64,000 bases of DNA, taken from positions 895 to 64,894 of the forward strand of contig JBMNFG010000009.1 in the NCBI GenBank assembly GCA_050949175.1, in the 5' to 3' direction. This document shows, piece by piece, positions 1-64,000 of this stretch (position 1 is its first letter; every line of letters starts with the position of its first letter). A model generated the notes under the pieces. That model saw nothing but the letters and a program-made list of their open reading frames with translations, searched no databases and was not told the origin of the DNA. The DNA comes from Bacillota bacterium (GTDB lineage: Bacteria; Bacillota; SHA-98; UBA4971). Both the position numbers and the translations under genes were made by a program.

Positions 1-135
1 AGAATGGCCGCTTACGCTATTGAAGGCGCAATCAGCTTTGTTGCTTTTGCCAACCTCATGAACGAACTTGATGAGCCCAGCGCATTCGATGTATCGGAAT
101 TGGCGGATCTATGCCTCAGCGGGCTGTGTTGCTGA
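1..135 (+). CDS. 3' end of an upstream ORF truncated by the window start (frame 1, stop TGA at 133-135); hypothetical protein C-terminus
   Basis: Open frame from base 1 translating ...AAYAIEGAISFVAFANLMNELDEPSAFDVSELADLCLSGLCC*; no domain recognised. Often a regulator precedes MMPL exporters, but that is inference only. Confidence 0.25.
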   Translation, partial: RMAAYAIEGAISFVAFANLMNELDEPSAFDVSELADLCLSGLCC

Positions 136-246
136 CGATTTTGCAGAAACAACGGATCCTGTGCGAGAACGAGAGAGTAATGCAGCATGCTATCTTGCTT
201 GAATCAACCAGGTATCACCATACAAAGGCGGAGGGTTGAAACGATA

Positions 247-2583
247 ATGAAAAGACTGTCAGGTATTATTACCGGAAGACCCTTGGGTGTCTTTATTGTC
301 CTACTCGCAGTCTCTTTTTTGCTCGGGATGAATATTCGGGGTGTGGACTTGAAGGTAGATACCGAATCAATGGTGCCCAGGGATGACCCGGTGATTCAGG
401 ATCTTATAGAGACTGTGGAAGACTTCGGGTCTCAGGATATGATGATGATAGCTATCAAAGCTCCTGTGTATAGCAAAGACACGCTTGCAAAGGTACAGCG
501 CATTGGAGAGCAGTTATCTGATCTGCCGGGCGTTGACAGCGTAGTGACTCCGTTGGATGTCCAGGTTATCCGAGGAGACGAGTTCGGCCTTGAAATCTCG
601 CCGGTCGCTTATGGAGCGCCTGAGACTGCGGAAGAAATCGAGGAGTTCAGAAAGGCGCTTAAGGATAGCCCTCAAGGCTCTGCAATGGTATCTGAGGACG
701 GAGACGCCCTTGCGATATTTATCACGTTAGAACCCGGGGTTGTAGCTTCCCTTGAATCGCAGGACCTTGCGAGAGATATCGAGGCAATAGCGTTCTCGGA
801 AAAAGCGCCCGGTGAGGAGATATATGTTGTCGGTGAGGCGTATCTCGGGTACGTAGCAACAAACAACATGCTCCGCGACCTTAAAATACTCTTTCCCCTT
901 TCTCTTGTAGTCGTTGTTGCCATCCTGTACATAAGCTTTGGAAGTATGTTTGATGTTGCAGCTCTTATCATCACGATTCTCATGAGCCTTGCCTGTACCA
1001 TAGGCCTTATGGCGGTCCTCGGGTACGATATCACGATAGTATCCATGATCCTGCCTATCATCTTAGTATCAATGGGAAGCGCGGCCGGAATCCATATATT
1101 GAACCGTTTCCATGAAGAATCAGGCAAAGGCAGGTCTCCGGAAGAAGCAGTAAAGCAGGTGATTCATGAGTTAACAGGCCCGGTAGCCATGACCAGCCTG
1201 ACCACGGCTGTGGGGTTCGCATCTTTTGCCACGTCTTTTATCAGCCCTGTAAGGGTATTTGGAATATTTGCAGCAGCAGGCATTATGATTAACTTCCTTA
1301 TTACACTGACATGTGTCCCATCACTTCTTCTCTTACGAAGCAGAAAGAACAACGGACGCGCCAGGATTAACCGTGTTTTCCTGGAAAAGCGAGACGATAG
1401 GCCTGTTCTAAGCCGTTTTCTGGAGTCAGCTTCAACCACCGTAGTAACCCAGCCTCACAGAGTGATATTTGCCGTGGTTGCAGTAACCCTGATTTTCGCT
1501 GCAGGTATCCCCGGCCTTGACGTGGAGACCAACTGGATGCAGTACTTCAGGCAGGACAGCCATGCAGTCATGGGCACACGCCTGGTAGAAGAACTGTTCG
1601 GCGGGACTTACAGCTTGAGTGTGCTGGTGGATACAGGCGAGTACGACGGTGTCAAAGAGCCGGATGTCTTGGAACGTATGGCAAGGCTCCAGGATAGGAT
1701 GGGCGAAGTGGATAAACTGAGCTATCCGTCTTCCGTTGCGGAGCTTGTGCGCAACATTAACAAAGCCTTCAATGCCGACGATCCGGCATACTATTCTATT
1801 CCTGCTACTCGAGAAGCTGTTGCACAGGAACTTCTCCTCTTTACGATGCAGGGAGGAAGCGGGCTGGATTCCATGGTGAGCTACGATTTTCAGAAAGCGC
1901 TGGTAAGCGCAAGGGCTGCCAATGTGCCCACATCTGAACTGGGAGATATCATCGACGAAGTAGAGGCAATCGCTGACGAGGAATTCAGAGGTACGGGTAT
2001 TAACACCAGAGTCGTGGGCTTGCCTAAAGTGATGTTGAGGATGATGGAGAAGTTCATGGACGACCAGACGAGGAGCCTTATCTTTTCGGCTGTAGGAGTG
2101 TGGCTTGTCGTTTTTGCCATCTCACGGTCTGCAATCATTGCGTTTCTCTGTCTGATTCCGCTCTCTGTCACTATCTTAATTAATTTCGGGTTCATGGCAT
2201 ACATGAAGATACCTCTTGATGTTGTGACGATAATGATCTCAGGAATCAGCATCGGAATAGGCATAGACTACTCGATTCACCTAACAAGCAGGTATCGATA
2301 TGAGCTCCGTAACGGCAAAGGCCAGAAGGATGCCTTGAAGGCGACTATAACTTCAACAGGCCGCGGGATCTTTTTCAATGCATTCACATTGATGCTTGGG
2401 TTTGGCCTGCTTGTTCTCTCTACGTTCCGGGCGATATCAGTCTTTGGCATGCTTGTGGCAGGGACGATGTTCACATCCGGAGCCGGAGCCCTTATTCTCC
2501 TTCCCGCAGTCCTTCGGCTGATAGACCCCAGGTATATAAGGGGTGTTGGGAAGGCATTTCCGAAAGGTGAATCGTCGATCTAA
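247..2583 (+). CDS. MMPL/RND-superfamily membrane exporter (two 6-TM bundles with large extracytoplasmic loops)
   Basis: 798-aa ORF. Start moved to ATG at 247 (MKRLSGIITGRPLGVFIVLLAVSFLLG...) with GGAGGG about 12 nt upstream. Two hydrophobic blocks separated by soluble domains, typical of MMPL/SSD transporters. Confidence 0.75.
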   Translation: MKRLSGIITGRPLGVFIVLLAVSFLLGMNIRGVDLKVDTESMVPRDDPVIQDLIETVEDFGSQDMMMIAIKAPVYSKDTLAKVQRIGEQLSDLPGVDSVVTPLDVQVIRGDEFGLEISPVAYGAPETAEEIEEFRKALKDSPQGSAMVSEDGDALAIFITLEPGVVASLESQDLARDIEAIAFSEKAPGEEIYVVGEAYLGYVATNNMLRDLKILFPLSLVVVVAILYISFGSMFDVAALIITILMSLACTIGLMAVLGYDITIVSMILPIILVSMGSAAGIHILNRFHEESGKGRSPEEAVKQVIHELTGPVAMTSLTTAVGFASFATSFISPVRVFGIFAAAGIMINFLITLTCVPSLLLLRSRKNNGRARINRVFLEKRDDRPVLSRFLESASTTVVTQPHRVIFAVVAVTLIFAAGIPGLDVETNWMQYFRQDSHAVMGTRLVEELFGGTYSLSVLVDTGEYDGVKEPDVLERMARLQDRMGEVDKLSYPSSVAELVRNINKAFNADDPAYYSIPATREAVAQELLLFTMQGGSGLDSMVSYDFQKALVSARAANVPTSELGDIIDEVEAIADEEFRGTGINTRVVGLPKVMLRMMEKFMDDQTRSLIFSAVGVWLVVFAISRSAIIAFLCLIPLSVTILINFGFMAYMKIPLDVVTIMISGISIGIGIDYSIHLTSRYRYELRNGKGQKDALKATITSTGRGIFFNAFTLMLGFGLLVLSTFRAISVFGMLVAGTMFTSGAGALILLPAVLRLIDPRYIRGVGKAFPKGESSI

Positions 2584-2629
2584 GTAAGTTGGGGATAAGT
2601 AAACGAATCGCAAGGACGGTGACGTGGTT

Positions 2630-3442
2630 ATGAAGCTTCAAAGTCAGAAGGTACGGACCTTATGGACCACACTTGGCGTATTTGTCATGTGTATCCTGGT
2701 TATGTTGTCCGGCAGCGTGCATGCTGCAGAGCTTACAGCAAGGGAGATTCTGGACGAAATCGAAAGCATGGCCCTGCTTGCAGGGAGCGGTTCAGCCAAG
2801 ATTGAGCTGATAACTGAGAACAAGCGTGGCCAACAGCGCAGTAATACACTTCAGCTCTACAGGACGAAGGATGATGACGGGACAGAGAAACAGCTGCTTG
2901 AGTATTTGCAGCCGGCAGATGTCGCAGGCACAAAGCTGCTTAGCATAACAAGATCTGAAGGCAAGGATTCTGAGATATGGCTTTTCATGCCTGCCCTTGG
3001 AAAGGAAAGAAGGATTGCAGCCCAGGAAATGCAGACTAAGTTTATGGGAACTGACTTTACCTACGAAGAAATATCAGGGACAGCCGCGTACAAAGAAGAC
3101 TTTGACTCCGTGAGGCTGGAAGACGATACATTTGACGGGTACGCGTGCTATGTGCTTGAGCTCACTCCCAAGGGGAAGAGCGAGTACACGTTTGTGAAGA
3201 TGTGGGTATGGCAGGACGAGTTTATCCCGGTCAAGGTAGAGTTCTACGGACGCGGTGATAAACTTACAAAAACCCTTGAAACATCAGGTTGGAAGAAGAA
3301 TGCGGAAGATAAGTGGGAGCCTTCTGAAGTCGTAATGAGTGATGTCGTAGCAGGCACAAAGACGATAATAAAGATCATGGAGACATCAGGCGGCGAGATA
3401 TCTGACGAGTACTTCACTGTGCGTTATCTACGCAGGCGTTAA
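2630..3442 (+). CDS. LolA-like outer-membrane lipoprotein carrier / sorting-family periplasmic protein
   Basis: 270-aa ORF with N-terminal signal peptide (LWTTLGVFVMCILVMLSGSVHAAEL). A beta-rich soluble protein immediately downstream of an MMPL exporter, a recurring pairing in diderm bacteria. Family assignment is from pattern memory, not a search. Confidence 0.45.
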   Translation: MKLQSQKVRTLWTTLGVFVMCILVMLSGSVHAAELTAREILDEIESMALLAGSGSAKIELITENKRGQQRSNTLQLYRTKDDDGTEKQLLEYLQPADVAGTKLLSITRSEGKDSEIWLFMPALGKERRIAAQEMQTKFMGTDFTYEEISGTAAYKEDFDSVRLEDDTFDGYACYVLELTPKGKSEYTFVKMWVWQDEFIPVKVEFYGRGDKLTKTLETSGWKKNAEDKWEPSEVVMSDVVAGTKTIIKIMETSGGEISDEYFTVRYLRRR

Positions 3443-3552
3443 GGCGTCTTATGCTGTGTTTCTTAGAATGTATCTTTTAGTTGGACCGGAAGGCCTGATA
3501 GCATAGACGCGAGCATTAGGCTTCCTATGACCGGAGAGGAGGACAAGACTGG

Positions 3553-5112
3553 ATGAAACCCGGGAAAACGCTTAGATTCAAGACTTTGCTGCCCGTTCTC
3601 ATCTGTGCTCTACTGGCGTTGGGAGTGACATCCCAGACTGCACTGGCCCTGGAGTTGGGTCCGACAGGGTTGCGCCTTTCGGGCGAGGTTGCGCAAACAG
3701 CATCCTGGTTTTTCGACCCAGGAGAACTCGTCATCGGTGTCACAAGGTACAAGCTTTCACTGGACCAGAGCTTACGGCGAGCGGGGATAGGGATTGACGG
3801 ACATCTTCATGTGTCTGTGAAAGGCTGGTACGACCATGAGGCATCTGAAGGAAAATGGATTGAACTGGGTGAGGCATATGCCGACATATACCACGATCTA
3901 TTCGACTTGCGCCTTGGGCATCAGGTTGTATCATGGGGTACTGCTTATGGATTGAACCCTACAAGCTACGTCAATCCAATGCCGGCTTTGGACACATTGG
4001 AGCCGGGAATGCTTACGGATGCTGCCGGTCTCCCTGTACCTGCTGCTTATGTATCAGCATATCCGTCATGGAGGGATTTGTCAGCTGATATCGGCATGGT
4101 GCTGGTCCTGGATCCCAGGCTTCAAGGAGTGCCGTTACCTAAGGAAGCACAGGCACAGATCTTATACGGTGTCCGTTCGCGCATCAAAGAAGGGCTGGAT
4201 CCGTCAGATTTGGCCGGGGGATTAGCCGAGATGATTCTGCCCTGGTTACCCCCGGGATTTACTGTCACCCCAGAGTTCCTGGAGGGATTAGCCCAGATTA
4301 TTATCAATTATGCCGAAGCGCGTCTCGCCGGAGAAGAATTTGTCCCTGAGGTTCCCGGCTCTTTCACGGACCGTTTGGAATTTGCAGCACGCGCAGGTAT
4401 GAATTTCGGCATGTGGGACCTGTACCTCAGCGGATTTCGGGGATGGGAGGATGCGCCTGTCCTTTGGGTAGAGGTTGCTCCTTCAGTCGAGTTTACAGAG
4501 GGGACTTCTCTCTCCGGACCATCACCGCCTCCTATAGAAATGATATCAGGGATTTACATGGATCTTTACCCGAAGGCAGCATACCGCAAGGCAACTGCGC
4601 TCGGAGCTGCCGTAAGCGGCACATGGGGCCCTTATACCTTCTGGGGCGAGGCAAGCTACACATGGCCTGATGAGGTTAAGGAGCTTGATCCGGAACAAAA
4701 CGTAGTCTTTTCAACCAACAATCCCTACCTGCAATTGGTGATAGGTGCGGACCAAATGTTGGGAAGCGCAGGTGAATACTATGTCATGGGGCAGTACATA
4801 TATAACGGCAGAGGTTCATTGCTTTCACCGTATACCATGCCGGATGAAGAAGGCAACCTCAAGGTCGAGCCAGGGCACTATTTATCTGCAATAGGCAGGG
4901 CTACGATACTTGATGATCATCAGATCGAGCTTATAAATGTCTTAAACATACGTGATAAGAGCGGGCTTATCATGCCCAGGTATACGTATAAGATAAACCC
5001 TATGCTCAGCACCTGGGTTGAGACTACACTTCTCTTCGGCGAAGAGTCTACGGAGTTCGGCAGCCTGCCCATGAATAAGTATGTGTCTTGCGGGGTTAAA
5101 GTTATTTGGTAA
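3553..5112 (+). CDS. Secreted protein, probable outer-membrane beta-barrel (DUF1302-like)
   Basis: 519 aa; signal peptide MKPGKTLRFKTLLPVLICALLALGVTSQTALA; Gly/aromatic-rich; terminates in ...CGVKVIW (C-terminal aromatic typical of OMPs). Gene context is MMPL plus LolA-like. Confidence 0.35.
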   Translation: MKPGKTLRFKTLLPVLICALLALGVTSQTALALELGPTGLRLSGEVAQTASWFFDPGELVIGVTRYKLSLDQSLRRAGIGIDGHLHVSVKGWYDHEASEGKWIELGEAYADIYHDLFDLRLGHQVVSWGTAYGLNPTSYVNPMPALDTLEPGMLTDAAGLPVPAAYVSAYPSWRDLSADIGMVLVLDPRLQGVPLPKEAQAQILYGVRSRIKEGLDPSDLAGGLAEMILPWLPPGFTVTPEFLEGLAQIIINYAEARLAGEEFVPEVPGSFTDRLEFAARAGMNFGMWDLYLSGFRGWEDAPVLWVEVAPSVEFTEGTSLSGPSPPPIEMISGIYMDLYPKAAYRKATALGAAVSGTWGPYTFWGEASYTWPDEVKELDPEQNVVFSTNNPYLQLVIGADQMLGSAGEYYVMGQYIYNGRGSLLSPYTMPDEEGNLKVEPGHYLSAIGRATILDDHQIELINVLNIRDKSGLIMPRYTYKINPMLSTWVETTLLFGEESTEFGSLPMNKYVSCGVKVIW

Positions 5113-5205
5113 ACAAAGGGCTGCTATTCTCAATTCAGGGATTATTTGATAGAATTCTATCAGAGAGTTCTTTGTTTCGTTAACCTGAAAGAGGAGGGTT
5201 GCCCG

Positions 5206-5922
5206 GTGAAGAGAAAAGCTGCATGCAACCTGCTGGTAGGTCTTTGTATCATCATGTTGCTGGTAGGCTCGGTTTTTAGTGTTGAAGCCGCAAGCTTGCC
5301 TGAGGTGCGTATTAATGAAGCGGTGAATGTGTTACGGGAAATGGCTTCGCAGGAAGACTACGGTACAATGGCTGAGCTCCTGGCGAGGGCAAAGGGAGTT
5401 GCAATCTTCCCGTCGGTAGTCAAAGCCGGATTGATGCTGGGGGCAAGGCACGGCAAAGGTATTGTTCTGAAAAGAGATGCAGTGAGCGGACAGTGGTACG
5501 GACCGAACTTTGTAGAGATAACCGGGCTTTCGTACGGGCTTCAGATAGGTGTGCAGTCAACAGCTCTTGTCCTTGTTATCACAAATGAAGAAGGTATGAA
5601 GAGCTTTGAGGAAGGCAGCTTTACTCTCGGTGGCGATTTAACTGTAGCTGCAGGCCCCCTGGGCCGCCATCTGGAAGCCGGGACAGATATTGGACTTAAA
5701 GCTGCGATTTACAGTTACTCAATGAGTAAAGGCGCATTCGTCGGGTTTTCTCTGGAAGGGGCTAAGATAAGCCCGGACGATGCTGCTAATGAGCTTTACT
5801 GGAAGAGGTCAGCCTCACCCACCGAACTCCTCAAACAACGGGCGACAGATTCCAGGATAGGCCTGCTTATTCGGGAACTGGATGCGTTGGTGGCTGAAGG
5901 AGGAGGCAGGACCGCGCTCTGA
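5206..5922 (+). CDS. SYLF (Ysc84-like) lipid-binding domain protein, secreted
   Basis: GTG start at 5206 preceded by AGGAGGG; signal peptide VKRKAACNLLVGLCIIMLLVGSVFSVEAASL. The motif G..GKGIV and the conserved ...GAFVGFSLEGAKI... block are typical of the SYLF/DUF500 fold. Confidence 0.5.
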   Translation: MKRKAACNLLVGLCIIMLLVGSVFSVEAASLPEVRINEAVNVLREMASQEDYGTMAELLARAKGVAIFPSVVKAGLMLGARHGKGIVLKRDAVSGQWYGPNFVEITGLSYGLQIGVQSTALVLVITNEEGMKSFEEGSFTLGGDLTVAAGPLGRHLEAGTDIGLKAAIYSYSMSKGAFVGFSLEGAKISPDDAANELYWKRSASPTELLKQRATDSRIGLLIRELDALVAEGGGRTAL

Positions 5923-6045
5923 TTGGATAAGGCTATTCTAGGTTTCAGAGTCCTTTTCGTCTCAGACGGCGAAAAGGACTTATTTATGGTATGCAGGACT
6001 TAGCTTGTGATCTTAAAGATACTTTGTAAAGATGGTGAACTAATC

Positions 6046-8214
6046 GTGAATAAGCAAACGATAATAGAGAGGATTTCTGCGGAACTTGCTATTCCTGTTC
6101 AGAATGTAACCAATACAGTGGCACTCCTCGGCGAGGGGAACACTGTACCTTTTATCGCCAGGTACAGAAAGGAAGTTACGGGATCCCTAGATGAGGTGGC
6201 CATAAGGTCGGTTGAAGAGCGCCTGGCGTACCTTCGCAACCTTGAGGAACGTAAGGAAGCGGTCATAAGGTCCATTGACGAACAGGGCAAACTTACAGAC
6301 GAGCTTCGCGAGGCTATCCTCGGCGCGTCCACCTTGCAGGAGGTAGAAGACCTTTACCTCCCTTATAGGCCTAAAAGGCAGACCAGGGCTAAGAAGGCCC
6401 GTGAAAAAGGGCTGGACCCGCTTGCCGTTTTGATGCTGGAGTCGCAAGACAGAGAAGGAGATATCCGGGAGATAGCATCGGGGTACATAGATCCTGAAAA
6501 AGAAGTGTTCACGGTTGATGATGCTTTGGCAGGTGCACGTGACATAGTAGCTGAGATCATCATGGAAGATGCAAAAGTCAGGGCTATGGCAAGGGCTTTT
6601 TTCCGCGAGCACGGGTTTCTGGAGGCGACAGCTGCCAAGCTAGAGGATGGTTATGCGTCAGAGTATGAAGATTACTATGACTACGAAGAGCAGATTGCCG
6701 GTATTCCTCCCCACAGGATCCTGGCGATAAACAGGGGAGAATCCGAAGGTGAGCTGAAAGTCAAGGTGTTGCGGCCTGACGAGGCTTTGCTCTCGGCTAT
6801 CCGCGAGAGTTTCATCACTGAGGATGGCGGTATATTCAGGGAACAGCTTGACCTTGCTATTGAAGACGGATACAAGCGGCTTCTGTCTCCGGCAATAGAG
6901 CGGGAGATGCGCAGCATGCTGACGGAGAAGGCGGAGGAGCACGCCATAGGAGTATTCGAGAAGAACCTGAGGAATCTTCTTTTGCAGTCTCCTGTTGAAG
7001 GCAAAGTGGTGCTGGGTATTGATCCGGGCTATCGGACCGGTTCGAAGATAGCGGTAGTGGATCCCACAGGTAAGCTGCTGGAGACCGCAACGATATATCC
7101 CCACCCTCCGCAGGAGCGTCGCGACGAGGCTGTGCGGATCATCAGGGATCTCGTAGGGAAGCATAATGTTGATGTTATTGCGATCGGCAATGGAACTGCC
7201 TCCCGCGAGACAGAGGTATTTATCAGCGAGCTTATAAAGGATTCGGGTCTTAGCTTAAGATATGTAATCGTGGATGAAGCCGGTGCTTCGGTCTATTCTG
7301 CTTCTGATGCAGGGCGCGAGGATTTGCCGGATCTTGACGTATCAATAAGGGGTGCTGTGTCAATTGCCCGCCGGCTTCAGGACCCTTTGGCTGAGCTTGT
7401 GAAGATCGATCCCAAATCTATCGGAGTAGGTTTGTACCAGCATGACGTCAACCAGGCCAGGCTTGGCGAAGCCTTGGGGAACACAGTGGAATCATGTGTC
7501 AACTACGTGGGGGTTGATCTTAATACAGCATCTGCTGCTCTCTTATCATATGTAGCAGGCATTTCAAAGAACGTAGCTAAGAATATCGTCGCATTTCGCG
7601 AGGAAAACGGCGCGTTCAAGGCCAGGAAAGAATTGCGTTCAGTGCCCGGAATCGGTCCGAAAACGTTTCAGCAAGCGGCCGGGTTCCTAAGGATAAGGTC
7701 ATTTGAAGATCCCTTTGCCATTACACCTATTCACCCTGAGTCCTACCATGTGGCTGAAGCGGTCCTTGTGCGCCTCGGGTTTTCGCCTGAGGACCTTCTC
7801 TCCCGCGAGAAAGTAACCCAGCTGCGGCGTAAGCTTGTGGATCTTGACATTAAGTCACTTGCGGAAGAGCTTAACACAGGCATTCCCACTCTGGAAGACA
7901 TAGTAGACGCATTGAGGCGCCCCGGACGTGACCCCAGGAAGGAGCTTCCGGGCCCTGTGTTCCGCAGCGATGTCCTGTCCATGGAGGATCTTAAGCCGGG
8001 CATGGTGGTTACAGGAACCGTCCGGAACGTAGTGGATTTCGGCGCATTTGTTGATATCGGCGTTGAGCGGGACGGACTCGTCCATATCTCGGAGATGAGC
8101 GATTCTTTCGTGCACAGCCCGCATCATGTGGTGGCAGTAGGGGATGTAGTCAGCGTGAAAGTGATAAATATTGATTCTGACCGGGGACGCATATCTCTAT
8201 CGATGCGGATCTGA
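6046..8214 (+). CDS. tex: Transcription accessory protein Tex (YqgF/RNase H-like, HhH and C-terminal S1 domains)
   Basis: 722 aa from GTG 6046. Contains GIDPGYRTGSKIAVVDPTGKLLETATIY (YqgF-like), HhH segments, and C-terminal S1 (GMVVTGTVRNVVDFGAFVDIGVERDGLVHISEM). Confidence 0.9.
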   Translation: MNKQTIIERISAELAIPVQNVTNTVALLGEGNTVPFIARYRKEVTGSLDEVAIRSVEERLAYLRNLEERKEAVIRSIDEQGKLTDELREAILGASTLQEVEDLYLPYRPKRQTRAKKAREKGLDPLAVLMLESQDREGDIREIASGYIDPEKEVFTVDDALAGARDIVAEIIMEDAKVRAMARAFFREHGFLEATAAKLEDGYASEYEDYYDYEEQIAGIPPHRILAINRGESEGELKVKVLRPDEALLSAIRESFITEDGGIFREQLDLAIEDGYKRLLSPAIEREMRSMLTEKAEEHAIGVFEKNLRNLLLQSPVEGKVVLGIDPGYRTGSKIAVVDPTGKLLETATIYPHPPQERRDEAVRIIRDLVGKHNVDVIAIGNGTASRETEVFISELIKDSGLSLRYVIVDEAGASVYSASDAGREDLPDLDVSIRGAVSIARRLQDPLAELVKIDPKSIGVGLYQHDVNQARLGEALGNTVESCVNYVGVDLNTASAALLSYVAGISKNVAKNIVAFREENGAFKARKELRSVPGIGPKTFQQAAGFLRIRSFEDPFAITPIHPESYHVAEAVLVRLGFSPEDLLSREKVTQLRRKLVDLDIKSLAEELNTGIPTLEDIVDALRRPGRDPRKELPGPVFRSDVLSMEDLKPGMVVTGTVRNVVDFGAFVDIGVERDGLVHISEMSDSFVHSPHHVVAVGDVVSVKVINIDSDRGRISLSMRI

Positions 8215-8314
8215 TAGATGCGACCCTGGACTTCGACTTCTTGCGCTACAATTCGGAAGGATTTGACTTGAAGTTGTAGAAGAGCCTGAAAGGAACATCA
8301 GACGCAGAAGGAAG

Positions 8315-8851
8315 GTGAGTGTTTTGGACAGTACCTCGATCAATTCCATACAGACGAAACGGAATATTTTGTTCATTACCAGGACTGCCATACTGATGGC
8401 ACTCACTTTGGTAATACAGATGATGGGTATGCCACAGTACGCCACAGGACCTTTAGTCAATACAATGCTGTATCTTGCTGGCGTATTTGTGGGGATCTGG
8501 GGAGGAGTAGCAATAGGGCTCGTTACCCCTGTGATTGCTCTTTGGCGAGGTATTCTCCCTGCTCCCTTGGGACCCATGGTTCCGTTTATTGCATTGGGAA
8601 ACGCTGTTTTGGTCATAATCTACGGATTGATTGAGAAGCGTAACAAGTACATTGCAGTTGTCCTTGCATCGGTGATTAAGTACCTGGTACTTGCTACCGC
8701 GGTAAGGTTCATAGTCAGTGTCCCGCCGAAAATCGCTCAAATGATGCAAGTGCCGCAGCTTGTTACCGCTCTTGCAGGAGGCGCCATCGCCATCATTCTT
8801 TCTGAAATACTTGTCCGAAGGCGGCTTATAAAACCCTGGCATGAGACGTAA
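8315..8851 (+). CDS. Small polytopic membrane protein, ECF-transporter S-component-like
   Basis: 178 aa, about 5-6 TM segments, RTAILMALTLVIQMMG-type N-terminal helix as in ECF S components. Start may be TTG at 8324 (RBS GGAAGG abuts the GTG at 8315). Confidence 0.4.
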   Translation: MSVLDSTSINSIQTKRNILFITRTAILMALTLVIQMMGMPQYATGPLVNTMLYLAGVFVGIWGGVAIGLVTPVIALWRGILPAPLGPMVPFIALGNAVLVIIYGLIEKRNKYIAVVLASVIKYLVLATAVRFIVSVPPKIAQMMQVPQLVTALAGGAIAIILSEILVRRRLIKPWHET

Positions 8852-8873
8852 TCCAGGATTAGGAGGGATCTAA

Positions 8874-9476
8874 ATGCCAAATCCACGACGGCGCTGGACC
8901 ATTAGGGAACTTGCATTTTTAGCTCTTATTGCCGTGCTTAGCATGGTGACAAAACCCTATGTAAAAGGTGTTGTCAACGTTATTACCCAGCCTCTGGGCA
9001 TTCCGGGAGGAGTTGCTGCAGGCACGATCTACATGTTTTGGGTTGTGCTTGCAGGTTACATGGTAGGCCGTCCGGGCTCTGTGTTTCTCTTCTCTCTTCT
9101 TCAGGGGATACTTGCACTGATGATGGGGTTTACAGGTCCGCTGGGAGCGCTGATAATCGTCTCATATGCACTTCCCGGTATAGCAGTGGAGGTTTTGTAC
9201 CTGTCCCTTGGACTGGTCTGGGGCGATTGCCGTCAGGCATCTATCCCTTGCATATTGGCAGGGGCTGTGGCCAATATCTCAGGAGCTGTAGCCAATGCAA
9301 TCCTTATGTTTAGCATGGGAGGGAGCCTTGTCTTAGTATTGTCTCCCATCGCAGCCGTAACAGGAGGGCTTGGCGGGTTCTTGGCTTTTGTGGCCGGCAC
9401 GTATCTTGTTAGGGCTTTGGGAATTGACACGCTTTCGCAGAATGAAGCTACGTCAGAAGGAGCCGGATCTCAATGA
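8874..9476 (+). CDS. Polytopic membrane protein (second ECF-S-like / YkoE-like component)
   Basis: 200 aa, all hydrophobic helices; RBS GGAGGG upstream; stop overlaps the start of the next gene (ATGA at 9473-9476), implying an operon. Confidence 0.35.
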   Translation: MPNPRRRWTIRELAFLALIAVLSMVTKPYVKGVVNVITQPLGIPGGVAAGTIYMFWVVLAGYMVGRPGSVFLFSLLQGILALMMGFTGPLGALIIVSYALPGIAVEVLYLSLGLVWGDCRQASIPCILAGAVANISGAVANAILMFSMGGSLVLVLSPIAAVTGGLGGFLAFVAGTYLVRALGIDTLSQNEATSEGAGSQ

Positions 9477-10006
9477 ACTTAAGGCAGAATCTGTTCCTTA
9501 CCGGACCGAAACGGGTAGGCAAATCTACTGCATTGTTCTCTGCGGTTCAACAGGTGAGTCAAGGGCATCCCCTGACTCTCGGTGGGTTTCGCGTGGATAG
9601 GGTATTTGAGGGCAGGCGCTTGCGTGCCTTCCGCATTATGGACTTGGATACATCTGCATCAGCAGTCATATCTACAGCCCGCAAAGGCGGCTGGGATGTC
9701 CATCTTGAGTCATTTGACACTGTAGGCGCGGATTCTATCAGACGCGGTATCTCCGGAGCCAATCTCATTATCATGGATGAACTCGGGAGATTCGAGCTTG
9801 ATGCCTACGAGTTTAGGCAAGCTGTAATGGAAGCCCTTGACAGCCCAGTGCCTGTCCTCGGGGTTCTTAAGAGAGACGACAATCCTTTCCTGAACGGAAT
9901 CCGAAGCCGGGAGGATACTGAGGTATTAGAAGTTACCGAGGAGAACCGCGACGGTGTCAAGGAGTATGTACTCAGCTGGCTCAATCGCGTTCTATCTGAG
10001 AAGTAG
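9473..10006 (+). CDS. THEP1-type P-loop NTPase (COG1618 family)
   Basis: 177 aa. Walker A LFLTGPKRVGKST at the N-terminus; Walker B-like IIMDELG; the size fits the small NTPase/THEP1 family. Confidence 0.6.
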   Translation: MNLRQNLFLTGPKRVGKSTALFSAVQQVSQGHPLTLGGFRVDRVFEGRRLRAFRIMDLDTSASAVISTARKGGWDVHLESFDTVGADSIRRGISGANLIIMDELGRFELDAYEFRQAVMEALDSPVPVLGVLKRDDNPFLNGIRSREDTEVLEVTEENRDGVKEYVLSWLNRVLSEK

Positions 10007-10017
10007 GTGTATGTTCC

Positions 10018-10755
10018 TTGGGTTTTACCTGGAGTGCTGAAAAGGTCAAATGGTTTGAAAAGGCTCTTGAAACAGGTGAATATCCCCGGGTTTTTATGCC
10101 TATCCTTGAAACCATGATTGACAGGAAAAGTAGTGTGCTTGAGATTGCGGCAGGTGTCGGCCCGTTTTCCCGGATGCTGGCAAGCAGAGTGAAGAGCGTC
10201 ACTGCTTTGGAACCGTCAGATCTTGCCCTTGCGGCCCTTAGAGAGGCATCTATAGAAAAAGGTATTAGTAACATCCGGTATGTTGAATCTACCTGGGAAG
10301 AATGGCCGGATGAGGTTCACGATGTTATTATTGCAGCCTATGCAGGCGGCTCAGTCACAGGTTCAGAGGAGTCCCTTATCAGGCTCAATGCCTTAGCCAG
10401 GCGCGGGGTGTTGCTGGTTGCTCCTGTCAGCAGGGAGAGGAAGAATTTTGGTGTTGATTCCCTTTATGTGAGGTTAAACCGAGAGCCCCCTCTGCGCCGA
10501 GAATGCCCTCCGGATACGGAGGCTATCCTCAAGAGCCTCGGGATCTCTTTTGAGTCTGCTATCTACACTTATGAATTCGGACAACCTTTACAATCTATTG
10601 ATGAAGGTGTTAGGCTCATATCTTCTTATCATCAATTCGGCCCTGATGAAATGGAGATTGTAAGAGACTTTGTCAAGGAGAGCGTTGTCGAGACAGGCGA
10701 CGGTTATTATCTTCCGAACTTACGGACAAGCCGGGTATTCTATTGGTACACATAA
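10018..10755 (+). CDS. Class I SAM-dependent methyltransferase
   Basis: 245 aa. Motif I VLEIAAGVGPFS, followed by an acidic residue after the beta2 strand (VTALEPSD). Confidence 0.55.
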   Translation: MGFTWSAEKVKWFEKALETGEYPRVFMPILETMIDRKSSVLEIAAGVGPFSRMLASRVKSVTALEPSDLALAALREASIEKGISNIRYVESTWEEWPDEVHDVIIAAYAGGSVTGSEESLIRLNALARRGVLLVAPVSRERKNFGVDSLYVRLNREPPLRRECPPDTEAILKSLGISFESAIYTYEFGQPLQSIDEGVRLISSYHQFGPDEMEIVRDFVKESVVETGDGYYLPNLRTSRVFYWYT

Positions 10756-10769
10756 GGAGTTGAAGTTCT

Positions 10770-11057
10770 TTGGACTGGAAGCTGCTTGCACTTACTTTCG
10801 CTACTATCTTCGTGGCAGAGTTGGGGGATAAGACTCAACTTGCAGTGTTCACCCTTGTGGCGCAGCATCAAAAGATATTGCCGGTTTTCATTGGGGCGTC
10901 ATTAGCCCTCACCAGTGTGAGCCTGATTGGAGCAGTTTTCGGCTGCGTTGTCGGGAAGTTCATCCCTCAGGAGTATATCCAGGTAGTTGCCGGATTGCTT
11001 TTTGTAGGGCTGGGGATTATCATGCTTGTCAGGGCCTTCAGTAATATCATGGCTTAA
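10770..11057 (+). CDS. UPF0016/GDT1 (TMEM165-like) family putative cation (Mn2+/Ca2+) transporter, single-repeat half-size form
   Basis: 95 aa, 3 TM. Contains the signature E-x-G-D-K-T motif (AELGDKTQLAV). Confidence 0.7.
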   Translation: MDWKLLALTFATIFVAELGDKTQLAVFTLVAQHQKILPVFIGASLALTSVSLIGAVFGCVVGKFIPQEYIQVVAGLLFVGLGIIMLVRAFSNIMA

Positions 11058-11226
11058 GTTTGCATCACTGAGCGCGGCTACAGCGCCGGGCGGCACGGCA
11101 GCACGACTGTGCGCGTCACGAGACTGCCGGAACTCTTTGTCGCTGTAATGACGGCACCTTGTGTGGCCACGCGTATAAGAGCATACCGCTAGTAAATGTT
11201 GGAGACGGGAAGGGGAGAACCTCAAT

Positions 11227-11994
11227 ATGCTTCTCGCTCTTGATATCGGCAATACCCACATTATGGTCGGCGTATATAACGAGGCAGAACTTGTGACCTG
11301 TTACCGCATCTCAACAGATAGGCACAAGACCTCTGACGAATATGCAATGGTCTTGCATGCCTTGTTATCCTATGATGACATTGAGTTTAGCGAGGTTTCC
11401 GGGATCGCGATGTCATGTGTGGTTCCGCCGCTCACCGTTATATTCGAAGAGCTTTCTAAAAGGTATTTCAAGATAGAACCCCTCATTGTGGAGCCCGGGA
11501 TCAAGACAGGAATGGTCCTTCGCTACGAAAATCCCAGAGAAATCGGGGCAGACAGGATAGTCAATGCTGTTGCGGCTTATGAGAAATACCGCTCTTCCGT
11601 CATAATAGTGGATTTTGGCACAGCCACTACCTTTTGTGCAGTGTCAGAGGACGGGGAATACCTGGGGGGTGTGATATGTCCCGGGATTATGATTTCCAGT
11701 GAGGCGCTTTTTTCCAGGGCGGCACGGCTCCCCCGTGTAGAACTGGTGAGGCCTCCGACTGTTATCGGAAGAAACACAGTCAGGAGCATGCAATCAGGTC
11801 TCATCTACGGAGCGGTAGGCCAGGTCAACGAAATCGTCAGGCGAATAAAAGACGAGATGGGGACGGATCCGAAAGTCATCGCCACAGGAGGCCTGGCGCC
11901 TTTGATCGCTGAAGAAGCCGAGGAGATTGACGACATCGATGTTAACTTAACCCTTGAAGGCTTACGCATCATATACGAGAGAAACAATTCGTAA
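11227..11994 (+). CDS. coaX: Type III pantothenate kinase
   Basis: 255 aa. N-terminus MLLALDIGNTHIMVGVY, ASKHA fold motifs (IIVDFGTATTF, ATGGLA). Confidence 0.9.
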   Translation: MLLALDIGNTHIMVGVYNEAELVTCYRISTDRHKTSDEYAMVLHALLSYDDIEFSEVSGIAMSCVVPPLTVIFEELSKRYFKIEPLIVEPGIKTGMVLRYENPREIGADRIVNAVAAYEKYRSSVIIVDFGTATTFCAVSEDGEYLGGVICPGIMISSEALFSRAARLPRVELVRPPTVIGRNTVRSMQSGLIYGAVGQVNEIVRRIKDEMGTDPKVIATGGLAPLIAEEAEEIDDIDVNLTLEGLRIIYERNNS

Positions 11995-12052
11995 GAACAT
12001 TTCCCCGGGTCTGCGGCAGATCGGCCGGCCCGGGGATTTTTCCACGATCGCA

Positions 12053-12832
12053 TCAATAGTGCCCAAGTAAACCGCGGTCTTTGGCGATGTTTTCGCAGAC
12101 AGAGAATATCACAACTCCGATAGCAAAGTACGCGGCGCCCACCAAGAGTGCTGTCAGAACGGATCCGGTTGGAAGCTCCCAAAGGCGGGCTCCGTCTACC
12201 ATTACATCATAGATGAGGGAGTTGCCCAGTGAGAGCGGGAGGAATTTTGCCCAGGGAAGCCTCTGCGGTACAACGAGAAACCCGATTAACACGAACTGAA
12301 ACACCTGGAAGATGGCTTGCAGTCTCTTATATACAAGAGCAAGGCCGCCCAGAGCGAACCCGAATCCGTAGGCTCCCAGAATCGTAATGAGCAACAGCGG
12401 AACCAGGCTGATAAAGTCCAGATTCAGCCATTGTCCTGTGGTAGCCATCATTACGACGAGTAATAGCACAACAGGAACAAAGTTCAAGGCCAGGTTCGAT
12501 ATAACCGTGCAGCCGGCTACCCACTTAAACCCTGCGGGCGTGAGGTATAGTTGTTCTAACGTGCCCGCTTGCGCTTCAACTATGAGGCTCCAAGCCAGGT
12601 CTGAATAAGCGATCACAGAGAATGTCCAGACGAAAAACCCGATGACAGTGCCTTCCAGCGTTCCCTCAAGAGCTCCAATAGCAGCGTAGCTTGAGAGGCC
12701 TTTGATGCCCAAGAAGATAAAGAGAAAGATTATGTATATGGAAACCAATGACGAGACTGTGTTGACTATGTACCTCCTCATCATTGCCCAATCTCGCTGG
12801 AGAATAGCAACGAGAATGCTAACTGGATTCAT
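12053..12832 (-). CDS. ABC-2 type transporter permease
   Basis: 6-TM hydrophobic protein. Start trimmed to ATG at 12832 (MNPVSILVAIL...) so it overlaps the upstream ATPase stop by about 14 nt (translational coupling). Confidence 0.6.
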   Translation of the reverse strand: MNPVSILVAILQRDWAMMRRYIVNTVSSLVSIYIIFLFIFLGIKGLSSYAAIGALEGTLEGTVIGFFVWTFSVIAYSDLAWSLIVEAQAGTLEQLYLTPAGFKWVAGCTVISNLALNFVPVVLLLVVMMATTGQWLNLDFISLVPLLLITILGAYGFGFALGGLALVYKRLQAIFQVFQFVLIGFLVVPQRLPWAKFLPLSLGNSLIYDVMVDGARLWELPTGSVLTALLVGAAYFAIGVVIFSVCENIAKDRGLLGHY

Positions 12833-13802
12833 GATTGTTCCGCTCCCTCCTGACAATCTCGAGAAACGCCTTCTCGAGGTCAGTCTCCTCGTTGGAGATT
12901 TCATCGATAATCGCACCTCTGTCACGCAAGATGTCCATCAGTGTGTAGATATCATCGTTTTCGAGGAGATTGACTCTGACTTCTGTCCTTCTTCCGTCCC
13001 CGGTTACAGTCGCTCCTTTAAATCTAGATGCCAGAGCTTCCTCTAGCCCTTCAGGGACCGGTTCAAGCAGAATGATCCTGTATGCTTTTGTTTTGAAGAG
13101 GCTCACCAGATCGCTGATGTGATCGTCTGCTACTATTCGTCCCTGGGACAGGATGATTACGCGCCTGCACACATCCTGTATTACGTCCATATTGTGGGAA
13201 CTTACGATAATGGTGCGGTTTTCTTCGGAAGCCAGTTGCTTCAACACATGCCGGAGCTCAAGGGATGTTTCCACATCCAGGCCCAGGGTGGGCTCGTCCA
13301 GAAAGACAACGGGCGTTCGTCGTGCCAGTGTACACACGATACTGGTTTTTTGCTTCATACCCTGTGACAGTTTCCTGACTTCGGCATTTCTCTTATCTTC
13401 TAGAGAGAAGAGCCGGATAAGGTTTTCAAAATGCGCCTTATCTTCACGTGATGTCACCCCGTGGAGCCGTGCAAAGAAGAGAATATTCTCCCAGACTGTT
13501 AACCGCCAATACAAATTCCTGCTACCTTCTAAGACTGCACTCATGTTCCTGAGCACGCGCGGGTAGCAGGCTTCCACGTTCTCACCGAAGACTCTGATCT
13601 CGCCTGTATCAGGGCGCATTAGGCCCAGGATGCATTTGATTGTGGTGGTCTTTCCTGCTCCGTTTGGTCCTAGAAGGCCCAACACTTCGCCCTGGTTGAC
13701 CTGGAAACTGATACTATCTACCGCTTTAACGCTTTTGTTGCCTCTTTCGTGGAATACTTTGGTGAGGGATTTTACGTCCAGTGCGGTTGTTGCTGCGCCC
13801 AA
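12819..13802 (-). CDS. ABC transporter ATP-binding protein (ABC-2/export type)
   Basis: 327 aa. Walker A GLLGPNGAGKTT, signature LSQGMKQK, Walker B VVFLDEPTLGLD, H-loop. Confidence 0.85.
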   Translation of the reverse strand: MGAATTALDVKSLTKVFHERGNKSVKAVDSISFQVNQGEVLGLLGPNGAGKTTTIKCILGLMRPDTGEIRVFGENVEACYPRVLRNMSAVLEGSRNLYWRLTVWENILFFARLHGVTSREDKAHFENLIRLFSLEDKRNAEVRKLSQGMKQKTSIVCTLARRTPVVFLDEPTLGLDVETSLELRHVLKQLASEENRTIIVSSHNMDVIQDVCRRVIILSQGRIVADDHISDLVSLFKTKAYRIILLEPVPEGLEEALASRFKGATVTGDGRRTEVRVNLLENDDIYTLMDILRDRGAIIDEISNEETDLEKAFLEIVRRERNNHESS

Positions 13803-13989
13803 TTAAACTCACCCCCTGGGGACAAATTTGAAAAAGTGCCTGGCACAGACAGAACAGGCAGATTTCCGGTGCGTTCCTTGAGGGCTTATGCGGGCTGTGG
13901 ACTCTGATAAGTTGGGCATAGCTTCGGAAGGATCTAATCTAACCTAATCCGGATCGGTCTTGGGATATTATCGGTGCACCGGTATACTC

Positions 13990-14110
13990 ACATAAACCAA
14001 TCGCGGCAGATCAAATGTAACAAAACAACTGTCATAAATCAACTGAGCCAAACCAAATATAGCAAAGCAACTACCATAGGCCAAATGCGGCAAATCAAAC
14101 GCAACGTGTA
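13990..14110. repeat. CA-rich low-complexity tract with about 3 imperfect 30-bp repeats (CAAAT...CAAA..CAAC)
   Basis: Seen directly: ...cagatcaaatgtaacaaaacaactg...agccaaaccaaatatagcaaagcaactac...ggccaaatgcggcaaatcaaacgcaacg, in the divergent region between the ABC ATPase gene and hflX. Confidence 0.4.
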
Positions 14111-14205
14111 CCGTTGACGGTGTTGAGGTGTTGAAACTGAGGTGACAGAGCTCGGAAACAAATGTATGATTATCATTAAAGAACTACAGGTGTCACTGCT
14201 TCCGG

Positions 14206-15453
14206 TTGGCGGGAGTAGGAGACTTCCGGTGCAATGTTGGAGGTGAACGCATCCTGGAGACACCGCGCGAAAAGGCCATCGCCGTCGGACTTGAATTGCC
14301 GGGAACGCAGTGGTGGGAGACTGAGGATTCGATCAATGAGTTAGCTGAATTAGCTTCCACAGCCGGTGCTGAAGTGGTCGTAAAGGTGATCCAGCGCCGC
14401 AACAAGCCTGATCCCGCCTATTACATAGGGAAAGGCAAAGCGGAGGAGCTGGCAGTGCTCGCTATCACTCTCCATGCTGACGTAATAATTTTCGATGATG
14501 AGCTGTCTCCTGCTCAACAGCGTAACCTTGAAAACATTCTGCAAAGGAAAGTCATTGACAGGACTTGGCTTATCTTAGACATATTTGCAGCCAGAGCTGC
14601 AAGTAAAGAAGGAAAGATTCAGGTGGAGCTTGCACAGCTTTATTATTTGCTCCCCAGGCTCGTCGGTAAGGGTACTTCCCTATCAAGGCTCGGAGGAGGT
14701 ATAGGGACAAGAGGCCCGGGAGAGACGAAACTCGAGGTTGACAGGAGGCGGATAAGGAAGCGCATCTCCGTCCTTAGAAAGGAACTTGAAGAAATCGCAA
14801 AGAGACGCGGCCTCCAGAGATCTACCCGGAGCAAATCAGGATTGCCTCTTGTATCGCTCGTAGGTTACACAAATGCAGGGAAATCCACGCTGTTTAATGC
14901 TTTAACAAACTCAGAGGTATTTGTTGAGGACAAGCTTTTTGCTACGCTGGATCCGACGATAAGAAGGCGTTACCTGCCTTCCGGTAAGTTCATATTGCTC
15001 GCCGATACTGTCGGGTTTATCAGAAAACTCCCGCATGAGCTCATAGCAGCGTTTCGAGCTACGCTCGAGGAAGCGGCCAATTCAGACCTCTTGATTCACG
15101 TGGTAGATGCCAGTCATCCCGGCAAGGATGAGCACTGTGAGGCAGTGGAAGAAGTCCTCAATACTCTGGGCATCTCTGATAAACCAATCATTACTTGCCT
15201 CAATAAGATAGACCTTATACCAGGAAGCATGGAGCGAGAGCGTATTAGGCTTGATCACCCAGGAGCGGTCCTTGTGTCCGCTGAAACAGGTGAGGGGCTT
15301 GATGAGCTCCTGCATGCCATTTCAAACATACTTGAAGACGGTGCCTTACCGCGAAGCAGGGAAGTATCTCGGAATGCCGAGGCCGCCAAGATCGAGAATT
15401 CCTTCGGCAAGCCGCCGGAGATGACTGACCAGGCACCGAAGATCACTGAATAG
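14206..15453 (+). CDS. hflX: GTPase HflX
   Basis: N-terminal HflX domain ([12 protein letters not shown]...), G1 motif [16 protein letters not shown]3 DTVGF, G4 NKID. Confidence 0.9.
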
Positions 15454-15504
15454 CCAATGATAAACGAACGCACAAGGACACGCGATTGAGGTGCAGATAT
15501 TGAG

Positions 15505-16500
15505 ATGACAGCAAAGAGGAGACTGCCTTTCAGCGAAACCGATCTTCCTGGCCAAGTGCTGGTTGCACTGGCTCCCATGGCAGGAGTCACTGATCAGGCG
15601 TACCGGCTGATTGTGAAAGAGATGGGTTGCCCCCTTGTTTATACTGAGATGATTTCTGACAAAGCGCTGGTATACGGAAATCAAAAAACCAAAGATATGC
15701 TTCGCATTTCTGATACAGAGCGCCCTATTGCGATACAGTTGTTCGGGAGCGAGCCCGAAATCATGGCGCAAGCAGCTAAAATAATACAAGATGTGGCCTC
15801 GCCCGAGATTATCGATATAAATATGGGCTGTCCGACCCCTAAGATTGTAAAAAACAAAGAAGGCGCAGCATTAATGCGGAATGTACCTCTGGCCGGCAAA
15901 ATCGCGGAATCCATCGCATCTGCAGTGGACATCCCGGTCACAGTCAAGATGAGAGCAGGGTGGGACGAGGATCTAATAAACGCAGTTGAACTTGGCAAAA
16001 CAGTTGAAGCAGCCGGTGCCTCCCTCCTGACAGTCCATGGCCGAACCCGGGAGCAGTTTTATTCAGGCACAGCTGACTGGAACATAATCAGAGACGTGAA
16101 GGAAGCCGTATCAATCCCTGTCATCGGCAATGGAGATATCCGCTCTCCGCAGGATGCCGAAAGAATGCTTGCCGCAACCGGTTGCGATGGGGTAATGATT
16201 GGCAGGGCAGCGTTGGGTAATCCCTGGCTGATCAGGGATATTGTCACATTCCTCCGTACAGGTACAGAACCTCCGCCCCCTACAAACGAAGAACGGGCTC
16301 AAATGGCTATTAGGCACTTAGACATGCTTATTGAGCTTGTAGGAGAGAAAACCGCTGTTCTCAAAATGCGGAAACATGCTGCATGGTACGTCCGAGGCAT
16401 CCGAGGTGCCTCATCAGCCCGTATTAGCATTAACGAAGCTAAAACCAGAGATGAAATGGCCCGGGCTTTAAAGCTTGCATTTCTTGGGACGTATTGTTAG
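15505..16500 (+). CDS. dusB: tRNA-dihydrouridine synthase B
   Basis: 331 aa. [18 protein letters not shown]-binding TIM-barrel motifs of the Dus family. Confidence 0.9.
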
Positions 16501-16597
16501 AATTGTGCTGTGCACAAATATGTAAACATTGATACGGGGGTAGATTGCTCTGGAGTTTGTGCGCATAGGGGATAAGCTGATAGACAAAGGGCGCTTG

Positions 16598-17080
16598 ATG
16601 AAGACTGTCGAGAGGATTCTGGATCTCAGGTCGCGCGGGTTGTCACAGCAGGAGACCGCAGACAGAATTGGCATAGACAGGGTCTTTGTCTCACGCCTGG
16701 AGAGCCTCGGTGAGGTCCGGAAAGGCGGCAGAGTGGCGCTGGTCGGTTTCCCTGTAGGTAACAAGGACGACCTCTACAAAGTAGCCAAGGAAGAAGGCGT
16801 AGACTTTGTACTTCTCTTAGACGATGAGGAGCGGTGGAGATTTGTCCGGGATAGGTCCGGCCTTGAAGTCCTCAATGAAATAATGGCGATTATAAGTAAA
16901 CTCAGAGTCTACGATGTGGTGATCTTTATTGGCTCGGATATGAGGTGCAACCTTGTGGAATCTATTCTCGGAAACCGGGTGATAAGTGTTGTCGTAGGTG
17001 CATCCCCGATTAAACAGGACGCAAAGATAGATCCGGAAGATATCCGCAGGATTATTCGGGAAGTCTCTTCTCCGGATTGA
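16598..17080 (+). CDS. Hypothetical HTH-containing protein (sigma-70 region-4-like helix-turn-helix at N-terminus)
   Basis: Start taken at ATG 16598 (MKTVERILDLRSRGLSQQETADRIGIDRVFVSRLE); the remainder has no recognised domain. Confidence 0.4.
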   Translation: MKTVERILDLRSRGLSQQETADRIGIDRVFVSRLESLGEVRKGGRVALVGFPVGNKDDLYKVAKEEGVDFVLLLDDEERWRFVRDRSGLEVLNEIMAIISKLRVYDVVIFIGSDMRCNLVESILGNRVISVVVGASPIKQDAKIDPEDIRRIIREVSSPD

Positions 17081-17090
17081 ACATCAATTT

Positions 17091-18083
17091 GTGAGATCGT
17101 TGAATTCTCCAGGAATCGTTGTGGTTATCCGGACTTCATTTACATTATTTGCATTCCATTTTGAAACGGGGGCGGGCCATTTGAAGCACGTAGTCGGTGT
17201 GAGCCTTGGTTCCTCAACACGAGATCACAAGGCTCAAGTTACATTTCTGGGAGAGGAAATCATACTTGAGCGTCGCGGGACTAGTGGCGACGTTCAAAAA
17301 GCTATAGAACTTATTCGCAGCCTCGACGGAAAGGTCGATGCCATAGGGTTAGGCGGAACAGACAGATGGTTCTTCCTGGGGAACAAGCGGTATACTCTGT
17401 GGCAAGCTGACCGAATGGCCAGAGTGGCGAAAGTGACTCCTGTGGCTGACGGAAGCATGCTTAAGGGAGTCATTGAACGCAGAGCTGTTGAGTATATCCG
17501 CGATGAGGAAGGGATGCCTCTTCAAGGCAAGAACGCATTTATCACTTCTGCCATGGACAGATATGGCATGGCTTCTGCGCTCTATGAGTCCGGGTGCAAA
17601 TTGAAAATCGGCGACTTGGCGTTTGCTCTGGGAATCCCCATTTTCTTTGGGAGTCTCTCCACGTTGAAGGTGCTTGCTGCTGTGTTGATGCCTGTCCTCA
17701 GTCACTTGCCCATCCAGGTGCTCTATCCTACCGGCAAGAGCCAGGAACAAGTCGTTCCAAAGTTTCCCTCCATATACCAATGGGCGGATATCATCGGAGG
17801 CGATTGCCATTTCATCAAGAGGCACATGCCAGACGATCTTTCGGGGAAAATTATCATAACAAATACTGTGACTGAAAACGATGTTGAAGCTTTCAGGGCG
17901 CGCGGAGTGAAGACTCTTGTCGTCTCCACCCCTGAATTCAATGGGAGATCTTTTGCAACTAATGTAATAGATGCAATGCTTGTAGCCATTACAGGACGCA
18001 ACCCCGAGGATTTCACACCCTCTGATTACCTGGATATTTTAACAAAACTGGACTTCCGCCCCAGGATCGAAGAGTTGCGGTAG
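17091..18083 (+). CDS. Conserved hypothetical protein (family sometimes annotated 'quinate 5-dehydrogenase-like' in Clostridia-type genomes)
   Basis: 330-aa ORF. The true start is probably internal (TTG around 17185, KHVVGVSLGSS...). No catalytic motif recognised; assignment is weak. Confidence 0.3.
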   Translation: MRSLNSPGIVVVIRTSFTLFAFHFETGAGHLKHVVGVSLGSSTRDHKAQVTFLGEEIILERRGTSGDVQKAIELIRSLDGKVDAIGLGGTDRWFFLGNKRYTLWQADRMARVAKVTPVADGSMLKGVIERRAVEYIRDEEGMPLQGKNAFITSAMDRYGMASALYESGCKLKIGDLAFALGIPIFFGSLSTLKVLAAVLMPVLSHLPIQVLYPTGKSQEQVVPKFPSIYQWADIIGGDCHFIKRHMPDDLSGKIIITNTVTENDVEAFRARGVKTLVVSTPEFNGRSFATNVIDAMLVAITGRNPEDFTPSDYLDILTKLDFRPRIEELR

Positions 18084-18293
18084 TTGCACATAATAACGAG
18101 ACCTTCCGGTTGGATTCCGGCTGACTCTGAATTCAAGCTGAGTCCTTGACAATGAGTAGGTCAGAAGCCATAATATTGGCATGCGATCAGGCGTCGCGCG
18201 ATTAGCGTATTCCAAAGCACGGCTGTGCTTGGCTATATCGGGCGATGTCAAGATGTACAAGGAAAAGCCATTGGCTAAGGAGGAATCAGAAGT

Positions 18294-18773
18294 ATGGCAG
18301 GGTCGCAAAAGGTAGTTTTGACTTTAGAGGGACTCAAGAAGCTTGAAAAGGAACTAGAGTACCTTAAGACTACCAGGCGGCGCGAAGTGGCTGCGAGAAT
18401 CAAGGATGCCAAGGCTTTCGGCGATATCACGGACAACTCAGAATACGAAGATGCCAAGAACGAGCAGGCATTTGTTGAAGGACGGATTGCACAGCTTGAA
18501 ACTATGCTGAGAAACGCCGAAGTCATTGATGAAGACGAACTGGATACAGAGACCGTTAACCTGGGTTCAAGGGTAAAGCTGAAAGATATGACTGGGGGAG
18601 AGGTCTTTGAATATATAATCGTCGGTTCAGCAGAGGCTAACCCCGCTCAGTGCCGGATATCAAACGAATCTCCCGTTGGCAAGGCGATTATGGGTAAGCC
18701 TGTAGGCACTATCGTAGACGTTGCTGCGCCTATGGGGACTCTTAAGTTCCAAGTCCTAGAGATTTCGAGGTGA
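18294..18773 (+). CDS. greA: Transcription elongation factor GreA
   Basis: 159 aa. N-terminal coiled coil with acidic tip, and C-terminal FKBP-like domain. Confidence 0.9.
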
Positions 18774-18777
18774 TAAG

Positions 18778-20286
18778 ATGTACTCTGAAGGCAACGGAGG
18801 GAACGAGGAAGGATTACACGAGTTAACTCAGGATAGCGAACACGTTCGAGTTCGGTTGAAAAAGCTGGAAACCCTCCGGGCTAAAGGCATCGATCCTTTC
18901 GGAGCAAGATTCGAGCGAACTCATCTCAGTAAAGAAATTATAGACGATTTTTCCAGCCTTGAGGGAAGCACCGTGAAAATAGCAGGCCGGATAATGGCAA
19001 TGCGCACTCACGGTAAGGCAACTTTCGCAGATATCATGGATCTCTCCGGGCGAATCCAACTCTATGCAAAAGTTGATTCCTTAGGTGAGGACGCCTATGA
19101 GCTTTTCACATCTTTGGATATCGGCGATATTATAGGTGTCATAGGCAAGGTGTTCCGCACCAGGAGGGGAGAAGTAAGCATTGAGATAGACGAGTTTACT
19201 CTCCTTTGTAAATCCCTCCGCCCGTTGCCTGAGAAGTGGCATGGCCTCGTTGATGTGGATCTTCGATACAGGCACCGGCATCTAGACCTTATAGTCAATC
19301 CCGATGTCAGGCGGGTCTTTCTCCAGCGCACAGCTATAATCAAGGCGATCAGGGAATTCCTTGATTCCCGGGGTTACATAGAAGTTGAGACGTCTTCTTT
19401 GCACCCCATTCCCGGAGGAGCAAGTGCAAGGCCTTTCATTACACACCACAATGCCCTTGATATGGACCTCTATATGCGGATCGCTCTGGAGCTCCACCTA
19501 AAGCGTCTGATCGTAGGCGGGCTGGAGAAAGTCTACGAGATCGGCCGCGTATACAGAAATGAAGGAATATCAACTAAGCACAATCCTGAATTCACCATGC
19601 TTGAGCTTTATGAAGCTTACGCGGATTATACCGATATGATGAATATTGCCGAAAACCTCATCCACCATGTAGCCGTTAAGGTGCTGGGTGCCCCTGTGGT
19701 AAAGTGCGGAGGCATGGAAATAGATCTTACGCCACCTTGGCCAAGGCTGACTATGGTCGATGCGGTTACGAAGTATACAGGTGTAGACTTTACTAAGATC
19801 GAGACTGATGAGGACGCGCTTTCTGCTGCTGATTCCTTGGGCGTTGAAATAGCAGGAAAAGACAGTTCCCGTGGGGCTGTTCTGGCGGAGATCTATGATA
19901 AGCTGGTAGAACCGAGACTCATGACGCCTACCTTTATCATCGACTATCCGATAGAGGTATCGCCCCTTGCCAGAAGAAAGAAAGATGATCCTCGTTATAC
20001 TTACAGGTTCGAATTGATTATCTGCGGCCGTGAAATGGCGAACGCATTCAGCGAGCTAAATGACCCGATCGATCAGCGGAAACGCTTCGCGGCCCAGGTT
20101 TCGCTGCGCGATAAAGGCGATGAAGAAGCCCATATGATGGATGAGGACTTCTTGTTTGCCCTTGAACACGGTATGCCGCCGACAGGAGGCATGGGGATTG
20201 GGATTGACAGATTGGTGATGCTCATTACCAATCAGGAATCAATCAGAGATGTAATCCTGTTCCCGACGATGCGTCCGCGTGCTTAG
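18778..20286 (+). CDS. lysS: Lysine--tRNA ligase (class II)
   Basis: 502 aa. OB anticodon-binding domain followed by class II core motifs ([17 protein letters not shown]). Confidence 0.95.
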
Positions 20287-20381
20287 GCGGGCTGTCTAAG
20301 GCCATTCTTGGCGGCCGTCTTTGGCGTGCCTATGCCAGGTAGGCGCCGAATGTGGCCGGACAGGTCGTTGGCGTGGCGCCC

Positions 20382-20411
20382 TTGACTTAGGACAAGAGGA
20401 TATGCTACTAT
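20382..20411 (+). promoter_or_regulatory. Sigma-70-type promoter for tRNA-Ala (TTGACT - 18 nt - TACTAT)
   Basis: TTGACT at 20382-20387 and TACTAT at 20406-20411, about 20 nt before the tRNA 5' end. Confidence 0.45.
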
Positions 20412-20431
20412 CTGAGCCAGGAAGACTAGGT

Positions 20432-20507
20432 GGGGACGTAGCTCAGTTGGGAGAGCGCGTGAATCGCACTCACGAGGCCGGGAGTTCGAATCTCCTCGTC
20501 TCCACCA
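20432..20507 (+). tRNA. tRNA-Ala (anticodon CGC)
   Basis: 76-nt cloverleaf GGGGACGTAGCTCAGTTGGGAGAGC...CTCGTCTCCACCA; G3:U70 alanine identity pair; anticodon loop ATCGCAC; encoded CCA. Confidence 0.9.
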
Positions 20508-20540
20508 GATTAAAACACTGTTTGACGGTTCAGTCATCCT

Positions 20541-21392
20541 TTATTCCTCTCCGCGTGACGGAGCGTCCGGGGACCGTCTTTCAAAAGGCACAGGCACATA
20601 CTGGACAGAAGGCCTGCGCTGAGCAGGCTGCGGATAAAGCTCCATGAGCTGGTATACCTCTTCCGGCATCTCGTGGCACACGGCAAGGCCCATATCCCGC
20701 AGCATTCGGCAGGTAATAGGATAATCATGAGTCCATCTGCCTTCCGTTAAGGTCCTTGCAATCTCCTGTGCTTTATCTTCAGGGAATTTTTCCAGCAGCA
20801 AATTATAGACGCTTTCATAGACTTGCACCATGGCTTTGGCAGCCATATCCCCCAGTATGAGGGTGGTATCGTCCAGCGAGTTCTTGTCCTTTTGTTCAAT
20901 AGCTTTCAAAATGGATACTGCAGGATAATTGCCAAGTTGAGGGTCTATAGGGCCTAAGACTGCATGTTCGTCCATGATGATCTCGTCTGCTGCGAGTGCC
21001 AGCAGTGTCCCGCCTGACATGGCATAGTGAGGCACAAATACTGTGACTTTAGCTTCATGGCTTGCCAATGCCCGTGCAATTTGTTCTGCAGCCAATACCA
21101 AGCCCCCCGGTGTATGGAGTATAATGTCGATAGGGACATTTTTCGGTGTGCGTCTTATGGCTCTTAGAATGTGCTCCGAGTCCTCGATATCGATATGTCG
21201 CGATATAGGGATCCCTAAGATGCTGATAGCTTCCATCCTGTGGATCATGGAAATGACCCGAGATCCCCTTTTTCGCGACATCGTATTCAGAAGCTTTACT
21301 CGGGCGAGTTCGATGCGTCTTTTCTCGAAGAGGGGCGAAAGGAAGCTGGACGCAATTAGGATCAACCACAATATGCTGAATAAGGAACTCAT
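20541..21392 (-). CDS. Membrane-anchored ClpP/S49-class serine protease (SDH 'serine dehydrogenase proteinase' family)
   Basis: 283 aa. N-terminal TM (LFSILWLILIASSFL). Block IDIILHTPGGLVLAAEQIARAL...AMSGGTLLALAADEIIMDEHAVLGPIDPQ is typical of this peptidase family. Confidence 0.55.
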   Translation of the reverse strand: MSSLFSILWLILIASSFLSPLFEKRRIELARVKLLNTMSRKRGSRVISMIHRMEAISILGIPISRHIDIEDSEHILRAIRRTPKNVPIDIILHTPGGLVLAAEQIARALASHEAKVTVFVPHYAMSGGTLLALAADEIIMDEHAVLGPIDPQLGNYPAVSILKAIEQKDKNSLDDTTLILGDMAAKAMVQVYESVYNLLLEKFPEDKAQEIARTLTEGRWTHDYPITCRMLRDMGLAVCHEMPEEVYQLMELYPQPAQRRPSVQYVPVPFERRSPDAPSRGEE

Positions 21393-21586
21393 GATAGTAG
21401 TCCTCCTCTAGGTTGATTGCGAAATCTATTGTCCTTATGTTATCTTAAGAAAGCTTTCCCATATCCTCAGTTTATCCAGAAGGCAGGACATATTCAAGGT
21501 GATTGTGGAACTCTTTGACTTACTGCCTAATAGCAGTACAATTTGACGTAAGATTTATTGCGCGTGCGGAGTGGAGGTTTTTGTTA

Positions 21587-22756
21587 ATGGAACCGGATTT
21601 CAATTTTGACAGGGTGATCGAACGTTACGGTACTGATTCAATTAAGTGGGATACGCAAGGTAGGGATATAATTCCTATGTGGGTTGCGGATATGGATTTT
21701 GAATCCCCCCGCGAGGTGCAGGATGCCATCATAGAGAGGGCCGGGCATGCGATTTACGGGTATACTGTTGAATCAGCCGGCCTTAAGAGAGCAGTCGTAG
21801 ATTGGCTCAGCCGAAGACACAACTGGACGATAGATCAAGACTGGATAGCGTTTGCTCCGGGAGTTGTGCCCGGCATACGAGTGCTCCTTGACATCCTTAC
21901 CTCACCCGGGGACAAAGTCATCGTTCAGTCCCCTGTCTATCCGCCGTTCTTCAGGGTGACTCGAGAAAGCGGCTGTACCGTCCTGAATAATCAGTTGATA
22001 TACGAAAACAATCGTTACACCATGGATTTTGCAGATCTCGAAGAGAAAGCAAAGGATCCGCAGACGACAGCCCTCGTCCTCTGCAGCCCCCATAATCCGG
22101 TGGGAAGGGTTTGGACAAAGGATGAGCTTGCTACGCTGGGCAATATCTGCAGAGAGCACGGAGTTTTTATTATATCAGATGAGATCCATTCTGACCTGGT
22201 TTATAAGGATTACAAACACACTCCCCTGGCTTCGATATCCGATACACTCAGGGACATCACGTTTACCTGCATTTCTCCCAGCAAGACGTTTAACTTGGCC
22301 GGGTTGAAGACGGCATTTGTGATAATACCTGACCCTGAAGTTATGGAGAGATATGAAGCATCTCCTTTGCCGAAACAGGCCACGGTTTTCGGAGGCATTG
22401 CGGCTGAAGTTGCCTACAGCCAGGGAGAAAGGTGGCTCGGCGCACTTCTCGACTACATAGAGGGCAATCGGCAGTATTTGAAAACGTATTTGAGGGAGAA
22501 TATCCCGCAGATTGTAGACGTTGAAAATGAAGGTCTTTACCTGGTTTGGTTGGATTGCAGAGAGCTTGGCCTGGATGCTGAAGGTTTGGAACGCTTTATG
22601 TTGGACAAGGCTGGGCTGTGGGTTAACCAGGGCTACACCTTCGGAAGCGGTGGAGAAGGGTTCGTCAGAATGAATCTGGGTTGTCCCCGTTCCATCCTGG
22701 AGAAGGGCCTTGCCAGGTTGCATAAGGCAGTGAACGATCTCCGGCGCGCAATGTAG
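21587..22756 (+). CDS. patB: PLP-dependent C-S lyase / aminotransferase class I-II (MalY/PatB cystathionine beta-lyase-like)
   Basis: Start trimmed to MEPDFNFDRVIERYGTDSIKWD; PLP-lysine region ISPSKTFNLAGL. Confidence 0.75.
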   Translation: MEPDFNFDRVIERYGTDSIKWDTQGRDIIPMWVADMDFESPREVQDAIIERAGHAIYGYTVESAGLKRAVVDWLSRRHNWTIDQDWIAFAPGVVPGIRVLLDILTSPGDKVIVQSPVYPPFFRVTRESGCTVLNNQLIYENNRYTMDFADLEEKAKDPQTTALVLCSPHNPVGRVWTKDELATLGNICREHGVFIISDEIHSDLVYKDYKHTPLASISDTLRDITFTCISPSKTFNLAGLKTAFVIIPDPEVMERYEASPLPKQATVFGGIAAEVAYSQGERWLGALLDYIEGNRQYLKTYLRENIPQIVDVENEGLYLVWLDCRELGLDAEGLERFMLDKAGLWVNQGYTFGSGGEGFVRMNLGCPRSILEKGLARLHKAVNDLRRAM

Positions 22757-22881
22757 CCCGTCCGCAGACCGGCTGCATGATAAGAAGGATACACTGGAAC
22801 TACAATTCTTACCTTGTTTTGACACTCCCACTGTAGTACAATTGCATGGGGAAGTCTGAATTTAATGGAGGGACCGCAAAG

Positions 22882-23766
22882 ATGGGGAACCAAGCATCAG
22901 TTGAATCAAAAAGAATGGTCGCAGAAAGATTCCGAGGCGGAGTCATCATGGATGTTACCACTCCCGAGCAGGCAAAGATAGCAGAAGATGCCGGTGCAGT
23001 TGCGGTTATGGCCCTTGAAAAAGTGCCTGCTGACATAAGAGCTCAGGGCGGAGTTGCCAGGATGTCCAGCTTGGAGACGATCATCTCCATTATGGAAGCG
23101 GTGAAGATCCCTGTCATGGCTAAATGCCGCATAGGACATTTTGTCGAAGCGCAAATACTGGAAGCTCTTGGGATTGACTTCATAGATGAAAGCGAAGTTT
23201 TAACCCCTGCTGATGAAGATTACTATATCGATAAGAACCGGTTCAAAGTGCCTTTCGTCTGCGGAGGCCGCAACTTAGGTGAAGCCCTTCGCCGTATTGC
23301 GGAAGGAGCCGCTATGATGCGCACAAAAGGCGAGCCCGGGACAGGCAATATTGTCGAAGCTGTGAGGCACATGAGACGCGTGCAGAGCGAGATCCGTCAA
23401 CTGGCCGGGATGCGCGAAGACGAGCTTATGGCGGTTGCCAGCGAATGGCGTGCTCCGTACGACTTAGTTAAGTGGGTAGCCAAGGAAGGCAAACTCCCTG
23501 TAGTCAACTTCGCTGCAGGCGGTGTTGCCACTCCGGCGGATGCAGCGCTCATGATGCAGCTGGGTGCGGACGGAGTATTTGTCGGCTCAGGGATATTTAA
23601 GTCTGCTAATCCTGCGGCAAGGGCCAAGGCGATTGTTGAAGCCACTGCCAACTTTGATGATGCGGATGTCCTCGTGAAGGTATCGAAAGGCCTGGGGAAG
23701 CCGATGGAGGGGATAGCAACAGCAACCCTGACAGATGAAGGGAAGCTGCTGACCAGGGGCAGTTAA
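22882..23766 (+). CDS. pdxS: Pyridoxal 5'-phosphate synthase subunit PdxS
   Basis: 294 aa from internal [25 protein letters not shown], (beta/alpha)8 SNZ/PdxS motifs. No pdxT adjacent. Confidence 0.9.
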
Positions 23767-23818
23767 CCCACTGTTTTCGTGCCCTTGGATTATAAACTCT
23801 AAGAGGAGGGCATAGTCA

Positions 23819-25066
23819 GTGTACGATATTGTCAGAGCCGTTGATCCGGAAGTGGCTGATGCGTTGCAGGGAGAAACGGAACGGCAGAGGAACAACATTG
23901 AGTTGATAGCCTCTGAGAACTTCACCAGCAGGGCGGTTATGGAAGCGCAGGGGTCAACTGCAACTAACAAGTATGCAGAAGGCTATCCCGGCAGACGCTA
24001 TTACGGCGGATGTGAATATGTAGATATTGTGGAGAGCCTTGCCATTGAAAGAGCCAAGGCCTTGTTCGGTGCAGACCATGCCAACGTCCAGCCTCATTCA
24101 GGGGCACAAGCCAATACCGCTGTTTATTTCGCTACGCTTATGCCCGGAGATACTGTCCTCGGAATGGATCTATCCCATGGCGGACACCTTACCCATGGAC
24201 ACCCTATAAACTTGTCAGGTAAGTATTTCAACTTTGTTCCGTACGGAGTGACAAAAGAAGAAGAGACCATTGACTATGATGCCCTTCTGAATCTAGCAAG
24301 AGAACACAAACCCAAAATGATTGTAGCAGGTGCCAGTGCATATCCCAGAGTTATCGACTTTAAGAGGATTCGGGAGATCGCTGATGAGGTCGGCGCCCTC
24401 GTAATGGTTGATATGGCGCACATTGCAGGCCTCATAGCGGCAGGACTGCATCCCAATCCTGTTCCTTATGCTGAGTTTGTCACCACCACGACCCATAAGA
24501 CCCTCCGCGGACCGAGGGGCGGATTAATCCTGTGTAAAGAGGAGTTTAAAAAGGCCATTGATTCAGCTGTCTTCCCAGGAACCCAGGGAGGCCCGCTGAT
24601 GCACGTGATTGCAGCTAAGGCAGTGGCTCTTAAAGAAGCTGCTTCTCCTGAGTTTAAAGCCTATCAGGAGCAAGTAGTGAAGAACGCGAAAGTCCTCGCT
24701 GAGGCACTTGGGAATCGTGGTTTCCGAATCGTATCAGGAGGCACAGACAACCACTTGATGTTGGTGAGCGTAAGAGAACTGGGACTCACCGGGCTGCAGG
24801 CAGAAAGGCTTCTTGACAGGTGTTCGATTACTGTGAACAAGAACACGATTCCTTTTGATCCTGAGAAGCCTTTCATAACCAGCGGGCTCAGAATAGGGAC
24901 TCCTGCTGTTACAACAAGAGGTATGAAAGAAGCAGAGATGCTCGAGATAGCAGAGATTATTTCAGATGTCCTGCACAATCCCGATGATGAGGATATCCTG
25001 GCAAATGCAAAGGAAAAGGTGGAAAGCCTAACTAAGCGTTTCCCTCTTTATCCTAATCTGGCATAA
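23819..25066 (+). CDS. glyA: Serine hydroxymethyltransferase
   Basis: 415 aa. [22 protein letters not shown] (PLP-lysine region). Confidence 0.95.
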
Positions 25067-25395
25067 AAATAACTACTCGAATATCAGCAGTTTGGATTAC
25101 AATACCTGATCATCCTGTATGAACAGGACGGTCAGGTATTTCTTTGTATCTTCAGCGAAAAAACCTTTAATATTTAACCTTTTGAGATTTAGACGCGAAT
25201 TACATTCTTACTCGTAGGGGGCCTAAAATAAACCAAACTCCCTGAAAAAGCAAAAGGTGCATTAATATACGGGATGTGCTACAATAACTAAGGTGTATAT
25301 TCCAGATATATATGTTTAAATGTGCCTTGGAATCAGTAGAAAAACACCAGGGATCAGTTAGTAAAACTTTCACACATAAGTAAGGGGGCAAGGCT

Positions 25396-25971
25396 ATGGC
25401 AGAACTTCTAGAGATTCGTTGGCATGGAAGAGGCGGCCAAGGCGCAAAAACCGCTGCACTCCTGTTGGGAGAAGCAGTTTCGGCTTCAGGCAAGTACATT
25501 CAGGCCTTTCCTGAGTATGGTCCTGAGCGGATGGGTGCGCCTGTGCTTGCATTCAACCGCATTAGTGAGGAGCCTATTAGGCTGCATTGTCAAGTGTTGA
25601 ATCCTGCGATAGTAGTGGTTCTCGACGCTACGTTGCTTGAGGCAACAGACGTGACCGCAGGAGTGCCGGAGGATGGGTTGTATATCATTAATACCAACCT
25701 GTCACCTGAAGAGATGCGTGAGCAGTTGGGTATAACAGGTGGAAAGGTTTATACCCTGGATGCAACGCAGATAGCAATTGACACTATAGGAAGGGACATT
25801 CCTAACACTCCCATGATGGGAGCGCTTATCAGGACTACCGGTCTTTTGACCATCGATGAGTTCGTAAGCAATACCAGGGAAAGGCTTGAAGCTAAATTCC
25901 GTCCTGATATAGTTGAGAAGAATATTCAAGCTATTGAAAGGGCTTACCAGGAGGTGCAAGGAGAGGAATGA
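25396..25971 (+). CDS. porC: 2-oxoacid (pyruvate/2-ketoisovalerate):ferredoxin oxidoreductase, gamma subunit
   Basis: 191 aa. IRWHGRGGQGAKTA glycine-rich N-terminus of POR gamma; four-gene gamma-delta-alpha-beta order. Confidence 0.85.
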   Translation: MAELLEIRWHGRGGQGAKTAALLLGEAVSASGKYIQAFPEYGPERMGAPVLAFNRISEEPIRLHCQVLNPAIVVVLDATLLEATDVTAGVPEDGLYIINTNLSPEEMREQLGITGGKVYTLDATQIAIDTIGRDIPNTPMMGALIRTTGLLTIDEFVSNTRERLEAKFRPDIVEKNIQAIERAYQEVQGEE

Positions 25972-26282
25972 GTGCCGCGGAAAAGGGATGGAAGGACGTT
26001 CCCAAAGGCGGGCTGATCCTTGATGCCGGGAACGCTATGGAGTATGAAACCGGCGACTGGAGAACTTACAAGCCGGTGTGGGATGAAGAAAAATGCATCC
26101 ATTGCATGATTTGCTGGGTTTTCTGCCCGGATTCGTCAATAAAGGTTGAAGACGGAAAAATGGTGGGAATCGACTATAAGCACTGTAAGGGTTGTGGGAT
26201 ATGCTCTTTCGAGTGTCCCAGGAAAGCCATAGAGATGGTGCTGGAAACAGAAGAGAACGGGGAGGCTGGTGCCTGTGAGTAG
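25968..26282 (+). CDS. porD: 2-oxoacid:ferredoxin oxidoreductase, delta subunit (2x[4Fe-4S] ferredoxin)
   Basis: 104 aa. Two CxxCxxCxxxCP motifs (CIHCMICWVFCP, CKGCGICSFECP); overlaps neighbours (coupled). Confidence 0.85.
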   Translation: MSAAEKGWKDVPKGGLILDAGNAMEYETGDWRTYKPVWDEEKCIHCMICWVFCPDSSIKVEDGKMVGIDYKHCKGCGICSFECPRKAIEMVLETEENGEAGACE

Positions 26283-27459
26283 AAGAGTTGCGATTACCGG
26301 TAATGAAGCGGCAGCAGAAGCTATGCGCCAGATTAATCCAGATGTTGTGGCAGCCTACCCAATTACTCCTGCGACTGAGATCGTCCAGATCTTCGCTGAT
26401 TTTGTAGCCAACGGCGACGTTGATACAGAATTTGTCGCAGTAGAAAGTGAGCATTCTGCGATGAGCGCGACAATCGGCGCATCGGCTGCAGGCGCCAGGG
26501 CAATGACTGCTACAGCTTCACAGGGGCTTGCCCTTATGTGGGAGATGCTGTATATCGCTGCAGGGCTTAGGCTTCCGATAGTTGCTCCTATCGTAAACAG
26601 GGCTCTGTCAGCCCCGATTAATATCCATTGTGACCACAGTGACACAATGGGTGCGCGGGATTCCGGATGGATACAGATATACTCAGAAGATGCCCAGGAA
26701 GCTTACGATAACATTATCCAGGCTGTGCGCATTGCTGAGCATCCTGATATAAAGCTGCCTTGTATGGTGACTATGGACGGTTTCATTGTCAGCCACGGAA
26801 TGGGCAATGCCGAGCTTCTTGATGATGATGTGGTGCAGAAGTTTATCGGCGAGTATAAGCCTGAGCATTATCTGCTGGATGTAGATAATCCCATCACAGT
26901 AGGGGCTCTGGACTTCTCCGACTGGTACTTTGAGCACCGTCGTCAGCTGGCAGATGCACATACCAGGGTGAAAGACGTTGTTCTTCAGATAGCCAAGGAG
27001 TTTAAGGAGATCTCAGGCAGAGAATACAAGTTGTTTGATGCATATAGATTGGACGATGCCGAGGTAGCAATCGTTGTCATCAACTCCGCAGCAGGAACTG
27101 CCAAGACAGTGGTAGATCAGCTGAGAGAAAAAGGCCTTAAAGTCGGACTTCTTAAGATTCGGCTCTTCAGGCCGTTCCCTTATGAAGAGATCAGTGAAGC
27201 TTTGGCAGGCGTGAAAGCTGTGGCAGTTCTTGACCGGGCAGACAGCTTATCTTTGATGGGAGGCCCGCTGTACATCGACCTTCGTGCTGCGATGTATGAT
27301 GCACCCGGTCCAAGAGTCAAAATGGTGAACTACATTTACGGTCTCGGCGGACGAGACATCAATATGGAACAAATAGCCGGGGTATACGACGACCTATTCG
27401 AGATCGCCAAGACAGGCGAGATAAAGCAAGCCGTAACATACCTCGGAGTAAGGGAATAG
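26269..27459 (+). CDS. porA: 2-oxoacid:ferredoxin oxidoreductase, alpha subunit
   Basis: 396 aa. N-terminal ITGNEAAAEAMRQINPDVVAAYPITP is typical of POR alpha. Confidence 0.85.
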   Translation: MPVSRRVAITGNEAAAEAMRQINPDVVAAYPITPATEIVQIFADFVANGDVDTEFVAVESEHSAMSATIGASAAGARAMTATASQGLALMWEMLYIAAGLRLPIVAPIVNRALSAPINIHCDHSDTMGARDSGWIQIYSEDAQEAYDNIIQAVRIAEHPDIKLPCMVTMDGFIVSHGMGNAELLDDDVVQKFIGEYKPEHYLLDVDNPITVGALDFSDWYFEHRRQLADAHTRVKDVVLQIAKEFKEISGREYKLFDAYRLDDAEVAIVVINSAAGTAKTVVDQLREKGLKVGLLKIRLFRPFPYEEISEALAGVKAVAVLDRADSLSLMGGPLYIDLRAAMYDAPGPRVKMVNYIYGLGGRDINMEQIAGVYDDLFEIAKTGEIKQAVTYLGVRE

Positions 27460-27471
27460 GAGGCGGCATAT

Positions 27472-28407
27472 ATGGCAACTCTGAAGGAACTTTCGATGAG
27501 AGAAGATCTCCTGTGCGGCGGACACCGCGCATGCGCAGGCTGCGCCGCCCCTATCGCCATCAGACAGGCGTTAATGGCGGTGGACCCGGAGTCATCAGAC
27601 GTTGTGGTTGGCTGCGCTACGGGGTGTCTTGAAGTTACCACGACGATCTACCCGTATACAGCGTGGAGAGTGCCGTTTATTCACAGCGCGTTTGAAAACT
27701 CTGCAGCAACTGTCAGCGGCGTAGAGACTGCTTACAGGGCTCTGAAGAAGAAGGGTAAGATAGACAGGGACATCAAATTCATGGCCTTTGGTGGCGACGG
27801 AGGCACATACGATATCGGGCTTCAGTCCCTATCCGGTGCTATGGAGCGCGGACACAACATGCTCTATATCTGCTACGACAACCAGGCGTATATGAATACA
27901 GGAATACAGCGTTCCAGCGCAACCCCGAAGGGCGCCTCAACAACGACAAGTCCTGCAGGATCAGCAATTCCTGCCGGCAAGAAGCAGATCCGGAAGGATC
28001 TTACTCAAATAATGGTAGCGCACGGTATTCCGTATGCAGCCCAGGCTTCGCCCAGCAACTGGAGGGACTTTACCAGAAAGGTAGAGAAGGCCTTGGAGGT
28101 TGACGGTCCGGCATTCATCAACGTGCTGAGCCCGTGCAGGTTGGGATGGCGCTATGCTCCTGAGGAAACCATAGAACTGGCCCGTCTCGCAGTCAATACT
28201 TGCGCCTGGCCTCTCTACGAGGTAGAGAACGGTGTTGTGAAGATCAACTATAAGCCCAAGGACAAGCTACCGGTAGCTGAATGGTTGAAGAAGCAGGGAC
28301 GATTCCGTCACTTGTTTAAGCCTGGAAACGAGGCCTTGCTTGAGGAGATCCAGGAAGATATTGATCGCAACTGGAACAAGCTCCTGGCACTTGAGGCTAT
28401 GGGATAA
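27472..28407 (+). CDS. porB: 2-oxoacid:ferredoxin oxidoreductase, beta subunit (TPP-binding)
   Basis: 311 aa. TPP motif GDGG...YDNQAYMNTGIQ; Cys ligands for the proximal [4Fe-4S] (CAGCAAP). Confidence 0.85.
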   Translation: MATLKELSMREDLLCGGHRACAGCAAPIAIRQALMAVDPESSDVVVGCATGCLEVTTTIYPYTAWRVPFIHSAFENSAATVSGVETAYRALKKKGKIDRDIKFMAFGGDGGTYDIGLQSLSGAMERGHNMLYICYDNQAYMNTGIQRSSATPKGASTTTSPAGSAIPAGKKQIRKDLTQIMVAHGIPYAAQASPSNWRDFTRKVEKALEVDGPAFINVLSPCRLGWRYAPEETIELARLAVNTCAWPLYEVENGVVKINYKPKDKLPVAEWLKKQGRFRHLFKPGNEALLEEIQEDIDRNWNKLLALEAMG

Positions 28408-28433
28408 GTCGCCAACAGACGTCTCCTTAAGTG

Positions 28434-28462
28434 TTGACTTGAGATTCGTCTGATGGTATAAT
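28434..28462 (+). promoter_or_regulatory. Consensus sigma-A promoter (TTGACT - 17 nt - TATAAT) driving the serS leader
   Basis: TTGACT at 28434-28439, TATAAT at 28457-28462, exactly 17-nt spacer. Confidence 0.55.
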
Positions 28463-28468
28463 TCGCGC

Positions 28469-28823
28469 AAACTTAAATCGACTGATGCTTATTTGCGATG
28501 ACAAGGACTAGTAAGCTAAGGTTTCAGGGTAAGAGAGAGCCGGGTAAGGTGGGAACCGGCACCCTGACCTAGCTGAATCCACCTTTGAGCTGCGGGCCGA
28601 AAGGCAGCACTCATGCCTGGTAAGCCTGGCCGGTTGTACCCGTTAACGTACACTTGAGTGGGTCTAAGGTTTATGCTTGCTCATGTTATGTTCTCGGGCC
28701 TTCTCTGAGTTTTCCGGATACCGTCCGTGGGATAATCACGGTGAAGGTAGGAAGGAGCAAGGCAGGAAGGGATGTCCGGAGCAGCACCGCTTAGATCAAA
28801 CCAAGGTGGCAACGCGGGAGGTT
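28469..28823 (+). promoter_or_regulatory. T-box riboswitch leader (tRNA-Ser responsive) upstream of serS
   Basis: About 400-nt leader between promoter and serS. Contains AGAGA (GA/K-turn-like) motif, candidate specifier loop ...GAAUCCACC (UCC = Ser codon), and T-box sequence AACCAAGGTGGCAACGCGGGAG (28798-28820, consensus AAnnnGGGTGGnACCGCGG). Followed by a terminator. Confidence 0.65.
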
Positions 28824-30195
<1,372 letters not shown>

Positions 30196-30320
30196 TAATG
30201 CTTCCCTAAAAGGAGTTGCCGAGGCTGCTTGCCTGCTGAACAGGTAGATGCTATAATTACGATGCTGGGTTCGTATGGAGTCCTCAACTGGATCCTGAGC
30301 TGTGCGACCCGGCCGAGTGC

Positions 30321-30411
30321 GGAGGAGTGCCCGAGTGGATGAAGGGAGCGGTCTTGAAAATCGCCAGGGTCTTCGCGGCCCTCGTGGGTTCGAATCCCAC
30401 CTCCTCCGCCA
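30321..30411 (+). tRNA. tRNA-Ser (anticodon UGA), type II with long variable arm
   Basis: GGAGGAGTGCCCGAGTGG...anticodon loop CTTGAAA...long variable arm...GGGTTCGAATCCCACCTCCTCCGCCA; immediately after serS. Confidence 0.9.
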
Positions 30412-30416
30412 TTTCT

Positions 30417-31259
30417 TTATGTCGCTACCAGACGCCGGGTTTCCATCTCTTCATAGGAAACAATCCTCTGTTGCTGCCTTAGGCTTCCTCCGACAGAACC
30501 TTTCTGCACACCGAGAAGACGATGAAGATCATCCCAGATATCAGCAAACCCTGGTGAGTCCGGAGTGCGCGGCCTTGATATAGGGTTATCGATTACAGTC
30601 AGGATTCTTCCCGGTTGCGACGACATGGCTATGATCCGGTCCCCTTGGATGATCGCTTCTTCGATATTGTGGGTTACAAATAACACCGTTACCTTGGTCT
30701 TTTGCCAGATAGAAGCAAGTTCTTCCTGCAATGCTTTTCTCGTGAAAGTGTCAAGGCTTCCAAAAGGTTCATCCATAAGTAGGATCTTCGGTTGGACGGA
30801 GAGAGCCCTGGCGATTGCTACACGCTGTTTCATCCCTCCGGATAGCTGGTGGGGATAGAAGTCTTCATATCCTCTGAGGCCTACAAGGTTTATGTAGCTC
30901 TCTGCAAGAGTCCGGCTTTTCTTTTTGGTGCCTGCAGTGCGGGTGACGCGGAGGGCAAAGGCTACGTTTTCCAGGACAGTAAGCCAGGGGAATAGCTGGT
31001 CAAGTCCTTGGAACACCATCATTCTGTCTATGCCGGGGCGGTTTGCTTCTTGTCCTTCTACACGAACTGATCCTTGAGTTAATGTTTCGAATCCTGCTAT
31101 GCATCGGAGGAGGGTGGATTTACCGCACCCTGAAGGGCCGATAATAGTAATGAATTCACCTTCTTTGACAGACAAGTCGATATCCTGCAATGCAATAAGG
31201 GTGCGTTCGTGGACTCGGAAGTGTTTGGTCAGTTTTGATATGGTAAGGACGTGTTTCAT
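30417..31259 (-). CDS. ABC transporter ATP-binding protein, nitrate/sulfonate/taurine (SsuB/TauB) type
   Basis: 280 aa. Walker A GPSGCGKSTLL, signature LSGGMKQRVAIARAL, Walker B ILLMDEPFGSLD. Confidence 0.85.
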   Translation of the reverse strand: MKHVLTISKLTKHFRVHERTLIALQDIDLSVKEGEFITIIGPSGCGKSTLLRCIAGFETLTQGSVRVEGQEANRPGIDRMMVFQGLDQLFPWLTVLENVAFALRVTRTAGTKKKSRTLAESYINLVGLRGYEDFYPHQLSGGMKQRVAIARALSVQPKILLMDEPFGSLDTFTRKALQEELASIWQKTKVTVLFVTHNIEEAIIQGDRIIAMSSQPGRILTVIDNPISRPRTPDSPGFADIWDDLHRLLGVQKGSVGGSLRQQQRIVSYEEMETRRLVAT

Positions 31260-31293
31260 TGTTTTCCATCCTCCTGTGTGTTATGTCTACCTG

Positions 31294-32106
31294 TCACTCC
31301 AGGGTCATCCCCCACCGCCTGACTGTGCGGATCTCGATCTGCTCAAAGCATACCCTCTCCACGATTAGGCCGATGAGGACGATTACAATCATCCCTGCGA
31401 AGACCCCGGGCACTTCCATAAAGAACCGCCTTTTGTAAATGAACCACCCAAGGCCTCCTTCGCCACCTGACGCCCCGAAGACCATTTCCGATGCTACCAA
31501 GGCTTGCCATGCGCGCGCCCAGGCTACCCGGAGGCCGGACAGGATATAAGGGAATGCTCCGGGAATGAGGACTGTTCTAACCAGGTGCAATCCTTGGAGC
31601 CCCAGGTTTCTTCCGGCCTCTATCTGAGTTATAGGCACTGAGCGTAGTCCGGTATGGAGATTTGCAATCAGCGGCCATACTGCTGCAAACCAGATAACAG
31701 TCGCAATCGATTTCCTGCCTGTTCCCAGCCACAAGATGACAATAGGTAAGATGGCTATTCCCGGCAATGGGTGGAGGATAGCCATGAGAGTCTCAATGCA
31801 TTCTGACGCCACCGGCCAGCACATGGCGAGGGCGGTGGCTAAGACTGCGGAAGCAGTAGCCATGCTGAGGCCCCATGCAACAAGATTCAGGGAAAACCAT
31901 GTTCTGCCCAGCACTTCGCCGTTTAGGCTCTCCTTGATAAGCGCCTGGATTACGTGGCTGAACCGGGGGAAGAGCAGAGGAGGCAGATAGCCTGTGGATG
32001 CGATTAACTCCCATATGGCTGCAAGTGCTATGACGAACACTATCTGCCGGCAAGTCCTGCCCAGAAACCGGGCGCGGAAACGGTTTGTCGGTTTATTGGT
32101 CTCCAT
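31294..32106 (-). CDS. ABC transporter permease (SsuC/TauC-type, BPD_transp_1)
   Basis: 270 aa, 6 TM. EAA-like loop region (...LRVAWARAWQALVASEMVFG...). Confidence 0.8.
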   Translation of the reverse strand: METNKPTNRFRARFLGRTCRQIVFVIALAAIWELIASTGYLPPLLFPRFSHVIQALIKESLNGEVLGRTWFSLNLVAWGLSMATASAVLATALAMCWPVASECIETLMAILHPLPGIAILPIVILWLGTGRKSIATVIWFAAVWPLIANLHTGLRSVPITQIEAGRNLGLQGLHLVRTVLIPGAFPYILSGLRVAWARAWQALVASEMVFGASGGEGGLGWFIYKRRFFMEVPGVFAGMIVIVLIGLIVERVCFEQIEIRTVRRWGMTLE

Positions 32107-32199
32107 GAATCGGCCACCCTTCTGCTACAAATCCTTTTAATCTGCTGTAATCTGTAACAGTCTGCTGAGATTTGCACCGGTTCGAGAGGATCCTTCTTT

Positions 32200-33219
32200 C
32201 TATTGGCGATACTGGAGCGCCTCGATAGGTGACGGTGAACCTGCCCTGCTTCCGACGAATGCAAGTAAATTCTCCCAAGCGATTTCGCTGAGGTCGTTGG
32301 GGGTGCGGCTGATGTAACCTGCTTCTTTCATGAAGTCTGCGAAACCTAAGAGTCCGTACGGGGCGGTTGTATAATCCATACCCGGCCAGGTCATATGCTC
32401 ATACGTTTTCTCAGGTGTAAGTCCGAATTCAGGAGCCAGGAGTTCTGCAGCTTCCTTTTTATGTGTGTTGATCCAGGCCATGGCTTCACTGATTGCGTTG
32501 ACGAAGCAAGCATAGGCTACAGGGTTTTCATTGTGGAACTTCTCAGTTGCCACTCCTACATTAAAGCTGAAAGGTTGACCGAAGGCTTCAATATCGTCAG
32601 TTACCAAATGAAAGTCAGGTTGGCTGAGCTCCTCGAATAAGTATGGCGGAGTAGTGAAATGCGCTGTGATTCCTCGTTTTGAGATTAGAGCTGCCGCACC
32701 GTCCGGGTGCGCCATGGCAACAAGGTTTTCATCGAGAGCTGTCGGAGAGCCAAGTTCTTTTTCCGCAGCCATTGCAAGGAGTATGTGTTGAACGCTCCCC
32801 GGCGACGGCAATGCGATCTTGTCTTGAGGTTTGAAATCTTTGAGACTCTTGATCGACGGATCGTAAGTTACGAGTCCTACCGGAATCACCACAAAGCCTA
32901 TGGCAGCTTTCCAAGGACAACCTTTATCCCAGCCGATGAGGAATGGCGGTATACCCATGAACCCTACATCAACCTCGCCGGATATCAGCCCTTCGCGTAC
33001 TGCAGCCCCTGATCCGTACTCTTTCCAGACAGGCTTAAGGCCGTACTTCTCGAAAATCTTGTGTTTCTGGGCAATCATAAGCGGGGCGTACACAAGGCCG
33101 AACTGTCCTGCGATGCGGATCTCATTGGCGGGTGCGGCGTGGATCGGGCCTAAACAGGGGACGCTGAGGCTCCCGCCAAGTAATAGAACACACATCAAAA
33201 CTGCGACAAGCCTTCTCAT
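32200..33219 (-). CDS. ABC transporter substrate-binding protein, NMT1/THI5-SsuA-like
   Basis: 339 aa with signal peptide MRRLVAVLMCVLLLGGSLSVPCLGPIHAAPA. Periplasmic-binding fold of the sulfonate/HMP-binding family. Substrate unknown. Confidence 0.7.
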   Translation of the reverse strand: MRRLVAVLMCVLLLGGSLSVPCLGPIHAAPANEIRIAGQFGLVYAPLMIAQKHKIFEKYGLKPVWKEYGSGAAVREGLISGEVDVGFMGIPPFLIGWDKGCPWKAAIGFVVIPVGLVTYDPSIKSLKDFKPQDKIALPSPGSVQHILLAMAAEKELGSPTALDENLVAMAHPDGAAALISKRGITAHFTTPPYLFEELSQPDFHLVTDDIEAFGQPFSFNVGVATEKFHNENPVAYACFVNAISEAMAWINTHKKEAAELLAPEFGLTPEKTYEHMTWPGMDYTTAPYGLLGFADFMKEAGYISRTPNDLSEIAWENLLAFVGSRAGSPSPIEALQYRQ

Positions 33220-33504
33220 AGACGAACTCCTCCTGATGAAAGTTGTGGCAATCCTGTTTGAGGCATGGCAGTCTGCCTATGAAATGGAAACTACACTATC
33301 ATTAAGTATGAGAGTGAACATGTTCTTGTGCAGGATCATTTCTGGAAAGATCGCGGTAACGGAAGGCATCTCGAGAAATAACTGAAAGAGCAGGCAGCGG
33401 TGTTTCCGGTCGGAGACTGGGATTTCTAAAACGATAGTGTTATCGGTTTCGGAAAGCCGGTAGTCTGTGGCATCAGTGACAAGGATGACCATAGGGAAAC
33501 GGGG

Positions 33505-33981
33505 TCAGCGGCCCCCGAAGATTTTGATGAGAAGAGCGGTAATCCCGGCTGCAGCCAGCGGTCCTACCGGGATTCCTCGGAGGACAATCACTCCGATAAT
33601 CGTCCCCAGGATAATACCGGTGACGATGTGAGGATGTCCTGTAAGAAGGGAGATGCCTTGTGCACTTATGTAGGCTGCAGCTGCACCTCCTATGATCGCC
33701 AGGATACCGGGTAATGTGAAGAATGCATCGAGGATTTCTTCAGAAGATATCTTTCCGCGGGCGAGAGGTGCCAGGACTGCGATAGTGAGGAAGACAAGCC
33801 CCAATTGGAGCGCCCGCTCTTCCAGGAATGCAATGGCACTTTTGAAACCGGCTGACTCCATAAAGAGCAATACTGCAGATGCTCCTGTTATAAGCGAATT
33901 GCCGGACGCAAGGCCAAGGACTAAGACGATCAAAAGAGGCAGGTTGCCGCTCACCTCGTACCGACTCCTCTCACGGATCAT
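33505..33981 (-). CDS. DUF441/UPF0756-family small membrane protein
   Basis: 158 aa, 4 TM, Gly/Ala/Ile-rich helices (LLTGHPHIVTGIILGTIIGVIVLRG). Family call from memory. Confidence 0.45.
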   Translation of the reverse strand: MIRERSRYEVSGNLPLLIVLVLGLASGNSLITGASAVLLFMESAGFKSAIAFLEERALQLGLVFLTIAVLAPLARGKISSEEILDAFFTLPGILAIIGGAAAAYISAQGISLLTGHPHIVTGIILGTIIGVIVLRGIPVGPLAAAGITALLIKIFGGR

Positions 33982-34314
33982 GAAGCATACAAGGGTTACC
34001 GGTTTTGTCTCTACATGACATACTTATTTATCTGATATGAGAAACAGACTGCCTGTTTACTTTGTGTAAACAGGCGAGGGGACAGCAGCGGGCACATCAA
34101 ACCTAGAGTCAGCGCCGCATGAAGGAGCCGGGTTGCGCCCCACGCTTTGCCGCTTAATCCTGAGAAGTCCACGATGAAATGCACTAAATCCACTATGAAA
34201 TGCACCATGAGATCCAATGTACTCTTAACCTAAGTTGGCGTTTTACAGGGCACCCTGTAGGAAAGACTAGGCTATAGAAGTGGTTCGCGCTGGAACAAGA
34301 GGTGTAAGGATAGA

Positions 34315-35526
34315 GTGAAGTCCGAAAACGTCTTGCCCTTTGCTGTGCTGTGTAGTGTTCCTTTTGTTATGGTCCTCGGTAATTCAATGCTTATCCCGGT
34401 GCTTCCGAAAATCAAAGCCGCGCTTCACTTAAGCCAGATTCAGACAGGCCTTATCATAACCGCATTTTCCGTCCCTGCAGGCCTGGTTATTCTGTTTGTA
34501 GGTATTCTTTCTGACAGAATCGGGAGGAAGGAGGTGATCTCACCGGCTCTTCTGATATATGGGTTGGGAGGGGCAGGAGCGGCTCTTGCAGGAGCATTCC
34601 TTGAAAATCCATACCCGGTTATTATAGCTGCCAGAGTAGTTCAAGGCATAGGGGCTGCAGGAACAGCTCCTATTGCGATTGCATTGGCAGGGGACATATT
34701 TCAGTCAGAGGAGCGAAGCAAAGCCCAGGGCTTGCTGGAATCATCCAATGGGTTGGGGAAGGTCTTGAGTCCGGTGCTGGGAGCAGGGAGCGGACTCCTT
34801 AGTTGGTGGGCGCCTTTTGCTCTTTACGCGGCTATCTCCATTCCGGCATCTATCGCTGTTTGGACTCTTATCCCTGAACCGAAGAAAAAGCAAGAGAAAA
34901 CCCCTATGGGACATTACTTTCAAGATCTCGGCAACATCTTGAAAGCCAAGGGCTGGTCCTTGGGTTCCTGTTACATTGCAGGCGGAGTAGTGTTGATGAT
35001 CCTTTTCGGGGTCTTGTTCTATTTCTCCGATCTCCTTGAATCCCGGTTTAACGTGGCAGGGCTGCTGAAAGGAATCATAATAGCTATCCCGATCCTGGTT
35101 ATGTCGGTGACCTCATATTTAGTAGGGCTATTCATGCAGACGCACAGGAACTGGCTGAAAACCGCGACTTGGGTGGGCTTGCTGGTGATTGCAGCTGCAC
35201 TTCTGGTATCCTCATTCATAACTAAACCGTTATGGCTCGGGGCAACTATGGCATTTGTCGGGCTGGGCAGCGGGTTTGTGCTGCCTTCTGTGGATACGAT
35301 GGTAACCAGCGCCTCCAGTGGACAGGCCAGGGGAATGGTAACATCGGTCTTCGGCGCTGTGAGGTTTTTCGGGGTTGCACTGGGCCCTCCGGCTTTTGGC
35401 TGGTTGATGGAACATGGACGGTTTGTTGTTTTTGTTCCTCCTGCGGTCCTGGCAGGCGCAGCAGCAGTCTTCGTTATGTTTGTACTCAAGCTCGATCTGT
35501 TAAAACCGCCTTCGTCAGGGTCCTGA
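34315..35526 (+). CDS. MFS transporter
   Basis: 403 aa, 12 TM. MFS motif A region (GILSDRIGRKEV). Confidence 0.8.
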   Translation: MKSENVLPFAVLCSVPFVMVLGNSMLIPVLPKIKAALHLSQIQTGLIITAFSVPAGLVILFVGILSDRIGRKEVISPALLIYGLGGAGAALAGAFLENPYPVIIAARVVQGIGAAGTAPIAIALAGDIFQSEERSKAQGLLESSNGLGKVLSPVLGAGSGLLSWWAPFALYAAISIPASIAVWTLIPEPKKKQEKTPMGHYFQDLGNILKAKGWSLGSCYIAGGVVLMILFGVLFYFSDLLESRFNVAGLLKGIIIAIPILVMSVTSYLVGLFMQTHRNWLKTATWVGLLVIAAALLVSSFITKPLWLGATMAFVGLGSGFVLPSVDTMVTSASSGQARGMVTSVFGAVRFFGVALGPPAFGWLMEHGRFVVFVPPAVLAGAAAVFVMFVLKLDLLKPPSSGS

Positions 35527-35952
35527 GCTAATGATCGCAACGCCGAGAACGCGCAGACAGCAGGTGCCCAGGATTCTGCAGTTGGTGATAACTGAGACTT
35601 CCTGCGACTCTAATCAGTTTTTGCGAGCTAATACTTGTTCGGCGATGTTGTTCTTGAAGACACGAATAGGTAGAGAGCCGGCGCCATGGGAATCGTTGTG
35701 TGTGTTTGTTGAAGGACAATAATGCAGAAAAAGAAAAAAGAGATGCTTTCAGGAAAACACCTATAAACGGGACAAGAAGGCTCTTGATAAGCAGTGCTAA
35801 AAGAGAGTGCTAACAAGGACCTTTGAAAAAGGCCCTGAAAAAAACAGGAAGGATCTTGCCCTCTGGCATTATATATGCTATATATTTAAGTGCAGGTTAC
35901 AATCTGCGAAAGGGCCTTTCGGCCCGATAAAAGCAAACAAGATAGAATAAGC

Positions 35953-36047
35953 GGAGAGATACCCAAGCTGGCTGAAGGGGAAGGTTTGCTAAACCTTTAG
36001 GCGGTTTAACAAGCCGCGCGGGGGTTCGAATCCCCCTCTCTCCGCCA
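35953..36047 (+). tRNA. tRNA-Ser (anticodon GCU), type II
   Basis: GGAGAGATACCCAAGCTGG...anticodon stem-loop AAGGT-TTGCTAA-ACCTT...long variable arm...GGGGGTTCGAATCCCCCTCTCTCCGCCA. The 5' end could be 1-2 nt earlier. Confidence 0.85.
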
Positions 36048-36082
36048 TATTATTTGTCTTGCATATCATTTGTCTTGTCCGA

Positions 36083-37279
36083 TTATGCTTCGAGTCTGAA
36101 CCGGCCTCTCTTTTCAAGTCTTGTCAACATCTCTTGAGGATTCTTCACTTTTGCCAGGAAGATTATTGCTGCAATGATGTAGGGTTTGTAGCTTGCTTGT
36201 TTATACAGGGGAACTCTGTATCGATCGAACACAGACGCTTCCACTTCGCCTTCTTTGCAGCTGACACCGGAAATATCCGCAGGCAGACAGTGCAGGTAAA
36301 GCGCCTTACCGTCGTTTGTAATCTTCATCAATTCTTCTGTGCATTCCCAATCCTTATAATTGGCGTTTTGGGCCAAGAGCTCTTTTTCAAGTGCATCTAT
36401 GCCATCAAAGTCATTCTGCTCATAGAGCTCGGTTCGCTTCTTCATCGCCAGGAACGGTGCCCAGCTCTTTGGATAGACAACATCAGCATTCCTGAATGCC
36501 TCCGCCATACTGTTGGTCTTTATGAATTTCCCGCCGGATTCTTCAGCATTCTTGATTGCAACTTCTTCGACTTCGCCCATGACCTCGTAGCCTTCGGGGT
36601 GAGCTAACACCACTTCCATGCCCATCCTGGTCATTAAACCTATGACACCTTGCGGAACGGAAAGAGGTTTACCGTAAGAAGGTGAATACGCCCAGGTCAT
36701 TGCCAGTTTCTTGCCTTTCAGATTCTCAATGCCGCCAAAATAGTGAATGACATGCAAGAGGTCTGCCATGGTTTGGGTCGGGTGGTCGATATCACACTGC
36801 AGGTTTACGAGATTAGGCCTTTGCTCTAATATACCTTCCTCATATCCTTGTTGCACTGCTTGAGCCACTTCGCGCATATAGGCATTGCCTTTTCCGATAT
36901 ACATATCATCTCGAATGCCTATTACATCTGCCATAAACGAGATCATGTTCGCGGTTTCTCGCACTGTCTCGCCGTGTGCAATCTGAGACTTACCTTCATC
37001 CAGGTCCTGGACTTCAAGGCCTAACAGGTTACAGGCAGATGCGAAGCTAAAGCGCGTACGGGTGGAAAAGTCACGGAAGTTGGATATTCCCAGGCCGCTG
37101 TCGAATATTCGAACGGAAATGTTTCTTTCTCTCAGATGGCGCAGAGCGTCTGCTACAGTAAAGATTGCTTCCAACTCATCCCCGGTTTTCTCCCATGTTA
37201 GGAAGAAATCGCTGTTATACAGGTTCTTGAAATCAAGTTGATCTAGCTTCTTTATGTAGTCATTCAGCACCATTCGCAT
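36083..37279 (-). CDS. ygeW: Knotted carbamoyltransferase YgeW (OTC/ATC-fold transcarbamylase of unknown substrate)
   Basis: 398 aa. Near-colinear to E. coli YgeW as remembered (LTWEKTGDEL..., STRTRFSFASACNLLGLEVQDLDEGKSQIAHGETVRETANMISF..., HCLPADISGVSCKEGEVE). Confidence 0.9.
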   Translation of the reverse strand: MRMVLNDYIKKLDQLDFKNLYNSDFFLTWEKTGDELEAIFTVADALRHLRERNISVRIFDSGLGISNFRDFSTRTRFSFASACNLLGLEVQDLDEGKSQIAHGETVRETANMISFMADVIGIRDDMYIGKGNAYMREVAQAVQQGYEEGILEQRPNLVNLQCDIDHPTQTMADLLHVIHYFGGIENLKGKKLAMTWAYSPSYGKPLSVPQGVIGLMTRMGMEVVLAHPEGYEVMGEVEEVAIKNAEESGGKFIKTNSMAEAFRNADVVYPKSWAPFLAMKKRTELYEQNDFDGIDALEKELLAQNANYKDWECTEELMKITNDGKALYLHCLPADISGVSCKEGEVEASVFDRYRVPLYKQASYKPYIIAAIIFLAKVKNPQEMLTRLEKRGRFRLEA

Positions 37280-37747
37280 TCTCCTTTATCAGTATTTTTG
37301 GTGTTTTGGCTTTCAACGCCGAAAGGCATCTACTGGCCGATAATGAGATCACCCGATCCTGCCTGGCTTTGCCCCACCTCACCCCCCGTGCCTTGCCTGA
37401 TCTTATACGCTACCCTAAGAGTGTCGCCCACTCTGTTACTGGCCTCAGTGTAACAGCCTTGAAAGCAGTCCTCTGTTTTCTCGGATCATCTTGTAAGATT
37501 GTGTATACCATGTGAATAATTTCTATACTGATGCTGATACTCCTTCTCGATACAGAGCCGTGCTGTAAGTTGTGCTACATTTTTGCGGGACGTTTTTCAG
37601 TTTAAGTACATAGCTGTATTCTCAAATTGCAGTCTAAAATACCGTTTCGCGGCCTTGATGATGACAGCAGGCCCATAAATCGTTACAATGCAAGACATAC
37701 TGGGAGCTCTGTCCTGAATGTTCTAGCCACGAAACGGTTTAGCATAA

Positions 37748-37806
37748 AAGGAAGCCCCATAGGAGAACCACTAAGGTCCCATTTGGTGGGGCTTCCTTTT
37801 CTTCAT
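37748..37806 (-). terminator. Intrinsic terminator hairpin downstream of the disrupted hydrolase gene (bidirectional-capable)
   Basis: AAAAGGAAGCCCCA-...-TGGTGGGGCTTCCTTTTCTTC. Confidence 0.45.
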
Positions 37807-37927
37807 AATGATATTCAACCTCTGCCGGAGTGGCCTTTGGCCGCGGCGGCAGCACGCAGCTTTCTACTTAATGGTTATGACAAGCCCGTCGCCACGTGAT
37901 CCGTCCGCGAAGACAGGTTTCCGGATC

Positions 37928-39949
37928 CTACCGGTCGTGCACTCGCAGAGTATCTCCAGGCTCGCCGATGAACACCAGATACATCCCTTCCTCAACTTCC
38001 GCTTCGCGCATCGGAGTCTTTAGGCTGTCGTAAACCGCTTCACAGCCTTGTGAAAAGACCACAACTCTTCCGTTTTCCGGGAAGTCAAAGCTTGCCTGTC
38101 CGCTGAACCCGAACACTCTTGACTTGTTATGCCCGGCGCGCTCAATCTGCAGATCATCGCCATTTTTGATAACAGGCAGCATGGCCGCATCTATGAAGTA
38201 CTCCCCGGAAGTGTGCAGCACTGTCTCTCCATGCATTTCCTGGAGCGATACTTCAAACTGATCCCGGACATAGTGGAACGACATCTTGGTGCTAGTGGGG
38301 CTGCTAAGAGCAAGTGGAGTGAACACCTGTCCGTCAGCAACGATTATGTAGCCAGGCAGTTCAGGAATGGCGAGTGTCTTGAAAACCCTGGGATAAAGAT
38401 CATTTCTGCCCAGGTTAACCGGAACCCAGGCCTTTCCGAGAAAGGCGCCGGGATCTATCGACTCGGCAGGCCTCAACTTCTCAAAACCTGCGTGTCCCAC
38501 ATCCGGACTCTCAGAGAAATGCATTAATAACAGCGTTCCGTTCCTGTGTTCGGCAAAGGAAAAGCTGAGGCCATTGGACTCGTGGAACTTGCCGTCCTCC
38601 TTATATGCAGCAACAATCGAGGGAACAAAGCCGCTGCCGTCGAAGGTTGATAGGATGATGCTGCTCTTATCCTCAGACAGTGCAACCTGGACAAGCCCAT
38701 TAGTGGAGTTGTAAAACCCTGCGAAACGCTGGAGTTCACCTGGGATGGGAGCGTCAGCGGGAGGTGCAGGTTGAGCCGCCGCCTCTTCCATAAGGCCCAG
38801 CTCTCGCAAGGTGGCTTCAAGAACGGTATCAGCAACGGCTGCCGGGTCTGCCGCGCCGGCAAAGATTACGGCCACATTGATACGCTCTTTCGGTAACACA
38901 CACAACTGCGAAAAGTACTGCATCGTGCCGCCGTCTTTTGCAATAACATTAACGCCCAGCCGTCTCAACATCGGGACCGACACAAAGTCCCAGCCCAGCC
39001 CGGGACAGAACAAGGGACTTCCGACAGGAACTGTTTCAGGCCCATATTGAGCCCGGGTGTACTCTTCCAGCATAGATGGGCTTAATATTGACCCGGGCTG
39101 CAGGATCTCTCCGAATTTGCAGAGATCCACTGCCGTGGAGGCCAACCCTCCGCTACCAAGGATGTTCACATATTCGAGAGGCAGGGGGAATGTACTATCT
39201 CCTTCGTACACCCTGGCTATGTTCTCGTTGCCTTCCTTGAAATAGGCACTGGTATTTGTCAGGCCCAGCTTGGTGAAGATTTCTTGCTCCAGGAACTCAG
39301 CGAAACTAAGACCCGAAACCCGCTCGATTACTGCCTCAGCTACGGTAAACCCGTCGTTGCAGTAGACGCTGATTCTCCCCGGATCGTTTACCAGGTAGGT
39401 GCCCTGCAGCAGTTCCAACGTCTCCCGGACGTAACCCTGTGCTTTTCGGCTGCAAAGCCGTTTTTGAAGTTCGTGCCCGGTAGGCCTGAAGTGTGATTGA
39501 GCAGCATGCGGACGGTGATGTCCTTATACCTCTCGTCCTGCATTGAAAATTCGGGCAGGTATTCTGTGACCGGCTTGTCTAACTCAACCTTGTCTTGCTG
39601 TACCAAGGTCAAAATGCTTGCAGCAGTGAAGATTTTGCTGATAGAACCTATTATTGAACTGTGTATCTATGTCTACTGGAAGATCCCGGGCACGATCCCT
39701 AAGCCCGAACCCTTCTGCATAGACTACTTCACCATCCACCATCACTGCTACCGTGGCACTTGATGACTGCCAGGTAGACATCTGCTGAGCTACGGCCTCC
39801 CGCGCTGCTGCGGCGACTTCTTCGTAGCCTGCTTTCTCAATGACAGTCTCAGCCTGAACAATATTGGTGAGACCCCCTAATACCTGGAAACAAATGATAA
39901 ACGACAATACGATGGACAGATTTGCTCTCAATGTGGGCCGTTTTTTCAT
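37928..39949 (-). pseudogene. Beta-lactamase/PBP4*-family serine hydrolase with C-terminal beta-sandwich domain, copy 1; disrupted by two frameshifts
   Basis: Three consecutive ORF pieces (39584-39949 with signal peptide MKKRPTLRANLSIVLSFIICFQVLG; 39388-39612; 37928-39418). The S-x-x-K active site QFN-IGSISKIFTAASIL is recovered only by a 1-nt frame change near 39660 (aataat vs aatat). A second frame change lies near 39400-39430, before YCNDGFTVAEAVIERVSG. Confidence 0.7.
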
Positions 39950-40035
39950 TTCCGCCCCTCCTGACTAAAGTGTGGATGAGACTACGGGATTCAAACGCAG
40001 CTCTGTTCCAAGAGGAAATCCTGGCAGTCTGCGAC

Positions 40036-42115
40036 TTACTCCTTGATGCTTATAATGAACCGGTCGCCGGGCGATTCGCCTACAAAGACAACCTTTCCGT
40101 TCTTAGGAAGCTGGACAGGCTGATTACCATTAACCACAGAGAAGTGGACATACAGCCCCTCAGCGTCATAGACAGCGAATGATCCGCCTTCGGGTAGGAT
40201 GACTGTCATTGTCTTGCCCGCAACCTGCTCATTGATGGTAAACCACCGAGCGTACCCGTCTGCCTGGATGGTGCAGGTGACATTCTCTCCGGCTTCAAGC
40301 TCCTCGAGATCACTCTCTCTGAGGTAAACCCCGCCTGCGGAAATGAGGAGGTACTCCTTCCCGTCAACGACTGCGACCTCCAAGTCTATGCTGTCGCGTC
40401 CGCTCATTACCGGGATCGTGGTATCCTGGATGGCATGGTTGGCATCGAGGATTCTGCATGTGTCGACATATCCGGGTAGTTCTTCGCTGGTGGTGATCAT
40501 GATAGATACCATGTCCGGCGCGGTGTAAGCCTGGCTGGTTGGTATCTCATTGAGAACGTAGTATCTGGTTCCATTCCTGAGATCCCAGGCCTTCTGCACC
40601 GCGTCGTCAACGACATTGGCTTCGATCCTCTGCATATCGTAACCGGTCATCACCACCTGTCCCAGTCCTGGTAAGCTAAATGTTTGAACCAAGCGAGTAT
40701 ACGTCTTCCCGTTCGATTCTTTCACAAAGGTTATCCTCTTGTCGCCGGCTTCACTCACAAACTCGCCATCCGACGTATAGCAATAAGTCTCGCTGGGTAT
40801 GTCTGCGCTGGACAAAGGTGTCACCGTGGCTTTGCCATCCGGGCTGATTGCTATCTCGCTTACCACGGAGTTGTTGGCGTAGAGGCCGGCATACTCCATG
40901 AGCTCGATGGGCACGTTCAGATGCAACCGGAGCCCTAAGGTCCTGAAGCGGGAAGATCTCTTTGATTTTCCCCTCGGCCAGCAACGCCTGAGACAAGACG
41001 GACTGAGCCATGGGCAGGCCATACATGATGCTTGAGCCGCTCGACATCACCACAGCAAAGGCCATGTTGTGTTCAGGCAGGACCATCAGTAAACTGTGAT
41101 ACGGAACTGTGTCTCCGCCTTTGAAAAGGGCCTGTATGCCGTATTCGCTGAAGAAGTTGGGGCCAACCGAATCCCAGCCCAGTCCGTACCCGATCACGCC
41201 CTCGCCCGGTTCAGGCCAGATGCCCCTTAGATACTCTTTCTGCATCGAGGCCGTTCTCATTTCGTCAGAGAGGAGCTCTGCTGCAGCTACTGATCCCGGG
41301 TCATCCATATATGCTTGAGCTAGTTTGCATAGATCTTCCGCAGTGGAGTAGACCCCGCCTAAGCCAATGGCGTTACAGTTGTCGTATGGCGTTATCTCTC
41401 CCTGGAAGAACGTCCTTGCCATCCTGGTCCTGTCGAAGTCATCTTGAGGTGTCTTGGTGTTTGTCATTCCGACAGACTCGGTAATGCGCTGTCTAACGAA
41501 CTCGGAAAAGCTCATGCCGCTGACTCTCTCAACGATAATCTCCGCAAGTGAGAACCCGTCATTGCAGTAGACTGAGAACTCTCCAGGATCTGCTTTCAGT
41601 CGCTGTTTCGCGAGCTGCGGCAGCAGACTATCATGGTAGCGGGTACTGGGTATACCGTAAGTCATAGTGCTAAACATAAGAGTGCCCAGTATTCCTGAGG
41701 AGTGATTAAGAAGCATACGCACAGTTATGTCTTTGTACCGTTCATCAGCCATTTCGAACTCAGGGATCTATGTTACCACGGGTTCATCCAAGTCCGGTTT
41801 GCCGTCGTCTACAAGCAGTAAGACAGCGGTGGTAGCGAACATCTTACTCGCAGAGACGATTCCGTAGATGGTCTGATTACTCATGGAAGCAGCATCAGAT
41901 CCGTTTTCGGTTTTGGAAAGGGCAAGGCCTGATACGACTATCTCACCATTGGAAATCAGCGCGTATTCCACACTCGGGATGTCGTAGCTGGAGACAAGAA
42001 TGTAGGCAAGCTCGGAAGCCAATTACCTCACTTCGGCATAGGGGTCTTGTTTAGCAAAGGCTACTCCTTGGAACGCGAGCAATAAGATGATCAACAGCGA
42101 CAATAGTCTATCCAT
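40036..42115 (-). pseudogene. Beta-lactamase/PBP4*-family serine hydrolase, tandem paralogue (copy 2); two in-frame stops plus one frameshift
   Basis: Signal peptide MDRLLSLLIILLLAFQGVAFA (42113 downward), then in-frame TAA (plus-strand 42023-42025). Next piece contains SASKMF (SxxK). TAG (41768-41770) replaces the Tyr of the copy-1 motif VTEYLPEF. Frameshift near 40960 between the 40751-41752 and 40036-41022 pieces. The C-terminal domain is paralogous to copy 1. Confidence 0.75.
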
Positions 42116-42407
42116 GCGTTTTTGTCTGTGAATTCTTCTCACTCCTCCTAATGGCAATAAATGGTAATACAGTGATTTCTACGAAGTATTTTCTGTCAAA
42201 ATTCTCTTTCCTTCTACATCATGAACAAAATTTTGACAAGTTTCAACATTGTGCCTTGCAGGTGGGGCTATGTTTCCTGGGTTTTTGGCTGCACCCCCAT
42301 CACAGGATTCTCAAATGGCCATTGCCATTGTAATGCAACATTGATTACAATTGGGATAATTTAGAACTCTTCGGGAGGATTGAACCTCAAGCAATGGAGG
42401 TATATGA

Positions 42408-42488
42408 ATGAAATCATCAAAAACCGCAACAGCATGGGCAGTGGTAATTGCGCTATTGATAGCTTTGGCAGCATGTGGCTATGCATAA
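42408..42488 (+). other. Orphan lipoprotein signal-peptide mini-ORF (MKSSKTATAWAVVIALLIALAACGYA*), in frame with the downstream hydrolase
   Basis: 26 codons ending at lipobox LAAC-G followed by TAA at 42486-42488. Same reading frame as the 42564 ORF (offset 156 nt). Confidence 0.5.
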
Positions 42489-42563
42489 GAACCCGTCAAT
42501 AATGCATCAGCAGCTAAGAAAAGGATTTATACTGATTGCCGTGCGCACATACAGAGCAGACCG

Positions 42564-43625
42564 ATGGCCGATGTTTTCATAATGGTAAATGGAAGTGATA
42601 AATTTTGCGGGAATCAAGTAGAGGAGTTCTCGGCTGAAAGAATAGTCACCATGTTGGATGAGGCGGGGCTGGACAGGGCTTTCATATTGTCAGAAGCGTA
42701 TATGCTCGGAATGGATAGAATCGCAGGACCGGATGAGTATAATGACGTGAAAAAGGAAAACAACTATCTTGCCATTCAGTGTGCCAAATATCCTGAAAGA
42801 CTAATAGGCTTTTTCGGTGTAAATCCTCTGAAGGATTATGCAATAAGGGAAGTTGACAGGTGCTACCATGAACTCAAGCTGCCAGGGCTAAAGCTTCATT
42901 TTGACAATTCACTGGTTGATTTGAAGAACCCGGAACATTTGCAGAAAATACAGGAACTTTTTTCTCACGCTGCAAGAAGAGGAATACCGATACTGCTACA
43001 TTTTAGAAGCGAAGTCCCCGAATTCGGGAAAAAGGACGCTGAGATACTTATAAACGAGGTAATCTCAAAATCTCTCGGACTCAAGCTGCAAATAGCTCAC
43101 TTTGGAGGTTGGGGAGGATTCGATGAGGTTACCGAAGAGGTAATCTTAACTTTTATTCAAGCTTACGATAAAAACAAGGACCTAGATAAAAACAATATAG
43201 TTTTCGACATTTCCGGTGTCATTGTAACCGATAATGAGAGAATTGACGGTATACTTCCTAGTACAACCGAGGAACAGGGTAAGAAGATAGCGGATTACAT
43301 TAGGGCCTGGGGAATTGAAAATATCGTATTTGGTAGCGACTGGTGCTTCTGCTCACCGGCAAGGTACATAGACAATATTAAAAGAATGCTGCCTTTAAGT
43401 GAGGCAGAAATCGAGCAAATATTGAGCAATGATACAAGCATAAGAATGTTTGGAAGCAGCGAAATCAGGCATCCTGAGCTAGAGGAGCTTCTCAAGACTC
43501 TTAAAGAAGGTATTGATTACAGTGTACCTTTCAGTGTCAAATTAGGTGGATGGGCACAGAGAGATATCACCGTTGAGATTATTGGTTTCTTTGATATACT
43601 AATATCTAAGAAATATATGTTCTGA
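42564..43625 (+). CDS. TIM-barrel metal-dependent hydrolase-like protein (amidohydrolase-2-like), N-terminally severed from its lipoprotein signal peptide
   Basis: 353-aa ORF in a markedly AT-richer stretch. Weak amidohydrolase-2-like pattern (..LKLHFDNSLVDL..GIPILLHF..FGSDW..). Family call low-confidence. Confidence 0.4.
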   Translation: MADVFIMVNGSDKFCGNQVEEFSAERIVTMLDEAGLDRAFILSEAYMLGMDRIAGPDEYNDVKKENNYLAIQCAKYPERLIGFFGVNPLKDYAIREVDRCYHELKLPGLKLHFDNSLVDLKNPEHLQKIQELFSHAARRGIPILLHFRSEVPEFGKKDAEILINEVISKSLGLKLQIAHFGGWGGFDEVTEEVILTFIQAYDKNKDLDKNNIVFDISGVIVTDNERIDGILPSTTEEQGKKIADYIRAWGIENIVFGSDWCFCSPARYIDNIKRMLPLSEAEIEQILSNDTSIRMFGSSEIRHPELEELLKTLKEGIDYSVPFSVKLGGWAQRDITVEIIGFFDILISKKYMF

Positions 43626-43640
43626 AGGATGCTGTGACAT

Positions 43641-44030
43641 GTGCTAGAGGGAGGGGTTCTCATGTCAAGACCAGCATCGGAGCGTGATTATATGGGCAGC
43701 AGGATAATACGTGTGTCCAAGAAGCGCCAGATAACAATCCCGCTGAAGTACTACGAAGCTCTAGATCTCGGGGACCAAGTTGAATGCTCCCTGGAGAATG
43801 GGGCGATCGTTATTCGACCGTTGCGGCGCACAGATGATGAGTTCTCTGTTGAGATACTGAAGGAACTGGTATCGAAGGGTTTCTCAGGTGATGAACTTGT
43901 TAGGGAATTCGAAGCTGCGCGCTACCGAGTTAGAAAAGCAGTCGACCGATTGCTTGAAGAGGTAGATAGAATCGCCGATGGTACGCAGTCATCGGCTTGC
44001 TTTGACGACATCTTCAATCCAGAGGCTTAA
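43641..44030 (+). CDS. AbrB/MazE (SpoVT-AbrB fold) type II antitoxin
   Basis: Swapped-hairpin motif RIIRVSKKRQITIPLKYYEALDLGDQVECSLENGAIVIRP. Immediately upstream of, and 3 nt from, the toxin gene. The real start is probably ATG at 43662 or 43692. Confidence 0.7.
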   Translation: MLEGGVLMSRPASERDYMGSRIIRVSKKRQITIPLKYYEALDLGDQVECSLENGAIVIRPLRRTDDEFSVEILKELVSKGFSGDELVREFEAARYRVRKAVDRLLEEVDRIADGTQSSACFDDIFNPEA

Positions 44031-44032
44031 TA

Positions 44033-44323
44033 ATGTATGACCTCCGTTTCAGCTCATCGGCTGAGAGATACCTGAAGAAGCTTAAAGACAGAGCACTCAA
44101 AGATGCCTATAAGACTGCTTTTCTTTCGATTATGAAGAACCCCTACATCGGTAGCCGGAAGGTGGGCGATTTATGGGGAGTATATGGGTTTGATTTCAGG
44201 CACCGAGGAGTCAGCTACGAGATCGCCTATGTCATACGGGAGGGAAATAAGCCAGTAGTAGTGGTTCTTTTAGCGGGTACAAGAGAAAACTTCTACCAGC
44301 AATTGAAGCGCTACATGAAATAA
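44033..44323 (+). CDS. RelE/ParE-superfamily type II toxin
   Basis: 96 aa, basic, with a RelE/ParE-like beta-sheet core (...GVYGFDFRHRGVSYEIAYVIREGNKPVVVVLLAGTRENFYQQLKRY). Classic antitoxin-toxin order. Confidence 0.65.
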   Translation: MYDLRFSSSAERYLKKLKDRALKDAYKTAFLSIMKNPYIGSRKVGDLWGVYGFDFRHRGVSYEIAYVIREGNKPVVVVLLAGTRENFYQQLKRYMK

Positions 44324-44482
44324 TACTTTTGATAAACAAAAAAGTGTCTCATGCCCGCCGAAATAATTCCAGGATACCGAAAACACCTCCGGAGGGGGGT
44401 TGCATTATCACAGGCCGACCGCAGGAGTATCGTTCCGCAATTGACAAACGTCAGCATCGTAGATAAACTAGAAACGCAAGGT

Positions 44483-44558
44483 GCGCCCGTAGCTCAGTGG
44501 ATAGAGCGTCTGACTTCGGATCAGAAAGTCGGGGGTTCAAATCCCTCCGGGCGTGCCA
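44483..44558 (+). tRNA. tRNA-Arg (anticodon UCG)
   Basis: GCGCCCGTAGCTCAGTGGATAGAGCG-TCTGA-CTTCGGA-TCAGA...GGGGGTTCAAATCCCTCCGGGCGTGCCA; 76 nt with encoded CCA. Confidence 0.9.
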
Positions 44559-44640
44559 TGCTTTATCTGATGAGGTTCTTATCTGGGGTTATATAGAGTT
44601 CAGAACGGGTTCTGAGTTTGTTCAGGACCTTCTTTTTTTC

Positions 44641-45849
44641 TCACTCGTAACGCAAGGCTTCTACAGGGTCCAGTTTTGCAGCTCTGCTGGCCGGGTATAT
44701 ACCGAAGAAGAGTCCGACAGCTACAGCGAAGCCAAATGGGATGAGTACGGAAGCCGGAGAGATAGCGCTGGGCCATCCTGTGACACGGGCTGCGATCTTT
44801 GAACCTATGATTCCTACGATTATCCCCATTACGCCGCCGACTATGCTCAAGGCAATCGATTCAACAAGAAATTGCAGCAAGATATCAATGATTCGTGCGC
44901 CGACAGACTTTCGCAGTCCGATTTCGCGTGTCCGTTCAGTTACAGATACGAGCATTATGTTCATGACGCCAATCCCGCCGACGACAAGTGAGACCCCGGC
45001 GATCCCGGCAAGGAGAACAGTGAACACCCGAGTAACGTCTTGAGCTGCTTCTATCACATCAGCCTGGTTGTTTATGACAAAGGCATCGGGACTGCCCAGA
45101 CGGGCCGTTAAGACTGCTACCAGCTCATCATTGGCAGCGCTCATGGATCTCGCATCACGTGCCTGGACGTATATCGTCCGTACATATTTTGTCCCTAGGA
45201 TACGCTTCTGAGCAGTTGTTATAGGCACATACACGGTGTCGTCTATGTTCGTCATTCCGCTTTGGCCTTTCCTTTCCATGACTCCTATAACCAAGAGTCG
45301 AGTCTCACCGACTTTGATTTCCTTTCCTATTAGGCTCTGGTCAGGGGAAAGGTCATCTACTATGCCTTGGCCTACAACAGCTACTTTGTTTGCTGAGCGT
45401 ACATCTTCGCTTGTAAAGAACGTACCCTCAGCCACGTTGAAAGCACGTGCTGACAGATAGTCAGGTGTTGTCGCAACGAGCTGTGTTTGCATACTGGCTG
45501 TTCCATGTTTTACTTGCACACGGCTTGAGATTTCCGGGGCAACTGCGGAAACGGAAGGACACTCGTCGCGGATAGCGTCTACATCATCCAGGGTGAGGAC
45601 ATCCATGCTTCCGAACGCGCCAAATGTTCGTACGCCGGGCTCTCTCATTCTTCCGGGTGTAACAATAAGAAGGTTGGAGCCCAGCCTCTGAATCTGAGAT
45701 GACACTCGGCGACTGGCACCTTCTCCGATTGCTACCATAATGACGACTGCAGCAACTCCTATGATTATGCCCAGCATAGTCAGGGCGGACCGCATTCTGT
45801 TGCTTCTAATGCTTTTAAATGCAACTTTGATACACTCAAGTAGGTTCAT
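44641..45849 (-). CDS. MacB/FtsX-family ABC transporter permease (no fused ATPase domain)
   Basis: 402 aa. N-terminal TM, large periplasmic MacB_PCD-like domain, C-terminal FtsX 3-TM module (…IGLRKSVGA…LFFGIYPASRAAKLDPVEALRYE). Confidence 0.8.
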   Translation of the reverse strand: MNLLECIKVAFKSIRSNRMRSALTMLGIIIGVAAVVIMVAIGEGASRRVSSQIQRLGSNLLIVTPGRMREPGVRTFGAFGSMDVLTLDDVDAIRDECPSVSAVAPEISSRVQVKHGTASMQTQLVATTPDYLSARAFNVAEGTFFTSEDVRSANKVAVVGQGIVDDLSPDQSLIGKEIKVGETRLLVIGVMERKGQSGMTNIDDTVYVPITTAQKRILGTKYVRTIYVQARDARSMSAANDELVAVLTARLGSPDAFVINNQADVIEAAQDVTRVFTVLLAGIAGVSLVVGGIGVMNIMLVSVTERTREIGLRKSVGARIIDILLQFLVESIALSIVGGVMGIIVGIIGSKIAARVTGWPSAISPASVLIPFGFAVAVGLFFGIYPASRAAKLDPVEALRYE

Positions 45850-45932
45850 CCTGCTTGCACCTCTCCGGAGGCCTCTTTTCGGAGGCCTACAACCGGGCTG
45901 CCTCTCGAAGTACTGTTCTTCATGGTTAACTC

Positions 45933-47504
45933 TTACCTAATGACTACGGCTCTGCCAGGCTGGATCATTTGCGGCGCGGCTCCCCCGGGAACGAATTGCA
46001 TTACCGAGTTTTGCCCTCTTTCTCGGGCGCGATCAGAGACAGTCCTTGCAGCACCTGTCATAGGACTTGGGATTGCCACCACCTCGCCGGGTTCGAGGCC
46101 GGAAATGACTTCGGTGAACGTCCCGTCAGATATTCCGACTTCAATTGGTTTGAAAGAAGGCTCGTTGTTTTCATCAAGGACACGGGCCATTACAAGCCCC
46201 CTGAAGCTTTCAAGGGCTGCATTGGGAATGACGAGGATATTGGACCGCTCTTCAACGATGATGTCTACATCAGCGGTCATACCGGATTTTAATGCTCCTG
46301 TCTCATCTGTGACTTGCACTGTGACTTCGAAGTATACTACTCCGCCGATTACTTTGCCCTGTTCAGCAACGGTATCCACAACACCTCTGAATACCCTTCC
46401 CGGGATAGATTCTACGATAACATCTGCCGCCTGGCCTACTTTGACGCTATGGACATCTGTTTCATCCACGTTTGCCAGGACTGTTAAGTGTTTCAGATCT
46501 GTAACGACTGCAAGGACATTAGACGGTCCTGCAGCTTGCCCAATTTGTGCTGAGACTTCGGTTATTGTCCCGTCTATGGGCGAGAAGACATTTGTAAAGC
46601 TTACGTTGCGCTCTGCTGCGCTGACAGCGTTTCTTGCCTGGGCCACCTGTGCCCGGGCTGTAAGGAGCTGCTGCTCAACATTGAGGGATCGTTCGTTTTC
46701 CTCAGCTATCTTCAAATTTATTTCAGCCTGGGCTACTGCTGCTCGAGCTGCGGCCAGCTCCACCGGGTCAGGGTCTGCCAGCAAAAGATCGCGCTTCTGC
46801 TCCTGAGCTTTGAGGGATTCAACAGCGGTCAGGTACTTGCTTTCCGCATTTTCCAGCTGCTGACGGGTTACTGCTCCTTGCTCATACAGGACTTTGTACC
46901 GGTTGTATTCGTTTTCTGCACTCTCGAGGCTGAGTTGCGCTTGCCGGACTTGTGTCTCGGCCTGATCTATGTCCTGAGGCTTTGCGCCTTCTGTAAGTTG
47001 TGCCAGCTTGGCTTCTGCATTCAGAAGGTTAACCTTTGCCTGCTCCACTTGGAGCCTGGCTTGAGTCGGTGCGATGCGCGCCTGGGTTTCTGCCTCCTGG
47101 AGTTTTGCTTCAGCAATGGCCAGGTTGTATCTGGCCTCTTCGAGACGTTCCAGTGTGTCTTGTTTGTCTAGGGCAACCAGGAGCTGTCCTTCTTTTACAA
47201 CGTCTCCCACTTTCACAAAGACTTCAGTTACCGTCGAGTTAATCTTGGGCGTAACCTGGTATGTAATCCCTGGCTTCACTGCGCCTGAAGACGCAATCTT
47301 CTTCGTGATCGAGCCATGCATCACGGGAACCTGCTGGTACAGAACTCGTGACTCTGCGGCTTTTCGATTCTCTACGATCTGCTGATACCGCATGTATCCT
47401 GCTACCGCTACCGCGCACAGCAGAAATGCAACAAGAATTGTGCGCCACGGGCGTCTCCGGTTCTTGGGACTTGCTGCTGTGCTTTCGCCTTTCATTTCGT
47501 CCAC
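45933..47504 (-). CDS. HlyD/MFP-family periplasmic adaptor (MacA-like), long coiled-coil hairpin
   Basis: 523 aa. N-terminal TM anchor, extended alpha-helical Ala/Gln/Glu-rich hairpin, C-terminal beta-barrel/MP domains. 12-nt overlap with the upstream OEP gene. Confidence 0.8.
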   Translation of the reverse strand: MDEMKGESTAASPKNRRRPWRTILVAFLLCAVAVAGYMRYQQIVENRKAAESRVLYQQVPVMHGSITKKIASSGAVKPGITYQVTPKINSTVTEVFVKVGDVVKEGQLLVALDKQDTLERLEEARYNLAIAEAKLQEAETQARIAPTQARLQVEQAKVNLLNAEAKLAQLTEGAKPQDIDQAETQVRQAQLSLESAENEYNRYKVLYEQGAVTRQQLENAESKYLTAVESLKAQEQKRDLLLADPDPVELAAARAAVAQAEINLKIAEENERSLNVEQQLLTARAQVAQARNAVSAAERNVSFTNVFSPIDGTITEVSAQIGQAAGPSNVLAVVTDLKHLTVLANVDETDVHSVKVGQAADVIVESIPGRVFRGVVDTVAEQGKVIGGVVYFEVTVQVTDETGALKSGMTADVDIIVEERSNILVIPNAALESFRGLVMARVLDENNEPSFKPIEVGISDGTFTEVISGLEPGEVVAIPSPMTGAARTVSDRARERGQNSVMQFVPGGAAPQMIQPGRAVVIR

Positions 47505-49006
47505 CCCTCAGTGCCAAGCAGGCCAATGGCTTTTTCAAGGCGTGCTTGGGCAAGGTAGTAATCAAATAAGGCATCGACGACTCCTGACTCTGCCTGAGAC
47601 AGGGATTGGGCGGCGTCGATGACTTCTGTTACCACTGCTACGCCCATTTCGAAGCGGGCTTCCGTCACTTCTAAGAAGTCTTTGGCTTCAAGGACTGTCT
47701 TGCGAGCAAGTTCAAGGTTTATGCGCGCGTGTTTCACTGTGGTTGACGCTTGGTAAACTTCTTCGATTATTGCCTGCCTCTGGCGGTCTCTTGCAATCTC
47801 TTGAGCCTTGAGACTGAGTTCTGCCTGTTTCAGCTTTTCCTCAGCAACTCCTCCGTCCCAGAGAGAAAACGCTACATTAAATCCCACAGACGAACTGGAT
47901 TTCGGCAAAGATCCTGCGTCAGGATTCTGTAGAGACGTAGCTCCTTGCGAGAAGTCTCTGTCAGGACTTTGTCCTGAAGATCCTCTGCTGCTTAGCGACA
48001 TATTCCAGCCGGCGTCGCCTGTGGAAAGGTTGAGTGAAGCAGACGCTGAAAACGAACTTACATCTTGATGAGAGTAATTCGCGTAGAGGTTTACAGAAGG
48101 CTTCAGGGATCTTTTGACCGTTTCAATTGAAGCTTCTGCCTTGAGACAAGATAGATCCGCTTGTATCATTTCTATGCGGCTCTCTAAGGCTATTGCTACG
48201 AGTTTGTCAAGTTCATATTCGTCATACTTATCTACTTTTATCTGAAGTGCTTCTAATACCTCGGAGGGGTCTGTAAGCCGGAATTCTGTTTCAGGCGGAA
48301 AGCCTAACATCAGGGCAAACGAACGCTTTGCGCTTGCCAGGGAATCCTCGGCCTTCATGAGATTGAACTTCGCTTGATCCAGTTGATTTTGGGTTCTCAT
48401 GAGATCAAGCTGAGTAGCCAAACCTAAATCTAGCTTCGTTTCTACCTCTTCCAGGAGGCGCTCGGTTTTTTCGATATTAACACCGGTTAAGTCCCTCAAC
48501 TGTTGCGCTTTGATCACATTAAGATACGCCGATATTGTATCCAGCACGACTTTCTGCTCTGTTTTGGCAAAGTCGAGTTCCGCTTCCTGCAGGCTGATCT
48601 CGCTGAGTTCCTGAGGCGAAAGCCCCACGCTGAAAGGTTTCGCCATGACACCCTGCAAGGACTGACTTGCAGTGACGGTCATAGATGAGCCTGCTGATGA
48701 TGTTGAAACCTCTTTAGATAGAGGAATCAGCGTCCCTTGTCCAGACGCTTGGATAGATATCTTAGGCCCTGTATTCCCCTGGCTTTCTCTTAACCTGGAC
48801 ATTGCAAGCTCCAGCCCTTGTTTGGCTGCGGTTATCTCAGGGCTTTGCCGGAGAGCGATGCTTATGGCGTCCGGCAGAGTAAGGATCATGGTTTCCGTAT
48901 CGCTTGACGCCTCAAGGGCATGTTGCCATGAAAAGATCAGGACGAGCAGGGCGAGAACGGCCACGGTTCCCGTTTGTTTCTTCCTTGCAACAATCAGTTT
49001 CTTCAT
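47492..49006 (-). CDS. TolC-like outer-membrane efflux protein (OEP family)
   Basis: 504 aa with signal peptide and two OEP repeats (helical hairpins with LxxAxxxLxxAxxxY-like heptads, ...ARLEKAIG at C-terminus). Confidence 0.75.
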   Translation of the reverse strand: MKKLIVARKKQTGTVAVLALLVLIFSWQHALEASSDTETMILTLPDAISIALRQSPEITAAKQGLELAMSRLRESQGNTGPKISIQASGQGTLIPLSKEVSTSSAGSSMTVTASQSLQGVMAKPFSVGLSPQELSEISLQEAELDFAKTEQKVVLDTISAYLNVIKAQQLRDLTGVNIEKTERLLEEVETKLDLGLATQLDLMRTQNQLDQAKFNLMKAEDSLASAKRSFALMLGFPPETEFRLTDPSEVLEALQIKVDKYDEYELDKLVAIALESRIEMIQADLSCLKAEASIETVKRSLKPSVNLYANYSHQDVSSFSASASLNLSTGDAGWNMSLSSRGSSGQSPDRDFSQGATSLQNPDAGSLPKSSSSVGFNVAFSLWDGGVAEEKLKQAELSLKAQEIARDRQRQAIIEEVYQASTTVKHARINLELARKTVLEAKDFLEVTEARFEMGVAVVTEVIDAAQSLSQAESGVVDALFDYYLAQARLEKAIGLLGTEGWTK

Positions 49007-50142
49007 GATTCAGGGACACCTCCGGTGGTGCCGGCTGTATCACCTATAGTGCGGTTAAATTGGGATCTTGCCATATTATAGTCGTATATAGCCTGCAGAG
49101 CATCTATTTGACTTTGGGTATACTGGTTTTGTGCGGCCAGGACTTCTACGTTTGTAGCCATGTCAGCTTCAAAGAGGAGCTGGGTTATACGGAGGTTCTC
49201 GCGGGCTTCGTTGACTCTGGCCTCGGAAAGTTCTATTTTCGCTTCTGCCTGCACTAGCGACACATAGGCCTGGCGAACCGAAAGAGCTATTTTGTTTTCC
49301 TGCTCTTTCAACCTGATCCTGGCATCGTCAGCTGAGATCTTGGCTCGTTCGTATGTAAGACGCGGCGTAAAAGCATTATCCGCGAGTTTCACATTCATAT
49401 CAGCGATTTCCACTGCCGATTTTGCCTGGGCAATCTCAATCCGGTTGGCAAGTGCAAATTCTATAGCGGCGTCAAGATCTAAGCCTTCCGTTCTCTCATA
49501 GGAAAACTCATCTTCCAGAGAGAGGACGGTGGTAGGTGCAAATCCGATAGCCTGGTTAAGCGATACCATTGCAAGCTCTCGGTTGAGAATCGCGCTTGCC
49601 AGGCTGTTTCGAGATGAAGCCACTTGATTCTCCGCTCTGATAATGTCAAGCTGTGTAGCCATGCCTACGCTTTCTTTAGCATTGGTGATCTGAAGCTGTC
49701 TTTCGGCAAGATCAAGAGCCTGCTCTGCGATGGATACCATGTGCTCTGCCCGAAGAAGTGAGTAATATAGCTGGTCTGTTGAAAGGATTACGTCCTGCTT
49801 GACGATTTCCAAGCTTTTTTCGGCAGATTTCAAGTTCATCTCGGCTTGGTAGAGCGATGTAGGCGACGGCCTTGTCAGGTTTGTGGCTTCTGCTTGCTCC
49901 AAGGCCAGCTTGGCATCGAGTACCGCGTTTTCAGCCAAGAGCACGCTTGCACTGTGTTTTAGCGCCAGCCTGCGGCATTCTTCAAGACTGACATTTACTA
50001 CCTGGGGTTCTGATTCGATATCGCTTGCTGAGGCAAATGTGGAAAATACTGCCGCACTGAAAACGGCTGTCATGGCGAAAAGCACGATTATTGCCGGTAT
50101 CCTGTGTAACCACAGAACGGCCCTGCGTTTCTGTGATAACAT
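49003..50142 (-). CDS. TolC-like outer-membrane efflux protein (second OEP paralogue)
   Basis: 379 aa with signal/TM anchor and OEP repeat helices; 4-nt overlap with the downstream OEP gene (operon). Confidence 0.7.
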   Translation of the reverse strand: MLSQKRRAVLWLHRIPAIIVLFAMTAVFSAAVFSTFASASDIESEPQVVNVSLEECRRLALKHSASVLLAENAVLDAKLALEQAEATNLTRPSPTSLYQAEMNLKSAEKSLEIVKQDVILSTDQLYYSLLRAEHMVSIAEQALDLAERQLQITNAKESVGMATQLDIIRAENQVASSRNSLASAILNRELAMVSLNQAIGFAPTTVLSLEDEFSYERTEGLDLDAAIEFALANRIEIAQAKSAVEIADMNVKLADNAFTPRLTYERAKISADDARIRLKEQENKIALSVRQAYVSLVQAEAKIELSEARVNEARENLRITQLLFEADMATNVEVLAAQNQYTQSQIDALQAIYDYNMARSQFNRTIGDTAGTTGGVPES

Positions 50143-50586
50143 CTCGAGAGATCCCTCCTTCTTTCAACACGCACCTTAGAGGCACCGAACGTTCGCGATT
50201 ACTGCGGATTCCATCATACATGATGCTGTTGATTGAACTGCTCCGGTCTGTTTTTTGGTGTTGGCTACATTCTCATATATTAACGGGAGAACTGTCAAGG
50301 CGTTGCCGGGACTTATGTAGTCGGCTTCTGATAATGTCATTCATTGGTTTTTCATATTGATGCTTATTCCGGCAAGGATTACAATAGTTATGAACATATG
50401 ATTAATACTGTGTTGCCATGGCCATTACGACCATACAGGTAGTTTGCGTTCTTTGTTGAATCGGGTAAGATTCATATCGGGAAGTGTCGGTGTCACTTTC
50501 CAAGTTTGAGATATAAACAAGAGCTTGTGTTTTCTCCGCAATGTATTTATGATGCAGGAAGATGCGAAAGAAGGATGAGTTGCAAT

Positions 50587-50985
50587 ATGTTTTATAATGA
50601 GAAGGTCCTGGAGCATTTCTTGAACCCTAAGAACGTCGGTGAGATTGAAGACGCAGACGGAGTCGGGATAATAGGCGATCCCGGGTGCGGTGACTGTATA
50701 AAGGTTTTCATCAAGGTCAAGGATAGACGGATTGATGACATCAAGTTTAAGGTTTACGGATGTCCTGCTGCAATCGGAACCAGCAGCATAACGACGGAGC
50801 TTGCCAAAGGTAAGACTCTGGACGAAGCTTTTCAGATCAGTAATGAAGATGTTGTTGAAGCACTAGGCGGTCTCCCGGACCCCAAAATCCATTGCTCCGT
50901 TTTGTGCCCCGCTGCGCTCAGGCTGGCTATTCTCGATTATGTTGCAAAGCTGAAAGAGAAGAAGATTAAGGAGAAGCAAGCCTAA
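50587..50985 (+). CDS. nifU: IscU/NifU-like Fe-S cluster scaffold protein
   Basis: Start at MFYNEKVLEHFLNPKNVG; conserved cluster-ligand Cys (GDPGCGD, YGCPAAIG, HCS). Confidence 0.85.
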   Translation: MFYNEKVLEHFLNPKNVGEIEDADGVGIIGDPGCGDCIKVFIKVKDRRIDDIKFKVYGCPAAIGTSSITTELAKGKTLDEAFQISNEDVVEALGGLPDPKIHCSVLCPAALRLAILDYVAKLKEKKIKEKQA

Positions 50986-51188
50986 GCATTGATTCGGCTG
51001 AGTCAGATCCTGCCGCTTAGGATGCCGTCGCTGAGTGCAGGATAAGCTGCAGAAAAGCCTACGCATCCTTAAAGGCGCCCTGCAAAGCACGATGTTTTCT
51101 ACAACTAATGGTCTGTTCAGGGTATATCAGACGATAGTTCTCTCTTCGCAAAAGCCAGCTGATAGGTTCAGATAGCCTTTGTTTGCTT

Positions 51189-52300
51189 GAATGGCTCTTT
51201 CCAAGGGCCATTCTTTTCTGTTTTAGACCCTATTTGCTCCTGATTGGCTTCCGCCGAGAGCCATTCCGAAGCTTCCGTGAACTTCTGTAGGTTTAAGTGG
51301 CTTATGTAGGGAGCCACTAAGAGCCGTCTAAAGGTTTCTCAGCAAGCGAATGGCTCGTCAGAAGAGCCATTTGGGCTAGTTTTGAGCCTATTTGAGGCTT
51401 CACTGGCGATCGAATGGTTTGCACCATGAGCCATTTCGGCCCGTTTTCGGCACTTATGATTGCTGAATGGCTTCCACCGTAAGCCAATCGTAGGGGTATT
51501 ACTCTGATACTACTCGTGTTCGTGTAGCGGTATGGCTCATGTGAGGAGCCAATCTAGGCGGTTTGAAGGGCTTTCGGCGGTGGAATGGCTTACGACGTGA
51601 GCCATTTATGCTAGTTCCGGTGCTGTTTGGTGGAAGAATGGCTCACTCAGAGAGCCGGTTCCGGCGATCCGTGGACGTTCATGGGACGTTTATGCATCCA
51701 AATGGCTCATACAGTAAGCCAAGTAAGGTGATTTGGGCTCATTTTGACAGTGCCATGGCTCTTCTCATGAGCCATTTGTGCTCCTTTTCGCGTTTCATGG
51801 CTGAAGGATGGCTCATGTGGAGAGGCAATGAGGTTCGTTTAGAGAGCCTTTGGCGGGAGGTTGGCTCATCTTGTGAGCCGAACAACGAGTTTCGAGAGCT
51901 TTTGTGACTCGGAATGGCTTATGTGATAAGCCATTCCGAGCCTTTTGGCGGTTTTTCAGGTACGATTCGGCTCATTATGAGAGCCATTTACGCCTCCTGA
52001 CGCATCATTGCACTGAAGGATGGCTCACGTGGTGAACCAAGCAAAGCGGCCGGGAAGCTTTTCAGGGACTTATTGGCTCTTCCCGTGAGCCAATAACACT
52101 TGCTTTAGGCTTTCTTGGGTACCTAATGGCTCTCCCTGTGAGCACGTCAAGAGGTTTTAGGCGGTTGTAGACGCTTTTAGGCGGTTGTAGATACTTTACC
52201 GTACGGAAACAGCTCGTGCGGTGAGCCGTTCTGACCTGTTTGAGGCTATCTTGCATGTGGAGTGGCCCCCAACATGAGCCAGTGAAGGAATCTTAGAGGC
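51189..52300. repeat. Array of about 19-20 degenerate tandem units (53 bp, occasionally 64-65 bp), each with a 21-25 bp palindrome [R]AATGGCTC-N7-GAGCCATT[Y]
   Basis: Unit starts read at 51189, 51242, 51295, 51348, 51412, 51465, 51530, 51583, 51636, 51700, 51753, 51806, 51859, 51912, 51964, 52018, 52071, 52124, plus degenerate copies near 52205 and 52260. Inverted-repeat arms are conserved; the 7-nt core spacer and the 28-bp inter-site segments are variable but related. Confidence 0.9.
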
Positions 52301-52334
52301 TTCCGTCTGTTAGAGCAGCTTACGTGGAAGTATG

Positions 52335-52369
52335 AAAAATCCGGCCCGTCGCTTGCGGGCCGGATTTTC
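52335..52369 (-). terminator. Bidirectional intrinsic terminator downstream of the LysM-protein gene
   Basis: AAAAAT-CCGGCCCG-tcgcttg-CGGGCCGG-ATTTT; a second GC hairpin GGCGCCCCAGCAGGGGCGCC follows at about 52375-52396. Confidence 0.6.
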
Positions 52370-52461
52370 CCTAAGGCGCCCCAGCAGGGGCGCCCCCCCT
52401 GACTGGAATGAGTTTATCTCGAAGTCTTCAGCCTCAGACATGAGTTCATTCTGAGACGGAT

Positions 52462-53487
52462 TTATCTCGGAATGACCAGCCTCTGGCCTGCCCAGATGAC
52501 ATTAGCGTCTGTAATGCCATTCGCACTCATCAGGGCCTGAAGCGACACACCGTAGCGGTTTGCAATAGCCCAAAGTGTATCTCCGGGTTCTACGATGTGA
52601 GTCCTGGTGCCGGTGCCGCTTCCTGTTCCTGCAGGAATGCCGCTACCGCCTGTCCCCGGATTGGGTACCCATGGGTTACCGTTCTGGATGATTATCACTT
52701 GGCCTGCCCACAGGGCATTCGCGTTTATCCCCGGGTTTAGTTCAATAAGCTTATAGACGGTTACACCGTACCTTGATGATATTGCCCAGAGTGTGTCTCC
52801 CGGACGCACATAGTAGACAACACGTCCACCCGTCCCCTGACCCGGATGATTGGTAACAGGCGGGCCCGGAACCTTATATTCTGGGGTCACGTCATAAGCT
52901 GCTATTGTAGGACCGTTCTTTCCCCAGTATGTGAAGGAGGTCTTAGCCTGCTTTGCAATGGATGCTGCCTCCCAGGCGTCGGTGATCTCACGTACGCTGT
53001 TGATTGTCCAGATCATCCGCGCTCCGGAACCGAAGGGCTGGATTAGCTGGACAACGTAAGCCCGTCTTCCGTGCTGTACCAGGACCTTTGCTTCAGCGGT
53101 TCCTGAGTACTGGCCTTTTTCTACCTTGCTGAACAGTGTAAAGGTATCTGTAGACGGATTCAGGCCAAGATTCTGCCCTTCGATTCGGGCAACCTGAACT
53201 GGGTCAAGCCTCCACTGGTGCTGACCTCGGTTTACCTGCATCTGCACTCTCCACAGAGCCTGCCAGTCGATTGTTACAGGTCCTGTAGTGACTGTTGACT
53301 CAGGTTGGGTGTTTCCGGTGTAGTACACCTGCCCATTTTGTCCTGCCCTGAATGATGGGTGGACAGGCAATCCGCCTCCGGACTTCTGTACAGTTGATTC
53401 TTGTGCCAGGGTTGTCATTGTCATCGATGCAACCATGGCGATTACAAGTATTATTGAAGTTACAAAGTACTTCTTAAGATTAAACAA
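52462..53487 (-). CDS. Secreted/membrane-anchored protein with two C-terminal LysM peptidoglycan-binding domains
   Basis: TTG start with GGGGAG RBS; N-terminal TM/signal (YFVTSIILVIAMVASMTMTTLA). Two LysM repeats (YYVRPGDTLWAISSRYGVTVYKLIELNP...; HIVEPGDTLWAIANRYGVSLQALMSANG...). Confidence 0.8.
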   Translation of the reverse strand: MFNLKKYFVTSIILVIAMVASMTMTTLAQESTVQKSGGGLPVHPSFRAGQNGQVYYTGNTQPESTVTTGPVTIDWQALWRVQMQVNRGQHQWRLDPVQVARIEGQNLGLNPSTDTFTLFSKVEKGQYSGTAEAKVLVQHGRRAYVVQLIQPFGSGARMIWTINSVREITDAWEAASIAKQAKTSFTYWGKNGPTIAAYDVTPEYKVPGPPVTNHPGQGTGGRVVYYVRPGDTLWAISSRYGVTVYKLIELNPGINANALWAGQVIIIQNGNPWVPNPGTGGSGIPAGTGSGTGTRTHIVEPGDTLWAIANRYGVSLQALMSANGITDANVIWAGQRLVIPR

Positions 53488-53690
53488 AGAACATCTCCCC
53501 TTCTGCGGCAGAAGCCGCCCAGGTAAAGTATGATATTAAGGGTGTTGTCACCCTCCTGGCTATGATATATATCCAGCGTAAGGGTGTCACCCCACAAATG
53601 ATTCCACAATATGAAAAGAGCGGAACTGGGATTTATACTGCTTGGCTAGCATAAGATCCTTTTGAAGGGACTTAAGAATTCGCAGCGAAC

Positions 53691-53815
53691 TCTTATCTTG
53701 AGGATGTCTTATGTTTTTAGGCTGTCCTATGTCTTGAGAATATCTTATGTTGTTAGAATGTCCTGTGTCTTGAGGATGACTTATCTCTTGAGGATGTCTT
53801 GGGTTCTGAGAAAAC
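53691..53815. repeat. Tandem array of 7 x 18-bp units (TCTTATGTCTTGAGGATG-like)
   Basis: tcttatcttgaggatg / tcttatgtttttaggctg / tcctatgtcttgagaata / tcttatgttgttagaatg / tcctgtgtcttgaggatg / acttatctcttgaggatg / tcttgggttctgagaaaa. Generates a spurious hexapeptide-repeat ORF on the minus strand. Confidence 0.8.
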
Positions 53816-53867
53816 AACCATGACTATCCGAACCTTACGACCAGCCGAAAACGGTATGTAAGAACAG

Positions 53868-54118
53868 TATGTGTACGTTAGCCGACAAGAGCGTGGACTT
53901 AGTACAAGATGTATGGGCTAATCGACTGGAGCGCAGACATAGTACACCATTTATAGACTAGCCTACAAGAGCGCGGATATAGTACACGATGTATACACTG
54001 GCCGATAAGACCGCGGATACAGTACATGATGTATAGACTGACCGACAAGAGTGTGGCTATAGTGCACGAGACCATGGATGCAGTACAGACATATTGGCTG
54101 GAACGAGCATGGATAGTC
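53868..54118. repeat. Tandem array of about 6 x 42-bp units (..GCCGACAAGAGCGYGGAYWTAGTACAMGATGTATAGACT..)
   Basis: Six successive about-42-bp blocks sharing CAAGAGCG, TAGTACA and ATGTATAGACT cores, ending about 20 bp before hutH. Confidence 0.8.
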
Positions 54119-54137
54119 TTAGGAAAGGGAGACTGAG

Positions 54138-55649
54138 GTGTCGAAAGTATTTATCGACGGCAGGACTCTTACTTATGAAGATGTAGTCGCGGTTGCGCGC
54201 GGCTACAAAAGTGTAGACATCGCCTCTGAAGTGCGCGACCAGGTTGAGAGAACCCGCCGGGTATTAGAGGATATTTTAGCTCAAGACAGAGTGATCTACG
54301 GAGTCAACACCGGCTTCGGCCATCTTGCTTCCGTCCGGATCTCCGATGAAGAGCTTTGCAAGCTGCAGGAGAACCTCATTATCAGCCATGCGGCAGGAAC
54401 AGGCGATCCTTTCCCTGATGAAGTAGTCAGGGCTATGATTCTTCTCCGCGCCAACTCCCTGGCAAGAGGCCTATCCGGGGTTAGATACGAGCTTATCGAG
54501 GCGTTGGTGTCCCTTGCAAACCACGATATTTGCCCGATCATCCCTGAGCAGGGGTCTCTTGGAGCATCCGGCGATCTCGCACCCCTTGCGCACCTGGCCC
54601 TCGCCCTCCTCGGCAAGGGGAAGGTCAGGATGGGCGGCATGCTTATGGACGCAGCTCTAGCCTTGGAGCGAGCCGGAATATCTCCTCTTACACTCATGCC
54701 CAAAGAAGGAATAGGCCTTATAAACGGCACACAGGCTATGACTGCAGTGGGTGCTATCGCGCTCTATGATGCTGTAGTGCTGGCAATAACCGCTGATGCT
54801 GCGGCATCCATGTCCATTGAAGCGCTGCGAGGGATTCCCGATGCTTTCCGCCCCTGTCTCCACCAGGCCAGACCTCATCAGGGCCAGATGGAGTGCGCAG
54901 AGTTCATCAGCAGATTGCTTGAAGGAAGCCGGCTTGTCAGTGCCCCGGGCGAGCTCCGAGTCCAGGATGCGTATTCTATAAGATGTATCCCTCAAGTTCA
55001 TGGAGCTACCAGAGATGTCTTGGAATATGTAAGGAAAGTAATCAATACGGAAATAAACTCAGTCAGCGACAATCCCCTGGTTTTCCCCGACGGTCAAGTG
55101 ATTTCAGCAGGCAATTTCCACGGACAGCCTGTAGCGTTGGCTATGGATTTTCTGTCAATTGCCACAGCTGAGCTTGGGAACATATCCGAGAGGCGCATTG
55201 AGCGGTTATTGAATCCGGCTTTATCCGGGCTTCCGCCTTTTCTCGCTGTGCAAGGCGGTATTAACAGCGGTTTCATGATTTCTCAATACACTGCCGCATC
55301 ACTAGTGTCTGAGAATAAGGTCCTCTCGGCACCTGCAAGCACAGATTCGATTCCGGTATCCGCATCCCAGGAAGACCATGTGAGCATGGGGACGATTGCC
55401 GCTCGTAAGGCCAGGGCAGTAGTGAAGAACGTGGCTCGAATCCTTGCTATTGAACTTATGTGTGCCTGCCAGGCGCTGGAGTTTCAAGGCCCTGAAAAAC
55501 TGGCTCCCGGGACTCGCAGGATTTATGACTTGGTCCGCCAGGTTCTGCCTTCGCTTGAAGAAGACAGGTGGCTGCATCCTGATATTGAGGCTGTTACTGA
55601 ACTGGTTGCCGAAGGCCGGATAGCCGAAGTTGCTGTGGCTGCCGGCTAG
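54138..55649 (+). CDS. hutH: Histidine ammonia-lyase (aromatic amino-acid ammonia-lyase family, MIO cofactor)
   Basis: 503 aa, GTG start with GGGAG RBS. MIO-forming triad in GSLGASGDLAPLAH; typical HAL blocks (YGVNTGFG, NPLV, FHGQP). Confidence 0.9.
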   Translation: MSKVFIDGRTLTYEDVVAVARGYKSVDIASEVRDQVERTRRVLEDILAQDRVIYGVNTGFGHLASVRISDEELCKLQENLIISHAAGTGDPFPDEVVRAMILLRANSLARGLSGVRYELIEALVSLANHDICPIIPEQGSLGASGDLAPLAHLALALLGKGKVRMGGMLMDAALALERAGISPLTLMPKEGIGLINGTQAMTAVGAIALYDAVVLAITADAAASMSIEALRGIPDAFRPCLHQARPHQGQMECAEFISRLLEGSRLVSAPGELRVQDAYSIRCIPQVHGATRDVLEYVRKVINTEINSVSDNPLVFPDGQVISAGNFHGQPVALAMDFLSIATAELGNISERRIERLLNPALSGLPPFLAVQGGINSGFMISQYTAASLVSENKVLSAPASTDSIPVSASQEDHVSMGTIAARKARAVVKNVARILAIELMCACQALEFQGPEKLAPGTRRIYDLVRQVLPSLEEDRWLHPDIEAVTELVAEGRIAEVAVAAG

Positions 55650-55749
55650 AGGCCATCGGCAATGTGGCGAAGGATCCCCTGTTGCACTTTGCCGAAGAAT
55701 GGTTTAAGATTTAGACAAAAGTAAATAACCAACAGTAGATCTTCGGGGC

Positions 55750-55880
55750 AGGGTGAGGCTGGAGTCTCCAGCCAATTCCCGACCGGTGGTAATGCCGAAA
55801 GGTAAGTCCACGAGCTGCAAATGCGGTTGAGCCGGTGAGATGCCGGCACCGACGGTAAAGTCCGGATGGGAGAAGGCCTC
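55750..55880 (+). promoter_or_regulatory. Candidate cobalamin-riboswitch-like structured leader (tentative)
   Basis: Segments CCGGTGAGATGCCGG, CACCGACGGTAAAG and GGGAGAAGGC resemble the GGTGAAAATCC / CCCGCNACTGTAA / GGGAAGGC core of Cbl riboswitches. The B12-box GCCACTG and the GGGAA block upstream of GGTG are not evident, so the call is weak. A perfect 17-nt hairpin GGCTGGAGTCTCCAGCC sits just upstream. Confidence 0.25.
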
Positions 55881-55928
55881 AAGCAGATTGAATGCGCTTG
55901 CTGCTGCTTGGAACTGGTTGAAATTTGA

Positions 55929-55964
55929 GCCCTGAGGTCTACCGCCCAGGGCTTCATTTTTTGG
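55929..55964 (+). terminator. Putative intrinsic terminator (expression-platform-like) in the hutH/ECF-S intergenic region
   Basis: GCCCTG-aggtctaccgcc-CAGGGC followed by TTCATTTTTTGG. Confidence 0.4.
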
Positions 55965-56185
55965 CACACTGTCAGTTTACGAGCCGGTGTACTCAGAATC
56001 ACCGCACTTTGTTGGTATGCTTTGTCGATATACTTTGTTGGTATCAGAGAAGCAGGCATGCATCCTGGGCCCGGCATCCGGAGAGCGCGGTTCAGTGTGC
56101 GAGACAGCGTTCCGGATTAGTGTGCTAACCAGGGGTAACGCTCTGAAGCCCGGGCGGGCAAGGCAACATAAGGAGGTTGTTCAGA

Positions 56186-56773
56186 TTGATCAATCAAAAG
56201 ACCAAAAGGATTGTTATGCTAGGTGTTCTTGCTTCCATAGCAGTTCTCCTATCCCTTGCCAACTGGCCTCTGTTTCCATCAGCGCCACATCTTCGCTTTG
56301 AAACGGCTGACGTGCCAGTATTGATTGCCGGGTTCGCCTTCGGTCCGGCAGCAGGGTTATCCGTTGCCTTTGTCATGGCAGTCTTAATGGCTGCGATCAC
56401 AGGCCTTGACGGAGCAGTGGGAGCATTCATGCATTTTTTGAGCACAGGCAGTCTGGTGCTGGCTGCAAGCCTCGTGTACAGGCGCCATCACACACTAAAA
56501 GGAGCGATAGCAGGTCTCTTCTCAGGCACTCTCGCGCACACCATAGTCATGCCGCTTGTGAACCTGACAATCGTTCCGTTAATATACGGCTTCTCAAGAG
56601 AGCAAGTGGTGCACATGCTGCCTATACTCTTTGCTTTCAACGCTGTCAAAGCCGGGTTGAACTCGATTGTTACGTTCCTCGTTTATAAACGAGTATCCTG
56701 GTTCATTAAAGGCCTTCTGGCAGGCGACAAAGCTAACCGGTTTGCCGAGCAAGTGCAAAAACCTTCTACTTAG
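56186..56773 (+). CDS. ECF-transporter substrate-specific (S) component, possibly cobalamin-type (CbrT-like)
   Basis: About 195 aa from TTG 56186 (AGGAGG 9 nt upstream); 6 TM with a small polar N-terminus. No A/T ECF modules nearby. CbrT assignment is inferred only from the upstream Cbl-like leader. Confidence 0.5.
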   Translation: MINQKTKRIVMLGVLASIAVLLSLANWPLFPSAPHLRFETADVPVLIAGFAFGPAAGLSVAFVMAVLMAAITGLDGAVGAFMHFLSTGSLVLAASLVYRRHHTLKGAIAGLFSGTLAHTIVMPLVNLTIVPLIYGFSREQVVHMLPILFAFNAVKAGLNSIVTFLVYKRVSWFIKGLLAGDKANRFAEQVQKPST

Positions 56774-56935
56774 TTCATAGGCTCGGCAGTTAGTTCAGAA
56801 GCCCGGCTATTTAGTTCATAGGCTCAGCAGTCCAGTGGAGGATCTTGGCCATCTTGTCCATCTAGTTCGGAGCTTGGGTAGTTAGTTCAGAGCCTGCTCG
56901 TTCACATCAGAAGCTCGGAGGTTTAGTTCAAAGAT
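56771..56935. repeat. Tandem array of about 7 x 20-22-bp units (TAGTTCAnAGGCTCGGCAG-like), beginning at the stop codon of the ECF-S gene
   Basis: tagttcataggctcggcagt / tagttcagaagcccggctat / ttagttcataggctcagcag / ctagttcggagcttgggtag / ttagttcagagcctgctcg / ttcacatcagaagctcggagg / tttagttcaaagatgcggc. Confidence 0.75.
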
Positions 56936-56978
56936 GCGGCAATGCCTCGGTGAGGTGATGCCGCATCTTCTGTTTTCA
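56933..56978 (+). terminator. Intrinsic terminator after the ECF-S gene and repeat array
   Basis: GATGCGGCA-atgcctcggtgaggtga-TGCCGCATC followed by TTCTGTTTTC. Confidence 0.6.
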
Positions 56979-57221
56979 TATGAGTATGAAATTTCCCCAG
57001 ATTCCATATATATATACCACTCTTCGGCAGGATTATCGGTCTAATGTACCGAATACCTAACGATGCTTGACGTATGGCGTTGTAAGGGATAGACTCTATA
57101 AAAACAGAAAACCGCTTTCGGAGGTGATAAATGCAGGTACCTCAATAGAGCATAGGATAGAGTCTTTATGAGAGCTATCTCAATCAACCATTAAGTAGAT
57201 TAAAGAAGGGGAGTAGATATA

Positions 57222-58343
57222 ATGAGAAAGTTTGTAATCGGTTTATTGGTCGTAGCATTTCTTGTCAGCGCAATAGGTGTAGTCGGAACTGCAGCTCCTG
57301 CGTATAAGATCGGAATCGTCACCGGAACGGTCTCGCAGGGCGAAGATGAGTACCGCGGCGCAGAGAAAATGAAGGCTAAGTACGGCGACATGATAAAGCA
57401 CGTCATCTATCCGGACAACTTCATGCAGGAACAGGAGACCACAATAGCCCAGATCACAGGTCTTGCTGCAGATCCGGATGTCAAAGCGATTGTTGTCAAC
57501 CAGGCAGTTCCGGGCACAGTTGCAGCCATCAGGCAGGTACGGGAAATTCGTCCGGATATCATTTTCCTTCTGGGCGTTCCCCACGAAGATCCTGAGCTTG
57601 TTTCCGATACTGCAGACCTTTCCTTTGAAACAGACCAGGAAAGGCGTGGAGTGACGATTGTTCAGCTTGCGAAAGAACTTGGCGCTGAGAAGTTCCTCCA
57701 CTATTCATTCCCCAGGCATATGGCTATGCCGCTTCTGGCGAAGCGCGCCGACATCATGAAAGAGGAAGCCGAGAGGCTCGGAATTGAGTTCATCTTTGCA
57801 ACTGCTCCTGACCCAATGGGTGAGTACGGCATACCCGGTGCTCAGCAGTTCATCCTTGAGGATGTGCCGAGACAGGTTGAGAAGTATGGCAAGAATATTG
57901 CACTATTCAGCACCAACTGCAGCATGCAGGAGCCTCTTATCATTTCAGCACTGAACACAGGCGCAATCTTCCCTGAGCAGTGCTGCCCGAGCCCAACTCA
58001 TGGTTACCCTGCAGCTCTGGGTCTTGAGATTACCGACGAGATGAAGGGTAATATCCCGGCAATCCTCAAGGCAATCAACGACGCCATTGTTGAAAAGGGC
58101 GGAGCAGGAAGGTTTGCCACATGGCCAGTCCCCACCAACTACCTCCTTGTCGAGGCTTGCGTGGAGATAGCCCGTGACACGATCGAAGGGAAGATGGAGC
58201 TTAGCGACCTGGACGCTGTCAAAGCCAGGTTAGAGGCTGCAGCCGGTGTTCCCATGGAGCTCCGTAGGCTTCCTGAGAAGCCAGATGGTAATTTCTATCT
58301 ATTAACAAGCGGCTCTGTCGTTTTCGGGAGAGATGAATTCTAA
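57222..58343 (+). CDS. ABC transporter substrate-binding lipoprotein/periplasmic protein (type I PBP fold, DUF3798-like)
   Basis: 373 aa, signal peptide MRKFVIGLLVVAFLVSAIGVVGTAAPA, then YKIGIVTGTVSQGEDEY... First gene of an SBP-ATPase-permease-permease operon. Family name from memory. Confidence 0.5.
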   Translation: MRKFVIGLLVVAFLVSAIGVVGTAAPAYKIGIVTGTVSQGEDEYRGAEKMKAKYGDMIKHVIYPDNFMQEQETTIAQITGLAADPDVKAIVVNQAVPGTVAAIRQVREIRPDIIFLLGVPHEDPELVSDTADLSFETDQERRGVTIVQLAKELGAEKFLHYSFPRHMAMPLLAKRADIMKEEAERLGIEFIFATAPDPMGEYGIPGAQQFILEDVPRQVEKYGKNIALFSTNCSMQEPLIISALNTGAIFPEQCCPSPTHGYPAALGLEITDEMKGNIPAILKAINDAIVEKGGAGRFATWPVPTNYLLVEACVEIARDTIEGKMELSDLDAVKARLEAAAGVPMELRRLPEKPDGNFYLLTSGSVVFGRDEF

Positions 58344-58507
58344 CCTTATGCAAGCGGTCCTTAGATGAGGTACAGGGGTGCCGGGTAATCCACACCCGGT
58401 ACCCTTGCCTTTTTGAGGTGCACGAAGGGTGGACATACCAATTGAGTTAGAATTTGCTTTTAGTCCTCCCAGTTGAGCTTGTACTGATAGAAGGGAAGAG
58501 CAAAAAC

Positions 58508-60118
58508 ATGGAACGAGCACGACGAGTCCTGGAAATGAAGGGTATCACAAAGCAATACTTCGGGAATACCGTCTTAAACAATGTCTCCATTGACCTTTAT
58601 CCCGGTGAAATTCATGCCCTCGTCGGTGAAAATGGGGCAGGCAAGTCCACACTCATGAACATCCTTTTCGGTATGCCTGTCATCCACAGCACAGGCGGCT
58701 TCTCCGGAGAGGTCCTGATTGACGGTGAAAAAGTGGAGCTTATGTCTCCTGCTGAAGCCATGCAGGCAGGTATCGGCATGGTTCACCAGGAGTTCATGTT
58801 GTTACCCGGGTTTACAATCACAGAGAACATCAAGCTTAATCGAGAGCCCACAACCAAGAACGCTCTTAGTAGGCTGTTTCGATCTAAGTCCCTTGACTAT
58901 CTTGATGTTCCCACTATGCGCAAAGACGCCAGAGCGGCTCTGGACCGTCTTGACCTCGCTATTGATGAATGGGCGCCTGTTGCAGGCCTCCCTGTAGGTT
59001 ATATGCAGTTCATTGAGATTGCCAGAGAGATTGACAAAAAGGAAGTCAGAATCCTCGTCTTTGATGAACCTACTGCTGTTCTCACTGAGACCGAGGCTGA
59101 TCGTCTCTTGGAGTCCCTTCGCCGGCTTGCTGCAGACGGAATCGCCATTTTGTTCATCACCCACCGTCTGGATGAAGTAATGGCTGTAGCAAACAGGATC
59201 ACAGTGCTTCGCGACGGTGAGACTGTAGCAAGGCTGAATAGGGATGAAGCAGTTGTTGAGCGTATAGCCGAATTGATGGTGGGAAGGAAAGTAGAAAAAG
59301 TGGAGCTTCCTCCACGCGCCAAAGAGCCAAGCGATGAGGATATTGCTCTCACAATAGATAACCTCGTAGTGGATATGCCTGGCGAGATGGTTCGCGGATT
59401 GTCTCTGTCTGTGCGGCGCGGCGAGATCCTTGGAATCGGGGGGCTTGCAGGCCATGGGAAACTGGGTATCGCCAACGGGATAATGGGACTTTATCCTGCA
59501 TCCGGCCGAGTCAGCAAGAATGGTGAAAACATACCGCTTAATTCACCTGAAGAGGCCTTGTCACGAGGGCTGGCATTTGTTTCTGAAGACAGGCGCGGAG
59601 TCGGCCTCTTGCTGAACGAACCCATCGATCGCAATATCGGGGTCACTGCTATGCAGGTCCAGCATAAATTCCTCAAGTCCTGGCCGCATTTCTTACCTGC
59701 GCTGAGGCTGGAAGATCGAGCGGAACTCAGGGCTTATGCTGAGGACATGATCCGTAAACTGGACATAAGATGCCTTGGCCCGAATCAGCCTGTCAGGAGC
59801 CTTTCCGGGGGCAATCAGCAGAAAGTGTGTATAGCCAAGGCCCTTGCCCTGGAGCCTGAGATCCTCTTCGTTTCCGAACCGACACGGGGTATTGACGTCG
59901 GTGCCAAAAGGCTTGTTTTGGATCTTTTGGTCCGGCTTAACAGAGACCATAATGTAACGATAATCATGACATCCAGCGAGCTTGGAGAGCTCAGAAAAGT
60001 ATGCGACAGAGTCGCTATTGTGTATCGTGGAAGGCTCGCCGGGATACTGCCGCCTGATGCCTCTGACGCCGAGTTCGGATTGATGATGGCAGGCAGAGTC
60101 GGGAAGGAGGCGGTCTAG
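58508..60118 (+). CDS. ABC transporter ATP-binding protein with duplicated ATPase domains (CUT2/BMP-type importer)
   Basis: Start at MERARRVLEMKGITKQYFG. Domain 1 Walker A GENGAGKSTLM; domain 2 GLAGHGKLG; signature LSGGNQQKV; ends 3 nt before the permease. Confidence 0.85.
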   Translation: MERARRVLEMKGITKQYFGNTVLNNVSIDLYPGEIHALVGENGAGKSTLMNILFGMPVIHSTGGFSGEVLIDGEKVELMSPAEAMQAGIGMVHQEFMLLPGFTITENIKLNREPTTKNALSRLFRSKSLDYLDVPTMRKDARAALDRLDLAIDEWAPVAGLPVGYMQFIEIAREIDKKEVRILVFDEPTAVLTETEADRLLESLRRLAADGIAILFITHRLDEVMAVANRITVLRDGETVARLNRDEAVVERIAELMVGRKVEKVELPPRAKEPSDEDIALTIDNLVVDMPGEMVRGLSLSVRRGEILGIGGLAGHGKLGIANGIMGLYPASGRVSKNGENIPLNSPEEALSRGLAFVSEDRRGVGLLLNEPIDRNIGVTAMQVQHKFLKSWPHFLPALRLEDRAELRAYAEDMIRKLDIRCLGPNQPVRSLSGGNQQKVCIAKALALEPEILFVSEPTRGIDVGAKRLVLDLLVRLNRDHNVTIIMTSSELGELRKVCDRVAIVYRGRLAGILPPDASDAEFGLMMAGRVGKEAV

Positions 60119-60120
60119 AC

Positions 60121-61161
60121 ATGACAGATAAGCTTAAACAGACTGTTGAGCATATAGGCATTCCACGGCTGATGATTGCCGGATTTCTTGCGGTCATATT
60201 TGTCACAGCATACATTACCGGTATGTCTGTGCCTCAGCTGCTTTCCGACTCTCTTGTCAGAGTCGGGATGAACGGCATACTTGTCCTGGCAATGGTTCCG
60301 ACGATAAGCTGCGGGGTCGGTCTCAATTTCGGCCTGCCGCTGGGAGTGCTTTGCGGCCTTGTGGGTGGCCTCATCAGCATGGAGCGAGGTTTCGTGGGCT
60401 TTCCCGGATTCTTCGCTGCTATCGCCTTTGCGGTTCCCCTGGCAGTAGTCGTAGGATATCTTTATTCGGTGCTCTTGGAAAGCGTAAAAGGCCAAGAGAT
60501 GATGGTAGGGACCTATGTAGGATTTTCCTCTGTAGCAGTCATGTGTATCTTCTGGCTGATGGCGCCGTTTAGAAACCCTGAACTCATATGGGCTATCGGA
60601 GGAAAAGGGCTGAGGTCCACTTTGACCTTGGGCAATTATTACGGAAAGGTCCTTAATAACTTCGCTGTATTTGAAATCTTCGGGATTAAGATTTCCGGAG
60701 GGCTTATAGGGTTCTTCTTGTTATTCTGCTTGCTTGTCTACTTGTTCTTCAGGACGAAGCTGGGCATAGCTATGTTGACAGCCGGAGCAAATCCAGTGTT
60801 TGCTAAATCTGCGGGTATAGATGTACGCAGGATGAAATCGGTAGGGATCATCGCTTCTACCGTTCTGGCGGCCATAGGCATCATAGTGTATGCGCAAAGC
60901 TACGGATTTCTTCAGCTTTATATGGCGCCTCTGATGATGGCGTTTCCGGCAATAGCTGCGATCCTCATTGGCGGAGCCAGCTTGCAGAGGGCGACCATAC
61001 TTAATGTCATTATAGGAACTGTGCTGTTTCAAACCTTGTTAACTACCGCTCTGCCTGTTACAAGCAGAGTGATTCAGGGTGATATTTCAGAGGTAGCCAG
61101 GCTGATTATTTCAAACGGCATGATCCTTTACGCGTTGACGCGGTCGACAGGGGGTAAGTAG
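60121..61161 (+). CDS. ABC transporter permease (BPD_transp_2, branched-chain/sugar type)
   Basis: 346 aa, 8-10 TM; immediately follows the ATPase. Confidence 0.8.
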   Translation: MTDKLKQTVEHIGIPRLMIAGFLAVIFVTAYITGMSVPQLLSDSLVRVGMNGILVLAMVPTISCGVGLNFGLPLGVLCGLVGGLISMERGFVGFPGFFAAIAFAVPLAVVVGYLYSVLLESVKGQEMMVGTYVGFSSVAVMCIFWLMAPFRNPELIWAIGGKGLRSTLTLGNYYGKVLNNFAVFEIFGIKISGGLIGFFLLFCLLVYLFFRTKLGIAMLTAGANPVFAKSAGIDVRRMKSVGIIASTVLAAIGIIVYAQSYGFLQLYMAPLMMAFPAIAAILIGGASLQRATILNVIIGTVLFQTLLTTALPVTSRVIQGDISEVARLIISNGMILYALTRSTGGK

Positions 61162-61164
61162 CAA

Positions 61165-62295
61165 ATGATACAAAGTCCTGAGCAGAAGAAAGTCGAATCA
61201 GGCCGAGATGTCAGCTTGGATATGCGACATATAGTCCGAACCAACGGTGTGCCCATATTATTCCTTGCACTCTCCATTACCATGGCGGCGGTTGCAGGGC
61301 TTAGTCCCGCCTTTCTCATGAACGAGGTTATAACCAGGTTTGCCCGTAACTCGCTTTTGGTATTATCGCTTTTGATTCCGGTAACTGCAGGGATGGGGCT
61401 AAACTTTAGTATAGTAATCGGTGCAATGTCAGCACAGGCTGCTGCGATCGCAGTGACCTTGTGGGGTATCAAAGGTGTTTCTGGATTCCTAACGGCTTGC
61501 TTACTGGCAACGCCGCTGGCGGCGATTACCGGATGCCTTGCAGGACTGGTCTTGAACCGTGCAAAGGGACGCGAAATGATTACCAGCATGATACTGGGCT
61601 TCTTCGCCAACGGTATTTATCAGCTGATTTTCTTGTTCCTTGTGGGATCTGTGATTCCGTTTAACAGTAAGTCAATGCTGCTGCCTCAAGGGGTTGGCGT
61701 GAGGAATACTGTTGACCTTATCAATATCGCCCAGTCTCTTGACAAGATCTGGAGGCCTGTAATCAGCGGAGTGCGTATTCCCGTTGTTACAGTGCTTGTC
61801 TCTTTAGGAATGTGCGTGGTTATCACGTTCTTGCTGAGGACGAAGATCGGCCAGGACCTTCGTGCGGTGGGCCAAGATATGAATATAGCTGAGGTAATGG
61901 GTATCAAAGTGGATAAGACCAGGATCATCGCTATGATTCTCTCTACGGTGATAGCAGCCTGGGGACAGTTGGTGTTCTTGCAGAACATCGGCACACTGAA
62001 TACCTATAACAGCCATGAGCAGGTTGGTATGTTCTCTATAGCGGCTCTCCTTGTAGGAGGGGCGTCAACCAGGCGCGCTACGATTTTCCAGGCGTTAATC
62101 GGTGTTATCCTCTTCCATACGCTCTTTGTTGTCTCGCCTCTCGCAGGGCAGAAGCTGTTCGGAGTGCCGCAGATCGGCGAGTACTTCCGTGTATTCGTAG
62201 CTTACGGCATTATCGCTGTTGCTTTGGCTATCCATGCCTGGCAGGATAGGCAGATGCGGAAAGAGGCTATTCGTGAGGCTGTGCTTACTGAGTAA
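61165..62295 (+). CDS. ABC transporter permease (second BPD_transp_2 subunit)
   Basis: 376 aa polytopic; paralogous to the previous gene. Confidence 0.8.
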   Translation: MIQSPEQKKVESGRDVSLDMRHIVRTNGVPILFLALSITMAAVAGLSPAFLMNEVITRFARNSLLVLSLLIPVTAGMGLNFSIVIGAMSAQAAAIAVTLWGIKGVSGFLTACLLATPLAAITGCLAGLVLNRAKGREMITSMILGFFANGIYQLIFLFLVGSVIPFNSKSMLLPQGVGVRNTVDLINIAQSLDKIWRPVISGVRIPVVTVLVSLGMCVVITFLLRTKIGQDLRAVGQDMNIAEVMGIKVDKTRIIAMILSTVIAAWGQLVFLQNIGTLNTYNSHEQVGMFSIAALLVGGASTRRATIFQALIGVILFHTLFVVSPLAGQKLFGVPQIGEYFRVFVAYGIIAVALAIHAWQDRQMRKEAIREAVLTE

Positions 62296-62350
62296 AGCGC
62301 AAAGCAAAGCGCAGAGCAAAGCGCAGAGCAAAACTCAGAGCAAAGCGGGT
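62295..62350. repeat. 12-bp tandem repeat (AAGCGCAGAGCA) x about 4.5, directly after the permease stop codon
   Basis: aagcgcaaagca aagcgcagagca aagcgcagagca aaactcagagca aagcgggtcag. Confidence 0.7.
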
Positions 62351-62535
62351 CAGTCAGTGCCTTCCGAAGTGGTAGTCCGTCCGGATCAGCCGCTAACTCT
62401 TGAATGAACCGCAAACTTAACCTGTGCTGAACTATGCTTTAGAGGCGCTCTACTTCATAAGACATGAAGGAAGTGGGGTGCTTCTTTTTGTGTTTCCTGT
62501 GGGGCTTCTGCTTTTCTTTCTAGTTTCTTAGTGTC

Positions 62536-63327
62536 TTATCGTTGTACTGCTGATTCGTTTGCGATTATTGCTGCACCGTATGCACCTGCAAACTGAGACA
62601 TTTCAGGGACCGTGACTTTGAGTGCAAGTTTCTTCTCAAGTGAGAGCCTGACTCCTTCGTTTTTGCTGACTCCGCCGGTCATGACGACACGAGGGACAAG
62701 CCCGACTCTGTGGATCATTCCAAGGAGCCTTTCAGCTACTGCATCGCATAACCCGCGGATAATCGTATCAAGGGCAATCCCCGCAGACAGCAGGCTGATT
62801 ACCTCAGACTCAGCAAATACTGTGCATGTGCTTGAGATATTAGCCGGTCTTTTTGCAGTCTTCCACATACGCCCGAAGTCGAAAAGGGACACGCCCAGAC
62901 GTTCAGCCATCACCTCAAGGAACCTACCTGTCCCTGCAGCACATTTATCATTCATTACAAAGTCGGCTACCATTCCGTCTTCATCAAGACGGATGACTTT
63001 GGAGTCTTGACCGCCGATATCTATTATGAGACGGGCTCCGGAGGCCAAAGCTTTAGCTCCGCGGCTGTGGCACGTGATTTCCGTGACTGTCTTGTCTGCC
63101 TCTTTAACCTGGGTGCGTCCGTAACCTGTTGAGACAGTGTAGAGGACATCCTTTTTGGTGAGTCCTCTGTCTTTGAGCAGCCCTTCTATGCACTCTTCAG
63201 CAGTAATACTAAGTTCAGTTCCTGTAGGCAGCATGAAGGTGGATACGATGTTTCCATCTGAAAGGAGGACTCCTTTGGTCACTGAAGATCCCACATCAAT
63301 TCCCATCACATATGAGCCGGTTCTCAA
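62536..63327 (-). CDS. hgdC: 2-hydroxyacyl-CoA dehydratase activator / BcrAD-BadFG-family ATPase (archerase, [4Fe-4S])
   Basis: ASKHA motifs (MGIDVGSSVTKGVLL; DIGGQDSKVI; VMTGGVSKN). Start at TTG 63327 or ATG 63306. Confidence 0.8.
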   Translation of the reverse strand: MRTGSYVMGIDVGSSVTKGVLLSDGNIVSTFMLPTGTELSITAEECIEGLLKDRGLTKKDVLYTVSTGYGRTQVKEADKTVTEITCHSRGAKALASGARLIIDIGGQDSKVIRLDEDGMVADFVMNDKCAAGTGRFLEVMAERLGVSLFDFGRMWKTAKRPANISSTCTVFAESEVISLLSAGIALDTIIRGLCDAVAERLLGMIHRVGLVPRVVMTGGVSKNEGVRLSLEKKLALKVTVPEMSQFAGAYGAAIIANESAVQR

Positions 63328-63336
63328 TTCCTCACG

Positions 63337-64000
63337 TCACCTCGAGCTTCTGATGTCCCGGGACTCTATGAGCTCCAGAAAAGCCCCGAGTCTCGTTAAG
63401 GACTGAGCTTCACCGCTGTTCCTTTCATCTACTCCGTCGCCGGCAAGGCTGAGAAAAGGGATCCCTTTCCTACGGAGGTAGTCTGAAAGAATGGAAACAG
63501 CACCATTGTATTGCCTGCATCCCCATTGAGCAAACTGGACCACGCCGTCGATTGAGAACTCATCAACTAATTTACCGATAACTTCGAGCCTACGCTCAAT
63601 CGGCCCCCATCCGGGATTGGACATAATCTTTTTGGCGAGGCTCAGATAAGGATCATTTGCGTCCAGGGGCTCCCAGTACATATAGCTGAATTCCTCAAAG
63701 GCAATGGAGGCGCCCAACTCGTCTTCGAGGTAGTCGAAGAGCCTGGTGGTGTAGTAAGGCCTTAAGTTTGACCAGGCCAGTCTGAACCGTTCGTTCTTTA
63801 CCGGGTATTCGCCTTGTTGGATGATGCTTTCGGAGTGCTCCTTAAGTGCTTTGTAGAACCGGGTGAGCCACGGGCTTCCCCATGACCAGAGGAACATCAC
63901 CACGTAATTCAAGGCTTCCCGGCCGCGCCATGGAGACGGAATGTATCTTCGCAGATCGCAGAGATCGAGATAGTGGCTGCGAGCAGAGTTTGAGTTTGCG
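63337..64000 (-). CDS. 2-hydroxyacyl-CoA dehydratase component (HgdB/D-subunit-like), 5'-truncated by the window end
   Basis: The reading frame stays open upstream of the listed TTG to the window edge (no stop in 63913-64000); the 191-aa visible part is too short for the family (about 380-420 aa). Sits 10 nt upstream of the activator gene. Confidence 0.55.
   Translation of the reverse strand, partial: ANSNSARSHYLDLCDLRRYIPSPWRGREALNYVVMFLWSWGSPWLTRFYKALKEHSESIIQQGEYPVKNERFRLAWSNLRPYYTTRLFDYLEDELGASIAFEEFSYMYWEPLDANDPYLSLAKKIMSNPGWGPIERRLEVIGKLVDEFSIDGVVQFAQWGCRQYNGAVSILSDYLRRKGIPFLSLAGDGVDERNSGEAQSLTRLGAFLELIESRDIRSSR

Follow-up and report, generated by a model that had tools for sequence, protein, structure and literature searches.

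An 11-kb stretch of the genome of an uncultured biogas-reactor bacterium carries seven genuine tandem arrays of two kinds, of which only the largest, an array of 53-bp palindromic units, is unusual. The arrays are probably old, frozen local duplications together with one dispersed family of phased palindromes, and not repeat-number switches. The stretch lies in a window of 64,000 nucleotides, to which all coordinates refer.

Arrays were called with Tandem Repeats Finder (TRF; a score of at least 50 was used for the window census) and with an independent lag-based detector, and all arrays listed in the original prediction were recovered, some of their periods and coordinates needing slight correction. 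The palindrome array comprises 21 units at 51190-52283 (units and spacings counted). Within one of its linkers lies a 20-bp unit in 2.2 copies (52155-52197; TRF, 91% match), which had been read as a 22-bp direct repeat at 52146-52190; the repeat stands, the period and position do not. An 18-bp array with a 36-bp super-period (5.8 copies, 53696-53800; TRF and lag detector) occupies the divergent intergenic region between the gene of a LysM-domain protein (52462-53487, reverse strand, 341 aa, PF01476) and a hutH-like histidine/aromatic ammonia-lyase gene (54138-55649, forward strand, 503 aa, PF00221). It is followed, upstream of hutH, by an array with a period of 40 bp rather than the 42 bp first given (4.8 copies, 53879-54069, with degenerate edges at 53861-54110; TRF and lag detector). 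The 13-bp array (3.0 copies, 56006-56044, forward strand) was placed by TRF at exactly the predicted coordinates, inside an 81-bp segment (55968-56048) upstream of ribU, the gene of an ECF transporter S component (56177-56773, forward strand; PF12822, PF07155). The 20-bp array in the ribU 3' UTR (56770-56935, forward strand) does extend over about seven units to approximately 56935, as predicted, but TRF itself scores only 3.0 units (56770-56831), the degenerate remainder being recognized by eye and by the lag detector. The 12-bp array (GAGCAAAGCGCA) at the end of the second ABC permease gene covers 62290-62347 in 4.8 copies (forward strand, TRF) instead of 62295-62350 in 4.5 copies; the gene belongs to an importer operon (57222-62295, forward strand) comprising genes for a DUF3798 binding protein, a double ATPase and two BPD_transp_2 permeases.

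Regarding the positions of the individual arrays, the 18-bp array is inserted behind a conserved block (…gaattcgcagcgaa…) between lysM and hutH, and each 40-bp unit contains a weak promoter-like match, TAGACT-18-TATAGT. An FMN riboswitch aptamer (55735-55881, forward strand; RF00050, 102.9 bits), with a terminator hairpin and T-run at 55928-55962, controls ribU; because of this riboswitch, the S component is most likely RibU, specific for riboflavin. The 81-bp segment follows directly after the riboswitch terminator and holds the entire 13-bp array. The first unit of the 20-bp ribU array provides the ribU stop codon (TAG, 56771-56773); three clean units, a 32-bp interruption and about four degenerate units lead to the ribU terminator (56931-56977), at which the array ends. 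Similarly, the 12-bp array starts on the last codon and stop codon of the permease gene (GAG TAA; TAA at 62293-62295) and is placed between the stop and a conserved terminator. The 20-bp repeat at 52155-52197 is a duplication inside one palindrome-array spacer and not an independent array; it is present in two copies in every covering assembly and in a single copy in the more divergent contig L180, and with a unit match of 91% it is the youngest event. No RNA-structure signal was found in the 40-bp array (z +0.30) or the ribU 3' UTR array (z -0.13), and no Rfam match in any array.

The arrays exceed what chance would give: the lag-based detector found 10 segments in the window, seven of them within 51.3-62.4 kb, and none in five shuffled windows, while TRF yielded 0.1 arrays per shuffled window. 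Within the stretch, five of the six intergenic regions bear arrays, as opposed to two of 17 elsewhere in the window (Fisher P=0.003), and 36% of the non-coding bases hold six of the seven TRF arrays (P=0.01); as the region was picked for its arrays, both of these tests are post hoc. The predicted near absence of arrays from the rest of the window is nearly right: left of 50.9 kb, the only TRF array with a score of at least 50 is at 36046-36077, but there are a degenerate 14/42-bp array upstream of hflX (13986-14105) and a weak 12/21-bp array upstream of an MFS transporter gene (34165-34210). No intergenic array occurs in the 10 kb beyond the right end of the window, and of the 74 kb of this genome that were sampled, the stretch is richer in arrays than the remainder, even per intergenic region (P=0.003-0.01, post hoc). 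Measured against the clade rate, six arrays in 3.45 kb reach only P=0.05. The clustering is real, its effect being modest once the post hoc choice is allowed for.

The short arrays are insertions inside intergenic scaffolds that are conserved in sister species. In three syntenic sister species (L011, L012 and L062; approximately 75-90% amino-acid identity) the short arrays of the window are absent, though the flanking intergenic blocks are kept. The permease and ribU stop codons are at the same positions in the sister species, and the first 12-bp unit has GAGTAA in place of the consensus GAGCAA; two arrays thus start on an ancestral stop codon and therefore arose by local tandem duplication. 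A ribU-leader segment (CCGGAGCAGCAYGC) was expanded independently in L011 and in L012, with different arrays as the outcome; L062 has it in unexpanded form. None of the short arrays is related to another, and no other copy of any of them was found among more than 200 fetched loci. The original claim that each array has its own unit sequence is borne out by these data, and the arrays have the look of slippage or unequal exchange acting on local sequence, in line with the slippage or recombination first suggested; the accompanying claim that no single mobile repeat family is involved holds for the small arrays only, the palindrome array being a member of a dispersed family.

Comparison was made with 17 further conspecific assemblies from different samples (98.3-99.9% identical), ten assemblies being compared base by base; all are short-read consensus sequences 0.1-1.7% apart, in which rare or within-population length variants are invisible. 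No length change was seen in the 18-, 40-, 20- or 12-bp arrays wherever covered, and no variable site occurs in these arrays across the ten assemblies. The sole apparent change, an expansion of the 18-bp array in L215, is a 100-N scaffold gap. Polymorphisms are limited to two, the 81-bp indel, which removes or retains the whole 13-bp array, and the junction of a cas island within the palindrome array. At the 81-bp site an 11-sequence alignment shows three strain alleles (81 bp, a 13-nt A2T11 insert, or nothing), with BLAST break-points at 55967/56049 and scaffold gaps in four assemblies. Unit identity by TRF is 71-84% (16-29% divergence), except for 91% in the youngest array, and such diverged units are a poor substrate for ongoing slippage. 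Because lengths are invariant, SNPs are absent and units are diverged, the proposal that repeat number tunes the neighbouring genes is unsupported, and the unit-number polymorphism expected of phase variation was not seen in the 18 conspecific sequences.

An alternative is that the arrays are cis-regulatory modules (copies of operators, UP elements or promoters, or protein- or RNA-binding sites in UTRs) whose presence or unit number sets expression. Every array lies at a gene boundary or in a UTR or promoter region, the promoter-like match recurs in each 40-bp unit, and three species each have an array in the leader behind the FMN-riboswitch terminator, ahead of the ribosome-binding site of ribU. 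Yet the units at the ribU position are unrelated between species and the leader of L062 is unexpanded; sister species lacking the arrays keep the same genes and conserved intergenic blocks; copy number is constant; the structure signal is missing; and the occurrence of arrays in all non-coding contexts (5', 3', convergent and divergent) fits a mutational process better. The absence of SNPs from the arrays, which might be counted in favour, is uninformative on function because the flanking DNA is equally invariant in the ten assemblies. A regulatory role is therefore considered unlikely. Still less probable, and assigned only slight credence, is that arrays with a period divisible by three encode repeat peptides or are coding remnants. 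The 18-bp array holds an ORF of 39 residues (53704-53823) with hexapeptide repeats (MSYVFR, LSYVLR, ISYVVR, MSCVLR, MTYLLR, MSWVLR, then KQP and stop), the unit differences of which are mostly synonymous or conservative, and the 12-bp array, if read through the stop codon, would give SAKQ-SAEQ-SAEQ-NSEQ, possibly what is left of a (SAEQ)n tail that the permease once had. However, any frame that is open necessarily stays open in an array with a period divisible by three, and the shared synonymous differences track the history of 36-bp duplication and are not independent events. GAGG abuts ATG 53704 directly and so lacks Shine-Dalgarno spacing; public gene calls place no gene over the 18-bp array, the only call between lysM and hutH being a 36-residue ORF abutting hutH (three assemblies). 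The peptide has no counterpart in sister species, in all of which the permease stop is at the ancestral position. That short-read assembly made or collapsed the arrays is hardly credible: scaffold gaps do lie beside repeats (at the 81-bp site and in the 18-bp array of L215), but the arrays are base for base the same in independent assemblies (ENA metaSPAdes, Logan, NCBI MAGs and JGI) of different samples.

Another rival, about as improbable as the regulatory one, is a true mutational hotspot, in which the 1.1-kb palindrome array, or recombination at the island junction, would stall forks and raise template switching over about 10 kb, seeding unrelated duplications. In its favour, the local enrichment survives normalization by intergenic regions, L011 and L012 likewise combine a 53-bp array with several others in the hutH-ribU interval, and SNPs are densest in the palindrome intergenic region (4.5 variable sites per 100 bp), which also contains the cas-island break-point. 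Relatives without 53-bp arrays (L062, L224, L225 and L226) have few arrays. Against it, the arrays are old and fixed with no raised ongoing rate seen, and leftwards from about 0.7 kb off the palindrome array the intergenic regions of the window are almost empty of TRF arrays scoring at least 50, as described above. Furthermore, other arrays do not thin out with distance from the 53-bp array at the 44 distinct loci that bear one: their density per kb of non-coding DNA is 0.84, 0.99, 0.62 and 0.69 at 0-0.3, 0.3-1, 1-3 and more than 3 kb. In genomes with the 53-bp family the non-coding DNA thus bears 0.6-1.0 arrays per kb regardless of distance, compared with 0.14 in 77 control Firmicute hutH loci; chance-hit metagenome loci had a density of 0.25, the window 0.56 and the sister species 0.71. 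This excess, measured on loci chosen for a 53-bp array, is that of a narrow clade, since the distant relatives L224-L226 are poor in arrays. In the sister L134 the intergenic region orthologous to that of the hflX array contains a 53-bp palindrome array as well as 8-bp and 15-bp arrays; as the hflX neighbourhood is array-rich there and not in the window, hotspots shift between species. Because clade density is this high, much of the predicted local exception can be put down to the clade as a whole together with the abundance of long intergenic regions, and this goes part of the way to the organism-wide repeat density that the original prediction named as its refutation. The clustering itself stands, at modest strength, and a local cause may account for part of it.

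The palindrome unit has the consensus AATGGCTC-N7-GAGCCATT (core TGGCTC-N7-GAGCCA) and a linker of about 30 bp, in which the family has a second conserved motif. In the window the array is situated between convergent NifU-like and LysM genes, in reverse orientation to the family consensus, and its spacings are 53 bp 15 times, then 64, 65, 64 and 83 bp, the last being due to the 20-bp duplication in that linker. The family as recovered here amounts to 445 units in 49 arrays, spread over about 44 distinct loci in related anaerobic-digester genomes, with spacings of 53 bp (330 times), 52/54 bp (34) and 63-65 bp (14) and deviations mostly of +10-12 bp. Where a unit departs from the palindrome, the change is on one side, T.G and C.A being equally frequent, and no base-pair covariation was found in the stems, Watson-Crick pairs being no commoner than in within-array shuffles. 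The strict spacing, the steps of +10-12 bp and the absence of covariation suggest phased half-sites on duplex DNA and not hairpins or RNA; judged from these patterns, the units may be bound by a putative dimeric protein or form a selfish repeat module.

Phase-variable contingency loci and VNTRs, the promoter or 5'-end tandem repeats of Neisseria, Haemophilus and Mycoplasma, resemble the short arrays in their placement (promoter regions, leaders, gene ends) and slipped-strand origin. They differ in that the units here are 16-29% diverged and not near-identical, and in that copy number is constant among conspecifics, the sole length polymorphism being that of a whole 81-bp segment. Mycobacterial interspersed repetitive units (MIRUs) are intergenic minisatellites of 40-100 bp that overlap neighbouring stop and start codons. 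The arrays are likewise minisatellite-sized and intergenic in operons, two start on the stop codon of the upstream gene, and the 53-bp family, too, occurs at many loci; unlike MIRUs, the six short arrays are not one family, and none of the strain-to-strain variation in copy number is seen.

Plasmid parC/parS centromere-like arrays and replication iterons are phased protein-binding repeats. The 53-bp array shares with them a spacing of nearly whole helical turns (53 bp, roughly 5 x 10.6, with variants about one turn apart) and half-sites conserved as sequence and not as base pairs, but it is chromosomal, has no match in plasmid or phage collections and no recurrent adjacent partner gene at the fetched loci. 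It resembles a CRISPR in its 23-bp partly palindromic repeats at a regular spacing of about 30 bp and, in some strains, in its position directly upstream of a type I-E cas3 gene. It differs from one in several respects: the repeats are degenerate with varying loops, the "spacers" have a conserved motif in common and in L012 recur with a super-period of 106 bp, the array is common to strains with or without cas genes (shared part 0.1-1.7% divergent), and the true type I-E repeat found in a relative, GGCTACCCCGTACACGCGGGGATCGACC, has a period of 61 bp. REP/BIME clusters and the head-to-tail clusters of SMAG type are extragenic palindromes (PMC2613905, PMC3733652, PMC3116915). The 53-bp array is similarly an imperfect extragenic palindrome arranged head to tail at many loci and in many genomes, with unit numbers differing by locus. 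It departs from them in its strict spacing with +10-12-bp variants, the absence of solitary units from the 64 kb, a consensus without visible GTAG or CGTC tag, the lack of compensatory stem changes and the lack of a recurrent transposase neighbour at the fetched loci; some copies lie within a segment bounded by inverted termini GGAATTCCGCA.

On the preferred reading of frozen local duplications, the six private arrays (12, 13, 18/36, 20, 20 and 40 bp) would have arisen in this species, after its split from the sister species, by slipped-strand mispairing or unequal exchange; their units would since have drifted 9-29% apart, and the arrays would now be fixed. The apparent hotspot would mainly have two sources: genomes of the clade exceed other Firmicutes 4-5-fold in arrays per kb of non-coding DNA, and the stretch consists of short transcription units in succession and is rich in long intergenic regions; modest extra local clustering beyond clade rate and intergenic length remains. 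We infer that the arrays are neutral, although the largely synonymous or conservative differences of the 18-bp units in one reading frame and the promoter-like match of each 40-bp unit count against neutrality. The private arrays may accordingly be viewed as decaying "fossil" minisatellites tolerated in the spacers between conserved regulatory blocks.

Six short tandem arrays and one palindrome array were found at 51-62 kb of the window. TRF reported the short arrays with periods of 20 bp (2.2 copies; 52155-52197; 91% match), 18/36 bp (5.8 copies; 53696-53800; 71-79% match), 40 bp (4.8 copies; 53879-54069; 74% match), 13 bp (3 copies; 56006-56044; 76% match), 20 bp (3 copies; 56770-56831; 74% match, with a degenerate continuation to about 56935) and 12 bp (4.8 copies; 62290-62347; 84% match). 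The palindrome array (51190-52283) is too degenerate for TRF; its 21 units were resolved by a motif scan, 15 of the 20 spacings being exactly 53 bp. A second detector of our own yielded 10 periodic segments in the window, 7 of them within 51.3-62.4 kb, and zero in shuffled sequence, while TRF yielded 0.1 arrays per shuffled window. The arrays named in the original prediction are thus present, with the corrections that the period given there as 42 bp is 40 bp, and that the supposedly separate 22-bp duplication has a period of 20 bp and lies within a linker of the palindrome array, of which it is not independent.

The genes of the region are a NifU-like gene (50506-50985, + strand), the LysM protein gene lysM (52462-53487, - strand), a hutH-like ammonia-lyase gene (54138-55649, + strand), the ECF S component gene ribU (56177-56773, + strand), an ABC importer operon with a DUF3798 binding protein (57222-62295, + strand) and a 2-hydroxyacyl-CoA dehydratase activator gene (62536-63327, - strand); an FMN riboswitch (55735-55881) was the sole Rfam match in the region. 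The species, an uncultured member of the Bacillota, recurs in anaerobic-digester and biogas metagenomes (judged by sample names), and a diderm-type envelope is suggested by TolC-like OEP genes that adjoin an MFP/MacB pump. The syntenic sister species L011 (11623-12621), L012 and L062 and the more distant relatives L224 and L225 carry, between hutH and the ribU riboswitch, a gene for a CntK_N/DapF-like (histidine-racemase-like) protein; in the window species this gene is entirely lost. In the leader of the DUF3798 gene (57000-57221), the blocks …GCTTTGGGGGTGATAAT… and …TTAAGTAGATTAGGAAGGGGAGTAG are kept in four species (window, L011, L012, L062); this sequence, which had no Rfam match, is a possible operator or leader element. 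The 5' leader of lysM (53490-53650, minus strand), about 150 nt of non-coding sequence conserved in three sister species, folds better than 100 of 100 shuffled sequences (z -2.95) with paired GGGTG…CACCC hairpins; it likewise had no match in Rfam and is a candidate cis-regulatory RNA of a cell-wall-binding protein gene.

Arrays occur in five of the six intergenic regions (≥100 bp) at 50.9-62.6 kb versus 2 of 17 in the remaining window (Fisher P=0.003), and 36% of the non-coding bases hold six of the seven TRF arrays (P=0.01). Since both tests were post hoc, the hotspot that had been proposed is retained as a real but modest local enrichment. The rest of the window, described as essentially free of arrays, is nearly so, the exceptions being a 16-bp duplication at 36046 and weaker arrays 5' of hflX (13986-14105) and 5' of an MFS transporter gene (34165-34210). 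To the right of the window, 10 kb of the conspecific assembly L209 added four intergenic regions, none of them with an array.

Exact-protein look-ups yielded 17 other conspecific assemblies from differing samples and pipelines, 98.3-99.9% identical to the window and including a lineage with a type I-E cas operon. The anchor-to-anchor lengths of the 18-, 40-, 20- and 12-bp arrays were the same in every assembly covering them, and a base-by-base comparison of ten assemblies revealed no variable site in these four arrays. In L215 the 18-bp array seemed to be longer by 155 bp, but this expansion was rejected, as it is a 100-N scaffold gap whose ends overlap. The sole true length polymorphism was an 81-bp segment (55968-56048) directly 3' of the riboswitch terminator, which holds the whole 13-bp array and is, depending on the strain, present with 81 bp, absent, or replaced by A2T11 (in one strain); the alleles are in linkage with two ribU-leader SNP haplotypes. 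The breaks that four metagenome assemblies have here point to co-existing strains. Among the coding sequences of the region, SNPs were densest in ribU (2.0 per 100 bp), and the highest density overall was that of the palindrome intergenic region (4.5 variable sites per 100 bp), the length of which is unchanged among strains. In a phase-variable contingency locus or VNTR, near-identical units, on which slippage can continue, and differences in unit number among strains are expected; here the units are only 71-84% alike (91% in the two-copy 20-bp array alone) and the lengths of the 18-, 40-, 20- and 12-bp arrays are the same in all 17 further assemblies wherever covered. The suggestion that repeat number tunes the expression of neighbouring genes is therefore not borne out, as the comparison of strains proposed for this purpose showed no unit-number polymorphism in the 18-, 40-, 20- and 12-bp arrays.

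The history of the short arrays was read from L011, L012 and L062, in which (at about 75-90% amino-acid identity) gene order and recognisable intergenic blocks are kept. None of the three has the 18-, 40-, 20- or 12-bp array; these arrays look like insertions that separate conserved blocks. As had been noted from the sequence, two arrays overlap gene stops: the TAG of ribU comes from the first 20-bp unit, and the TAA of the permease gene lies inside the first 12-bp unit (GAG-TAA there, GAGCAA in later units). Because both stop codons occupy the same positions in the sister species, the arrays grew from resident sequence and were not imported. The ancestral ribU-leader segment CCGGAGCAGCAYGC, which L062 has in unexpanded form, was amplified independently in L011 (22-23-bp units) and L012 (13-20-bp units). 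The youngest event in the window is the 20-bp duplication with 91% match, present as a single copy in the divergent contig L180. These observations fit duplication by slipped-strand or unequal exchange followed by drift, the units now being 71-84% matched; as a statement on their history, the earlier reading of the arrays as products of slippage is right. No LysM homologue was found with an identity between 78% and 96%, so that the birth of the arrays is datable only to within this gap. A shared mobile family was also considered for the short arrays and was rejected, since blastn-short against the window and more than 200 fetched loci returned self matches only; the six arrays, without another copy in either, do not form one mobile repeat family, as originally stated.

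A functional role of the short arrays is without support, and they are ordinary arrays. They are situated 5' of lysM, hutH, ribU and the permease gene or within the UTRs of these genes. Non-coding contexts of every kind are represented (one convergent 3' region, one divergent promoter region, one 5' leader, and 3' UTRs in two cases), and no array is conserved across species. No array in the region matched Rfam at the gathering threshold or at E≤1, and the reading of the 40- and 20-bp arrays as structured RNA was dropped on their fold z-scores (+0.30 and -0.13, respectively), which gave no signal. Each 40-bp unit contains a weak promoter-like match, and the 18-bp array contains a 39-codon ORF (53704-53823, + strand) with six hexapeptide repeats ((M/L/I)S(Y/C/W)(V/L)(F/L/V)R); these two features leave some room for a function. 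Differences between the units of this ORF are mostly synonymous or conservative, a pattern that largely mirrors the history of the 36-bp duplication, and the ORF lacks proper Shine-Dalgarno spacing and a counterpart elsewhere. Another frame of the same array holds two candidate 8-codon mini-ORFs (MFLGCPMS, 53711-53737, and MLLECPVS, 53747-53773, both + strand), each starting 7 nt 3' of GAGG or GAGA and without a homologue elsewhere. By the comparison of 18 sequences, the short arrays are frozen by-products of slippage, unlike tandem arrays that act as genetic switches, and the loci should not be flagged as phase-variable in annotation.

Array density was expressed as TRF arrays per kb of non-coding DNA, using one ORF-masking procedure throughout. 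It was 0.56 per kb in the window and 0.71 per kb in three sister loci, compared with 0.14 per kb in the control (77 hutH loci of other Firmicutes) and 0.25 per kb in metagenome loci matched by chance. In 44 distinct metagenome loci, picked among the matches listed solely for holding a 53-bp palindrome array, the density of other arrays was 0.84, 0.99, 0.62 and 0.69 per kb at distances of 0-0.3, 0.3-1, 1-3 and more than 3 kb from that array; being high in all bins, it is independent of distance, and no distance effect of the 53-bp arrays was found among these loci. Six arrays in 3.45 kb are barely exceptional against the clade rate (P=0.05) and strongly so against the general Firmicute rate (P=1e-5). 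The sister-species contig L134, orthologous to 14.2-20.5 kb of the window, contains a 53-bp array along with 8-, 15- and 32-bp arrays, of which the window shows no more than a degenerate remnant; the "hotspots" are thus placed differently in different species. L224-L226, which are more distant relatives, lack 53-bp units and carry few arrays; the array excess is a feature of a narrow clade and goes with the occurrence of the 53-bp family. Most of the clustering in the window is thus clade-wide richness of non-coding tandem arrays in an unusually intergenic-rich stretch, and a modest local excess remains. In other genomes with 53-bp arrays, long arrays of short units were seen directly beside these (17 bp x12, 11 bp x10, 16 bp x14, 14 bp x8 and 28 bp x5.5; located at L149 471-797, L195 1154-1413, L196 581-692 and L147 1401-1553); the 17-bp unit of L149, GAAAGAAGCGCAAAGCG, has an 11-mer in common with the 12-bp unit of the window, which may be a chance match.

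The palindrome array belongs to a dispersed family with a 23-bp consensus palindrome, AATGGCTC-N7-GAGCCATT. A pattern requiring two phased units matched at least 118 metagenome stretches; the matches listed include 49 arrays of 3-21 units in about 44 distinct contexts with unrelated neighbour genes, and in the sister species the arrays occupy other intergenic positions than in the window. Among the 396 spacings of these 49 arrays (445 units, matches listed), 330 were 53 bp, 34 were 52 or 54 bp and 14 were 63-65 bp; the prevailing spacing corresponds to five helical turns and the main deviation to one extra turn. The linker contains a second conserved motif (…ATCGACC…GGAAGCC.TCAGATCC…), which gives the units a polarity and by which the array of the window is in reverse orientation. 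No BLAST match was found in plasmid or phage collections, and none in Rfam; a pattern scan of viral contigs yielded five contigs, four with a single match and one with a two-match site. In the literature searched, only general work on REP, MITE and VNTR elements was found, and not this family.

The palindrome was also considered as an RNA hairpin, but in 321 distinct units the core deviations are one-sided (at pair 10, T.G 55, C.A 54 and T-A 6), T.G and C.A mismatches being equally common and Watson-Crick pairs not above within-array shuffles, which argues that the arms are independently conserved half-sites rather than a selected stem. This reading was rejected on the lack of covariation in the 321 units and on a strand test, with 16 G.U-type mismatches on the + strand versus 14 on the - strand. 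The likeness to REP/BIME elements lies in an imperfect extragenic palindrome of 20-40 bp at many sites, but the compensatory stem changes expected of these are absent from the same 321 units. As to the GTAG or CGTC tag and the associated RAYT (Y1 transposase) of such elements, no tag is visible in the unit consensus and no protein cluster recurs beside the arrays. A system resembling REP/RAYT, and unrelated to the 53-bp family, may be present in L226, where short GGTGACAGGGG / CCCCCTGTCAC repeats form clusters in inverted orientation and a further copy adjoins a PF01797 Y1 transposase gene (repeats at 15958-16073 and 19442-19462, gene at 19480-20241). MIRU elements are one sequence family spread over many intergenic loci, which fits the 53-bp array alone and not the short arrays, none of which has another copy; the overlap of the 20- and 12-bp arrays with flanking stop codons (ribU TAG and permease TAA) is a MIRU-like trait.

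A CRISPR would have near-identical repeats and unique spacers, but the 53-bp repeats deviate from the consensus at 0-5 of its 16 positions, their loops vary, and a conserved motif is common to their linkers, which are recurrent in L012. There are no cas genes in the window; a type I-E operon adjoins the array in some strains, the array being common to cas+ and cas- strains. A genuine type I-E CRISPR, located next to lysM in the more distant relative L225, has the repeat GGCTACCCCGTACACGCGGGGATCGACC with a period of 61 bp, unrelated to the 53-bp unit. On these grounds the CRISPR reading was rejected, and the palindrome array should not be annotated as such. Helix-phased spacing is shared with iteron or centromere-like arrays, which are expected to have a cognate DNA-binding protein nearby, but no protein family recurs beside the arrays at the roughly 44 distinct loci among the matches listed. 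We infer from sequence features that the units may be bound by protein in phase on duplex DNA; a purely selfish module is the alternative to such phased binding.

In L011 (12633-13359) and L012 (2404-3364), a 53-bp array is located inside a segment of 0.74-0.96 kb with inverted GGAATTCCGCA termini, between the CntK/DapF-like racemase gene and the ribU promoter, and L062 has an empty site near 12625-12660. The same termini bracket arrays in the comparison loci L123, L156, L196 and L206, and the segment looks like a non-autonomous mobile element carrying the 53-bp array. The GGAATTCCGCA termini are absent from the window, the array of which is flanked by no other terminal inverted repeat. Some conspecific strains (L007 1-6719; L213, L214 and L217) carry a complete type I-E cas operon in place of the NifU/OEP/MFP/MacB genes of the window; in these, homology with the window ends inside the array (window position 51298) and the array goes on with different 53-bp units, which suggests that the junction arose by recombination between arrays.

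A tentative proposal, which we consider rather unlikely as a whole, is that the palindrome array is a copy of an undescribed class of dispersed, helically phased module of uncultured digester Bacillota, which would assemble a nucleoprotein array on DNA and act as a recombination substrate, and the host genomes of which would also gather many other intergenic arrays. The unit of such a module would pair TGGCTC-N7-GAGCCA half-sites with the second motif in the linker, some copies would reside in a mobile segment with inverted termini, and the cas-island junction inside the array would fit the role as recombination substrate. The richness of the host genomes in other arrays would point to a shared peculiarity of replication or repair, or to an activity encoded by the element. 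Unlike the short arrays, the dispersed, five-turn-phased 53-bp palindromic family is a lead worth following, and a further lead is a narrow clade of biogas-reactor Bacillota in which the tandem-array density of non-coding DNA is 4-5 times that in other Firmicutes.

Follow-up and report, generated by a model that had tools for sequence, protein, structure and literature searches.

Introduction

As DNA, BIMEs are bound by gyrase, IHF and Pol I, and as RNA they are stabilisers; they therefore provide a model for the host selection of a dispersed dyad. The sopC site is a single locus, located beside sopAB on the replicon that needs it. CIRCE (TTAGCACTC-N9-GAGTGCTAA, HrcA) is present in one copy in the promoters of heat-shock operons; its dyad works both as a DNA operator and as an mRNA hairpin, a precedent for such a double role. 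With regard to BOX elements, which are interspersed in S. pneumoniae and S. suis, the layout is boxA-(boxB)n-boxC; in S. suis, the same internal module lies between differing end modules (115 and 133 nt), and large BOX arrays have been reported to be variable (PMC3049150).

The locus described here lies in a 64-kb stretch of DNA from a Bacillota bacterium, the whole of which is referred to as the window. An earlier note, made on this DNA, had likened the locus to sopC and to iterons. The locus is not a special single site of that kind, since the same 53-bp unit is present at many unrelated intergenic sites in relatives. Because the family is dispersed at many places per genome, the locus is closer to known interspersed repeats than to a unique centromere-like site. 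Literature searches yielded no description of this 53-bp repeat family.

Organization of the array in the window

Positions 51189-52312 (+ strand) of the window comprise 20 tandem copies of a 53-bp module, which consists of a hairpin-forming dyad and a 28-nt G+T-rich segment. The + strand of the window corresponds to the unit orientation used for the family, in which the dyad has the form GAATGGCTC-N7-GAGCCATTC. When at most two mismatches are allowed, the pattern TGGCTC-N7-GAGCCA exhibits 19 matches within 51192-52281 and two in the remainder of the 64-kb window. Shuffled sequence yields a mean of 3.8 matches and a maximum of 10; the two matches outside the array are at chance level, and isolated dyads are otherwise absent. 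The array of about 19 sites is thus real, the 19 matches and a decayed unit at 52207, which is seen when the units are read in register, giving 20 units.

The spacing is mostly 53 bp, as first described, although the detailed counts had to be revised: among the first 17 spacings, 14 are of 53 bp and three of 64-65 bp (not 13 and four), and the 15th unit starts at 51965 rather than at 51964. The final two spacings are 83 and 53 bp. The 9-bp arms proposed in the earlier note are conserved only in their inner 6 bp, where conservation reaches at least 90% (T4 G5 G6 C7 T8 / A18 G19 C20 C21), whereas the outer 3 bp are paired in just 50-70% of the units. A period of 53 bp is equivalent to 5.05 helical turns, and the drift accumulates to about one turn across 19 units; the placement of all dyads on the same face of the helix is a matter of arithmetic only.

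The mean column identity between units is 62%, with variable loops and mutually alignable spacers. As the inter-site segments are related to each other, the whole tract is one diverged tandem duplication, as had been proposed, and the divergence of its units explains why TRF overlooks the 53-bp array. The tract is non-coding, because 53 is not a multiple of three and because the ORF at 51563-51907 (+), which is made by the repeats, has no Pfam match.

All units are on the + strand. The dyad of unit 1 (51189-51213), GAATGGCTC-tttccaa-GGGCCATTC, is followed by a T-run that extends to about 51223, the two together being terminator-like for iscU. Perfect cores are found in units 4 (51348-51372), 7 (51530-51554), 11 (51753-51777) and 17 (52071-52095), the last of which exhibits a longer stem (TTATTGGCTC/GAGCCAATAA). 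Dyads are likewise present in units 3 (51295-51319, AAGTGGCTT/GAGCCACTA), 8 (51583-51607), 9 (51636-51660) and 13 (51859-51883). Other units read TGGCTT/GAGCCA (unit 2, 51242-51266), TGGTTT/GAGCCA (unit 5, 51412-51436), CGGCTC/GAGCCA (unit 15, 51965-51989), TGGCTC/GAACCA (unit 16, 52018-52042) and TGGCCC/GAGCCA (unit 20, 52260-52284). Units 6 (51465-51489) and 14 (51912-51936) are changed on both sides, to TGGCTT/AAGCCA. Unit 10 (51700-51724) reads TGGCTC/AAGCCA and is a paired TGGCTT/AAGCCA in the 90%-identical orthologue L166, in which the right arm of unit 12 (51806-51830), GAGGCA, is GAGCCA. Unit 18 (52124-52148) is decaying (GAGCAC), and unit 19 (52207-52231) reads CAGCTC/GAGCCG, which differs on both sides from the TAGCTC/GAGCCA of L166.

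With regard to the long units, direct reading of the sequence reveals a 10-nt spacer duplication (TTTGAGCCTA/TTTGAGGCTT) in the 64 bp of unit 4 (51348-51412), while unit 6 measures 65 bp. The 64 bp of unit 9 (51636-51700) and the 83 bp of unit 18 are due to local tandem duplications identified by TRF, namely an 11-nt one (GGACGTTCATG, two copies, 51673-51694, +) and a 20-nt one (2.2 copies, 52155-52197, +).

The left neighbour of the array is an IscU/NifU-N-like gene (50587-50985, +) and the right neighbour is a gene for a LysM-domain protein (52462-53487, -), the two being convergent. Between the array and the latter lies a G+C-rich hairpin, AAAAATCCGGCCCG-tcgcttg-CGGGCCGGATTTT (52333-52368, no strand assigned), with an A-run and a T-run at its sides, which looks like a bidirectional terminator closing lysM on the - strand. 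This hairpin is part of a second small repeat that is found near other arrays and is separate from the 53-bp units. Apart from IscU and the LysM protein, the products encoded within about 10 kb to the left and right of the array are a beta-lactamase, an amidohydrolase, a ParE-like toxin, an efflux system, a histidine ammonia-lyase-type lyase, and ECF and ABC transporters.

Conservation of the array between strains

The complete array is present in nine independent assemblies (ENA, JGI, NCBI, Logan), with 97.4-99.5% identity and an unchanged number of units, and a tenth assembly contains it up to a scaffold gap. In the window species, the locus is found on contig FZPS01000178.1 of assembly GCA_900198705.1. 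The presence of a complete copy in nine independent assemblies shows that the array is not an assembly artefact, which had been raised as a concern together with variation of copy number between strains. The right flank in L005, which seemed different, proved to be merely a scaffold gap of Ns. In the strain L211, a different left flank is joined inside the array.

Distribution of the 53-bp module in related genomes

A search of related genomes had been suggested as a check on the uniqueness of the locus, and its outcome is that the locus is not unique. Nine Bacillota MAGs related to the window genome contain 5-11 or more array loci each, and a metagenome scan yielded 81 further arrays of 2-24 units; these multi-locus counts come from the related MAGs, the window itself holding one array in 64 kb. 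The hosts form a group of uncultured anaerobic-digester bacteria, and a clearly homologous 53-bp unit is also present in Chloroflexia. Across the family, 577 of 691 steps from one hairpin to the next measure 53 bp, and 579 of 593 hairpins have a half-site gap, i.e. a loop, of 7 nt. The arrays break short-read assemblies, and many of them sit at contig ends.

Within any array, all units have one orientation. The orientation of the array relative to its flanking ORFs is arbitrary (same/same in seven cases, same/opposite in six, opposite/opposite in six and opposite/same in five), and some arrays lie between divergent genes. The positions of the arrays are not conserved among relatives, which have gained and lost them. 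In L025, which is syntenic and about 80% identical at the nucleotide level, iscU and lysM are separated by about 200 bp without an array, and an array is found beside an FMN riboswitch, where the window has none. In L060 and L148, an array is located upstream of the homologue of window 14215 and the window site is empty. The length of the arrays changes by slippage of whole 53-bp units and of the 10-nt spacer sub-repeat.

The absence of ParA/ParB or of an obvious regulator next to the locus was correctly noted at first: none is encoded within about 10 kb, and no par, rep or regulator gene recurs beside other arrays, the neighbours of which are unrelated housekeeping genes. Plasmid and phage collections gave no match to the 53-bp unit family. 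A viral scan returned four contigs with one pattern match each, and the one inspected, L127, contains a two-unit site.

Composite elements

Several sister genomes carry a composite element of 0.4-1.3 kb in which the array occupies the middle, between conserved 5' (about 135 bp) and 3' (about 90 bp) modules. The 21 complete copies all fall within this size range, and none contains an intact gene. The ends of the element are inverted repeats beginning CAGGAATTCCGCAA; CAGGAATTCCGCAAR is present at both ends, and weaker complementarity extends out to about 45 nt. Direct repeats of 11, 7, 7 and 6 nt, candidate target-site duplications, flank four of seven distinct complete copies, well in excess of the roughly 0.01 per copy expected by chance, and are lacking in the other three; they sit 0-6 nt from the conserved termini and do not exactly abut them.

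Among the sequences searched, no autonomous parent of the element was found. The only trace of a transposase inside composite copies is a 90-aa IS256-family (PF00872) fragment in L040, without a close full-length relative. No composite copy exceeds 1.3 kb, and only housekeeping genes are found beyond the arrays that have no 3' module. In L117, a truncated IS256-family fragment is located between duplicated arrays. A candidate sigma-54-type promoter (TGGCAC-N5-TTGTA) in the 5' module was discarded, as its GG/GC elements are not conserved among copies.

In the window copy, no end modules (searched with module HMMs), inverted termini or target duplication are recognisable, and the arrays in CAZXLH01, DUTL01 and JAXGPX01 are likewise without shared flanks. 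Candidate inverted termini at the window copy (GGCGCCCTGCAAAGC at 51074; GCTTGCGG and GCAGGGGCGCC at 52361-52394) were rejected, their local alignment to the end modules being no better than that of shuffles. As the window array has no recognisable ends, its tie to transposition is the homology of its units only.

Constraint on the dyad arms

When 26 orthologous array clusters are pooled, the proportion of variable sites is 1.27% in the arms, 3.1% in the outer stem, 3.1% in the loop, 3.8% in the spacer and 1.0% in the flanks (arm vs spacer, p=3e-12). The same tendency is seen between strains of the window species, with arm changes at 4/240 and spacer changes at 38/744 (p=0.026), and in the comparison with L166, where the values are 3.8% for the arms, 10.9% for the loop and 8.9% for the spacer (p=0.013) and where four of the eight arm changes keep or restore pairing. 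The dyad arms are therefore the functional part of the module and are under purifying selection, which is limited to the 6-bp arms. The same 12 arm bases are retained across arrays, genomes and even phyla. Constraint of this kind could equally serve an RNA hairpin or a single-stranded DNA hairpin.

The consensus of the loop, ACCnGGT, is palindromic, yet it exhibits no covariation. Flipping of the loop between two orientations was considered and rejected, since the gain of the model (88.8) is within the range of shuffles (69.5 +/- 13). The insertions of +10, +11, +21 and +30, which might suggest selection for helical phase, are generated by slippage of the 10-nt sub-repeat (alleles of 63, 83, 93 and 97 bp), so that their quantisation can be explained mechanically.

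Proposed function and alternative explanations

On balance, and with moderate confidence, we interpret the window array as a BOX-/BIME-like interspersed repeat, the dyads of which are read as DNA by a putative factor. The tract is one copy of a lineage-wide interspersed repeat family that forms head-to-tail arrays of 2-24 units, and the sole constrained part of its module is the 19-bp dyad TGGCTC-N7-GAGCCA. The window copy is probably an old, expanded insertion without recognisable ends, fixed in the species between the convergent iscU and lysM genes. The dyads would function in DNA, either double-stranded or transiently extruded as a hairpin, and they would be recognised by a sequence-specific, dyad-symmetric factor encoded elsewhere. 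Recognition by such a factor would explain why, at every array, the arms evolve at about a third of the rate of loops and spacers, why the 7-bp gap is maintained and why no strand is favoured. At the window locus itself, the array may have no specific role beyond an incidental one, such as that of unit 1 and its T-run, which resemble a terminator of iscU.

A more specific proposal, which we put forward tentatively, casts the dyads as operator-like sites bound by a dimeric DNA-binding protein dedicated to them, or as wrapping sites for an enzyme such as gyrase. The factor would be conserved in both Bacillota and Chloroflexia, and dozens of phased multi-site platforms, now kept under selection by the host, would have been brought into each genome by a transposable element.

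The arrays could instead be transcribed into strings of RNA hairpins, which might, for example, block exonucleases or stabilise transcripts (like REP), serve as substrates for processing, or bind a hairpin-binding protein as a decoy. Each unit indeed forms a stem of 6-9 bp that closes a 7-nt loop, T-runs follow three of the units, and the unit orientation is G+T-rich. Moreover, BOX, REP and Correia repeats act when transcribed (PMC3049150). Family-wide, changes on both sides of the stem occur in 65 cells, above every shuffle (43.2 +/- 5.1), and some arm changes in orthologues restore pairs. This covariation is, however, confined to the outer pairs of the stem, and in the window array, for which a structural RNA with covariation had been named as a refuting outcome, it falls short of significance, 57 of 500 shuffles attaining the score of the real array. 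It is the sequence of the core arms that is conserved, and not merely their pairing. Single transitions that would give G-U are similar in number for the + strand (26) and the - strand (22); arms under selection, a fixed 7-bp gap and transitions without strand preference fit a symmetric DNA dyad site. Arrays are also found in all orientations to genes, even between divergent ones. No sigma-70-like promoter is present between the iscU and lysM genes, including in or before the array, and the tract is bounded by inward-facing terminator-like hairpins; consensus scans of the composite elements revealed no conserved promoter and no conserved terminator. Rfam gave no match above noise for the array, and RNAalifold, applied to 20 and to 120 units, gave no consensus fold beyond the hairpin and no second helix, leaving a possible second hairpin in the 28-nt segment (GGTCG-TTC-CGACC or GACGG-CTT-CCGTC, L069) unsupported. 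The layout of a type III toxin-antitoxin system (ToxI-like) is absent, the array being followed by a terminator and the convergent LysM gene. In view of these observations, we regard a function at the RNA level as rather doubtful.

A locus-specific nucleoprotein platform, i.e. a sopC-like centromere, an iteron-like origin or a large array of operators, to which a dimeric HTH/RHH or ParB-like protein would bind cooperatively, would account for dyads phased at 53 bp, about five turns, and for selected arms with a fixed half-site gap, a symmetry that suits a dimer on double-stranded DNA. This explanation is already weakened and appears unlikely, since the array is missing at the orthologous site of the 80%-identical L025 and since each genome has 5-11 or more arrays at unrelated sites. 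The lack of par, rep and regulator genes within about 10 kb or recurrently elsewhere, and the lack of matches in plasmid and phage collections, also argue against it. The insertions of +10/+11, which seem to keep the phase, can be explained by slippage of the 10-nt sub-repeat, which continues to 83, 93 and 97 bp.

The tract could also be a selfish hairpin minisatellite without any trans-acting reader, in which the mechanics of DNA would preserve the arms: stems would be shielded from single-strand damage and loops and spacers would be hypermutable, or template switching at quasi-palindromes would maintain the complementarity of the arms. In the window species, spacers vary at 5.1%, compared with 2.6% for other intergenic DNA, and overall they are 3.8 times as variable as the flanks, while the variability of the arms equals that of the flanks (p=0.23). 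Slippage is visibly active, and in L211 another left flank is joined inside the array. Nevertheless, the flanks are mostly coding, so that a rate equal to theirs means that the arms are constrained. The outer 3 stem pairs, though equally protected in a hairpin, are as variable as the loops (3.1%), and the restoration of complementarity cannot explain the retention of 12 arm bases across phyla. We therefore consider such a minisatellite improbable.

It is scarcely credible that the tract is a CRISPR array in degenerate or orphan form, or that it derives directly from one, and the earlier note had likewise called it not CRISPR-like: a regular 25-nt hairpin 'repeat' with a 28-nt 'spacer', a G(C/T)GGAT located a few bases 3' of the hairpin in many units and a true CRISPR with the same repeat stem (GTCTGGCTCCTCCGCGGAGCCAGCGGATTGAAAT, L056/L081) matched by the pattern scan all recall such arrays, but the repeats are degenerate, the loops vary, the 'spacers' are homologous in every array, cas genes are absent within about 10 kb on either side, the 53-bp period is shorter than the 66-69 bp of the true CRISPRs from the same scan (L056, L081, L120), and arrays are enclosed in elements bounded by inverted repeats.

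Taken as explanations of the window array, the centromere, CRISPR and RNA-gene readings are thus poorly supported. With the interspersed-repeat interpretation that we favour, an apparently unique 'centromere-like' tract becomes a member of a BOX-/BIME-like repeat class in poorly known, uncultured digester Bacillota. The family provides unusually clean evidence of a dispersed repeat that is not neutral, with 26 arrays in which only 12 arm bases are constrained and the geometry of 7 and 53 bp is fixed. As the arms are constrained, the putative reader of the dyad is a tractable target for identification. Should this reader prove to be a host protein, the family would lend itself well to studying how mobile elements distribute arrays of binding sites in bacterial chromosomes. 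If the dyads are operator-like or wrapping sites, they could have a role at the level of the chromosome, such as in domain boundaries, supercoil control or roadblocks, and would represent a bacterial case of a mobile element dispersing binding-site arrays. On the practical side, 53-bp arrays create spurious ORFs, and automated array finders may take them for CRISPRs.

Comparison with known systems

The resemblance of the 53-bp dyad to CIRCE, which also exhibits a 9-bp inverted repeat with a fixed gap and a ...CTC-N-GAG... core, is one of form only. The MIRU minisatellites of mycobacteria are likewise intergenic tandem repeats of about 50 bp with tens of loci per genome; in contrast to the window array, which is invariant in nine assemblies, their copy number varies between strains, and they have no conserved dyad. 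CRISPR arrays share the alternation of a hairpin-forming repeat with an intervening segment, the presence of several arrays per genome and, in one sub-clade of the 53-bp family, a conserved sequence upstream of the first unit. The intervening segments of the 53-bp family are, however, paralogous rather than acquired, and its degenerate repeats, its inverted-repeat termini and the absence of cas neighbours set it further apart.

The similarity to sopC and iteron arrays lies in tandem units of about 43-53 bp, each with a short inverted repeat, and in a near-integral number of helical turns. Unlike sopC, the 53-bp arrays lie on the chromosome at many sites, which differ between relatives, and show no linkage to par genes. 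The REP sequences and BIMEs of enterobacteria and pseudomonads, like the 53-bp dyads, are multi-copy extragenic palindromes that cluster between genes and are conserved in their sequence. In BIMEs, however, successive REPs point in opposite directions, and most REPs are single or in small groups, whereas the 53-bp units are direct and strictly periodic; the window dyads are not scattered singly in the 64 kb and have no GTAG-type 5' tetranucleotide.

With regard to BOX elements, there is no sequence relationship and the host lineage is different. The 53-bp arrays reach 20-24 units, are much longer and more stable between strains than is reported for large BOX arrays, and have a strongly conserved perfect dyad in the unit, and many of them, including that of the window, lack end modules. 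Both families are nevertheless interspersed, non-coding and present in many copies, with the A-Bn-C layout of a non-autonomous transposable element: end modules of similar size with terminal inverted repeats (115/133 nt in S. suis, about 135/90 bp in the composite elements) surround a variable number of self-folding tandem modules of about 45-53 bp.

Architecture of the array

The array of palindromic sites reported at 51189-52300 was confirmed by searching the 64 kb for TGGCTC-N7-GAGCCA with up to two mismatches, which returned 19 matches at 51192-52281 and 2 elsewhere; shuffled sequence gave 3.8 matches on average and at most 10. The region 50700-52800 was also read directly; set in register, the array comprises 20 units, whose 25-nt dyads start at 51189, 51242, 51295, 51348, 51412, 51465, 51530, 51583, 51636, 51700, 51753, 51806, 51859, 51912, 51965, 52018, 52071, 52124, 52207, and 52260. 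Among the first 17 steps, 14 are of 53 bp and 3 of 64-65 bp; the dominance of 53 bp is thus retained, while the previous tally of 13 and 4 is corrected. The 53-bp array was not reported by TRF because its units are too diverged. TRF did detect an 11-nt local tandem duplication within the 64-bp unit at 51636 and a 20-nt one within the 83-bp unit, and a 10-nt duplication within the 64-bp unit at 51348 was found by direct reading.

Conservation of at least 90% is restricted to the inner six bases of each arm, so the variable 7-bp centre described in the earlier note stands, but its conserved 9-bp arms have to be shortened. The loops (the 7-nt centres) and the 28-nt segments fall below 90%, yet are still alignable among the units, the inter-site segments being related to one another as proposed. 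The tract is indeed non-coding, with an ORF made by the repeats: a period of 53 bp is not divisible by three, and no family match was obtained for the 114-aa ORF spanning the repeats.

Genomic context and stability

The array lies between an IscU/NifU-N gene on its left (50587-50985, + strand) and a convergent LysM gene on its right (52462-53487, - strand). Unit 1 is followed by TTTTCTGTTT, flagged as terminator-like on the + strand, and a G+C-rich hairpin with A and T runs, read directly at 52333-52368, closes the lysM gene. No sigma-70-like site was found between the iscU and lysM genes. Up to about 10 kb on either side, the genes are transport and metabolic ones plus a ParE-like toxin; no cas, par, rep, or transposase genes occur within this distance, in agreement with the earlier statement that no ParA/ParB is encoded beside the array. 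The outer-membrane efflux proteins, a T-box leader (28489-28840), and an FMN riboswitch (55735-55881, upstream of the S component of an ECF-type transporter and used as a synteny anchor) are consistent with a diderm Bacillota lineage; the two RNA elements are in themselves ordinary.

Several arrays are accompanied by a second small dispersed repeat. It consists of a hairpin resembling a terminator, AAAATCCGGCC...GGGCCGGATTTT, with AAGGCGCC-N-GGCGCC after it and, at other loci, GTCCCCGAGTGCAACACCGGC. It is found at 52333-52400 in the window and, among contigs from other assemblies, in L130 (around 5560-5640), the upstream flanks of L175 and L139, the downstream flank of L146, and the right flanks of L015 and L076. 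The lysM terminator region of the window is 76% identical over 74 nt to the copy in L130, L141, L155, and L202. Two more tandem repeats, at 53696-53800 and 53879-54069, occupy the divergent intergenic region between lysM and a histidine-ammonia-lyase-type gene; their periods are 18/36 bp (TCTTGAGGATGTCTTATG, about 5.8 copies) and 40 bp (4.8 copies). In relatives (L040, L069, L113), short tandem repeats commonly precede the arrays, and the host genomes seem rich in intergenic minisatellites.

The IscU-like neighbour protein is identical on many contigs. In nine assemblies (ENA, JGI, NCBI, Logan), the entire intergenic region matches that of the window at 97.4-99.5% identity, with an unchanged number of units, and a tenth, L005, stops at a scaffold gap. 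The array is therefore neither an assembly artefact nor a hypervariable locus. One strain, L211, matches the window at 98% identity from 51298 rightwards to 55434; its left flank is entirely different, and its first units have diverged. The transition falls within the array (L211 8993-9200 versus window 51189-51400), and reflects either an array-mediated rearrangement by recombination between arrays or a chimeric metagenome assembly.

A dispersed repeat family without conserved positions

A scan of one genome per species, requiring two adjacent dyads, hit numerous loci in a small number of uncultured Bacillota MAGs, so the search for relatives suggested in the earlier note yields multiple loci per genome. 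The hosts are Candidatus Fermentithermobacillaceae, 'Firmicutes UBA4981', 'Eubacteriales SRP192927_co8_49', and several digester 'Bacillota bacterium' bins, each genome containing five to eleven or more distinct loci, which frequently lie at contig ends. About 40 arrays could be oriented unambiguously with an HMM of the 53-nt unit, and a metagenome scan added 81 arrays of 2-24 units apiece. The family has the consensus GAaTGGCTC-acc.ggt-GAGCCA.TC...gaTTTga.GGCtTtTCgg..G, a period of 53 bp in 577 of 691 hairpin-to-hairpin steps, and a 7-nt loop in 579 of 593 hairpins. Long-read Chloroflexia MAGs (L032/L063) contain a unit, GGATGGCTC-N7-GGACCATTCAGCGAATGGATGCGGCTTCAGG, that is clearly homologous to the Bacillota one and repeats every 51 bp, and hairpin arrays of 49-51 bp with related TGGC..-N-..GCCA stems occur in Bacteroidales (L058/L071) and Cloacimonadota (L115). 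This occurrence in other phyla suggests either horizontal spread or a widely conserved reader, that is, a putative factor recognising the dyads. Burkholderiales matches with longer spans were taken to be unrelated. No match to the family unit was found in the plasmid and phage collections scanned; the viral contig L127 carries two units.

Array position is not conserved among relatives. Both L025 and L038 share synteny with window 50566-57446 and are about 80% identical to it; the iscU-lysM gap of L025 contains only about 200 bp and a plain terminator, and an array in the opposite orientation lies beside its FMN riboswitch, a site that is array-free in the window. L157, L168, and L187 show the same pattern. 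In L060 and L148, the homologue of window 14215 has an array upstream of it; the window lacks one at this site. The adjoining genes are unrelated housekeeping genes, and, with crude ORF calls, all four orientation configurations occur. In L069, the array changed through duplicated blocks of units, and slippage of a 10-nt spacer sub-repeat yields alleles of 63, 83, 93, and 97 bp. As this slippage accounts for the +10/+11 departures from 53 bp, these steps cannot be used as evidence for helical-phase selection. In L117, an array-bearing segment of about 440 bp is directly duplicated (2420-2860 and 3800-4240), with a truncated IS256-family transposase gene (169 aa, - strand) in between.

Selection on the dyad arms

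Among strains of the window species, variable sites number 4/240 in the arms (inner 6 bp on each side), 5/140 in the loops, and 38/744 in the spacers, compared with 9/352 in other intergenic DNA, 1/399 in iscU, and 2/1026 in lysM. Between the window and L166, a 90%-identical orthologue of the locus, differences reach 3.8% in the arms, 10.9% in the loops, and 8.9% in the spacers, and 4 of 8 arm changes restore or keep the pair, one of them being two-sided. Over 26 pooled orthologous array clusters, variable sites amount to 1.27% in the arms, 3.1% in the outer stem (outer 3 bp), 3.1% in the loops, 3.8% in the spacers, and 1.0% in the flanks. The arms differ from the spacers (p=3e-12), which upholds the judgement that the arms matter, and not significantly from the flanks, which are mostly coding. 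Purifying selection therefore acts on the 12 arm bases at many arrays, and the loops, outer stem, and spacers behave as unconstrained. Among strains, the per-base frequency of variable sites in the spacers is about 25 times that of the flanking genes (5.1% versus 0.2%) and twice that of the remaining intergenic DNA; the arrays may represent hotspots of mutation or conversion.

Composite elements

Conserved flanks surround the arrays of one sub-clade (JAPXLY01, DUVA01, DGZL01, JAAYRV01, and many metagenome contigs). The upstream 5' module, of about 135 bp (e.g. L076 157-292, L025 6288-6153), starts with CAGGAATTCCGCAAACGCCGTTTTTCC; within it, the hairpin AGATGGGAG(Y)(Y)TTGCCCATCT is well preserved and precedes ATGAAAGAGCATATAG. 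Transposase binding and RNA are candidate roles for this hairpin. The downstream 3' module, of about 90 bp, ends in ...GGCTTGCGGAATTCCTG, and the termini of the composite element are mutual inverted repeats. The 21 complete elements span 0.4-1.3 kb, and none contains an intact gene. Of seven distinct complete copies, four are flanked by direct repeats (11, 7, 7, and 6 nt) at a distance of 0-6 nt from the termini; this is far above chance, though the repeats do not adjoin the termini exactly. One copy (L040 5274-5546) carries, between array and 3' module, a 90-aa N-terminal fragment of the IS256 family (PF00872), which is identical on 8 contigs; its nearest other proteins are about 62-65% identical, and no close full-length relative was found. 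End modules were not detected at the window copy, and the arrays of some other genomes likewise do not have them. For the window copy, the alternatives are an insertion that has eroded and a 'naked' array.

Nature of the signal and comparison with known systems

The earlier note names a structural RNA gene with covariation as a finding that would refute its reading. Within the window array, covariation is not significant, and a search of Rfam gave no family match at either gathering or permissive thresholds. Family-wide, covariation is significant (0 of 500 shuffles reach the observed value) and originates from the outer pairs; the dyad core is conserved as sequence, with TGGCTC/GAGCCA in 97 of 167 units. 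Single transitions giving G-U are balanced between the + and - orientations (26 versus 22), array orientation is arbitrary, no promoter signal was found at the window locus or in the composite elements, and the window array is bracketed by inward-facing terminators. These observations favour a symmetric DNA-level reading, in which the putative reader would be either a sequence-specific dimeric protein or an enzyme that recognises the hairpin in extruded form.

The judgement that the tract is not a CRISPR holds, with no cas gene within about 10 kb and mutually alignable 28-nt segments. The family scan also caught a true CRISPR in a Peptococcaceae MAG (L056/L081; L056 7600-8000), whose repeat, GTCTGGCTCCTCCGCGGAGCCAGCGGATTGAAAT, presumably type I-C-like, has the same stem as the 53-bp units, many of which carry G(C/T)GGAT a few bases past the hairpin; this resemblance may reflect coincidence or distant ancestry. 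The likeness to a centromere or iteron platform is not upheld, the family being dispersed, its positions not conserved, and par and rep genes absent within about 10 kb.

The tract is instead a member of a BOX- or BIME-like interspersed repeat family. No earlier description of the 53-bp family was found in the literature searched, and as far as these searches show it is previously undescribed. Its moderate interest lies in a dyad that is demonstrably under selection and in the putative factor that reads it. The composite elements share the A-(B)n-C layout of pneumococcal BOX elements, and in S. suis one and the same internal module is bordered by alternative end modules, 115 and 133 nt in length (PMC3049150).
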